In this document: positions 1 through 38,386 of the stretch, one piece after another
Position numbering within the stretch: position 1 is the first letter of the stretch
Layout: every line of letters begins with the position of its first letter
Assembly (NCBI GenBank): GCA_016177865.1
Contig: JACOUJ010000239.1
Span: forward strand, 1 to 38,386
Reading direction: 5' to 3'
Origin: Candidatus Rokuibacteriota bacterium
GTDB taxonomy: Bacteria; Methylomirabilota; Methylomirabilia; Rokubacteriales; JACOUJ01
DNA length: 38,386 nucleotides
The notes under the pieces: generated by a model
Seen by the model: the letters and a program-made list of their open reading frames with translations, nothing else
What the model was told of the DNA's origin: nothing
Databases searched by the model: none
Position numbers and translations under genes: made by a program

Positions 1-927
1 AAGGCGATAGTAGAGGTCCTCGCGGAAGTGTCCCTGCTGGAGCTGAACCTTCAGGTCCCGGTTCGTCGCAGCGATCACGCGAAGATCCAGGGGGATGGCC
101 TCGCGTCCCCCAACTCGCTCGATGGTGCGCTCCTGGAGGAAGCGAAGGAGCTTGACTTGGAGCATCAGGCTCAGCTCGCCGATCTCATCCAGGAACAGCG
201 TGCCGCGCTCCGCCAGCTCGAACCTGCCTTTGCGCTGGATGTGGGCCCCGGTGAACGCGCCCCTCTCGTGGCCGAAGAGCTCTGCCTCGAGGAGAGTTTC
301 CGGAATAGCCCCACAGTTGATCGCCACGAACGAGGCGCCGTGGCGCCGGCTCCGCCGGTGGATCGCTCGAGCGACGAGCTCCTTCCCCGTTCCGCTTTCC
401 CCCTGGACGAGGATCGTCGCGTCGGACTTGGCCACCCGCTGAACGATCCTGAAGATCTCGCGCATCGCGGGCGTGCTGCCGAGGATCTCCTCGAACCGGA
501 TCGCCTCTTCCTGATCGTGGATCCAACTCTCCGTCTCCTCCTCGAGTCCCTGGAGCCGGACGGCCCGCCGAAGCAGCACCTTGAACTCCGACAGGTCGAT
601 CGGCTTCAGGTAGTAGTCGAACGCTCCCAGCTGAACCGCTCGGAGGGCATTCTCGCGATCCTGGTTTCCGGTGACGACCACGACCTTCGCCGTGGGGGTG
701 AGTCGGAGAATCTCGTCGAGCGCGTTGAGACCTTCCTCCGCCGTGTCGGAGCGGGGCGGCAGCCCAAGGTCCAGAGTCACGAGCTCCGGCTGGCTCTCCT
801 GGATCGCCGCGATCGCCTGAGCCCTATCCTCGGCGAACGCGAGGGCATAATCCTCACGCAACGCGTACGTGAGCTGGGTGCGGATCGCTTCGTCGTCCTC
901 CACGATCAAGAGCTTGGGCTTCCTCAT
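1..927 (-). CDS. prsR: sigma-54-dependent response regulator, PEP-CTERM-box regulator PrsR-like (3' end runs off the window at position 1)
   Basis: Absent from the ORF track because no stop lies in the window. Reverse translation from ATG 927-925 gives [19 protein letters not shown]... (receiver domain). The AAA+ core follows, with Walker A GESGTGKE (379-402) and the sigma-54 contact loop GAFTGA (244-261). The window edge reads ...[35 protein letters not shown] Shine-Dalgarno sits 5 nt upstream of ATG 927; the in-frame ATG at 933 has no spacer. Confidence 0.9.
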
Positions 928-954
928 TGCCATCTCCCCGTGCACGCTCTCGCC

Positions 955-1599
955 CTAGTGCGGCAGCCTTCGCAGCAGCTCCGGGTAAAACGCTTGAACG
1001 AACTCGACCTGCTCAGCGAAGACCGACTCCGGCCCCGTCCCCTCGGGAACCGGCGAGGCGATCCGCACCAGGGCCCCATCGTCTCGCCGGTTCACGAGGC
1101 GGTTGTACAGAAGGAGCGCGCGATTCCAGTGGTCACTCGCCACGGTACGCGCGCCGACCTGGTACCAGTAGAGGACGGCAAACTCGCGGCCCCGCCCTCG
1201 CATGACGACGAGATTGGCCGGGATCACGCGTCCGGAGATCCCGTCAAGCGGGACGGTAACCGAGCGCGCGGTCAGCTCGCTCCACCCCTGGCCCGGATAG
1301 AGCAGCTCCTGCGACGCCGGCCGCTGCCGAACTTGGCTCGGGTAGTAGCCCACCGTCACCCAAACCATCTGCGTCCCGTTGCGATAGGCGCGGACGAGCT
1401 GGGCGGGCGCCGCCCGATCCTGGGGAAGCATCTCCGGTTCCCCCTGGTCCACCGCCTGCCAGTCCCGGAGGACGCCTGGGATGGTCTCCAGCGGTGCGAC
1501 CAGCGGAACCTGCCGGATTTCCCGTGGCACAGCAAAGAGCCCCCCGGCCAGCCCCAGAAGGGCCAAGGCTGCCGCACTGAACCACGAGAGACGTGTCAT
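955..1599 (-). CDS. epsI: EpsI-family exosortase-associated protein (single N-terminal TM/signal anchor)
   Basis: This is the C-terminal 214 aa of track ORF 955..2520, starting at MTRLSWFSAAALALLGLAGGLF. ATG 1599-1597 overlaps the exosortase stop as ATGA. Size, the N-terminal anchor and the position directly after an exosortase match EpsI-family proteins. The longer 521-aa ORF is an out-of-frame overlap with the exosortase gene. Confidence 0.8.
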   Translation of the reverse strand: MTRLSWFSAAALALLGLAGGLFAVPREIRQVPLVAPLETIPGVLRDWQAVDQGEPEMLPQDRAAPAQLVRAYRNGTQMVWVTVGYYPSQVRQRPASQELLYPGQGWSELTARSVTVPLDGISGRVIPANLVVMRGRGREFAVLYWYQVGARTVASDHWNRALLLYNRLVNRRDDGALVRIASPVPEGTGPESVFAEQVEFVQAFYPELLRRLPH

Positions 1600-2447
1600 C
1601 GGGACCACCGTCGTGCGAGCCCCATCAGGGCGCCGTCCAGGATCAGGAGCAACAGGAACGTCAGCAGGAAGTTCACGGTGCCGTTGAACATGTGATACGC
1701 GGTCTTCAGGGTCCACGGCCCGATGTAGTAGACGCCCGCGCCGGTCGTGGTGAGGCGAATGATGTTCGATGCGATCGCGAACGGCAGGGCCGCAGCGATC
1801 AGCGCCACGCGAGCCGCGACCGGCCGTCGCCCGAGCGACGCGTAGGCGACGCCGAGAGCGAGGAGTGCCGCGATGGCCGGGATACTGCTGCAAACGTCGG
1901 CCACCTCCAGCGTTATGTTCGGGAGGTGGAGGAACACGCCCTCGCGGTAGACCGGCACGCCCAGCCATCCTAGAGCCTCCGCGGAGGCCGCCGCGTCCAA
2001 AATCCGCGACCGGTAGGTAATCAGCTTCACGGTTACCCAGGGGAGCGGGATCATGAAGGCGAGGTATCCAATTCCGATCCAGGTCTCCCGGATGACCTTC
2101 GGGCCCGCCAGAAACAGCGTCAACCCGAGCAGCGTTACGGGAAACGAGACCCGCGCCAGAAAAAGCTCGCCACCCTGGACCCCGACGACAAGCGCCCCAA
2201 GCCCCGCAACCACCACGGGCAGCCCCCAGAGCGACGGCTCCAGCAGGATGGTCTGAAGGCGGTCCCGGCGTGCCCAGAGCAAGTAGGCGGCGATGAGCGG
2301 GATCGCGAAGCCGTGCGAGAGGTTCGGGAATTCGGCCCACTCGCGGACGATCGCGGGGAAGAGGGGACCGTAGAGGCCGACGGCCGCCAGGCCGGGAAGC
2401 CCGAGCGACAACCAGATCAACCGAGTCGACGGAGCGCACACAGTCAT
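1596..2447 (-). CDS. xrtA: exosortase (XrtA/EpsH-like polytopic membrane transpeptidase)
   Basis: Start chosen at MTVCAPSTRLIW (ATG 2447-2445), 5 nt after the prsK stop. The protein is polytopic. It has the N-terminal NLSHGF motif and exosortase catalytic positions Cys (EVADVCSS, 1890-1892), Arg (NIIRL, 1755-1757) and His (AYHMFNG, 1692-1694). The XrtA subtype is inferred from the linked prsK/prsR and has not been tested by HMM. Confidence 0.85.
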   Translation of the reverse strand: MTVCAPSTRLIWLSLGLPGLAAVGLYGPLFPAIVREWAEFPNLSHGFAIPLIAAYLLWARRDRLQTILLEPSLWGLPVVVAGLGALVVGVQGGELFLARVSFPVTLLGLTLFLAGPKVIRETWIGIGYLAFMIPLPWVTVKLITYRSRILDAAASAEALGWLGVPVYREGVFLHLPNITLEVADVCSSIPAIAALLALGVAYASLGRRPVAARVALIAAALPFAIASNIIRLTTTGAGVYYIGPWTLKTAYHMFNGTVNFLLTFLLLLILDGALMGLARRWSR

Positions 2448-2452
2448 GAGCT

Positions 2453-4570
2453 TCACGCGCTCGCCACCCCCTTTCGCGAGTGCTTGACAGGGAGCCGAAC
2501 CCAAAAGGTCGTTCCCTCACCGAGCTTGCTCGCCACCTCCATCGTCCCGCCGTGCGCCTCGACGATCAGCTTTGACTGGTAGAGGCCGATTCCCCAGCCG
2601 CCCTTCTTGGTCGAGCGGAACGGCACGAAGAGCGAGTTTCGGAGAAACTCCTCCGGGATGCCGGAGCCCGTGTCTGCGACCGAGACGACCGTCCACCCTT
2701 GGTCCTCGTAAGTGCGCACCGTCACGATGCCCTCCCCGTTGAGCGCCTCCCCTGCGTTGGTGACCAGGTTCTGGATCACCCGCAGGAGCGCATCACGGTC
2801 GCCACGGACCGCGTCCACCGGGGCGAGGTCGGTGACGAGACTCACCTTCGGGTTCTTCGCCAACGGGTCGGTCGCCGCATGGACAAGCGCCACGAGGTCG
2901 ACCACCTCTAGCTGCCGCTGTGCCGAGTCGGGGACCGGGGTCGCGCTCAGGCGGCTCAGCAGGGCCTTCATCCGGTCGACCGTCCGAGACAGGGTGCGAA
3001 CCGCGTCACGCTGGAACTCGGGGTCGTCGAAGTGAGCGAGGGCGTTCTGACTCAGCATGGACAGCGCCGAGATCGAATTCTTCAGATCGTGTACCACGAA
3101 CGTCGTTAGACGGTTGAACGCTTCGAACTCCCGAGATTGGACCAGGCGCTCGGAGAGCTGCGCCGTTACGAGAGCCCCGGCAGCCTGCTCCCCCACGGTC
3201 GCGAGGAACTCGAAGTCCTCGGGAACGTAAGTCGCGCCTGTTCGCTCCGGCCCGAGCAGCATGACGCCGGTCAACCGCCCCTGCCAGGGAAGCGGCACCG
3301 CGACCACCGCGTCAGGAAGAGTTTCCGCCAGCGCGCGTCCGCCGAGACGCTCAAGCGTCCCGCCACCGTTCCCCAACCGCACCGGTGTCTGCTCTGCCCT
3401 GACTCGCGCAAGGAGGGGGGACTCAGCCGCGAGCCTCGCCGGCAGCCCACGGGTCCCTGCCGCCGCTACGAGGTGGTACCGCCCGTCTCGCTCGTCGGCC
3501 AGATAGAGGGCGCTGGACGTCGCCCCGACCGCCTCACAGGCTGCGTTCACCAGCTCTGGCGCAAGCGCCTCCAAGGTGAGCCGCGACCCAAGACGTTTCG
3601 TGAAGCGCGACCACTGTTCCTGATAGTCGTACTTGCTCCGGTAGAAGTGGAGCCCGACGAAGCGCTTCACTCGCCGGCGGACCTCGCCAGAAAGCAGGAT
3701 CGCCGCCAGGCCCAGGGCCGAGACGAAGACGACGAGCGAGCCCCAGAAGAGCTCCTGCCGGATGCCCAGCGTGTTGAGGAGCCAGCCGAGCGCGCCTATG
3801 ACGAGGAGATAGCACCCGAGGACACCGACGACCATGGACCGATACACCAGCTGACGCGACACAGTCAGATCGGCTATCGCGAGTCGACCCCGGGCGAGCG
3901 AAGCGCCCACGAGCAAGTTGCCTACAAAAAGCGTCACCGCACCCGTGGTCAAGTAGTCGACCATCACGACCTTGAAAAGCAGCTCGTGGCTTAACAGGTA
4001 GAACCGGACGAGGAAGATCCCGCCCAGCCCGAGCAGGAGGTATTTCAGACGCCACCGGGTCGTCCCCCTCGACCGCCTGAGGCACCCCTCCAGAGCGGCG
4101 AGTATCCCGACCGTGGCTAAAAGCCGCACGACGCTGGCCGCATGTCCGATCACACTCAGGCGCGCTGCCAGGAACCTCCCCGGAGCATCGAATAGCTCAA
4201 AGCTCGGCCACAGGAGGACAGCCACTCCGCCGGCCAGGCCGAGGGCGCACAGAGCGCCGAGCGCCAGGCGCCAACCGAAACCGATCCGTTCCGCACCCGG
4301 ATGGCACAGAGCGGCTACAAATACGGTCCAGGGCACCGTCAGCAAGAGCCCCGCGACCGCGCTGATTCTGAGCCACAGCAAGTGATCAGCGGGCGTCTCC
4401 GTGACCGTTGCCAGCATGAACCCAGCGATTTGCTCGACGGCGAACCCGACCATTCCGGCCGCAAAACTCCAGTGAACGGACCTCGGACCCCGCTGCGCGA
4501 GAACCGCGGCTGCGAGGGCGAGGGCGCTGGTGGCCGCTAGAAGGAAGACGACTCCCTGGAGAACGATCAT
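2453..4570 (-). CDS. prsK: PEP-CTERM-system sensor histidine kinase PrsK-like (multi-TM N-terminus, GAF, HisKA, HATPase)
   Basis: 705-aa ORF. The N-terminal ~300 aa are hydrophobic and multi-spanning. A GAF-like segment reads SSALYLADERDGRYHLVAAAG. H-box is FVVHDLKNSISAL (His codon 3089-3091), N-box is LLRVIQNLVTNAGEAL, G1 is VADTGSGIP and G2 is GGWGIGLYQSK. Confidence 0.9.
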   Translation of the reverse strand: MIVLQGVVFLLAATSALALAAAVLAQRGPRSVHWSFAAGMVGFAVEQIAGFMLATVTETPADHLLWLRISAVAGLLLTVPWTVFVAALCHPGAERIGFGWRLALGALCALGLAGGVAVLLWPSFELFDAPGRFLAARLSVIGHAASVVRLLATVGILAALEGCLRRSRGTTRWRLKYLLLGLGGIFLVRFYLLSHELLFKVVMVDYLTTGAVTLFVGNLLVGASLARGRLAIADLTVSRQLVYRSMVVGVLGCYLLVIGALGWLLNTLGIRQELFWGSLVVFVSALGLAAILLSGEVRRRVKRFVGLHFYRSKYDYQEQWSRFTKRLGSRLTLEALAPELVNAACEAVGATSSALYLADERDGRYHLVAAAGTRGLPARLAAESPLLARVRAEQTPVRLGNGGGTLERLGGRALAETLPDAVVAVPLPWQGRLTGVMLLGPERTGATYVPEDFEFLATVGEQAAGALVTAQLSERLVQSREFEAFNRLTTFVVHDLKNSISALSMLSQNALAHFDDPEFQRDAVRTLSRTVDRMKALLSRLSATPVPDSAQRQLEVVDLVALVHAATDPLAKNPKVSLVTDLAPVDAVRGDRDALLRVIQNLVTNAGEALNGEGIVTVRTYEDQGWTVVSVADTGSGIPEEFLRNSLFVPFRSTKKGGWGIGLYQSKLIVEAHGGTMEVASKLGEGTTFWVRLPVKHSRKGVASA

Positions 4571-5586
4571 GGGAGCGCCTTCCTGAGCTCAAGGAGCCTA
4601 AAGTAGAAGGGATGCACACGGTTCCAGAGAGGCGATAGCACGCGGTCCTGGAACCATACCAGCGCCGGTGCCACGACAACCTCGAGGTTGTAGAACGTCT
4701 CCAGGTCCCCTCCCCACCGCCTCTTGAATGCGTACACCCCATAGCGCGGATCCCGCGGATCCTCCGTGGGTGTGCAACCTCCGAAGTCGAAGCGGCTCAG
4801 TCCGAGGCGCTTGGCCCCCCGAATCGCGTGCCAGAGCACGGCAGTCGGCGCTTGAAGAGCCGTGTACGCTCGGTCACGGGTCGAGGCCCCCGCGAAATAC
4901 AGCATCCTTTCCTTCGAGCATAGAAAGATGGCTCCCGCCACGGGGGTAGCATCGATACAAGCCAGGTAAAACTTTGCCGCCCCCGTTCCCGTCATGCGCT
5001 TGAACAACTCCGTGAAGAAGCTGGTCGGGAAATCCGTATACGCGCTCACGCTTCGGACTCTAGCGGAGGTCCCCCTCGCCAACGCGCAGTACGCCTCGAG
5101 GTCCGCGCTCGTGGTGATCTCCCGAACCTCCACGCCGGCCCTCTCGGCTTTTCGCACTGAGGTGCGCACACTGGGTCCTTGGTTCCTCAGCAGCATCTCC
5201 TCGCTCTGCGCCAGATCCAGAACGAATGTATGACGTTGGATGACCGTAGTTCGCGCACCGTGCGAAGCGTTCGTCGTTTCGGACTTGCCGAGCCCCCACA
5301 TCGAATCCCCCACTCTCACGTAGGACACACCGAGCTGCGCCATGGCCTCCACTGCCCGTGTGACAAAGCCCCCGTCCACACCAGCAGCGAACAGATTGGC
5401 CCGCGCGATCACACGTCGAACTCCGCGGGTCCATCCCCTTACCAGCGCCAGGGCGCGCTGATCGCCCTCGAAGAGATAGAGGGGGTGGTATCCCATAGTC
5501 GTCATGGCGGCCGCAAAACCGGTGAGTTGGCATGGTGCGGCGACCATCCGGTCCCACTGTGGCGGCGGAGAGCTAGAGACATTCAT
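4567..5586 (-). CDS. FemAB-family (aminoacyl-tRNA-dependent transferase fold) protein, PEP-CTERM-locus type
   Basis: 339 aa. The C-terminal YAFKRRWGGDLETFYN is typical of FemAB/Acetyltransf_6 proteins, and the length and double-GNAT-like layout fit. ATGA overlaps on both sides (4567-4570, 5583-5586). Confidence 0.75.
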   Translation of the reverse strand: MNVSSSPPPQWDRMVAAPCQLTGFAAAMTTMGYHPLYLFEGDQRALALVRGWTRGVRRVIARANLFAAGVDGGFVTRAVEAMAQLGVSYVRVGDSMWGLGKSETTNASHGARTTVIQRHTFVLDLAQSEEMLLRNQGPSVRTSVRKAERAGVEVREITTSADLEAYCALARGTSARVRSVSAYTDFPTSFFTELFKRMTGTGAAKFYLACIDATPVAGAIFLCSKERMLYFAGASTRDRAYTALQAPTAVLWHAIRGAKRLGLSRFDFGGCTPTEDPRDPRYGVYAFKRRWGGDLETFYNLEVVVAPALVWFQDRVLSPLWNRVHPFYFRLLELRKALP

Positions 5587-6389
5587 GACGCCTGTCCATT
5601 AGCCACGCCTGCCCGCGCCATCCGTTTGAGAAGCCGACGGACCTCCTGTTCCTTGCGAAACGGAAGGGCCCGGTAACAGCGGCCCTCACCCAAGCGCTGG
5701 GGGCAAGGAACGGCCGCCCCGTTCTCGATCGCCTTGATGGTGTCGACCATCATTCGCGCGCAGAGCTCCGCGGTCCGCAGCTCGATGGTCTCGAGGGTAT
5801 CTCCCGGGACGACCCGCAGCTCCTCACGAAGGAGAATCGGCCCCGTGTCAACACCAGGATCCACATAATGGACCGTGACACCGAGCCTTCCCCCCTCAAG
5901 GAGCGACCACAGGTTGGCGTGAACGCCGCGATAGTCCGGAAGCCACCCTGTATGGGCGTTGAGACATCCGAGTCGTGCTTGTTTGAGGATATGCGGCTTG
6001 ATGATGCACGTGCCGGCCAGCAATATGAAGTCGGCCGAAAGCTCTTCCAGAAGCTGCTCACACTGCTGGTCGTTATGGGAACCGACTTCGTAAACCGGCA
6101 TGCCGAGAAGAGATCCAATGTCTCGGACGCTGGATGGCACATCGTCTCGATAGACCCGCTTCACTTCCCGTCGGAAGCGTCTATCCGACAGCACCGTGTG
6201 CCAGATTTTGCGTGCCGTATCTGCCGGACCGTTGAGCTTTAGGAACTTCCACAGCCTTCTCAGCCTCTCGCCTAACCCCTTCGGCTCGAGGATCACGCCC
6301 GACACGGCAAGACCTTGCCGCGAGCACTCTCGAAGTGTGAGCACCCCCTGCCAGTTCGACGGTCGAGTGAGGAGTACGACTCGGCTCAT
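5583..6389 (-). CDS. formyltransferase-family protein (Fmt/PurN/sugar N-formyltransferase N-domain only)
   Basis: Start at MSRVVLLTRP (ATG 6389-6387, ATGA overlap with the upstream stop). Catalytic signature is LNAHTGWLPDYRGVHANLWSLLEG (HxxLLPxxRG-like Asn/His) plus HYVDPGVDTGPILL (the Asp of DxGxDTG). The upstream extension of the track ORF to 6578 is Arg-rich and overlaps the CapK-like gene. Confidence 0.85.
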   Translation of the reverse strand: MSRVVLLTRPSNWQGVLTLRECSRQGLAVSGVILEPKGLGERLRRLWKFLKLNGPADTARKIWHTVLSDRRFRREVKRVYRDDVPSSVRDIGSLLGMPVYEVGSHNDQQCEQLLEELSADFILLAGTCIIKPHILKQARLGCLNAHTGWLPDYRGVHANLWSLLEGGRLGVTVHYVDPGVDTGPILLREELRVVPGDTLETIELRTAELCARMMVDTIKAIENGAAVPCPQRLGEGRCYRALPFRKEQEVRRLLKRMARAGVANGQAS

Positions 6390-7750
6390 CGCGCCACTCT
6401 TTCCAGCATCGCGCCCAAGTACGCGTCGGCCACCGCAGAGATTACATATCGATGCTTCCCGGATACCGGCCGATCGATGCAGCTTGTGCTCACGACATCG
6501 ACGAGAACGCCGGGGCCCATCAGACCCTGCATCGCTGCCCTGATCGCGCCCAACTGGCCCTCCCCGAACGTAACGCACGGGACGACGTGGACGATGACGC
6601 GGTTCAGTGATTCCTGCAGAATCTGAAACTCCTGGACTCCAGGAATCTCGCGGAGAATGTAAATCGCTGCCAGCGCGTGAAGCACCCGACCATCAGGAGT
6701 CACAAGGAAGTCAGTGCTTCGACCCTGGATACCAGCGAGGACTGGTAGCGTTCGGCCACAGCGGCATCCGGCACGGCCAAGAACCCCGATGTCCTGCGTG
6801 CGGTAGCGAATGATCGGCATCGCAGGGGTGTCGAAATTGGTAATCACGAGTTCACCGGCCTCGCCGCTCGGACCGAGCACCTCGGCGTGAATACCCTCCG
6901 CGTTCACGTGGAGGCCTCCCGCTGGGCACTCGTTGGCGATCAAGCCCGCATCGCGTGACCCATATTCCTCGGCTACCACGCACCCGAGCCCCTCTCGGAT
7001 CAGAGCTCGCTGATAACCGAACAGCGGCTCTGCGGTCGAGAACACCGCCCGGAGGGACCGCGCGGCCCGGGTGAGCCCTCGGCGACTCAGATACTGACTG
7101 AGCAGTGTGATCGCACTGGCGTAGCCGTATATTTTCGCAGGTCGGAAGCGGTCAAGCAGCCGAGCATACGCGCCCAAAGCCCGCTCGCCCAAGTCGAAGG
7201 CGGACAGGGTTCGATAGTTCAACAGCCGATCACGCAGCACGCGGAGGGCTCCCTGGCGACTCAAGTCTCGCACAGAGCCCCACAGCGCGATCTCGCGCAC
7301 GCCGATCTCTAACCCGAACCAGCGGTGAGCCCGAAGGCGCGAGGCGTCCGAGAACGCCATGCGTTCCATGTCGATGAAGACCGTTACCGGGCTTCCAGTG
7401 GAGCCGCCCGTGCTGAATGGTCGCGCACCACGAACCGGCACGCGAGGCCTGAGCTCTCCTTGGTGGGCACGTACCATCTCCCGGGTCAGATAGGGCACGC
7501 GGCGAAGGTCGGAGAAGGATTGCACGCGACGAGGCGGAACTTCGTGCTCGTCAAAAACACGCCGGTAATAGGGAACATAGGCGTACGCATACTCGAGCAG
7601 TCGCCTGAGCCTTTCGAACCGGTACTCCTCCAGCGCAGCAGGCGCCAACCACTGCGTCCGATCGAGGTCGAACAGCCGGGCCAGCGTCCGCTTGCCGAGT
7701 AGCCACTCATGCGCCGGGAACAGGATCTTCTTCACCAGCAGCGGATGCAT
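6386..7750 (-). CDS. CapK/PaaK-like adenylate-forming enzyme (phenylacetate-CoA ligase / F390 synthetase family)
   Basis: 454 aa. N-terminal KKILFPAHEWLLGKR...YVPYYRRVFDEHEV, AMP-binding P-loop FSTGGSTGSPVTV, and a later YRTQDIG motif. This architecture is typical of capsule-locus CapK proteins. Confidence 0.8.
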   Translation of the reverse strand: MHPLLVKKILFPAHEWLLGKRTLARLFDLDRTQWLAPAALEEYRFERLRRLLEYAYAYVPYYRRVFDEHEVPPRRVQSFSDLRRVPYLTREMVRAHQGELRPRVPVRGARPFSTGGSTGSPVTVFIDMERMAFSDASRLRAHRWFGLEIGVREIALWGSVRDLSRQGALRVLRDRLLNYRTLSAFDLGERALGAYARLLDRFRPAKIYGYASAITLLSQYLSRRGLTRAARSLRAVFSTAEPLFGYQRALIREGLGCVVAEEYGSRDAGLIANECPAGGLHVNAEGIHAEVLGPSGEAGELVITNFDTPAMPIIRYRTQDIGVLGRAGCRCGRTLPVLAGIQGRSTDFLVTPDGRVLHALAAIYILREIPGVQEFQILQESLNRVIVHVVPCVTFGEGQLGAIRAAMQGLMGPGVLVDVVSTSCIDRPVSGKHRYVISAVADAYLGAMLERVAR

Positions 7751-8904
7751 GTCACGTCACCGGCGAGGACGGCCTCCTCCATCAGGAGGGCGTCCATGAA
7801 GAACTTTGCGGCCCAGTTTGGGTAGCTTCCGAACGCGTACCGCCCCCAGATCGGATGCGAGCCCTTCACGGCTCCCCTGATGTTCAGGTTCTCGGTGCGG
7901 CAGTCCTGCAGCCTCTTGAGAAAACCGGTGGCGCGCCGGCCACCATCAAGGAACGCCGGAACTCGCAAGATGTCATAGAGGCGAAACCACTGGGCCGCGA
8001 TCTGGGCGTTCCCCGTCAAGCAGGAGTACCGAGCCGTGGGTTTCCATCCAGGTCCGAACCGGCCGGGTATGAAACCCTCCGCTGTGAGATGCGCGAGGAC
8101 CGCCCGGCAGGCACGCGACGCCGCGGAGACGTGATCCAACCGGTCGAGCCGGAGTCCGCCCTCAAGAAGTCCTTGAGTGGTGTAGGCAATCGTGTGCAGA
8201 AAGGCATCCTCTCCAGCGTAGAACCCACAGTGGCGGAACCAGCCGTCGGGCTCCTGCTGCGACAGCGCCCAGTCCAGGTTCCGTCTACCCGCGAAGACGA
8301 ATCTGTCGTCGCCCGACACGAGTCCGACCTCGACCAACGCCCAGGCGGTGCGCGTGTTATAGGCGTGCAGTGTGTCCCGGTACTCGTGACGCCGCCACGC
8401 CCCATCATCGTCCTGGACGCGCACCAGCCAGTTGGCCGCGCGGACGGCCCCCTCCAGGTACCGCCGGTCTTTCGACGCCTCGTGCGCCGCGAGGAGTCCG
8501 AAGATGACCTGTCCGGTATTGAACACGACCGGCGGGTGTGGCCGATCGACGAAATGACCGGGGAACCCGCCACCCGGGTGCTGCACGGTGAGTTCCCATT
8601 CGGCCATGGCGAGGCTCCGCCTTGCGTATTCCCGGTCGCCCGAGTAGTCCGCGTAGGTCAGCAGGGTCGGAATGATGTAACCGGTGGTTTCTGGGTAGGA
8701 AGCGATCCAGCCATCCTCAAATGAGTACCCGCCCGAAACACCGTCGTCGGGGGTTGCGGCCTGCGCCCGGAGGATCCATCGAGCGACCTCTTCGAGATGG
8801 CTGCGCGTGGAGAGGGCGGGGCCATGCCATCCGAGGGCGTCACGAAGCAGCGCACGGCGCGCCTCGGTCCGGAAGAGCCTGTTCGTCAAGAGACGCGCAA
8901 TCAT
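7732..8904 (-). CDS. alpha/alpha-toroid protein with terpenoid-cyclase/prenyltransferase-type QW repeats, function unknown
   Basis: 390 aa. There is a strong QW motif RAANWLVRVQDDDGAW (8395-8442), a second RRNLDWALSQQEPDGW (8239-8286) and a weaker one near ARWILRAQAATPDDG. No signal peptide. ATGA overlap with the downstream GT4 gene. Confidence 0.6.
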   Translation of the reverse strand: MIARLLTNRLFRTEARRALLRDALGWHGPALSTRSHLEEVARWILRAQAATPDDGVSGGYSFEDGWIASYPETTGYIIPTLLTYADYSGDREYARRSLAMAEWELTVQHPGGGFPGHFVDRPHPPVVFNTGQVIFGLLAAHEASKDRRYLEGAVRAANWLVRVQDDDGAWRRHEYRDTLHAYNTRTAWALVEVGLVSGDDRFVFAGRRNLDWALSQQEPDGWFRHCGFYAGEDAFLHTIAYTTQGLLEGGLRLDRLDHVSAASRACRAVLAHLTAEGFIPGRFGPGWKPTARYSCLTGNAQIAAQWFRLYDILRVPAFLDGGRRATGFLKRLQDCRTENLNIRGAVKGSHPIWGRYAFGSYPNWAAKFFMDALLMEEAVLAGDVTCIRCW

Positions 8905-10139
8905 GCGTTGTTTCGGGGTGAGTAGTCGATGGCCTGCCCCACGCGAACCTCGCTCGGGGCTACGGGCACGAGACGCCGGAACTCCTCGAGCACAGTCTCT
9001 GCAGCGCGCTCCCAGCTCAAGCCCCGGGCGTAGGCGACCGTGGCGTCACGGTCCCACTGCCGGCCCAGTGCCTCCTCGATGGCCGAGGCCAGCCCGCGCG
9101 CGTCGCCGAATCGGACGAGGAGCCCGTCACGCCCGTCGCGCACGATCTCGGCATTCCCGCCTGCGTCTGTCGTCACCACAGGAACTCCGCTGGCCATGGC
9201 CTCGAGCAGAACATTCGCCCACCCTTCCGAGCGCGTCGCCAGGCAGAAGAGATCAGCTGCCGCATACCACCGGGGGAGCTCGTCATGAGGGCGCGGGCCG
9301 GCGATGAAAACATGCTCCACGAGACCGCGGGCCGCAATCATCCGTTCGAGATTCCTTCGGTAGCTGTCCCCCGGGCGCTCTGCACCAACGATGACGTAGA
9401 GTAGGTTGGGGTGGCGAGTGACAAGACCCGCAAGCGCGTCTACGACAAGGTGGTGTCCCTTGCCATCGTAGATCCCGCCGACGGCGAGGAGGATCGTTCG
9501 GTCGACCGCAAGCCCGCACGCCGCTCGAGCCGCGGCACGGTCCGAGGGATGAAATTGCTTGGTGTCCACGCCATTGGGAATCACGCGAATCTCGTGTGCT
9601 GGGATCTCCAGCTGCATCGCGACGTGTTTGAGTGACTGGCTGACCGCCACAATGCCGCTGGCCCGCCGAAGTGCCCAGCCGATCTGGGGACGATGAAGGG
9701 GGTAGCCTGAGAGCCGGACGATGCTCCCGCGCACCGTTATGAGGACCGGGATGCGAAGCACCTTGCCCAACATGACGGCGGCCGCCCCATCCGGATACAC
9801 GAAGTGGGCGTCGATCAGATCGAACGGAAACTCCCGGCGGAGGCGAACCACGAAGGCAAGGAGTGAGCCTGCGTAGAGCAGCGCGTCGAGCCACTTGAGA
9901 TACCGGGGAACGCAGAAGAACCGGGGATGATACACAGAGAGGCCCTGCTGCATCTCGAACGCCGGAACCCCTGTCACGTGAGGGCCGCGGATCAGGCCGT
10001 TGAGCGGGAACCAGGGTATCGGCGCCACCACCCTGAGCTCGCAGTGGCGGGCCACCAGCCGCGCGCGCTGCCGGATGAACACCCCCAGAGCCGGCTGTCT
10101 CGGATTCGGAAAGACCGAGCTCAGTACGAGGACTCGCAC
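8901..10139 (-). CDS. GT4-family (GT-B, retaining) glycosyltransferase
   Basis: C-terminal motif SEGWANVLLEAMASGVPVVTTDAGGNAEIVRDGRDGLLV. The track start at 10154 is a TTG. I prefer GTG 10139 (MRVLVLSSVFPNP), preceded by GAGG with a 5-nt spacer. GTG 10145 is also possible. Confidence 0.85.
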   Translation of the reverse strand: MRVLVLSSVFPNPRQPALGVFIRQRARLVARHCELRVVAPIPWFPLNGLIRGPHVTGVPAFEMQQGLSVYHPRFFCVPRYLKWLDALLYAGSLLAFVVRLRREFPFDLIDAHFVYPDGAAAVMLGKVLRIPVLITVRGSIVRLSGYPLHRPQIGWALRRASGIVAVSQSLKHVAMQLEIPAHEIRVIPNGVDTKQFHPSDRAAARAACGLAVDRTILLAVGGIYDGKGHHLVVDALAGLVTRHPNLLYVIVGAERPGDSYRRNLERMIAARGLVEHVFIAGPRPHDELPRWYAAADLFCLATRSEGWANVLLEAMASGVPVVTTDAGGNAEIVRDGRDGLLVRFGDARGLASAIEEALGRQWDRDATVAYARGLSWERAAETVLEEFRRLVPVAPSEVRVGQAIDYSPRNNA

Positions 10140-10146
10140 GGTCACC

Positions 10147-11328
10147 TCATGCAAGTTCTGAGTAGATTCGCAAGTACATCGGGACCACTCGGTCCCAACT
10201 GCGTTCTCCCAGCACGTAACTGCGGGCAGTCTCGCCGAGCGCCTTCCGAAGAAGCGGATCGGCGCCGACGCGCGTCGCCTGGGCGACGAAGGCCCGCTGA
10301 CTCTCCGCGGGGAAGAGCAGACCGGTAGCCTCGTGCCGGATCAACTCCCGGTGCCCTCCCACGTCGCTGGCCAACACCGGCCTCCCCATGGCCATCGCCT
10401 CCAGCGGCTTGAGAGGTGTCACCAACTCGGTCAGGCGGATCCGTCGGCGCGGGCACACGAAGACGTCCATCACCGAAAGGAACTCGCTGACCCGCTGGTG
10501 GGGCACCTGCCCAACGAAAACCACGGTATCGCCCAGACACGCCGCCGCGGTCCGGAGCGCGGCATCTTCTTCCCCTCCCCCGACCAGCAGCACCCTGGCG
10601 CCGACGAGAGCCTCGCGGATCGCCGGGATCGAGTCGATCAAGAAGCGGAGTCCCTCGTAGCGGTAGAAGGACCCGATGAAGCCGAAGACTGGACCTCCGT
10701 TCAGCCCGATCCTCTTGGCCAGGCTCTCGCTCCGGGAACGTGGCCGAAACACGTCCACGTCGACTCCGTTGGGAACGACGGCGACGCGCGCCGCGTCCAC
10801 GCCCCGCCGCACGATCTCCTTGCGCATTCCCTCGCAGATCGTGACGACCCGGTCGGCCTTGCGGAAGAGCCAGGTCTCCACGAGCCGGATGAGGCGGTAG
10901 CGAAGCGATCCCTGGCGAACCGTTCCATGGTCGACGGCGGCGTCTTCCCAAAACGCCCGGGCCTCGTAGATGACCGGAAGTCCGAGGCGGCGGCCCGCCC
11001 AGAGCGCCGGGAGACCGTTGAGCAGCGGCGAGTGCGCATGGAGGAACGAGGCGCGCTCGCTACGGGCGACCGCCGCGATGCGCATCGCCATGCGTCCCAT
11101 CTGTCGGACCTCGCGGAGCCACGATAGCCGCCCTCCGACAGGGCCAGTCCGGTAATGGCGGACGCCCTCCAGCGTGTCGGCACCATCCCGTTCACTCCCC
11201 TGTCGGGGGGAGGTCAGGACGACCGGCCGGAGTCCGACCTGTTGCTGGAACCTGACCAGGTTCCGGCTGCGGAAGCTGTAGCCGCTGGCGAGCGGGACCG
11301 AGTGATCCAGGATATGCAGAATCGTCAT
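10147..11328 (-). CDS. GT4 glycosyltransferase, PEP-CTERM/exosortase-A-associated type (Daro_2409-like)
   Basis: The N-terminus MTILHILDHSVPLASGYSFRSRNLVRFQ matches, from memory, the hallmark start of the exosortase-associated GT family. C-terminal motif is PLKPLEAMAMGRPVLASDVGGHRELIRHEATGLLF. Confidence 0.85.
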   Translation of the reverse strand: MTILHILDHSVPLASGYSFRSRNLVRFQQQVGLRPVVLTSPRQGSERDGADTLEGVRHYRTGPVGGRLSWLREVRQMGRMAMRIAAVARSERASFLHAHSPLLNGLPALWAGRRLGLPVIYEARAFWEDAAVDHGTVRQGSLRYRLIRLVETWLFRKADRVVTICEGMRKEIVRRGVDAARVAVVPNGVDVDVFRPRSRSESLAKRIGLNGGPVFGFIGSFYRYEGLRFLIDSIPAIREALVGARVLLVGGGEEDAALRTAAACLGDTVVFVGQVPHQRVSEFLSVMDVFVCPRRRIRLTELVTPLKPLEAMAMGRPVLASDVGGHRELIRHEATGLLFPAESQRAFVAQATRVGADPLLRKALGETARSYVLGERSWDRVVPMYLRIYSELA

Positions 11329-12062
11329 GACGACTTCCGCCCCACGTACCAGAACGCGTGGGCCATCACGAGCGAGCCGCCGGGAACCATCTCGATGAGC
11401 CGGATCAGCCCCCGACTGTCCAGGATCCGCCCTAGCCGCGGGAAGCGGCGCGGCAGAAGGTAGACGCCAACACGCCGCAGGTGACGGATCTTCCGTTGCT
11501 CAAGCGCCCGGCAAACTTCAAACGGCGAGTCATGCCGGACCCGTGAGCGCCGGCCTCCGGCGATCTCCGAGAGTCGCCGGGCGAGCGCCGGAATTTCCAG
11601 TGCGTTGAGCGCCTCCACCACGAGGAGCCCCTCCGGGCGCAGGACTCGGATCATCTCGTCCAGCAACGGCCCGGGTCGGCTTACCGCCTGGAGCACCCCG
11701 ATGCAGACGACCAGATCGAAGCACTCGGGCGTAAACGGCAGTTCGTGACCATCCGCCGCCAGGTATCGGCCTTTTCGGCCCGGATCGGCTTCAACGGCGC
11801 GGCCGAGGCTCGGGAGCGCATAATCGATGCCGACCACAGAATGGCCCAGTTCTGCCAGGCGACGCACGTAGGTGCCGGCCCCGCATCCTAGCTCCAGGAC
11901 GCGGGAGCCCACTGGGAGCGCGAGATGGCCAATCAACTGCTCGAACAGGCTGAAACGGCGCGCGAGCCCCGCGGGGGACCAGCCCGAGACAAAATGCTCC
12001 TCCGCGTAGCTGCGGCCAAAGCGTTCGAAACGGGCGCGCCACTCTGCCTCGAAGATCGTCAT
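11325..12062 (-). CDS. class I SAM-dependent methyltransferase
   Basis: 245 aa. SAM motif I is VLELGCGAGTY and the post-I acidic residue is in VVGIDYA. ATGA overlaps on both sides. Confidence 0.8.
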   Translation of the reverse strand: MTIFEAEWRARFERFGRSYAEEHFVSGWSPAGLARRFSLFEQLIGHLALPVGSRVLELGCGAGTYVRRLAELGHSVVGIDYALPSLGRAVEADPGRKGRYLAADGHELPFTPECFDLVVCIGVLQAVSRPGPLLDEMIRVLRPEGLLVVEALNALEIPALARRLSEIAGGRRSRVRHDSPFEVCRALEQRKIRHLRRVGVYLLPRRFPRLGRILDSRGLIRLIEMVPGGSLVMAHAFWYVGRKSS

Positions 12063-13975
12063 GACCTCGGGGCTCCTTGCCCGGGCGCCTCATCCACGAA
12101 CGAGCGGTGCCACAATTCGAGGACGATGAGCGCCCAGATTCGGGCCGAGTGATCCCGCACTCTGGTCTGATGATCCTGCCAGAGCCGGCGCACTCCCTCG
12201 GGCCGCACATATCCGCGCGCGAGCGATCGCGGAGAGAGGAGCAGATCCGCCGCCATCTCTCGCAACTCGCCGCGGAGCCAGCTCGCCAGCGGGATCTCGA
12301 ACCCCTGCTTCGGCCGGTGGATCACAGACCGCGGCACGCGCCCTTCCAGATGACGCTTCAGAAGGTACTTCGAAGTGCGCCCTCGGTACTTCAGATCGGG
12401 CGGCACAGTGGCGGCAAACTCGATGACCTTGTGGTCGAGGAGCGGGGCACGGACCTCGAGCGAGTTCGCCATGCTCATCCGGTCGACCTTCACGAGGATG
12501 TCGTTGGCCAGCCAAGTCTTCAGGTCAACGTAGAGGAGTTGACTCAGCGAGTCGAGCCCGCGGACCCTCTCGAAGTGGCGGGCGAAGGCCGTGAAGGGAT
12601 CGTGGTCGGCGAGCTCACTTCTGAAATCGGCGGAGAGCAGCCGGGCCTTCTCGTCGTCCCGGAAGAGCGAGAGATCCGAGAAGTACGCGCGCTCCGGTGT
12701 CGTGCCGAGATTCTGAAGGAAGTAGCGGGCCCGGAGGGGACGCGGCAGCCAGTCCGCCTTTGGGTAGACCGCCCCGAGCGGAGCCATGACGCCTGTCCGA
12801 ACGGAGGTCGGTAGCCATCGACGGAGGCGCGCCTCCCAGCGGTGAAAGCCATAGCGACGCTGATACCCCGCGAAGACCTCATCGCCACCGTCACCCGAGA
12901 GGGCCACGGTGACCTGCTCGCGCGCCGCTCGAGACACATAGTACGTGGGAAGGGCCGACGAATCTGCGAAGGGTTCGTCCAGATGCCAGACGAGCCGCGG
13001 GAGCACGTCGACTGCCCGCGGCTCCACGAGGACCTCGTGGTGCTCGGCGCCCACGGCGGTGGCTACCGCTCGCGCATGGCCGAGCTCGCTGAAAGCCCGC
13101 TCGGAGAAGCCGACGCTGGTCGTCACCACCGGCCAGTTCGACAGACGCGCCATCATGTCCACCACGGCACTCGAGTCCACGCCGCCGCTCAGGAACGCGC
13201 CCAGGGGAACGTCGCTGACGAGCCGCACGCGAACGGCGTCGGCGAAGACCTCGGCGAACGCCTCTACAGTTTCGACTTCACTGCGACGCACCACCTCACC
13301 TCGGGGAACGTCCCAGTACTCGGCGATTCGTGGCGCGCCGCGCTCCCAAACGAGGTAATGGCCGGGCGGGAGCTGGATGACCCCCTGAAAGATGGTGGCT
13401 GGTGCCTGGACTGCGCCGAACGAGAAGTAGTCATCGAGCGATTCCGCGCTGACACCCCGCTTGAGGCTCGCATCCTGGAGCAGTGCTTTCAGCTCCGAGG
13501 CAAAACAGAGGCGCTCGCCGGCATGCGTGTAGTAGAGTGGCTTCTTACCCACCCGATCCCGCGCCAGCAGGAGCCGTCGCTCCGGCTCATCCCAGAGCGC
13601 GAACGCAAACATCCCTCGCAACCGAGCCACGCAGCCCACTCCGAACTCCTCGTAAGCATGGACGATCACCTCGGTGTCTGCGCGGGTGGTGAATCGGTGA
13701 CCGCGGCCCTCCAGCTCCGACCGCAGCTCGGGGAAATTGTAGATCTCTCCGTTGAGGATTACCGCCTTCGTGCGGTCCTCGTTGAACATTGGCTGATCAC
13801 CCGTGGCAAGGTCGATGATGCTGAGCCGCCGGTGGCCGAAACCGGCTCCACGCCACAGGTGAACACTCTCGGCGTCCGGCCCCCGGTGAGCCATGGCATC
13901 AGTCATGCGGCCCAGCAGCTCACGGGACACCGGGAACCCCGGGTCGGCGTGGACTATCCCCGCGATGCCACACAT
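12059..13975 (-). CDS. asparagine synthase-family glutamine amidotransferase (exosortase-associated amidotransferase type), paralog 1
   Basis: Start set at MCGIAGIVHADPG (ATG 13975-13973, Cys codon 13970-13972), because class II Ntn amidotransferases need Cys directly after Met. It has HRGPD and the PP-loop LSGGVDSSAVV. The track ORF extension to 14281 overlaps the methyltransferase gene out of frame. Confidence 0.9.
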   Translation of the reverse strand: MCGIAGIVHADPGFPVSRELLGRMTDAMAHRGPDAESVHLWRGAGFGHRRLSIIDLATGDQPMFNEDRTKAVILNGEIYNFPELRSELEGRGHRFTTRADTEVIVHAYEEFGVGCVARLRGMFAFALWDEPERRLLLARDRVGKKPLYYTHAGERLCFASELKALLQDASLKRGVSAESLDDYFSFGAVQAPATIFQGVIQLPPGHYLVWERGAPRIAEYWDVPRGEVVRRSEVETVEAFAEVFADAVRVRLVSDVPLGAFLSGGVDSSAVVDMMARLSNWPVVTTSVGFSERAFSELGHARAVATAVGAEHHEVLVEPRAVDVLPRLVWHLDEPFADSSALPTYYVSRAAREQVTVALSGDGGDEVFAGYQRRYGFHRWEARLRRWLPTSVRTGVMAPLGAVYPKADWLPRPLRARYFLQNLGTTPERAYFSDLSLFRDDEKARLLSADFRSELADHDPFTAFARHFERVRGLDSLSQLLYVDLKTWLANDILVKVDRMSMANSLEVRAPLLDHKVIEFAATVPPDLKYRGRTSKYLLKRHLEGRVPRSVIHRPKQGFEIPLASWLRGELREMAADLLLSPRSLARGYVRPEGVRRLWQDHQTRVRDHSARIWALIVLELWHRSFVDEAPGQGAPRS

Positions 13976-13977
13976 CC

Positions 13978-14700
13978 CTACTTCTTCTCCATCACCACGA
14001 GCCACGTGCTCTGAAGCTGAGTGAACCCGAGCGCCCGGACGATCTCGTCGTAAAGGATCCCCAGGCGGAACAGGGCAGGCGAGAACATCAGGTAGTACGG
14101 GTAGTGCTCGATAGCCTCGGTGCGGGTCAGCTCGAAGCCGGTGACGCGAGCAAGGTCCCGGGAGGCCCGAGCCGTGTTCGCGCGATAGCGGACGGGAAAG
14201 TGAGCGTACGCATCGCCGCCAAACACCTTCTGGAAATACACGTCTTTGAGCCACCCAGGGGTGAGCAGAGCAACGAGACACGAGTAGTAATATTTGTTCG
14301 GCGTCGTGAAGACGAGTCGTCCACCGGAGCGGAGCACCCTGCCGAATTCTTTAAAGGTCTCGACGGGGTGATCGAGGTGCTCGACGACAGAGCGCGAGAC
14401 AATCAGATCGACGCTCTGACTCCGTATCGGGAGGGATTCGAGGTTGCCGACGATCACCTTCGTGCGCCCGAGCACGTTCGGGGCCGGAGAGCATAAGTCG
14501 ACGCCGACTGCGAACGCAACCTTCGGGCCGTAGCGCGAGAGGAGCGGGAAGTCAGCACCGCATCCGGCGTCCAGAAGGACGTCCGAGGGTCGGGCGAGTG
14601 CGGCGGCCGTCGAATCGAGGAGCTCCTCGCGCGATGGGCCCCGGTAGTATCGCTGGATCAGTTTGCGGCACTTCTGTCGCCGGTCCAGGATCCCCATCAT
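13978..14700 (-). CDS. class I SAM-dependent methyltransferase (Methyltransf_11-like)
   Basis: 240 aa. Motif I is VLLDAGCGADF, followed by VGVDL and then LRSGGRLVFTTPN. Confidence 0.8.
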   Translation of the reverse strand: MMGILDRRQKCRKLIQRYYRGPSREELLDSTAAALARPSDVLLDAGCGADFPLLSRYGPKVAFAVGVDLCSPAPNVLGRTKVIVGNLESLPIRSQSVDLIVSRSVVEHLDHPVETFKEFGRVLRSGGRLVFTTPNKYYYSCLVALLTPGWLKDVYFQKVFGGDAYAHFPVRYRANTARASRDLARVTGFELTRTEAIEHYPYYLMFSPALFRLGILYDEIVRALGFTQLQSTWLVVMEKK

Positions 14701-15818
14701 CGAAAATTACCTCTGGCAAGGTCCAGGTAGAGATGGCGGTAGCATCCGGCCATGCGTTCGAGTCCGAACTCCTGCGTGGCCCGCTGCCGTCCGGCCTTGC
14801 CGTGCGCCGTCATGAGATGGGGGTCAGCGACGTAGGCTTCCAAGGCACGAGCAAGTGCCTGCCGGTCACCAACCGGCACGAGCGTTCCTGTCACCCCATC
14901 CTCCACCACCTCCGGATTCCCGCCGGTCCGCGTGGCGACGACGGGCAAGCCGGTCGCCATCGCCTCGAGCACCGTGTTCGAGATCCCTTCGGCGATGGAC
15001 GGAAGCGCGAAGATGTCAACACCTTTGAGCAGGAGCGGGACATCTGATCGCTCCCCGCAGAGATGCACGCGGCCTGCGACGTCTGGCTGCTGCGCCCGCG
15101 TCTCGAGGCTGGTCCGGCAGGGACCTTCACCAACGATGACGAGCGCCAGCGTCCGGCCCCGGTGGTCGAGCCGAGTAAAGGCCTCGATCAGGCCGAGCTG
15201 GTCCTTGACCGGGTCGAGTCGTCCTACGGTGCCGATCACGGTGACGCCGGGAGGCAAGCCGAGAGCCCGACGACCTGCGTCGCGAGCCTCTTCAGAAAAG
15301 CGGTTCACGTCGACGCCATTGTGGATCGTTTCAACTTTCGTCGCCGGGATGCCGACGGTCTCGACCAGCCAGCGGCGGAGGTCGCAGGAGACGGTGACGA
15401 ACCGGTTCACCAGCGGAGCCGAGCAGCGACGCAGGCGATTTCGCCAACCATTCAGACCCCACGGGTCGCCGGCCTCGCGCCCGTGCTCGCCGTGAACGAT
15501 GACGGGGGCCCCAGCCAGCCTGCCCGCGAGCACCGCGTCGAATGCCCCCCAGTTGCGCGAGTGAACGATGTCGGGCTCCAGGCGCCGAATAAGCGCAGCC
15601 AATCTCGTCAGTGCATGGAGGTCGATCCCGACCCGCTTGCCCAAGGAGATGGTGGTCACACCCGCAGGGAGGCGCGCCGCCATCCGTCCCACCGAGGTCA
15701 TTGCAATGACGGTGTGCCTGAAGCCTTCGTCGAGGGCAGTCATGAGGTTCACAACGCCGTTTTCCGTGCCGCCGACGTCGAGCGAGTGGAGAACGTGCAC
15801 GACGTGAAGCCGCCTCAC
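14697..15818 (-). CDS. GT4 glycosyltransferase, PEP-CTERM/EpsH1-system-associated sugar transferase type
   Basis: HVVHVLHSLDVGGTENGVVNLMTAL at the N-terminus is typical of that family. C-terminal motif is IAEGISNTVLEAMATGLPVVATRTGGNPEVVEDGVTGTLV. Preferred start is GTG 15818-15816 (MRRLHVVHVL), forming a GTGA overlap with the AsnB-2 stop. The track start at 15842 would overlap by 28 nt. Confidence 0.85.
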   Translation of the reverse strand: MRRLHVVHVLHSLDVGGTENGVVNLMTALDEGFRHTVIAMTSVGRMAARLPAGVTTISLGKRVGIDLHALTRLAALIRRLEPDIVHSRNWGAFDAVLAGRLAGAPVIVHGEHGREAGDPWGLNGWRNRLRRCSAPLVNRFVTVSCDLRRWLVETVGIPATKVETIHNGVDVNRFSEEARDAGRRALGLPPGVTVIGTVGRLDPVKDQLGLIEAFTRLDHRGRTLALVIVGEGPCRTSLETRAQQPDVAGRVHLCGERSDVPLLLKGVDIFALPSIAEGISNTVLEAMATGLPVVATRTGGNPEVVEDGVTGTLVPVGDRQALARALEAYVADPHLMTAHGKAGRQRATQEFGLERMAGCYRHLYLDLARGNFR

Positions 15819-17686
15819 CGGTCCCACCACCGACGAGCCCACTCCTCAAGACAGAGCAAGAGCCAGATCTGACTGGACCGCTCGCGCTTGCCGGTGCGAT
15901 GTTCCTCCAGCAGGGCCTCCACGGCGTGGGCATTGATGAGCCCTCGCTGGCGGGTCCGCCTGTCGACGAGGATCTCGCGAGCGTATCCGGCCAGCTCTCG
16001 CCGAAACCACGTCCCGATCGGCACGCCGAACCCCATCTTGCGTCGCCCGAGAATCTCGCTCGGCAGGTCCTCCGCCATGACCCCTTTGAGCACTGCCTTG
16101 CCAGCGCCGTTTCGCAGCTTGAGTCGGCTCGGCATTCTCGCCACGTACTCCATGAGGAGGTGATCCAAGAGCGGCACCCGGGTCTCGAGCGAGACCAGCA
16201 TGCTGGTCCGATCGATCTTGGTGAGGATGTCCTCGGGGAGGTAGGTCCGGACGTCCAGATACTGGAGCGTCGCCAGGTAGTCGGAGGCCCGCCCCTCCCG
16301 GACAAGTTGGCGAAACAGCGCCGGAGTCACAATCGGTGCGACGTGAGCTTGCGCGTCCGGGGTGAGAAGCCGGCGGAGTGTCCCCGTCCGTTGATACGTG
16401 ACCATCCGGAAGTAGCGCTCGGTCGGTTCCGAGCCCAACAGCTCCAGGTATCCTCGTCCCCGGGCGCCCGGGGCAAGCAGGCTGGCCGCCAGTCGAAAGA
16501 GCGGCCGTGCTATGGCACCCAGCGGATGGTCCAGGCGCTCGTGCCACCTCAGCGCCTGCAAGTAGCGCCCATAGCCAGCGAAGTTCTCGTCCCCTCCGTC
16601 GCCCGACAGCGCCACCGTCACATGTTCCCGGGTGATCTTGGATACGTAATAGGTCGGAACCGCGGAGCTGTCGGCGAAGGGCTCGTCGAACTGCCACATG
16701 AGGCGCGGCATTGCTTCGAGAGCATCCGGTTTCACCACAAACTCATAGTGATCGGTCCCGTAACGACGAGCCACGGCTCTGGCATACCGGAGCTCGTCGA
16801 AATCCGCCTCGTCGAAGCCGATCGAGAACGTGCGGACCGGCTCCCCCACCTCCTGCGACATGAGCGCGACCACCGTGCTCGAATCCATTCCCCCGCTCAG
16901 AAAGGCACCGATCGGCACGTCGCTCACGAGATGGCTTCGGACCGAGTCCTGGAGACGCCAGCGGAGGCCTTCGACCCACTCCGCCTCTGTGCGAGTTTCG
17001 TCCGGGAGGAACTGGAGGTCCCAGTAACGCCGGACCTCGGGCTCACCGCGATCCAGATCGAGCACCAGGTACGACGCCGGGGCGAGTTTGCGGATCCCGC
17101 GAAAGATCGTCCGTGGGCTGGGAATGTACGAGAAGGTCAGGTAGTCCCTCAGAGCCTCCCAGTCCAGGTCTCTCGGCACCGACGGATCCTGAAGGATCGC
17201 TTTGAGCTCGGAGGCGAAGAGGAGTCGCCGCCCGTCCCAGGCATAGACGAGCGGCTTGATCCCGACCCGGTCGCGAGCGAGGAACAGGCGTCGGCGCCGT
17301 CCGTCCCAAATGGCGAAGGCGAACATGCCCCTGAGCCGGCCGAGACACTCCACCCCGTATGCCTCGTACGCGCGCAGAATAACCTCGCTGTCCGAAGTGG
17401 TCCGGAAGACATGCCCGTGGACCTCGAGTTCCCGGCGCAGCTCGCGGAAGTTATAGATCTCTCCGTTGAACACCAGCGCCACAGACCCGTCCTCGTTCGC
17501 CATGGGTTGATGGCCGCTGACGAGATCGATGATCGCAAGCCGCCGGTGGCCCAGCCCGACAGGCCTCCGAATCAGATAACCCTCCCCATCCGGCCCGCGG
17601 TGAGCGAGGATTGAGGTCATCGCCCGCAGGAGCTGCTCCCCTACGGGCTTTCCGTCCTGCCTGAGGACACCCGCGATCCCACACAT
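15815..17686 (-). CDS. asparagine synthase-family glutamine amidotransferase, paralog 2
   Basis: 623 aa. MCGIAGVLRQDG (Cys codon 17681-17683), HRGPD, and PP-loop LSGGMDSSTVV. It is colinear with paralog 1. Confidence 0.9.
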   Translation of the reverse strand: MCGIAGVLRQDGKPVGEQLLRAMTSILAHRGPDGEGYLIRRPVGLGHRRLAIIDLVSGHQPMANEDGSVALVFNGEIYNFRELRRELEVHGHVFRTTSDSEVILRAYEAYGVECLGRLRGMFAFAIWDGRRRRLFLARDRVGIKPLVYAWDGRRLLFASELKAILQDPSVPRDLDWEALRDYLTFSYIPSPRTIFRGIRKLAPASYLVLDLDRGEPEVRRYWDLQFLPDETRTEAEWVEGLRWRLQDSVRSHLVSDVPIGAFLSGGMDSSTVVALMSQEVGEPVRTFSIGFDEADFDELRYARAVARRYGTDHYEFVVKPDALEAMPRLMWQFDEPFADSSAVPTYYVSKITREHVTVALSGDGGDENFAGYGRYLQALRWHERLDHPLGAIARPLFRLAASLLAPGARGRGYLELLGSEPTERYFRMVTYQRTGTLRRLLTPDAQAHVAPIVTPALFRQLVREGRASDYLATLQYLDVRTYLPEDILTKIDRTSMLVSLETRVPLLDHLLMEYVARMPSRLKLRNGAGKAVLKGVMAEDLPSEILGRRKMGFGVPIGTWFRRELAGYAREILVDRRTRQRGLINAHAVEALLEEHRTGKRERSSQIWLLLCLEEWARRWWDR

Positions 17687-17689
17687 CGT

Positions 17690-25733: not shown

Positions 25734-26750
25734 CTAACCGCTCGGGCCGTTCATCCCGCCTTCTCTCCGCGAGCGCACCCTATTTCGCGCACAGCCGACC
25801 AAGAAGCCGATGCTATCCACGATGGCCAGCTCTCTTTGAAACGCCCCAGGGTCACGAGTGGCCAAGGCTTTCAACCACAGGGCTAGCTGCTTTGCCAGTA
25901 GCCGGAAGACGTAAAGCGGGATTCCCAGCACGCGCGGCGCGCAGATGTCGCTCGGCTGCATGCCTTCGTTCTCCGCGGCATCAAAGCGCCACTTTCGGAA
26001 GTAACTCTTCCGCATTCGGTAAGGTCCGACATAATGCGACACGACAAGGCGTGGATCATACACGAGGACCTTCCCCGCCTCCACCGCCCGGCTCACAAAT
26101 TCTGTGTCCTCGCCGCCGGACAGCTTCGTCCCAATGCGCCCAAGACTTGTGTTGAATCCTCCCACCGCATCGAACAAATCACGGCGAAATGCCATGTTTG
26201 CCCCTAAGATTCGTGCGCCCTTTCCTCTTTCGATTCGCGAACACTCCTCTGATTCCAGCAGCGCAAGCAGCCCGAGAAGGCCCGTGTTCCCAAGGAGCCA
26301 CTCGGGTGGAGGCAGTGCCCACCTCGGTAATACCCTCCCCCCGACGCCATCAGCGGCATGCTCCCGCATTGCGAGGATGACTCCGTGGGCCCAGTCCCCC
26401 GCGGGCCTAACGTCATCGTCCGTAAAGGCCACAATCGCGCCGCGTGAATGCTTCACCCCGCTATTTCTCGCGTGACAAAGCCCTTGGCGTCCCTCAAACA
26501 TGTATCGAACCGGAACCGCGCCTACCCTTTCAAAGCGTCCGACCACCTCCCGCGTACGGTCTCGCGAGTTGTTGTCCATCACCAGGATCTCCCAGTGAAG
26601 CTCCGCTGGGACAACCTGCCTCAGTAACGCGTCCAGCGTTTCCGCCAAGAGCTCGGCCCTGTTGTACGTGCACACGACGACGCTCAGATCCATCCTTTCA
26701 GGAGCACCGCGCTGGACGCTGTCGACGCCAATCACAGCCGAACCTGCCAT
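25734..26750 (-). CDS. GT2-family (GT-A) glycosyltransferase
   Basis: MDLSVVVCTYNRAELLAETLDALLRQ, MDNNSRDRT, and the DxD-type AFTDDDV. The start is ambiguous: ATG 26750 overlaps wzt by 19 nt, and ATG 26693 gives MDLSVVV.... Confidence 0.85.
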   Translation of the reverse strand: MAGSAVIGVDSVQRGAPERMDLSVVVCTYNRAELLAETLDALLRQVVPAELHWEILVMDNNSRDRTREVVGRFERVGAVPVRYMFEGRQGLCHARNSGVKHSRGAIVAFTDDDVRPAGDWAHGVILAMREHAADGVGGRVLPRWALPPPEWLLGNTGLLGLLALLESEECSRIERGKGARILGANMAFRRDLFDAVGGFNTSLGRIGTKLSGGEDTEFVSRAVEAGKVLVYDPRLVVSHYVGPYRMRKSYFRKWRFDAAENEGMQPSDICAPRVLGIPLYVFRLLAKQLALWLKALATRDPGAFQRELAIVDSIGFLVGCARNRVRSRREGGMNGPSG

Positions 26751-27955
26751 TCGTGCGGATACACCAGGTGTCCACTCACCTCTCGCGACGCGATGCTCGG
26801 GCCATCAACGATTAGAACCGCGGCTCTCTTCTTCACGTCGTAGTAGCGCTCGATACATTGATCACGGATGTGCACGTTGATCACGTAGTCGCCTTTCAGG
26901 AAAAGAACCGGGCGCAGCATCAACCGCACGACCCCCTGTTCGACGGTTGAGTCAATCTTGAGGCCCCCGAACCGAGATGTGATACCACCCAGCGGATAGC
27001 CATGGGCATCCTGGATCGTCACTTCGAAGACCGGGTTGTGGATCGGTTGGCGCACGGTAAAGCTGATGTCGATACAGACTGCGTCTCCGTACCGGAACTT
27101 TTCCGGAACACGGCCCTCTACGTCGCACAGCGAGACCCGATCCACCCGGATCGGTTGATCAGCGTCGGACGAAGAAAACACGGCCGTCGCACTCGCGTGC
27201 ATCCGGTCTCTAACGGACGCGAGGTACCGCTCTACGACCGCGTCAGGGCAACCGTATCCACGGATTTCTCCCCCCTCGATCCAAAGTACTTTCCTCGAAT
27301 GCTGGAGGACGTTCGCCATGTTATGGGAGACCAGAATGATGGTCTTTCCCTGTTCTTTGAGCTCGGCAAGCCGGTTCAGGCATCTTATCTGGAAGGAGGC
27401 ATCCCCGACCGCTAAGACCTCATCGATCAGCAGGATGTCCGGGTCCGTGTGCGCCGCGACAGAAAAGCCGAGTCGCACCTGCATGCCGGAGGAGTAGTGC
27501 TTTACAGGCGTATCGACGAATGTTTCAACCTCTGCGAACGAGACGATTCTGTCAAACTTCGCATCGATCTCCTGCCGCCGCATGCCCATGATCGCGCCAT
27601 TCAGATAGACGTTCTCCCGACCGGTCAAGTCCGGGTGGAAACCGGCACCAATCTCGATGAGAGCTCCTACTCGGCCACGAAGCGCAAACCGTCCACTCGT
27701 CGGCACCGTGACCTGAGAAAGGATCTTGAGTATCGTGCTCTTTCCGGCACCATTGGGCCCTATCAAGCCGACGACATCGCCCTGCTCCACATCGAAGCTC
27801 ACGTTCTTCAACGCCCAGAAAACGTCCCTCCGCCCACTCCTGGTGACGATGCGCTGAGCCCACTCCCGGAGTTCCTCTCGAATCGACCGATACCAACCAC
27901 GCCGCAAGCGATACCGCTTGGAAATCTCGTCGAACCGAATCACCACGTCCGCCAC
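26732..27955 (-). CDS. wzt: polysaccharide ABC exporter ATP-binding protein Wzt/TagH-like with a ~150-aa C-terminal extension (Wzt_C-like beta domain)
   Basis: Walker A GPNGAGKST, signature YSSGMQVRLGF and Walker B ILLIDEVLAVGD. The C-terminal ~150 aa (about 26732-27190) are beta-rich and lie beyond the ABC core. Preferred start is GTG 27955 (GAGGG 9 nt upstream); the track start at 27964 is TTG with no spacer. Confidence 0.85.
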   Translation of the reverse strand: MADVVIRFDEISKRYRLRRGWYRSIREELREWAQRIVTRSGRRDVFWALKNVSFDVEQGDVVGLIGPNGAGKSTILKILSQVTVPTSGRFALRGRVGALIEIGAGFHPDLTGRENVYLNGAIMGMRRQEIDAKFDRIVSFAEVETFVDTPVKHYSSGMQVRLGFSVAAHTDPDILLIDEVLAVGDASFQIRCLNRLAELKEQGKTIILVSHNMANVLQHSRKVLWIEGGEIRGYGCPDAVVERYLASVRDRMHASATAVFSSSDADQPIRVDRVSLCDVEGRVPEKFRYGDAVCIDISFTVRQPIHNPVFEVTIQDAHGYPLGGITSRFGGLKIDSTVEQGVVRLMLRPVLFLKGDYVINVHIRDQCIERYYDVKKRAAVLIVDGPSIASREVSGHLVYPHEWQVRL

Positions 27956-27970
27956 TGCAGCCAACCCTCG

Positions 27971-28753
27971 TCAGATGACGTCCGCGAAGGTTCGTTCAAC
28001 ACGTTTGAACATCGCATATCCCGCTAGAGCCACAACGAGCGTGATCCAGCTATCAAGGGCGAGATAAGCCAGATTCGGAGGAGCACCACCAAGGAGCGCG
28101 AACCGATACCCTTCGATGATCGACGCCATGGGATTCAGGAGGTAAATGGGGAGCCACGCAGCTGGAACCAGGCTGAGTGGGTAGGCAACGGGACTCACGA
28201 ACATCCAGAGCTGAAGTGTCAGCGGGATGGCATGGCCGATGTCTCGGAAGTTGACGTGCATCGCCGACGTGAAGCAGATAACACCGAACGCCAGGAGCGT
28301 CTGCAGCACCAGTAGGACAGGAACCCAGAGGGCCTGCAGCGTAATGGGGATCTCGTAGTAATACAGCATACCTCCGAAGATCACCGTGGCGACCGTAAGG
28401 TCCAATCCCGCCGACAGGACGATGGACATCAACAGCGTTTCACGAGGAAAGTAGATTTTCCTGACCAGGTTAGCGTTCGCCACGATGGCGACGGTACCCT
28501 GCGAGATCGTCATTGCAAAGAAGGTCCAAAAGACCAGGCTGAGATAGGAGAAGACAGGATAGGGAACCCCTTCGGTCGGTATCTTTGCGAACCGCGAAAA
28601 GACCAGGGTGAAGACCAGCATCAGCGCGAACGGCTGAAAGATCGCCCAGGCCACTCCGAAAACTGTCTGCTTGTATCTCGCCTTGACATCACGAACCGCA
28701 AAGCTGAGGACCAAGTCGCGATGCCGCCAGACTTCCTTAAGACTCTGTCCCAT
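27971..28753 (-). CDS. wzm: ABC-2-type polysaccharide exporter permease (Wzm/TagG-like)
   Basis: 260 aa with six hydrophobic spans. The N-terminal RDVKARYKQTVFGVAWAIFQP is typical of ABC-2 permeases. It sits directly upstream of wzt. Confidence 0.85.
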   Translation of the reverse strand: MGQSLKEVWRHRDLVLSFAVRDVKARYKQTVFGVAWAIFQPFALMLVFTLVFSRFAKIPTEGVPYPVFSYLSLVFWTFFAMTISQGTVAIVANANLVRKIYFPRETLLMSIVLSAGLDLTVATVIFGGMLYYYEIPITLQALWVPVLLVLQTLLAFGVICFTSAMHVNFRDIGHAIPLTLQLWMFVSPVAYPLSLVPAAWLPIYLLNPMASIIEGYRFALLGGAPPNLAYLALDSWITLVVALAGYAMFKRVERTFADVI

Positions 28754-28811
28754 TCTCGTCCTGGCTCCTGCCGGATTCGCTAGTCACGTTTGGCAATAGG
28801 TCGTGGCGGAT

Positions 28812-30254
28812 TCACCACGCCGGTCGAGCTTCACCGGCCCTCCTGAACATGGTGGCTTCCGCAAGGATGCGCTCCGCCAGGAATCTCCCGACCACGTGAT
28901 GGGCCTGCTCGTTCGGGTGACCATCCCATCGACTCACCCGCAAATCCCAGTAGGAAAACCCATCAAAGACACGACCCATAGGCCACACAGATATCCTCCG
29001 CCCGAGGCAGGCTTCGACGAATCGTTGGTAGCGTGCTTCGTAACGGTCATCATGACGAACCGCGATGTCGAACGGAACGAGGCGGAAAGCGGCACCGAAG
29101 GACTGCGCCTTCGCAAAGATCTCCTCGAGGACGTCAAGGTGCCGTGACAGGAGATCTGGGTTGGCGTATGACGCGAAGAAGTGGTCAGGACGCGCAGCTT
29201 CAGGGTTCATCCGCCTGGCTCGGCGGTAACGAAGAAGTAGCTGATCAAACAGATGCGAGTTGAGCATCAGGACACGATGCAGTCGAAACCGGCTCCAGAA
29301 CGAGGGGGCTCCGAATGGCGTATCTCCTAACGGCAGTGGAACCAAGTGCTCGATGTCGTTAAAGTAATAAGCCAGGATCACGAGATCGGGCTGCAACCAA
29401 CTGAGTTGCCCCAGGGTTTGCAGGTGGTCCACGGAATGGGTGCCTTTGACGCCAGCGTTGAACACCCTCGCGTGGCGGAACTGCCCGGTCCGGCCCAGTT
29501 GCTCGGCAAGAACGCTAGTAAAGCGATCGGCGGGGTTGGTCACTCCGGTGCCGTAGGTTATTGAGTCTCCAAGCACCAAGATCCGAAACTCGTCAGGTTG
29601 CGTCCGCTGTTCGAACTCTCCGCCCCGGAAGCCCAAGCTGTTGGGCGCTTCATATCGCACATGCCACATTCTCGTGGGTTTCGTCGGCTCGCCCTGGGGC
29701 TGGAGCCAAACGATGTTAGCGACCCGGGTGGCACCTTCGGCGATGAGATACGTAGCCGCTATGGACGCCACGATCACAAGTCCCCCGGCTACTCGGTACG
29801 CTCCACGAGCCTTGGCATTGAACGCCCGGCTGATGAGAAAGTGGAGCATCGCCAGGCCCAGAGAGACCTGAGCCAGATACTCCAGGAGAACCCCAGCTGT
29901 CTGCGTGGCGCCAAAGAACTCACCGACAAACAACCGCCTCACGTGAAATGGATCGACGCGGTACTGCGTCAACAGGCTCGCCCCCCAGCCTGCGGCGGCG
30001 GTGCCGAAAAGAAATCGATATCTAGCGCCACTGAGATCCCCGGCATCGAGGGCCCTCGAACCCGCCAGACTCTGCCGAGCGGCCAGGGCAGTCGCCACTG
30101 CGAAACTCAGGACGCTCGCCAGGATCACGGCCACCCACGGAAGCGAGTACCGGTTCAACACCGCAGGGTTGAACGACTCGTTAAGGAGTGTACCCAAGGC
30201 AACACATCCCAACGCAAACGCCCACAGCCACGGCGTGAGAAGTGCCATCGTCAT
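28812..30254 (-). CDS. membrane protein with 5 N-terminal TM helices fused to an SGNH/GDSL hydrolase domain
   Basis: 480 aa. TM region is about residues 1-190. SGNH blocks are ILVLGDSITYGTG (Ser), NAGVKGT (Gly), YYFNDI (Asn) and a non-canonical final block RWDGHPN (the Asp-His spacing differs from DxxH). Confidence 0.75.
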   Translation of the reverse strand: MTMALLTPWLWAFALGCVALGTLLNESFNPAVLNRYSLPWVAVILASVLSFAVATALAARQSLAGSRALDAGDLSGARYRFLFGTAAAGWGASLLTQYRVDPFHVRRLFVGEFFGATQTAGVLLEYLAQVSLGLAMLHFLISRAFNAKARGAYRVAGGLVIVASIAATYLIAEGATRVANIVWLQPQGEPTKPTRMWHVRYEAPNSLGFRGGEFEQRTQPDEFRILVLGDSITYGTGVTNPADRFTSVLAEQLGRTGQFRHARVFNAGVKGTHSVDHLQTLGQLSWLQPDLVILAYYFNDIEHLVPLPLGDTPFGAPSFWSRFRLHRVLMLNSHLFDQLLLRYRRARRMNPEAARPDHFFASYANPDLLSRHLDVLEEIFAKAQSFGAAFRLVPFDIAVRHDDRYEARYQRFVEACLGRRISVWPMGRVFDGFSYWDLRVSRWDGHPNEQAHHVVGRFLAERILAEATMFRRAGEARPAW

Positions 30255-31441
30255 CTCCTGCCAATCATCGGTCGCAGAAACTCAGCCGTCGCTCGAGCCA
30301 GCGCCTCGCTTCCTGCTGCTGTCGTGTGGACATGATCCTCGAAGAGCTCGCTGCGGCCAGTGAATATACCCGACAGATCAAGTACTGGCACGTCGTTAGC
30401 CTGCGCCACCTTGAAGATGGCGCGGTCAGAATCCTCGAAGGCGCGAAGAAGCGCCTCAGGGGACAACTCTACTAACTCGTACGCGATCTTCTCCTTCTCG
30501 GCCGGAGTGTTTGACTGCGTCACCAGTCGCGCCTGGGTCGCGAGGATTCCTCTGGCCCTGATATGCCTAGCGGCAGACATGATGAGGTGCAAGTTCAGCC
30601 CGTACTGGCGGGGCCCGTAGGCGGAATACGTGCTGGCGTAGGTGTTGACGTCGGTTACTACGCCCTCCGACCCAGGCTTGCCGATGCGCCAAAACAGGTA
30701 CTGCGACCGGAGCCGCACGTACAGCTCGGAGTAACTCAGCAGGCGATCCGCTGGCCCCCAATAGTAAATGAACGGGTTCGAGACCATGGGGCGCCCGCCA
30801 TCGTTGGTCACCATGGCCGGGCGCTGAGTCCGCAGTAACGTGGTCTGCGAGTCGAGCCGGTGAAAGTACTTGATGTCGTTCCAGGCGTGGTACACCAGGA
30901 CATAGTCCGGCTCGAACGTCCAGAGCTCCGAGTAGAGACGTCCCAGAGAATCGAACGTGGCGTGCCCGGGGGTGCCAGCATTGATGACTTCAACATTCGT
31001 GTGCCCTTGAGCCCGCAGGTACTCTTCTATCAGGTGGGGCCAATCTCGTCCCTCCTTGGCGTACATGTCGAAGGCTGCCGAACCACCGAGGACCACAAGA
31101 CGGATCACCCCGGGCGGCTTCGGCACCTCGAAAGACCGACCGCGATAGCCGCGTTCGCTGATTTCGACGTAGCCGCTCGGGGTCGCTCGCTTCTTCTGCA
31201 CCATTCGGGGAAAGGCGTGACGCGCGAAGAGCGTCGCCTCGTATTCGAGTGACTTGGCCCGGTGGGTGTCGGGGCTCGCGTGGCTTCGAGTCAGCCTCAG
31301 ATAGGCTTCGCCGACGGTGACCATCACCGCCGCCGTTAGCCCGATGCTCACTGACGCGAGCCACAGCTTTGCGCGGAGCGAATACGTTGGCCCCCCGATC
31401 CTCGTTATCGGACGCGGCCGCCAGGCTGTTTCCACTCCCAT
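30251..31441 (-). CDS. single-pass membrane-anchored SGNH-like hydrolase
   Basis: 396 aa. TM anchor is LWLASVSIGLTAAVMVTVG. Blocks are RLVVLGGSAAFDMY (GGS in place of GDS), NAGTPGH, YHAWNDIKY and EDHVHTT (DxxH). ATGA overlap with the downstream SGNH gene. Confidence 0.7.
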   Translation of the reverse strand: MGVETAWRPRPITRIGGPTYSLRAKLWLASVSIGLTAAVMVTVGEAYLRLTRSHASPDTHRAKSLEYEATLFARHAFPRMVQKKRATPSGYVEISERGYRGRSFEVPKPPGVIRLVVLGGSAAFDMYAKEGRDWPHLIEEYLRAQGHTNVEVINAGTPGHATFDSLGRLYSELWTFEPDYVLVYHAWNDIKYFHRLDSQTTLLRTQRPAMVTNDGGRPMVSNPFIYYWGPADRLLSYSELYVRLRSQYLFWRIGKPGSEGVVTDVNTYASTYSAYGPRQYGLNLHLIMSAARHIRARGILATQARLVTQSNTPAEKEKIAYELVELSPEALLRAFEDSDRAIFKVAQANDVPVLDLSGIFTGRSELFEDHVHTTAAGSEALARATAEFLRPMIGRR

Positions 31442-31445
31442 GGGC

Positions 31446-31616
31446 TCAGAACAGTGTGTAGATGAACGGTGCGACTGCTGAACTTTGAGCGAAGAGGATC
31501 AGACCACCCAGGAGCAAAAGCATGAAGACCATGGGGATCATCCACCAGAGCTTCGCCGCCCATAGGAATTCCAGCAACTCCCCCGCGATCGAGAACTTCA
31601 TGAGCAGGCTCTTCAT
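31446..31616 (-). CDS. DUF5989 / SxtK-like 56-aa membrane peptide (not in supplied ORF track)
   Basis: Hand translation of the minus strand gives MKSLLMKFSIAGELLEFLWAAKLWWMIPMVFMLLLLGGLILFAQSSAVAPFIYTLF*. The single TM segment and the C-terminal SAxAPFIYTLF match my memory of the small protein family found next to NodU/CmcH carbamoyltransferases. It starts 15 nt after the carbamoyltransferase stop, with a purine-rich GGGGGCGAG upstream. Confidence 0.7.
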   Translation of the reverse strand: MKSLLMKFSIAGELLEFLWAAKLWWMIPMVFMLLLLGGLILFAQSSAVAPFIYTLF

Positions 31617-31631
31617 CGCGTTCTCGCCCCC

Positions 31632-33407
31632 CTATTTCTCGATGATGTGTTGGCCGAGGACCAGGACGTCCATGCCGCTTCGGCTGAACGTGCTGAACGC
31701 CTCCGCCGGCGAGTTGACGATCGGCTCTCCCTTCAGATTGAAGGACGTGTTCAGCACGACCGGAACCCCCGTGGCCTCGCCAAACGTCTGAATCAACCGG
31801 TGGTAGCGTGGTGCGGTCTCGCGGTCCACGGTTTGAAGTCGTGCCGACCCGTCCACGTGGGTGATGGCTGGCACGCGATCTCGCGCCCCGTCCTTTACGC
31901 CCACGACGTAAAGCATGTACCGCGCGGGATAGTGCCGCGCCGGCTCCGCCAAGTCGAAGAAGTCCGCCGCCCGCTCCATAAGTACCGAGGGCGCGAAGGG
32001 TCGGAATGGCTCGCGAAACTTGATCTTCGTGTTGACGATGTCCTTCATCGCCGGGTCGCGCGGATCCGCGAGGATGCTGCGGTTCCCGAGCGCGCGCGGT
32101 CCCCATTCAAACCGTCCCTGAAACCATCCAACGACCCTGCCCTGCTGAAGCGCGTCCACGACGCGCCCGAGCAGTGCATCATCATTCTCGACGCGCGTGT
32201 GCGCGATATTCTGGCTGCGCAGAAACGCGTCGATTTCGCCGGCGCTGTACTCCTGTCCCCAGCAGGCGTGACGCATGACAAACTGGCGTGGCTTCCCCAG
32301 GACCATGTGATAGCCGTACAGCGCCGCGCCGACAGCGCCACCGCCATCTCCCGCAGCGGGCTGGATGAAGATCTCCTCGAACGCTGTCTCCCTGAGGATC
32401 CGGCCGTTTGCCACGCTGTTGAGGGCCACACCACCTGCCATGCAGAGGTGCTTCAGGCCTGTTTCCCGATGTAGGTGGCAGGCCATCTTCAGCAGCACCT
32501 CTTCGGTGACCGCCTGAATGCTCGCGGCGATATCCGCATAGCGCTGGTTCTCCCGAGCCAGGCGGTCGTAGGCGGCCGGCTTCTCGCCAAAGTAGGACGG
32601 GTACCCGCTCGAGGGTGTGAAGAAGTGGGCCTTCGGATCACGCGGCGGCCCGAACACATCGACGAAGCGGTCGTCGTACGTCGCGTAGGTCGATTGGTGA
32701 AACGAGAAGTACTCCATGTTAAGGTGGAAGCTGCCGTCGGCCTCCTGACCAATCAGCTTCCACACCTTGTCCGCGTACCGGGGTTCGCCAAACGGCGCCA
32801 TACCCATCACCTTGTACTCGCCTTCATTCACCTCGAACCCCAAAAAGGCTGTGAAGGCGCTGTATAGCAAGCCGAGGGAATGGGGGAACCGAATCTCGCG
32901 GCAAATCTTGATCTCGCTTCCTCGACCGGTGCCATACGTCGCCGTCGCCCATTCACCGACGCCGTCTACAGTCAAGATCGCCGCCTCCTCAAAGGGCGAG
33001 CAAAAGAAGGCGCTCGCGGCGTGCGAGAGGTGGTGGTCGCTGAACAGGATCTTGGACTCCGGGACACGGAGCGTTTCTTTGATGAGGCTCTTGATCCAGA
33101 GCTTCTCCGTAAACCACGCAACCAACGACTCCTGAAACACCTTCCGCGACCTCGGGAAGGTCTGCATCGTGGACTGCAGAATCCGCTCGAACTTCAGGAA
33201 TGGTTTTTCGAAAAAGACGACCAGATCCAGCTCCTCGCCTCGAATCCGACCTGCACGCAAGCAAAACTCGATCGCATTGGCCGGATACCTGTAATCGTGT
33301 TTCTTCCGCGTGAAGCGTTCCTCCTCTGCCGCAGCGACGATCTCGCCATCCCGGAGAAGGGCCGCAGCCGAATCGTGAAAGAAGCACGAGATCCCCATGA
33401 TGTTCAT
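31632..33407 (-). CDS. carbamoyltransferase, NodU/CmcH family
   Basis: 591 aa. The N-terminus MNIMGISCFFHDSAAALLRDGEIVAAAEEERFTRKKHD is the family hallmark. Length and the C-terminal LNTSFNLKGEPIV motif are consistent. Confidence 0.9.
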   Translation of the reverse strand: MNIMGISCFFHDSAAALLRDGEIVAAAEEERFTRKKHDYRYPANAIEFCLRAGRIRGEELDLVVFFEKPFLKFERILQSTMQTFPRSRKVFQESLVAWFTEKLWIKSLIKETLRVPESKILFSDHHLSHAASAFFCSPFEEAAILTVDGVGEWATATYGTGRGSEIKICREIRFPHSLGLLYSAFTAFLGFEVNEGEYKVMGMAPFGEPRYADKVWKLIGQEADGSFHLNMEYFSFHQSTYATYDDRFVDVFGPPRDPKAHFFTPSSGYPSYFGEKPAAYDRLARENQRYADIAASIQAVTEEVLLKMACHLHRETGLKHLCMAGGVALNSVANGRILRETAFEEIFIQPAAGDGGGAVGAALYGYHMVLGKPRQFVMRHACWGQEYSAGEIDAFLRSQNIAHTRVENDDALLGRVVDALQQGRVVGWFQGRFEWGPRALGNRSILADPRDPAMKDIVNTKIKFREPFRPFAPSVLMERAADFFDLAEPARHYPARYMLYVVGVKDGARDRVPAITHVDGSARLQTVDRETAPRYHRLIQTFGEATGVPVVLNTSFNLKGEPIVNSPAEAFSTFSRSGMDVLVLGQHIIEK

Positions 33408-33408
33408 G

Positions 33409-33642
33409 CTAGAACTGCCTCCTCGCGAGCGTCAGCGGGTCCGCGTCAGCACCCGGCCGCGCCACCCAGCCGTTGGCCGCTCCGGGGTGCAGCCGCAGCG
33501 GGTCACCGAGCACTTTCACGCCCAGGGCGAATGGCCCGAACACCGTGAAGTAGAAGACAAACAGCAGCGCACGCGCTTGAAGGTCCGCAATCCTCCGGCC
33601 GAGCACCTGCCACCGAGTCCAGATCACCTTGAGCACACGCAT
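33409..33642 (-). CDS. short SxtJ-like membrane protein (77 aa; corresponds only to the C-terminal half of typical SxtJ-family proteins)
   Basis: ATG 33642-33640 is preceded by AAGGGAGAG. The product is MRVLKVIWTRWQVLGRRIADLQARALLFVFYFTVFGPFALGVKVLGDPLRLHPGAANGWVARPGADADPLTLARRQF. The W-T-R..LG...hydrophobic helix..G-D-P-L-R-L....W..R....QF pattern resembles SxtJ C-termini from memory. The stop lies 1 nt before the carbamoyltransferase ATG. Confidence 0.5.
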   Translation of the reverse strand: MRVLKVIWTRWQVLGRRIADLQARALLFVFYFTVFGPFALGVKVLGDPLRLHPGAANGWVARPGADADPLTLARRQF

Positions 33643-33662
33643 CGGGGATCTCTCCCTTCGCC

Positions 33663-34703
33663 TCAGGCCCTCTTCCGGCCGATCATGGTGAAAAAGCCAC
33701 CTTCTCGCCCCCCGGTGAGAAGCATGGCGGCCTGCACGATGGCCCGATCGACGGCCGTGCCTCGCGGGTTTGGCTCGAACAATCTCTCCCCGGGGGAAAA
33801 CGACTCGCTTGCGACGCACTTCGGTATGCTGTTCACGAATTCGACGCTCGACTGGTCGAACCACCGCAGCACCTCGCCAAAGGTATGCTTCGATTCATGC
33901 GGATGCTTATACTGATCCCTGAACCAAGCCCGCCTTCTCGCGTCATTGAGGGTCTCGGTCCTCAGCCGTGGATCGAGGGACGTCAGCCTATCCCCAGCCA
34001 CTCGAAAGATAAGGCGTCGGATGTCGGTCGTGAGTCTCCCGTACCTGTTATAGAGTCCAACGACGACGAAACCGCCCTTCTTCAGAGAGGGCAAAAGAGC
34101 CTGGAACCCGGCGAAGGGATCAGCGGTGTGGTGCAACACACCGTTGCAGATCACAAAATCAAAGACCTCCGGTCGAAACACTGGACGGAAGAGGTTCATC
34201 TGAACGAAGCAGACATTCTCAAGACCATGTTGCTCCTCGAACGCGTGGCCCAGCCTCAGAGAGTTCACGCACAGATCTGTGGCAAAGACGCTTCGTCCCC
34301 ATGTCAATCCAAGGAAATTGCTCAGCTGACCCGTGCCGCAACCACATTCGAGGACCTTCGAGCCATGCGCGATCTGCCCGCTCAAGAGCCGAGCGAAGAC
34401 TCCATTCTCGGCCTTTGCTCGGAGGCTCTCCGGGGAGTCCAAGTCGTCGTAACCAGGAAAGGGCGTCTCCTCATAAAAGGCCTTCACGAGATCTGTCACA
34501 TCGGCCTTGGAACTGCGGCCGGTGGGCCAGAATAACAAGGGAATGCCTTGATCGCACGCGAACACACGCTTGCACGCTGCACATTCCATCGTCGAATGGT
34601 CGTCGGGCACTTTCAACCGTCCACCGCATACCGGACACATGAAGATGTCCAAGTGGCGACGGATGAGCTCAGGAATGACAGCGGTCTCGTCCGTGAGTTT
34701 CAT
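33663..34703 (-). CDS. SAM-dependent methyltransferase with N-terminal Trm112-like zinc ribbon
   Basis: 346 aa. Zinc ribbon is CPVCGGRL...MECAACKRVF. SAM motif I is VLECGCGTGQL, followed by ATDL and VICNGVLHH. Confidence 0.8.
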   Translation of the reverse strand: MKLTDETAVIPELIRRHLDIFMCPVCGGRLKVPDDHSTMECAACKRVFACDQGIPLLFWPTGRSSKADVTDLVKAFYEETPFPGYDDLDSPESLRAKAENGVFARLLSGQIAHGSKVLECGCGTGQLSNFLGLTWGRSVFATDLCVNSLRLGHAFEEQHGLENVCFVQMNLFRPVFRPEVFDFVICNGVLHHTADPFAGFQALLPSLKKGGFVVVGLYNRYGRLTTDIRRLIFRVAGDRLTSLDPRLRTETLNDARRRAWFRDQYKHPHESKHTFGEVLRWFDQSSVEFVNSIPKCVASESFSPGERLFEPNPRGTAVDRAIVQAAMLLTGGREGGFFTMIGRKRA

Positions 34704-34712
34704 CAGGTCCCG

Positions 34713-35750
34713 CTACAGCGCCATCCGATACCACGCGAGCTTCAGCGCGAAAGTCGGGACGTCATGTTCCCACGGTTGCCCTCGCCGGAGTTCCCACGGC
34801 GATGTCCTTCGAGTGTTGATGCCGAAGCGCGCGCTGACCGCGCACGTGAACCCCGCCTCGCGGACCAGGCGCACTACTGCCGCGGTGTAGTCTCCGGATT
34901 GCCCGTTTGGGTAGGCAAAAGCGCGAGGCCTGTGGCCGCACGCTGACTCGATCATCGCGCGGGAGCCCTCGATCTCCGACCGAACCCGCTCGAGGCTGAC
35001 GCGCGAGAGGATCGGGTGGTTCACCGTGTGGGCACCGATGGCGAACCCCAGCCCCATCAGAGCGTGAACATCGTCCCAACCGAGCATGAGGCCCTTAAAG
35101 TTCCGCTGCTCCGTTACCCCGAGACTTTCGAGCAACCCGTCCACAGTGCGCCGCAGCTCTTCGTCCTGAAGGCGCTTGAGCGCGTCGAGCGTTCGCTGAA
35201 GGCCGCGGACTCGGTCTCCGTCACTAGCCAGGCTCATCGTTTCGCCCCACGGTGTGGCGATGAACGTGGCCTTCGTCAGCTTGAACGCCATCGCGAGCCG
35301 ATCGAACCACGGAACCTCGGCGGTACCGATGAAGCCCGTTGCGAGGAACACGCTGGCGGGCGCTCGGTATTTCGTCAGGATCGGTGCGACATGCGTCAAG
35401 ACATCCCGATAGCCGTCATCGAAAGTGATCGCGAGAGCGTTTCGCGGGAGTCCGCCACTGCGCATCCGCTCCACCAGTTCTTCCAAGATGAGCACGCGGT
35501 AGGTGCGAGCGACGAAGCGCATCTGCCGCTCGAAAACCTCGGTCGGGACCGACGGGAAGAATGGGTCACGATTATCATCGACTCGGTGGTACACGAGGAT
35601 CGGGAAAGCCGGATACCGGCGATACGACAATCCTCCCGGACCTCCTAAAGCCGCATAGTCTGAAAATCTCGACAGGCCGCCGACCGCTCCCGATTTGTAG
35701 AGTCCGGCGGCCAAAGCTCGAACGATGGTCGCTCGCGCCCGGCCTCTCAT
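34713..35750 (-). CDS. polysaccharide deacetylase (NodB homology domain, CE4)
   Basis: Start at MRGRARATIV (ATG 35750-35748, sharing 1 nt with the upstream TGA). NodB motifs are ITFDDGYRD (Asp-Asp) and IGAHTVNHP (H-x-x-x-H metal ligands). Confidence 0.85.
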   Translation of the reverse strand: MRGRARATIVRALAAGLYKSGAVGGLSRFSDYAALGGPGGLSYRRYPAFPILVYHRVDDNRDPFFPSVPTEVFERQMRFVARTYRVLILEELVERMRSGGLPRNALAITFDDGYRDVLTHVAPILTKYRAPASVFLATGFIGTAEVPWFDRLAMAFKLTKATFIATPWGETMSLASDGDRVRGLQRTLDALKRLQDEELRRTVDGLLESLGVTEQRNFKGLMLGWDDVHALMGLGFAIGAHTVNHPILSRVSLERVRSEIEGSRAMIESACGHRPRAFAYPNGQSGDYTAAVVRLVREAGFTCAVSARFGINTRRTSPWELRRGQPWEHDVPTFALKLAWYRMAL

Positions 35751-37606
35751 CAGACACCCACTCCATTCGCGTGCTGACGGTGCCAGAGCTCGAGCATCAA
35801 CAGTATCCACAGGAGGCTTCCGTAGTATGGTGTGCCATCGGCTTCGTGTAGCCGCACGAGGTCGCGAATGCCCTCCTGCCGGAGATATTTCTGCACGTGG
35901 GCGCCCGGTGAGAGCAGGCTCTCACGAAGGAGCTGGCGGAACCCGGGATCACTCTTGAGCCACGCGCTCACGGGCACGCCAAAACCGTGTTTGCGTTTGG
36001 CGAGGACTTCGGCGGGTATGAGGTTTCGGAAAGCGCGTTTGAAGAGATACCGCTTCTCGAAGCGCCTGACTTTGTAGCACGCCGGCAGGGTGCCGGTGAA
36101 CTCCGCCAACAAATGATCAAGCATGGGGAACCGGACATCAATTCCCGCGAGCTCGGCCGCGCGCGTCACCTTCAAGAGGTCGCCGTCCCCGATGGTCAAC
36201 TTCAAGTCCAGGTAGAGCAGTCGGTTCAGCTCACTGGTCGCTTGCGCCGAGTCTAAATGCTGCTGGGCGACCTTCCAGGGGGCCTCGCGATCCACCATCC
36301 GGGCAAACTCGGGCGTGAGGAGCCGGAAGCCATCCTGGCCCATGAAGAACTCATGGAAGTAGAACCGGCGGGGGGTTGGGAGATTGGCCCGGTGCACATA
36401 GCGCTGAGCCCGGCCGAGCAGGGAAGCGTCCCCATCGGGGAGCCAGGCTAACAGTGGCTCGAGAATTGAACGCCGGAGCCCGCCGGGAATCCGCTGGTAC
36501 GCCACAAGGATCCGATCCGTCCGGTAACGCTCGTTGCCCCCGAACAGCTCATCACCCCCGTCCCCACCCAGCAACCGAGTCATCCCGCGGTCGCGAGCCA
36601 GTTGCGCGCACGCATACGTCGCGACCGACGAGTCGTTTCCGAACGGCTCGTCATGCGCCTCAATGAGGCGCGGCAATGTGGACAGGGCCCTTTCCGGGGT
36701 GAGTATCGCGGTCCCGTGCGCCGCGGCAAAGTGCCGGGCCGTCAGCGTGGCGTAGTGGAGCTCGTTGTAGCGAGGCTCCCGGAAGCCGATCGAGAACGCG
36801 TGGACGCGCTCTCCGGTTGTCTTCGTCATGAGACCGACGATAGTGCTGCTGTCGGTCCCACCGCTCAGGAAGGCGCCGGTCTCCTTTGCCGCAGCTCCGT
36901 GGAGGGACACGGCCACCGCATCTTCGACCATTCGAAATGTCGCGGCGGCCGCCTCACGGACTCCGACTGGCCGTTCGGGATACGCCAGATCCCAATAGCG
37001 CGCGATCGTCGGCTCCGCGTTCCGGAGCACGAGGGTGTGGCCGGGCGGAAGCCGCCGAACTCGGGCAAAGGCTGAGTAGGGGGCGGGGACGAAGCCGAAG
37101 TTCAGGTATTGGTACACCGCCGTGGGATCGACTTCGGCCGACAGTTCTGGCAGTGCGAGAAGGGGGCTCGGCCGGGATGCGAAGGTAAAGCCTTCCGGGG
37201 TCCTCACGTAGTAGAGCCGCTTGACCCCGAAGCGGTCGACCGCCAGCAGAAGCCGATGGAACCGACGGTCCCAGAGGGCCAGGGCAAAGGCCCCCCGGAG
37301 CCTCGCGATGAAGGCGGGGCCGTACGTTCTATAGAGCGTCGTCAGGAGCCTGTCCGAGCGGCCATCGCCACGAGCGGCCAGGGCGTGCAGTTCTGGCAGG
37401 TTTGTGAGATCCAGGTCGGCGAGCGCCCAGACCCGCTCCGTCAAATCCAAACCTCCTGGCTCGATGCACGAGAAGAACCCGACATGCCCTCGACTGGCGC
37501 ACACCGGCTGCCGCACGCCGGCAATCCGGCGCGCCATAGCTTGCAAGAGAGAGTCCGGCGCCGGTCGTGCGGGATCGCGGAAGACGACACCGCCGATTAG
37601 ACGCAT
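35750..37606 (-). CDS. asparagine synthase-family protein, paralog 3, lacking the N-terminal Cys nucleophile (synthetase/PP-loop domain intact)
   Basis: The N-terminus is MRLIGGVVFRDP (residue 2 is Arg, codon 37601-37603) where paralogs 1 and 2 have MCGIAG. There is no HRGPD motif. The PP-loop LSGGTDSSTIV and the C-terminal domain are conserved. An alternative ATG at 37630 also yields no Cys. Confidence 0.8.
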   Translation of the reverse strand: MRLIGGVVFRDPARPAPDSLLQAMARRIAGVRQPVCASRGHVGFFSCIEPGGLDLTERVWALADLDLTNLPELHALAARGDGRSDRLLTTLYRTYGPAFIARLRGAFALALWDRRFHRLLLAVDRFGVKRLYYVRTPEGFTFASRPSPLLALPELSAEVDPTAVYQYLNFGFVPAPYSAFARVRRLPPGHTLVLRNAEPTIARYWDLAYPERPVGVREAAAATFRMVEDAVAVSLHGAAAKETGAFLSGGTDSSTIVGLMTKTTGERVHAFSIGFREPRYNELHYATLTARHFAAAHGTAILTPERALSTLPRLIEAHDEPFGNDSSVATYACAQLARDRGMTRLLGGDGGDELFGGNERYRTDRILVAYQRIPGGLRRSILEPLLAWLPDGDASLLGRAQRYVHRANLPTPRRFYFHEFFMGQDGFRLLTPEFARMVDREAPWKVAQQHLDSAQATSELNRLLYLDLKLTIGDGDLLKVTRAAELAGIDVRFPMLDHLLAEFTGTLPACYKVRRFEKRYLFKRAFRNLIPAEVLAKRKHGFGVPVSAWLKSDPGFRQLLRESLLSPGAHVQKYLRQEGIRDLVRLHEADGTPYYGSLLWILLMLELWHRQHANGVGV

Positions 37607-38386
37607 GCCGCTCTCGCGCGAGCCCGCCACCGCCGCAGGAGCGGAATCAGCCGAGTCTCGATTGAGTGGAGAAAGCGCCCGTACGGCGTGGCAGCGTACA
37701 CCTCAAGCCAGACGGACTCCCGCGCACCGGTCGCCCACCGGAGCTTGTACGTATTGCCCCCCGGGCCCATGTCGTACTCGCCCACGTCGCGCCGATCAAA
37801 GATGGATTGCATGATCCGGAGATTCAGGACGGCTCCGGGCGAAAGGCTCGCAAGCGCGGCATCGAAATCAGCACGCAACGCGTGCAGCCGGCCGTTGGAC
37901 CGGATCTGGTACTCGGTGGCCACGGCGCGCCCGTCCAGCCGAAGGATCCAGAGATGCAGCCAGCCGTTCGCGCTAGCACGCTGTGTGAGCTCCCGGAAAA
38001 ACCTGGGCATCCCGAGCATCGTCGCCATGCCCACTCCCCGCGGGCCCTTCCAGCTTTGCCGCGAGACTTCCATGACCTCGGCAAAAACCGGTCCCTCCGG
38101 GTCAACCTCGCGGTACTCCTCTACCGCCACCATCCCGCTCTTTCCGAGTCGGTTCTCGATATTTCGGCAGGTCTTCCTGAAGCGTTGGGTTTTGTGGCGG
38201 AAGAAGTCTCCCCAGGTTCCGGCGATCTCTACGTACGGCGACTGCTCACGGCCGGCCACCCGCCACAGCAGCCGACCGGGAAGGGCCGCCTCGAGCGCCT
38301 GCAGCGTCGCCGAGTCCCCCGGAAGCTTTCGGAGCGAAAGCACGTCCCAGTCCGAGCGGGCTCGCAACGCCTCCAGAAGAGCCACG
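37597..38386 (-). CDS. CelD/BcsL-like GNAT (Acetyltransf_6, FemAB-like fold) protein; 5' end beyond the window
   Basis: The open frame runs to the window edge (codon phase ends at 38385). Supporting sequence: ...FFRHKTQRFRKTCRNIENRL..., LDGRAVATEYQIRSNGRLHALRADFDAALASLSPGAVL and YDMGPGGNTYKLRWA, which are typical of CelD-like GNATs. Confidence 0.7.
   Translation of the reverse strand, partial: VALLEALRARSDWDVLSLRKLPGDSATLQALEAALPGRLLWRVAGREQSPYVEIAGTWGDFFRHKTQRFRKTCRNIENRLGKSGMVAVEEYREVDPEGPVFAEVMEVSRQSWKGPRGVGMATMLGMPRFFRELTQRASANGWLHLWILRLDGRAVATEYQIRSNGRLHALRADFDAALASLSPGAVLNLRIMQSIFDRRDVGEYDMGPGGNTYKLRWATGARESVWLEVYAATPYGRFLHSIETRLIPLLRRWRARARAACV

Follow-up and report, generated by a model that had tools for sequence, protein, structure and literature searches.

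Within the window analysed here, a 38,386-nucleotide stretch of a Candidatus Rokubacteria metagenome-assembled genome (an uncultured soil bacterium), four overlapping genes for a toroid, a ligase, a formyltransferase and a Fem-like transferase appear to form a mosaic of separable tailoring modules rather than one dedicated pathway. By analogy with known systems, we consider it moderately probable that these are cytoplasmic glycan-tailoring genes, organized as two modules within a long, translationally coupled XrtA/PEP-CTERM exopolysaccharide operon, with the lipid-linked repeat unit as their target. Only the formyltransferase is new among the four enzymes; the other three have known analogues. 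The interpretation given in the initial annotation of this DNA is supported in part. As stated there, the four activities are not known to be combined in any described pathway.

Gene Structure and Locus Context

All four open reading frames were confirmed on the minus strand (Table 1), with start codons backed by homologues beginning at the same residue, and profile matches agreed with the four fold classes first assigned, the terpenoid likeness of the toroid aside. The overlaps described in the initial annotation proved exact when read from the sequence: the Fem-like and formyltransferase genes meet in an ATGA at 5583-5586, the formyltransferase and ligase genes in an ATGA at 6386-6389, and the ligase and toroid genes overlap by 19 nt at 7732-7750 (ligase ATG at 7750, toroid TGA stop at 7734-7732). 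The outer junctions of the block are likewise ATGA, at 4567-4570 with PrsK and at 8901-8904 with a GT4 glycosyltransferase. Because overlaps of 4-28 nt run through about 12 consecutive genes (2453 to 15842), they do not delimit a four-gene unit. Signal peptides and transmembrane segments were absent from all four proteins, which points to the cytoplasm, where their presumed cofactors ATP, aminoacyl-tRNA and formyl-THF are found.

Table 1. Features of the locus by position in the window.
Feature	Position	Strand	Support
PrsR sigma-54 response regulator, partial (runs off window)	1..927	-	65% identity to L026 PrsR over 309 aa
Exosortase (XrtA-like) fused to EpsI	955..2520	-	EpsI domain matches; N-terminal half aligns to L006 Exosortase_EpsH gene
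PrsK, XrtA/PEP-CTERM histidine kinase	2453..4570	-	TIGR02916 433.7 bits, cut-off 300
Fem-like transferase, FemX-size, 339 aa, paralogue family Fem1	4567..5586	-	FemAB PF02388 71.9 bits; Acetyltransf_6 PF13480 69.4 bits
N10-formyl-THF-type formyltransferase, short, 268 aa	5583..6389	-	Formyl_trans_N PF00551 85.9 bits
CapK/PaaK-like adenylate-forming ligase, 454 aa	6386..7750	-	PDB PaaK profile E 1.9e-40
Toroid, 390 aa, (alpha/alpha)6 barrel, QW-like repeats	7732..8904	-	SQHop_cyclase_C 30.1 bits, cut-off 26.1, partial coverage
GT4 glycosyltransferase GT4a, immediately upstream of toroid	8901..10154	-	Pfam
stp3 XrtA-system GT4 glycosyltransferase	10147..11328	-	TIGR04063 490.6 bits, cut-off 442; synteny (conserved core)
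AsnB-like amidotransferases, two of three	12059-14281 and 15815-17686		
CE4 polysaccharide deacetylase	34713..35810	-	PF01522 85.7 bits
Third AsnB-like amidotransferase (WbpS-like)	35750..37630	-	TIGR03108 335 bits, below cut-off
Second Acetyltransf_6 (Fem/CelD-type) gene, window edge	37597..38385	-	PF13480 90.6 bits

The assignment to a PEP-CTERM/exosortase locus was upheld by profile scores, which identified PrsK and PrsR, exosortase/EpsI (start codon uncertain, GTG 2520 or GTG 2439), the stp2/stp3 GT4s, XrtA amidotransferases and a TIGR03097 ligase-like protein. These components are shared with the canonical XrtA/PEP-CTERM exopolysaccharide locus (Haft et al., 2006, PMC1569441; Rubrivivax cluster, PMC3684757), the AsnB-GT1-GT1-CapK order is also present in Rubrivivax, and a 'possible CapK' has been correlated with PEP-CTERM since 2006 (PMC1569441). 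In contrast, the toroid, the Fem1 subfamily and the formyltransferase lie outside the described canonical set, and no TIGR03019 plus TIGR03006 pair was found above cut-off in the locus. No PEP-CTERM protein was found encoded within the window. The third AsnB-like amidotransferase is a candidate for uronamide formation. The CE4 deacetylase gene had been overlooked in the initial annotation.

Recurrence and Modularity in Related Loci

The four genes are linked in other genomes as well: the same order recurs in five independent lineages or contigs, with protein identities of 45-73% (the formyltransferase down to 45%), which is far beyond chance; the metagenomic sampling is skewed to soil Rokubacteria and includes several near-duplicate contigs. 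A single obligate cassette is nonetheless not supported, as the ligase occurs with GT4s alone, the toroid occurs without the ligase, and the formyltransferase is replaceable. In all 16 ligase-anchored genomes (Rokubacteria/Methylomirabilota, Binatia, Verrucomicrobiia, Deferrimicrobiaceae, Spirochaetales and Nitrospirae) stp3, GT4a and the ligase were found without toroid, formyltransferase or Fem-like genes. The ligase thus belongs to a GT4-GT4-ligase core, with GT4a as its conserved partner, adjoining ligase or toroid in all related loci. The toroid and Fem1 co-occur in 13 of 14 informative loci and are an accessory pair travelling together. In L001 and L008, toroid homologues at 57-58% identity have no neighbouring ligase gene and are surrounded by genes for glycosyltransferases, amidotransferases and deacetylases.

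The slot just upstream of Fem1 is a variable position. It holds a formyltransferase in the window and in L009, L026/L031, L030, the P0260 contig, L028 and L029, a GNAT in L006, a second Fem paralogue (Fem2) in L036, L040, L041/42, L043, L044, L051 and L074, and in one locus (L045) a methyltransferase, which is not an acyl cap; in L007 and L037 it is empty. Even within one Fem1 clade of the paralogue tree the slot varies between formyltransferase, GNAT and methyltransferase. Gene order in L006 matches that of the P0260 contig except for the exchange of formyltransferase and GNAT and a UDP-sugar dehydrogenase/GT4 pair inserted on the P0260 contig, and the best, though weak, matches of the L006 GNAT are the alpha-amine acetylases RimI, ArsN1 and EctA.

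Toroid and Ligase as a Putative Uronate-Tailoring Module

The toroid had been described as terpenoid-cyclase-like, a likeness that did not extend to the whole fold. Its AF2 model (pLDDT 93) is a single (alpha/alpha)6 barrel whose best Foldseek matches were GH88 hydrolases and AGE-type sugar 2-epimerases including 3wkf (TM 0.68-0.73), compared with TM 0.57/0.32 to terpene cyclases; the model indicates a carbohydrate-active-like rather than a terpenoid protein. Its homologues number more than 4494 and lie in glycan loci wherever their context was examined, those at 41-42% identity adjoining UDP-sugar dehydrogenase and 2-epimerase genes. The ligase matched the PaaK-like structure 4r1l (E 7.5e-23) and carries a precomputed CapK_C domain (PF27533); its P-loop (G115-G119) and Lys432, the A10 lysine, are invariant among homologues.

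A close known parallel to this pair is the Vibrio cholerae VPS system, in which, according to published genetics, the attachment of glycine to a lipid-linked HexNAcA through VpsH requires prior action of VpsJ, a proposed C5 epimerase (PMC13463779, 2026). We compared the proteins with a Vibrio sp. vpsA-K-like cluster found by synteny, standing in for V. cholerae VpsH/VpsJ. The ligase is clearly homologous to the VpsH-position protein (hhalign probability 99.9%, E 2.9e-34, 29% identity over 350 columns), whereas the similarity of the toroid to the VpsJ-position protein is marginal (87.5%, E 3.6e-6, only 104 aligned columns). The role assigned to VpsH, uronic acid glycine amidation (PMC13463779), is a related one for the CapK-like family, and the alternative named in the initial annotation, that the formyltransferase and CapK-like genes fall into families with unrelated assigned roles, was not borne out. 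In both systems a CapK-like ligase, a six-hairpin-type protein of about 390 aa and a GT4 (VpsI in Vibrio) are clustered in an exopolysaccharide locus (that of the biofilm in V. cholerae), both barrel proteins resemble AGE/cellobiose 2-epimerases in fold, and lipid-linked intermediates in the cytoplasm are the actual or predicted substrates of both sets. They differ in gene order (H-I-J in Vibrio, GT4-toroid-ligase here) and in pathway type (a Wzx/Wzy vps locus compared with an XrtA/PEP-CTERM locus with Wzm/Wzt), and VPS lacks the Fem-like gene and the formyltransferase. By this analogy the toroid is a candidate VpsJ-like sugar (uronate) epimerase and the ligase a candidate VpsH-like uronate-carboxyl:amino-acid amide ligase. 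Together with the upstream GT4s they would form a first module, in which the toroid may epimerize a hexuronic acid residue on the undecaprenyl-PP-linked repeat unit, and the ligase may then adenylate the carboxylate of the epimerized residue and amide-link an amino acid, giving an amino-acid amide on the uronic acid.

Fem-Like Transferase and Formyltransferase as a Putative Aminoacylation Module

The Fem-like protein had been taken for a FemAB-like PEP-CTERM marker. Its Fem fold was confirmed, but it is not the canonical marker, scoring only 37.9 bits on TIGR03019 (cut-off 260). A profile search aligned it, FK motif included, with Staphylococcus aureus FemX (6snr, E 6.7e-10), while the single sequence matched FemX/FemA/FemB at phmmer E 1.4e-4 and very low identity; its acceptor and tRNA dependence are putative. 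It has the size of Weissella FemX and, like it, lacks a coiled-coil insert. The region around the F-K motif is conserved, and the tandem Fem1/Fem2 genes of related loci recall the stepwise additions by FemX, FemA and FemB; the Fem enzymes serve cell-wall synthesis, whereas this gene belongs to an exopolysaccharide operon in an uncultured phylum of didermic type.

A second parallel is the Wbp/Vim linking-sugar pathway of Porphyromonas gingivalis and Tannerella forsythia (VimE CE4, VimA, WbpS; PMC7468200, 2020), where VimA, which matches TIGR03019, places Ser or Gly on a sugar amine once VimE has carried out the deacetylation. Both loci combine a Fem/GNAT-type transferase, a CE4 enzyme and AsnB-like amidotransferases in a glycan locus tied to sortase-type protein anchoring, and both have an N-aminoacyl sugar as predicted product. 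Unlike in that pathway, the Fem-like gene lies apart from the CE4 gene, the Wbp genes are absent from the window, the TIGR03019 score of the Fem-like protein is low, and the formyltransferase would block the free amine that in the VimA product is the sortase acceptor. By analogy with VimA and FemX the Fem-like enzyme is a candidate VimA-like, aminoacyl-tRNA-dependent sugar-amine aminoacylase, with aminoacyl-tRNA use assumed from family membership.

The formyltransferase residues Asn144, His146 and Asp181 do not vary across 23 homologues, and an HxxxLPxxRG motif is present. It shares this triad, the motif and the Formyl_trans_N core with the ArnA N-domain, WbkC, VioF, PseJ and Fmt, and its AF2 model (pLDDT 91) matched ArnA-N, Fmt and WbkC in Foldseek at TM 0.6-0.67. 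It differs from these enzymes in lacking a C-terminal OB-type domain (no Formyl_trans_C, PF02911, was found) and in a unique basic two-helix insert of about 50 residues after strand 2, whose net charge lies between +5 and +12 throughout the 23 homologues. The clade is rare, with two 50%-identity clusters among 1.84 billion representatives, and the protein falls below every NCBIfam equivalog cut-off.

We infer that in a second module the Fem-like enzyme would take the amino acid of an aminoacyl-tRNA and attach it to a free sugar amine, which the CE4 deacetylase of the locus, a candidate for a VimE-like step, could expose without an aminotransferase. Next, the formyltransferase would use N10-formyl-THF to cap the newly introduced alpha-amine with a formyl group. 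The corresponding position in sister loci may be acetylated (GNAT), be extended by another amino acid (through the Fem2 paralogue) or stay free. A sugar amine carrying an N-formyl-capped aminoacyl group, close to the decoration first proposed for the whole block, is the most plausible product of these two enzymes because the slot upstream of the Fem-like gene in relatives holds other amine-acylating enzymes; as the product of a four-gene pathway the proposal was not sustained.

It is possible, though unlikely, that the formyltransferase is instead an ordinary sugar N-formyltransferase of the WbkC/VioF/ArnA/PseJ kind, acting on a nucleotide- or lipid-linked amino sugar while the Fem-like enzyme works at another site. 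Its length of 268 aa without the Fmt/ArnA C-terminal domain is like that of stand-alone sugar enzymes, PseJ, ArnA and WbkC are among its best sequence or fold matches, a 33%-identical relative (P0270) adjoins a DegT aminotransferase, and DegT genes lie near ligase and Fem genes in L007 and L037. Alternation of formyl and acetyl groups is also typical of amino-sugar pathways. Against this, domain and profile searches found no sugar aminotransferase or dehydratase in the 38-kb window, as the initial annotation had noted, whereas clade members with known context all lie in toroid-ligase-formyltransferase-Fem order, directly upstream of the Fem-like gene and usually overlapping it. The frequent second Fem-like paralogue in the same slot also points to an aminoacylatable amine.

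Order of Steps and Target

A single linear pathway, in which the toroid epimerizes a uronic acid, the ligase adds a diamino acid (Lys, Orn or Dap), and the Fem-like enzyme aminoacylates its side-chain amine before formyl capping, would put the view of the initial annotation in concrete terms and seems less probable still. It would match the gene order, the translational coupling of all four genes and the complete order in five lineages. The natural acceptor of FemX is the epsilon-amine of Lys (lipid II Lys). VpsH-type ligases do join amino acids to uronates (PMC13463779). The overlaps, however, are operon-wide, and besides the 16 genomes with the ligase but neither Fem-like nor toroid genes, Fem1 directly follows the toroid without a ligase in L033 and L039, and a Fem1 relative (~45% identity) forms a tandem pair with Fem2 in loci whose available sequence includes no toroid and no ligase (e.g., L056, L059, L062).

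We think it very improbable that the formyltransferase formylates aminoacyl-tRNA, as Fmt does Met-tRNAfMet, for transfer of a ready-made N-formyl-aminoacyl group to the glycan. Of all single sequences, E. coli Fmt matches it best (1fmt, E 1.6e-18; TIGR00460, 70.8 bits), it obligately adjoins a presumed tRNA-dependent transferase, and its conserved basic insert sits where E. coli Fmt has the insertion loop that, after Schmitt et al., reportedly contacts tRNA. That insert might just as well serve to bind undecaprenyl-PP or a nucleotide, though; the C-terminal tRNA-binding domain is absent, the score lies under the Fmt equivalog cut-off of 201.5, and the alternation of the slot with GNAT and a second Fem paralogue fits capping after transfer better.

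PEP-CTERM proteins, peptidoglycan or lipid as targets, for example in building or blocking an exosortase acceptor, are suggested by the abutting prsK and exosortase genes, by the T9SS VimA product being a protein-anchoring nucleophile (the same was speculated for exosortase loci; PMC7468200) and by peptidoglycan precursors being classic Fem substrates, but are very unlikely given that GT4 glycosyltransferases flank the block upstream and co-vary with it, that other loci have a different gene downstream in place of prsK (PrsR in L006, a UDP-sugar dehydrogenase on the P0260 contig) and that the window yielded no PEP-CTERM protein. The second Acetyltransf_6 protein at the window edge shares only 24% identity with the Fem-like protein of the block (E 0.13) and looks unrelated to it.

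Genomic context of the four-gene block

Nearly all genes in the window, a contig from a Candidatus Rokubacteria MAG, lie on the minus strand and make up one large XrtA/PEP-CTERM exopolysaccharide (EPS) locus, in which the defining set of PrsK, exosortase/EpsI, PrsR (partial) and XrtA-type glycosyltransferases and amidotransferases was present. TIGR02916 (433.7 bits), TIGR04063 (490.6 bits) and TIGR03097 (439.1 bits) scored above their cut-offs, and TIGR03108 (753.9 and 704.1 bits) and TIGR03088 (391.3 bits) slightly under theirs. A scan of all ORFs in the 38-kb window for PEP-CTERM tails gave no convincing PEP-CTERM protein.

Features of the XrtA/PEP-CTERM locus in transcription order, with positions and strand where assigned
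Feature	Positions	Strand
Acetyltransf_6 gene	37597-38385	minus
AsnB-like amidotransferase		minus
CE4 deacetylase	34713-35810	minus
Methyltransferase		
Carbamoyltransferase (NodU-like)	31632-33407	
Two GDSL proteins		
Wzm/Wzt exporter	26732-28753	
GT2 and GT4 genes		
Two unknown proteins		
Kelch propeller	19013-21532	
O-antigen-ligase-like protein (TIGR03097)	17690-19003	
Two XrtA-type amidotransferases, stp2, methyltransferases		
stp3 (TIGR04063 GT4)	10147-11328	
GT4	8901-10154	
Toroid	7732-8904	minus
Ligase (CapK/PaaK-like)	6386-7750	minus
Formyltransferase	5583-6389	minus
Fem-like	4567-5586	minus
PrsK	2453-4570	
Exosortase-EpsI fusion	~955-2520	
PrsR (truncated)	1-927	

The gene overlaps by which the initial annotation had linked the toroid, ligase, formyltransferase and Fem-like genes are present (ATGA at 5583-5586 and 6386-6389, and 19 nt at 7732-7750), and the start codons chosen for these genes are backed by homologue alignments. 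The junctions flanking the block are likewise ATGA (4567-4570 with prsK and 8901-8904 with the GT4 gene), and overlaps of 4-28 nt continue across about 12 consecutive genes. Since they run through the operon, the translational coupling they imply is a property of the operon as a whole, and the overlaps were rejected as a sign of a four-gene unit. Within positions 1-19500 a promoter scan returned 0 sigma-70-like sites, and terminator-like sites were fewer than the shuffle mean, with no internal boundary detectable. The sigma-54 -24/-12 pattern was uninformative (28 matches vs 31.9 expected).

Recurrence and modularity of the gene order

In a survey of species-representative genomes anchored on the ligase (16 loci, sequence up to 10 kb either side), loci were recovered from Rokubacteria/Methylomirabilota, Binatia, Verrucomicrobiia, Deferrimicrobiaceae, Spirochaetales, Nitrospirae and Thermoanaerobaculia. 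The gene order that recurred was AsnB-methyltransferase-stp3-GT4-ligase, with PrsK and XrtA next in all loci recovered as far as that end, and toroid, formyltransferase and Fem-like genes occurred in none of the 16 loci within this distance. This pattern agrees with the listing of 'Possible CapK' among PEP-CTERM-correlated genes (Haft et al., 2006, PMC1569441) and with the order AsnB-GT1-GT1-CapK in Rubrivivax, where a biofilm screen recovered transposon insertions in the CapK gene, among others (PMC3684757).

All members of the formyltransferase clade with readable context showed the order GT4-toroid-ligase-formyltransferase-Fem (the window, the metagenome loci L009, L026/L031 and L030, and the P0260 contig), and two short contigs (L028, L029) carried formyltransferase-Fem. 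Five independent full occurrences were left after removal of near-duplicates. A second survey, anchored on the Fem-like protein in metagenomes (69 loci), revealed two paralogous families, Fem1, to which the window protein belongs, and Fem2, together with a variable slot directly upstream of Fem1. This slot was occupied by the formyltransferase in the window and clade loci, by a GNAT in L006, by Fem2 in L036, L040, L041/42, L043, L044, L051 and L074, and by a methyltransferase in L045, and was empty in L007 and L037. One single Fem1 clade has the formyltransferase, GNAT or methyltransferase in the slot, and L006 and the P0260 contig are syntenic save for a GNAT/formyltransferase swap and an inserted UDP-sugar dehydrogenase/GT4 pair. 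Toroid and Fem1 were both present in 13 of 14 informative loci; L033 and L039 have toroid-Fem1 without the ligase, and tandems of Fem1 and Fem2 that lack both toroid and ligase make up a more distant group.

The idea that the four families form a cassette is thus borne out as a linked order found repeatedly, but not as a strict unit, as its parts are separable. The four-gene order is real and recurrent, yet it is one state of a modular region. Here the ligase goes with the two GT4s, toroid and Fem1 make up an accessory pair, and an amine-modifying slot is filled interchangeably by the formyltransferase or by one of several other genes. In L045 (373-2900) ATP-grasp and Methyltransf_24 proteins precede Fem1 in place of the ligase and formyltransferase, an arrangement that may offer an alternative ATP-dependent route of amino-acid ligation in the same slot region.

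Ligase and toroid proteins

The ligase (454 aa) matched PaaK in a profile search (4r1l, E 1.9e-40), with an invariant P-loop (S-T-G-G-S-T-G) and A10 lysine (K432), and PF27533 (CapK_C) is a precomputed assignment on the ligase protein P0121. Against the model for phenylacetate-CoA ligase proper it scored far under the cut-off (TIGR02155, 80.5 bits vs 646.3). Residues C275, H281, C329 and C331 were invariant across 20 homologues and may coordinate a structural metal, which would be a hallmark of this CapK-like subfamily.

The toroid (390 aa) had been described as terpenoid-cyclase-like, a description that did not hold. AF2 modelled it (pLDDT 93) as one (alpha/alpha)6 barrel and not as a two-domain protein, and the terpene cyclase models scored far under their cut-offs (TIGR01507, 17.7 bits vs 431; TIGR01787, 22.7 vs 322.7). 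The match to SHC was limited to residues 154-225, one hairpin region, and OSC gave TM 0.57/0.32. Whole-fold matches (3wiw, TM 0.73; 8h1l, 4z4l and 5zhb, TM 0.67-0.72, probability 1.00) instead place it in the six-hairpin (alpha/alpha)6 carbohydrate-active fold (GH88, AGE epimerases, GH76, GH127), with GH88 unsaturated glucuronyl hydrolases and AGE-type glucose/cellobiose 2-epimerases closest at TM ~0.7. Residues H36, E72, H237, E248, K367 and D371 are invariant.

Toroid homologues number more than 4494. Those of L001 and L008 (57-58% identity) lie among glycosyltransferase, amidotransferase and deacetylase genes with no adjoining ligase, and those at 41-42%, from a groundwater bacterium and a Woesearchaeote, lie beside UDP-sugar dehydrogenases, UDP-GlcNAc 2-epimerase and acetyltransferases. 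In the plasmid collection, close relatives were found on two haloarchaeal megaplasmids and nowhere else. Beside the archaeal homologue on the Woesearchaeota contig (L004, 3949-6654) a 901-aa UDP-glucose/GDP-mannose dehydrogenase with an Intein_splicing match appears to be an intein-containing sugar dehydrogenase.

A vpsA-K-like cluster on a Vibrio sp. chromid in the plasmid collection consists of Epimerase_2, UDP-sugar dehydrogenase, GT4, Wzx, a 414-aa protein, Hexapep, a CapK-like gene, GT4, a 388-aa six-hairpin-like gene and WecG. From this gene order and the V. cholerae vps-I map, we take the CapK-like and 388-aa genes to occupy the VpsH and VpsJ positions. The ligase family aligned with the VpsH-position gene of Vibrio sp. 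THAF191d over 350 columns (hhalign probability 99.9%, E 2.9e-34), including the terminal GK motif and CxCGR, which forms part of the ligase's Cys/His set; the alignment of the toroid family with the VpsJ-position gene was weak, over 104 columns (probability 87.5%, E 3.6e-6). In the biosynthesis of V. cholerae VPS, the PaaK/CapK-like VpsH is needed for the glycine amide on GulNAcA of a lipid-linked disaccharide, the evidence for its ligation role being genetic; VpsJ, with a predicted fold like GlcNAc/cellobiose 2-epimerases (3WKF), is needed before the VpsH step and is a proposed C5 epimerase, and VpsI and VpsD are GT4s (mBio 2026, PMC13463779). By analogy, the CapK-type ligase is a candidate for attaching an amino acid to a uronic-acid carboxylate. 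An archaeal F390-synthetase-like AglU may attach threonine, but this parallel has no part in the assignment. Literature searches on CapK with phenylacetate-CoA ligase, PEP-CTERM with FemAB, and F390 synthetase with glycan gave nothing usable.

Fem-like protein and formyltransferase

The Fem-like protein (339 aa) matched Pfam FemAB (PF02388, 71.9 bits vs a cut-off of 24) and Acetyltransf_6, which agrees with the fold first assigned to it, but it is not the canonical PEP-CTERM FemAB marker (TIGR03019, 37.9 bits vs 260.35; the Fem2 paralogue, 33.2 bits). A profile of five orthologues matched S. aureus FemX (6snr, E 6.7e-10), FemA and Weissella FemX as well as an 'aminoacyl-tRNA-dependent peptide synthase'. 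Near the C-terminus GVYAFKRRWGG aligns with hyGlwaFKKvWG of S. aureus FemX, and F287 and K288 of this stretch are invariant in the 5 orthologues; the Phe-Lys motif of Fem proteins has a functional role. On this sequence evidence the protein is a candidate aminoacyl-tRNA-dependent transferase, with aminoacyl-tRNA as the presumed donor. Fem1 and Fem2 are ~40% identical and very often stand in tandem in either order (L041, L051, L074, L052, L056, L062 and others), recalling the stepwise FemX/FemA/FemB additions, which suggests dipeptide side chains in the polymers of these loci.

The formyltransferase (268 aa) matched Formyl_trans_N (PF00551, 85.9 bits vs 26.1), and its Asn/His/Asp signature is intact, as originally read (N144, H146 and D181, invariant in 23 homologues). 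The best sequence matches were Fmt, PseJ, PurN and ArnA, and all equivalog cut-offs were missed, including those for methionyl-tRNA formyltransferase (TIGR00460, 70.8 bits vs 201.5) and characterised sugar N-formyltransferases (ArnA, 42.7 bits vs 777; PRK07579, 37.8 vs 238). Only ~38 residues lie beyond the core and the C-terminal Fmt/ArnA domain is absent; the C-terminal tRNA-binding domain PF02911 was not matched in the window protein and is not recorded for the formyltransferase protein P0241 or close homologues. Structure prediction, proposed for choosing between a sugar N-formyltransferase and an Fmt-like enzyme, yielded a confident model (AF2, pLDDT 91), but the fold search did not decide between the two, as ArnA, Fmt, FDH and WbkC scored alike.

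The model shows a ~50-residue two-helix insert after strand 2 (residues 35-86), whose net charge lies between +5 and +12 throughout the 23 homologues and accounts for most of that of the whole protein. Judged by sequence register, the insert sits where E. coli Fmt has a short insertion loop that contacts tRNA, and it could bind tRNA, pyrophosphate-lipid or membrane. Among 5.8 billion proteins, full-length homologues with 45% identity or more numbered only ~20, and an exhaustive HMM search placed the clade as two 50%-identity clusters within a broader family of 896 short formyltransferases. The neighbourhoods of two relatives at 35-36% identity (P0262, P0263) were uninformative, and the plasmid collection held no formyltransferase-Fem pair from a cultured organism.

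Proposed pathway and alternatives

A published relative of this chemistry is the Wbp/Vim pathway of Porphyromonas gingivalis and Tannerella forsythia, where a di-N-acetyl-hexuronic acid is deacetylated by VimE, a CE4 enzyme, so that its C2 amine becomes free, VimA, which matches TIGR03019, sets whether Ser or Gly is attached at this amine, the AsnB-like WbpS makes a uronamide, and the free aminoacyl amine is the T9SS sortase acceptor; its authors speculated that the same chemistry occurs in exosortase loci (mBio 2020, PMC7468200). All three enzyme types are present in the window (CE4, three AsnB-like and two Fem/Acetyltransf_6 genes). The CE4 gene lies ~29 kb upstream of the Fem-like gene in the operon and is not adjacent to it.

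The whole case is built on comparative genomics of uncultured bacteria, and every chemical step below is inferred. The cytoplasm is the expected site of action of the four proteins, with nucleotide- or lipid-linked intermediates as substrates, given their presumed cofactors (ATP, aminoacyl-tRNA and formyl-THF) and the lack of a signal peptide or membrane segment in any of them. The reading that we favor, at about even chances, has two branches. In one, a hexuronic acid would be added to the lipid-linked repeat unit by the GT4s and epimerised by the toroid, and the ligase would adenylate its carboxylate to form an amino-acid amide. In the other, the Fem-like enzyme would aminoacylate a sugar amine from aminoacyl-tRNA and the formyltransferase would cap the alpha-amine of the added residue. 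The other slot occupants fit this scheme, as the closest matches of the L006 GNAT, weak ones, are alpha-amine acetylases, and Fem2 would add a second residue in its loci.

Direct formylation of an amino sugar is unlikely, yet the strongest of the alternatives; in its favor, a formyltransferase relative at 33% identity adjoins a DegT gene, and against it, the 38-kb window holds no sugar aminotransferase or dehydratase, as initially noted, though such genes could lie elsewhere in the genome. A single linear pathway through a diamino acid seems somewhat more doubtful still. We regard it as highly improbable that the aminoacyl-tRNA is formylated before transfer, for which the position of the basic insert at the tRNA-contacting loop of Fmt speaks and against which the missing C-terminal domain argues; non-glycan targets are just as hard to credit.

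An improbable further proposal is that the slot is a programmable 'amine switch' on the exosortase attachment sugar. If left free, as in the VimA product, the aminoacyl amine would be able to accept PEP-CTERM proteins for attachment, and a formyl (in the window), an acetyl or a second residue would cap the amine or adjust its behavior. In the boldest version of this proposal the basic insert would let the formyltransferase use aminoacyl-tRNA and the Fem-like enzyme would install a pre-formylated residue, which, if true, would be the first use of formyl-aminoacyl-tRNA outside translation initiation.

The XrtA/PEP-CTERM system was described ~20 years ago, and for the chemistry of its EPS the two-branch reading makes a testable prediction. 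Two modifications are expected on the repeat unit. A uronic acid should bear an amino-acid amide, and the other group should be an N-acyl-aminoacyl one, with its cap (formyl, acetyl, second residue or none) readable from the single slot gene. The locus type and its CapK and Fem-like associations are already known, and functional precedents for ligase, toroid and Fem-like protein were published in 2020 and 2026; three of the four activities have characterised analogues. What is new is the small, previously unannotated formyltransferase clade with its distinctive basic insert, its obligate position beside a distinct Fem1 subfamily, and the mix-and-match slot, from which an aminoacyl sugar with differing N-caps is predicted. 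The comparison also sets the recently assigned VpsH and VpsJ functions in a far wider frame of many phyla, with archaeal toroid relatives.

Additional features of the locus

The upstream-end module (34713-38385) of CE4 deacetylase, AsnB-like amidotransferase and Acetyltransf_6 gene resembles VimE/WbpS/VimA, though all three score under the canonical PEP-CTERM TIGRFAM cut-offs, and the Acetyltransf_6 protein shares just 24% identity with the block Fem-like protein. The locus combines an ABC-type exporter with a Wzy/O-antigen-ligase-like protein, and it also has a NodU-like carbamoyltransferase and two membrane-anchored GDSL proteins. The gene content points to several more decorations (carbamoyl, O-acyl, methyl). 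Large Kelch beta-propeller proteins recur beside these XrtA loci (the window, where the protein is without a PEP-CTERM tail; L026, 15802-18801; L007, 18031-19170). The ORF at 12059-14281 (740 aa, GTG start) has ~100 surplus N-terminal residues; as amidotransferase models begin at residue 103, its true start is probably near 13975, directly past the stop of the methyltransferase gene at 13978-14700. Over the formyltransferase and ligase genes (5001-7000) GC content falls to 0.61-0.63, against 0.65-0.68 either side, as would fit if this segment had arrived more recently. The best NCBIfam names for the methyltransferase at 11325-12062 (DVU_1556 family) and the ligase (DVU_1553 family), both under cut-off, hint that Desulfovibrio has a related cassette, curated separately, in which the same methyltransferase and ligase types are paired.

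Follow-up and report, generated by a model that had tools for sequence, protein, structure and literature searches.

The third AsnB paralogue of the window (the whole stretch of DNA analysed, 38,386 nucleotides) is predicted from its sequence to be unable to act as an Ntn glutaminase, and its adenylating half is intact and under strong purifying selection. This protein, AsnB3 (618 aa; MBI1893841.1; 35750–37606, minus strand), combines a degenerate Ntn domain with an intact PP-loop synthetase domain. An Ntn glutaminase role is taken to be excluded because Cys1, the Arg49 loop, Asn74, Glu76 and Asp98 (E. coli AsnB numbering) are absent clade-wide. The host is a soil bacterium, and the gene cluster is one for slime polysaccharide.

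The window is an exosortase/PEP-CTERM polysaccharide locus. It contains an exosortase-domain ORF (1596–2504, minus strand; TIGR02602, 150.6 against a cutoff of 105.55), a PrsK histidine kinase (2453–4570, minus strand; TIGR02916, 433.7 against 300), a ligase-like protein (TIGR03097, 439 against 188), a match to TIGR04063 (490.6 against 442), EpsI and the stp2/stp3 glycosyltransferases. The exosortase-domain and PrsK ORFs, AsnB3, its partners GNAT2 and CE4, and paralogues 1 and 2 all lie on the minus strand. Only polysaccharide-synthesis genes neighbour AsnB3; no precursor-peptide, clavam or carbapenem genes were found around it.

Paralogue 1 (15815–17686, minus strand; TIGR03108 704 bits, full GATase_7 match) and paralogue 2 (12059–13975, minus strand) are intact AsnB proteins that begin MCGIAG. 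For paralogue 2 a GTG at 14281 was considered as the start and rejected, the true start being the ATG at 13975, which gives MCGIAG. AsnB3 starts at the ATG at 37606, where direct reading of the sequence (ATG CGT CTA ATC GGC GGT) gives MRLIGG. HRGPD, GHRRL(A/S)IID, NGEIYN and (S/A)D(S/T)EV are all present in paralogues 1 and 2, and none was found in AsnB3 when the three were aligned; sequence and alignment thus agreed with the preliminary description, which had reported the MRLIGG start and the loss of HRGPD. Both gene overlaps that it described were also seen. The GNAT2 ORF ends ...AACV-TAA at 37599–37597, overlapping the AsnB3 start by 10 nt, and the TGA stop of AsnB3 (35752–35750) has base 35750 in common with the ATG of CE4 (a 1-nt overlap). 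AsnB3 scored 249.7 bits with TIGR01536, below the cutoff of 267.1 (paralogues 1 and 2, 519 and 514), and 335 bits with TIGR03108 against a cutoff of 816.9, the latter match spanning residues 72–610 only.

The degenerate glutaminase domain (from residue 1 to about residue 210; 36977–37606, minus strand) was examined by alignment, mapping onto E. coli AsnB and column counts. Aligned with paralogues 1 and 2, AsnB3 lacks Cys1, HRGPD, the Arg49 loop, Asn74/Glu76 and Asp98. At the glutamine site Asn74 is replaced by Asp, Gly75 by Leu and Glu76 by Asp; the Arg49 loop has been lost by deletion, and no conservation is seen at Asp98. In place of NGEIYN, which supplies Asn74-Gly75-Glu76 of that site, the translation has DLDLTN (residues 64–69; 37400–37417, minus strand), that is, Asp-x-Asp-Leu-x-Asn. 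Every one of 120 close homologues (120/120) has lost the Arg49 loop, Asn74 has become Asp in 112 and Glu76 has become Asp in 112, with Asp98 again not conserved; D64 and D66 are each kept in 112/120 and N69 in 117/120. Cys occupies the Cys1 column in 8 of the 120 and is N-terminal in none. The Pfam GATase_7 match is confined to profile positions 37–122, and column identity is low over residues 1–60 (0.42) and higher over residues 61–210 (0.65).

The same losses extend to the wider AsnB3-type clade, which is monophyletic (84 genome loci): the Arg49 loop is missing from 81/84, Asn74 from 83/84 and Asp98 from 84/84. All six residues are kept by 24/24 of the intact paralogues aligned alongside (paralogues 1 and 2 of the window plus those of the genome loci). 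Alignment with a characterised enzyme (E. coli AsnB) and the paralogues, which had been proposed earlier, therefore confirmed the loss of Cys1, Arg49, Asn74 and Asp98, and the proposal that glutamine would not be hydrolysed by the Ntn mechanism held for the enzyme and for its whole clade, Glu76 included. Acidobacterial and proteobacterial members of the clade carry a conserved Cys that is not N-terminal (MSGIC...).

The PP-loop SGGTDSS (residues 248–254; 36845–36865, minus strand), an ATP pyrophosphatase signature, was found in the translation of AsnB3 as described previously, within a synthetase core that is near-invariant across the family. Its S, G, G, D and first following S are conserved in 120/120, its Thr in 119/120 and its last Ser in 118/120; GDGGDE is likewise present in 120/120. 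The translated motif DGGDELF (residues 349–355; 36542–36562, minus strand) aligns with EGSDEVF of E. coli AsnB (Glu348), AsnB3 and intact paralogues 1 and 2 alike having Asp at the Glu348 position. Many further residues are invariant and specific to the family, including N324, N358, R378, R414, D474, D476 and R519. The Pfam Asn_synthase match has an E-value of 4.7e-74, and the column identity of the C-domain (0.77) is the highest in the protein. An AlphaFold model (pLDDT 94.6, pTM 0.94), in which the N-domain is confidently folded too, has the two-domain AsnB fold (Foldseek matches 1ct9, 6gq3 and 7ylz, E 1e-20 to 1e-29). Its best structural matches were TsnB9, AsnB, ASNS, beta-lactam synthetase and carbapenam synthetase; TsnB9 (7ylz) was the best PDB match (structural TMq 0.76, sequence 2.1e-29), and beta-lactam and carbapenam synthetases (1jgt, 1q15) were neighbours at TMq 0.55–0.59. 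Overall fold and predicted PP-loop chemistry are those of E. coli AsnB, human ASNS and the hydroxyamidotransferase TsnB9; these enzymes hydrolyse glutamine, or in TsnB9 glutamate gamma-hydroxamate, with an N-terminal Cys and lead the nucleophile through a tunnel, whereas AsnB3 has no such site.

GNAT2 (37597–38385, minus strand; PF13480, Acetyltransf_6, Pfam 1.3e-25) is a putative CelD/FemAB/VimA-related acyl- or aminoacyl-transferase. Its 5' end is cut at the window/contig end, leaving 262 of about 366 aa, about 105 N-terminal residues short of homologues of 366–368 aa; a full-length orthologue lies at 8904–10010 of the related locus L001. The profile search gave no TIGR03019 match for GNAT2, and a profile built from the full-length orthologue also retrieves TIGR03019-type proteins. 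CE4 (34713–35750, minus strand; 345 aa; PF01522, Pfam 2.7e-24) is a de-N-acetylase whose catalytic motifs TFDDGY, HTVNHP and AYPNG (TFDD, HxxxH and RxxxYP-type) were located in alignments to 6dq3 and 3vus. No signal peptide was evident in CE4, and its best NCBIfam match, PgaB (61 bits), fell far under the cutoff. The suggestion that a Cys-less AsnB, a PF13480 GNAT and a CE4 enzyme form a recurrent cassette was borne out in Methylomirabilota and Acidobacteriota. CE4 lies directly 3' of the AsnB3 gene in 8/8 Methylomirabilota-type loci, with GNAT2 directly 5' in 6/8; of the Acidobacteriota-type loci 18/23 have CE4 downstream, and GNAT2-CE4 fusion proteins occur in six acidobacterial genomes. No pair of genes in the cassette is as constant as AsnB3-CE4, and neither intact paralogue of the window has a CE4 neighbour.

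XrtA loci are known to carry a deacetylase/FemAB/amidotransferase set, of which the trio is a second, paralogous copy. In relatives an XrtA deacetylase (TIGR03006, 363 against 276) and a FemAB protein (TIGR03019, 405 against 260) are encoded just 5' of the trio, and the canonical set (TIGR03006, TIGR03019, TIGR03108) and the trio stand side by side (L001, L003, L007 and others). Both sets belong to one type of locus, and every trio protein is paralogous to one member of the canonical set; none of those in the window reaches the curated cutoffs, however, and the amidotransferase paralogue is without a glutaminase.

The same three enzyme classes make up the Wbp/Vim pathway for a linking sugar in Porphyromonas gingivalis and Tannerella forsythia. 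In P. gingivalis VimE (CE4), VimA and WbpS (an AsnB homologue) make an N-aminoacyl glucuronamide: the CE4 enzyme takes off the N-acetyl group, the pepcterm_femAB-matching GNAT puts an amino acid on the amine, and the AsnB homologue amidates the uronic acid (PMC7468200). WbpS is a genetically identified amidotransferase forming the uronamide, and the set at XrtA loci was likened to this pathway by Veith et al. (2020, PMC7468200), who noted the same genes beside exosortases. In contrast to WbpS, compared here by its published description, AsnB3 has no glutamine-site residue left. GNAT2 belongs to the Pfam family of VimA (PF13480) and, compared by profile, has no TIGR03019 match. The trio of the window is translationally coupled, and two of its parts are fused in Acidobacteriota; its system is exosortase/PEP-CTERM, whereas that of Wbp/Vim is the T9SS.

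An artefact, by which a sequencing or assembly error or a wrong start codon masks a normal Met-Cys amidotransferase, has a negligible probability, its sole hint being that CGT (Arg2) is one transition from TGT (Cys). The AsnB3 frame is open for only 32 codons 5' of the ATG (GVRCHAVRALSPLNRDSADSAPAAVAGSRESG); this stretch has Cys and no Met, and a Met-Cys from an upstream start is therefore impossible. No Met-Cys start was found upstream in the frame and no Ntn start in the other frames at AsnB3, so the rescue that the preliminary description had allowed for was not seen. The deletion of the Arg49 loop and the changes at Asn74, Glu76 and Asp98 do not depend on the start codon, and the family data refute the artefact reading: the Cys-less start recurs in at least 120 homologue clusters (53–65% identity), which come from independent assemblies. 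AsnB3 is also very unlikely to be a non-catalytic pseudoenzyme that scaffolds or regulates an intact AsnB or the CE4/GNAT pair. AsnB enzymes are dimers, and 18/25 Acidobacteriota-type loci encode an intact AsnB immediately 5' of the AsnB3-like gene, in keeping with such a partnership; the PP-loop and GDGGDE are nevertheless invariant, and these together with the high C-domain identity argue for selection on catalysis and not on fold alone.

It is possible, although doubtful, that AsnB3 is an ammonia-dependent amidotransferase with a remnant N-domain, turning a carboxylate into a primary amide (e.g. a uronamide, as WbpS does) with free NH3/NH4+. Its synthetase core motifs are those of the intact paralogues, its first 60 residues are conserved poorly enough to resemble a remnant, and Cys1 mutants of E. 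coli AsnB retain ammonia-dependent activity. Canonical asparagine synthetases and PesC take ammonia instead of glutamine (PMC13060819), so the loss of the glutaminase would need no new nucleophile. However, with two intact glutamine-dependent paralogues in the locus a third simple amidase would want a reason, and D64-x-D66-L-x-N69 has newly appeared, in 112–117 of 120 homologues, where Asn74/Glu76 held the glutamine amide. The many family-specific invariant residues of the C-domain suggest another substrate, and it would be left unexplained why AsnB3 is coupled so tightly, and often translationally, to a CE4 that produces an amine. A sharper form of the idea in the preliminary description is that CE4 frees a sugar amine and AsnB3 adenylates a carboxylate on this or an adjacent residue, giving an intramolecular or inter-residue amide. 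The analogues would be beta-lactam synthetase, carbapenam synthetase and lasso-peptide cyclases, which are not known to have Cys1, retain the N-domain of the two-domain AsnB fold as AsnB3 does, and form an acyl-adenylate with ATP that an amine of the substrate then attacks; lactam formation by AS-family enzymes has been reported for beta-lactam synthetases and lasso peptide cyclases (PMC13060819). Such a lactam or cross-link synthetase would account for the Cys-less N-domain shared with the structural neighbours 1jgt and 1q15 and for the constancy of the AsnB3-CE4 pair, but we consider it unlikely. Sequence models of lasso cyclases and macrolactam formation place AsnB3 no nearer to these enzymes than they place its intact paralogues: with NF033535 it scored 152 bits (cutoff 525) and they scored higher (284, 271), and with NF033561 it scored 75 (cutoff 300) and they marginally lower (67). 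It differs further by its polysaccharide locus and its paralogue-type GDGGDE core, with Asp retained at the Glu348 equivalent; moreover, GNAT2 would have no part, and the exported polymer would be beyond reach of a cytoplasmic ATP enzyme.

The reading that we prefer, and to which we give an even chance, is that AsnB3 is an active, glutamine-independent, ATP-dependent amide former that would act on a cytoplasmic sugar precursor in a second Wbp/Vim-like module. In the cytoplasm CE4 would deacetylate an N-acetylated sugar precursor, probably a uronic one, to bare its amine; the PF13480 GNAT, a putative VimA/FemAB relative, would re-acylate or aminoacylate an amine, and AsnB3 would close an amide as the third coupled enzyme. 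Its PP-loop domain would adenylate a carboxylate with ATP, and the acyl-AMP would be captured by a nitrogen nucleophile from a source other than hydrolysed glutamine, because the one-time glutaminase domain appears to be a folded shell only, with the new conserved Asp-x-Asp-Leu-x-Asn motif. The preferred nucleophile would be an organic amine borne by the substrate, either the sugar amine that CE4 exposes or an amino acid, and not ammonia; the lactam-forming AS-family enzymes offer a precedent for an amine in this role. The chemistry is placed in the cytoplasm, on a precursor, because of the use of ATP and the CE4-GNAT fusion, and this argues against cross-linking of the finished polymer. Several observations weigh against the amide-former reading: the GDGGDE core is as in the intact paralogues, with no beta-lactam-synthetase-like change there; no uronic-acid-forming dehydrogenase was found in the window, one being seen only in the relative L003; GNAT2 and CE4 are absent near many proteobacterial members; and the non-N-terminal Cys conserved in acidobacterial and proteobacterial members has no place in this reading. 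Given its linkage to a deacetylase and an acyl-transferase in a module conserved between phyla, AsnB3 probably forms an amide of an unusual kind on a sugar.

The third AsnB paralogue of the window (AsnB3; 35750-37606, minus strand, 618 aa, MBI1893841.1) was aligned directly with E. coli AsnB, TsnB9 and the two intact paralogues of the window only. Paralogue 1 (15815-17686) and paralogue 2 (12059-13975, minus strand) both start MCGIAG and possess HRGPD, GHRRL(A/S)IID, NGEIYN and (S/A)D(S/T)EV; the motifs were mapped with HMMER, using paralogue 1 against E. coli AsnB (1ct9), to Cys1, Arg49, Asn74-Gly75-Glu76 and Asp98. The true start of paralogue 2 is the ATG at 13975 (MCGIAG). Its mechanical ORF opens 102 codons earlier, at GTG 14281, and overlaps a methyltransferase gene (13978-14700).

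AsnB3 begins MRLIGG at ATG 37606, overlapping by 10 nt the stop TAA (37599-37597) of the upstream PF13480 GNAT (GNAT2; 37597-38385, minus strand, 5' end cut off by the contig end). Its TGA stop (35752-35750) has one base in common with the ATG of the PF01522 deacetylase (CE4; 34713-35750, minus strand). The Arg49 loop is replaced by a nine-residue deletion, NGEIYN reads DLDLTN, and Ser occupies the Asp98 position. SGGTDSS (36845-36865, minus strand) and DGGDELF (36542-36562, minus strand) are intact in the translation. The start, overlaps, motif losses and retained PP-loop listed in the preliminary description were thus each found. A complete Asn_synthase domain (4.7e-74) was detected with Pfam, together with the back half only of GATase_7 (profile positions 37-122). 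With Cys1, Arg49, Asn74 and Asp98 gone, AsnB3 is predicted from its sequence neither to bind glutamine nor, as had been proposed, to cleave it through the Ntn mechanism. An upstream start or sequencing error hiding a Met-Cys terminus had been named as one finding that would overturn this. Upstream of the ATG the frame is open for just 32 codons and has no Met, so Met-Cys cannot be obtained from any upstream start; the other frames gave no Ntn start. An alternative start or frameshift restoring Met-Cys was ruled out on these readings, and an artefact is excluded, the Cys-less state being family-wide.

At least 120 clusters of full-length relatives (53-65% identity) were recovered from a search space of 5.8 billion proteins. 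Nearly all of the 120 close homologues start M-x-L-[IL]-G-G. The Cys1 column contains R, S, T, P and others, with Cys in 8/120 and N-terminal in none. The Arg49 loop deletion is universal (120/120), Asn74 and Glu76 are each replaced by Asp in 112/120, Gly75 by Leu or Met, and Asp98 is not conserved. The PP-loop core and GDGGDE are invariant, and dozens of family-specific residues of the C-domain are invariant or almost so. Conservation rose from 0.42 over residues 1-60 through 0.65 over 61-210 to a maximum of 0.77 in the synthetase domain, a pattern indicating strong purifying selection on the adenylating domain. AlphaFold with the family alignment gave a model with pLDDT 94.6 and pTM 0.94, in which the N-domain is folded with confidence. 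The closest solved structures were TsnB9, E. coli AsnB, human ASNS, beta-lactam synthetase and carbapenam synthetase. How D64, D66 and N69 of AsnB3 lie with respect to the adenylation site and the former ammonia tunnel is inferred solely from their alignment with Asn74/Glu76 of E. coli AsnB. A special affinity of AsnB3 to lasso or macrolactam cyclases was rejected, as the intact paralogues score equal or higher.

One genome per species was scanned, giving 80 loci with AsnB3-like genes in Methylomirabilota, Acidobacteriota, Desulfobacterales, and Beta- and Gammaproteobacteria. Cultured strains are among the carriers: Desulfospira joergensenii DSM 10085 (L034), Janthinobacterium sp. BJB426 (L076), Massilia frigida (L061) and Noviherbaspirillum denitrificans (L056). 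A neighbour-joining tree without bootstrap was built from 84 AsnB3-like sequences (including look-up loci and the window) and 25 intact paralogues. In this tree the AsnB3-like sequences are monophyletic and apart from the intact paralogues; the Cys-less Methylomirabilota sequences likewise form a clade of their own, nested within the acidobacterial-type group. Of the AsnB3-like sequences, 81/84 lack the Arg49 loop, 83/84 lack Asn74 and 84/84 lack Asp98; all six glutaminase residues are present in 24/24 aligned intact paralogues (paralogues 1 and 2, the rest from the genome loci). Given the nesting and the clade-wide absences, the glutamine site was already lost in the ancestor of the clade, and the Cys itself went afterwards, in the lineage of the window. 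Acidobacterial and proteobacterial members, which share the clade-wide loss of Arg49, Asn74 and Asp98, have a strongly conserved start, M-S-G-[IL]-C-G-[IW], with Cys as residue 5. A short auto-processed propeptide is one possible reason for this conservation. Examples, among loci of relatives numbered L010-L084, are L024 (5797-7692), L043 (5770-7617) and L050 (5968-7821); a few members of the same series could begin M-C (MKGMCGW, MTMCGIA).

The suggestion that a Cys-less AsnB, a GNAT and a CE4 form a recurrent cassette was borne out in Methylomirabilota and Acidobacteriota, fusions included. In Methylomirabilota-type loci CE4 lies directly downstream of AsnB3 in 8/8 and GNAT2 directly upstream in 6/8, and the stop/start overlaps of the window recur. 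In Acidobacteriota-type loci CE4 is downstream in 18/23, and an intact AsnB lies directly upstream of the AsnB3-like gene in 18/25. Six acidobacterial genomes encode GNAT2 and CE4 as one protein of ~750 aa, directly downstream of the AsnB3-like gene (L012, 7842-10112; also L013, L017, L018, L019 and L026), with PF13480 and PF01522 confirmed by Pfam in two; this Rosetta-stone fusion links two of the three parts of the trio. Linkage is looser in Desulfobacterales (2/5) and Proteobacteria (convergent CE4 9/40, GNAT2 4/41). A glycosyltransferase and a methyltransferase, and no CE4, follow the intact paralogues of the window. AsnB3 is firmly tied in its genetics to a CE4 whose catalytic motifs are complete and to a putative VimA-related transferase. 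A GlmS-like gene (GATase and SIS domains) stands right after CE4 in L003 (12876-14714) and probably also in L005, L006 and L008; its position beside CE4 in several Methylomirabilota relatives hints that the module has an amino-sugar source of its own.

The contig, 38,458 nt long and almost wholly covered by the window, belongs to a metagenome-assembled genome of Candidatus Rokubacteria (Methylomirabilota), and the minus strand carries every gene of the 38.4 kb of the window. The locus was classed by its gene content as an exosortase/PEP-CTERM exopolysaccharide locus. The assignment was based on a PrsK histidine kinase (2453-4570; TIGR02916, 433.7 > 300), an exosortase domain ORF (1596-2504; TIGR02602, 150.6 bits > 105.55), an exosortase-A-associated O-antigen-ligase-like protein (TIGR03097, 439 > 188), stp2/stp3-type glycosyltransferases (TIGR04063, 490.6 > 442), an EpsI domain, Wzm/Wzt-like ABC transporter subunits and the two intact AsnB paralogues, all on the minus strand. 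The EpsI/DUF3485 domain occupies residues 317-516 of ORF 955-2520 (minus strand), in a frame different from that of the exosortase ORF; 955-2520 is either a fused XrtW-like exosortase-EpsI gene with a frameshift (real or from assembly) or two overlapping genes.

Other minus-strand genes of the window were recorded. Another tailoring cassette (4567-8904) encodes a FemAB-family protein (PF02388 and PF13480), a formyltransferase-like protein, a DVU_1553-like AMP-dependent ligase and a protein weakly similar to the squalene-hopene-cyclase C-domain; a DVU_1556-like methyltransferase lies at 11325-12062. The stretch 19013-23300, midway through the polysaccharide locus, encodes a Kelch beta-propeller repeat protein of 839 aa; two ORFs in it (21217-22545 and 22542-23300) had no match in Pfam or NCBIfam. 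Two neighbouring SGNH/GDSL-type hydrolase or acyltransferase-like proteins without an NCBIfam family (28812-31441), one of which may have N-terminal membrane segments as judged by eye, are candidate O-acyl modifiers of the polysaccharide. A conserved module (31446-34703) comprises a methyltransferase with a Trm112-type zinc ribbon, a NodU/CmcH-type carbamoyltransferase, a 78-aa ORF with no family match and a 56-aa DUF5989 membrane protein; its gene order recurs in L001 and L004.

Directly upstream of the trio, relatives carry a TIGR03006 deacetylase (363 > 276) and a TIGR03019 FemAB-family protein (405 > 260) on either side of a UDP-GlcNAc 2-epimerase; the counterpart in the window would lie past the contig end. 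GNAT2 and CE4 themselves fall short of the TIGR03019 and TIGR03006 models, but are homologous to the curated types, sharing Pfam families with them and retrieving proteins of these types with their own profiles. Because of this homology, and of the curated pair upstream in relatives, the trio appears to repeat the deacetylase/FemAB/amidotransferase set as a second group of paralogues. The logic of this set is already known from the Wbp/Vim pathway of Porphyromonas gingivalis and Tannerella forsythia, and curated models of these gene families exist for XrtA loci. In the Wbp/Vim pathway VimE (CE4) is the putative deacetylase for the 2-N-acetyl group, VimA, a match to pepcterm_femAB, determines Ser versus Gly addition, and the AsnB homologue WbpS makes the uronamide (Veith et al. 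2020, PMC7468200). The pathway yields the linking sugar that anchors T9SS cargo; the authors of that study noted the same gene set among exosortase neighbours and speculated on an amino-acid-modified sugar there (PMC7468200).

AsnB3 would adenylate a carboxylate and then form an amide with a nucleophile not derived from glutamine. The chemistry would take place in the cytoplasm, on a nucleotide- or lipid-linked precursor, since ATP is needed, CE4 has no evident export signal, and CE4 is fused to a GNAT with a cytoplasmic donor. The substrate may be an amino-uronic sugar, given the WecB-type epimerase in the loci of relatives and the UDP-sugar dehydrogenase in L003. The invariant PP-loop argues against a pseudoenzyme, which is unlikely. 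Lactam-forming members of the AsnB family are not known to have Cys1. We tentatively favour an organic amine over free ammonia as the nucleophile because such lactam formers, whose chemistry is reported for the AS family (PMC13060819), use substrate amines, the old glutamine site has a new conserved acidic motif, a partner enzyme makes an amine, and the locus already has two intact amidotransferases. Canonical AsnB enzymes accept ammonia (PMC13060819) and the catalytic core of AsnB3 is identical to that of the intact paralogues, which leaves free ammonia a credible if rather doubtful nucleophile. Extending the organic-amine reading, the trio might build the acceptor for exosortase attachment of PEP-CTERM proteins: an amino sugar bearing an amino acid in amide linkage, or an amide between residues, formed independently of glutamine by a ligation of amines new to carbohydrates. 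The old glutaminase pocket (Asp-x-Asp-Leu-x-Asn) would then have been re-purposed for organic amine binding. The acceptor reading is improbable as matters stand.

Glutaminase-dead AsnB homologues are known among beta-lactam synthetase, carbapenam synthetase and the lasso cyclases. New here are a large cross-phylum clade of such enzymes dedicated to polysaccharide loci, unannotated or mis-annotated, and the coupling or fusion of its AsnB to its own CE4 and GNAT paralogues. MBI1893841.1 is annotated 'hypothetical protein', and its relatives 'asparagine synthase (glutamine-hydrolysing)', which their sequences contradict. The literature, searched for a Cys-less AsnB from polysaccharide or exosortase loci, yielded no direct description of one. 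Many bacteria of soil, sediment and wastewater possess exosortase/PEP-CTERM systems, and the clade bears on what their sorted proteins are attached to and on what the deacetylase, FemAB and amidotransferase genes of the locus make. Its genetic tie to a deacetylase and a putative VimA-like transferase leads to a testable prediction, for which cultured carriers were identified: an amide should form on a sugar precursor that has lost its N-acetyl group, with use of ATP but not of glutamine. If this is true, a carbohydrate-modifying branch would join the short list of AsnB-family enzymes that abandoned glutamine. Should the acceptor reading also hold, the product would be to exosortase what the linking sugar is to T9SS, and AsnB3 would be the first AsnB-family amine ligase acting on carbohydrates.
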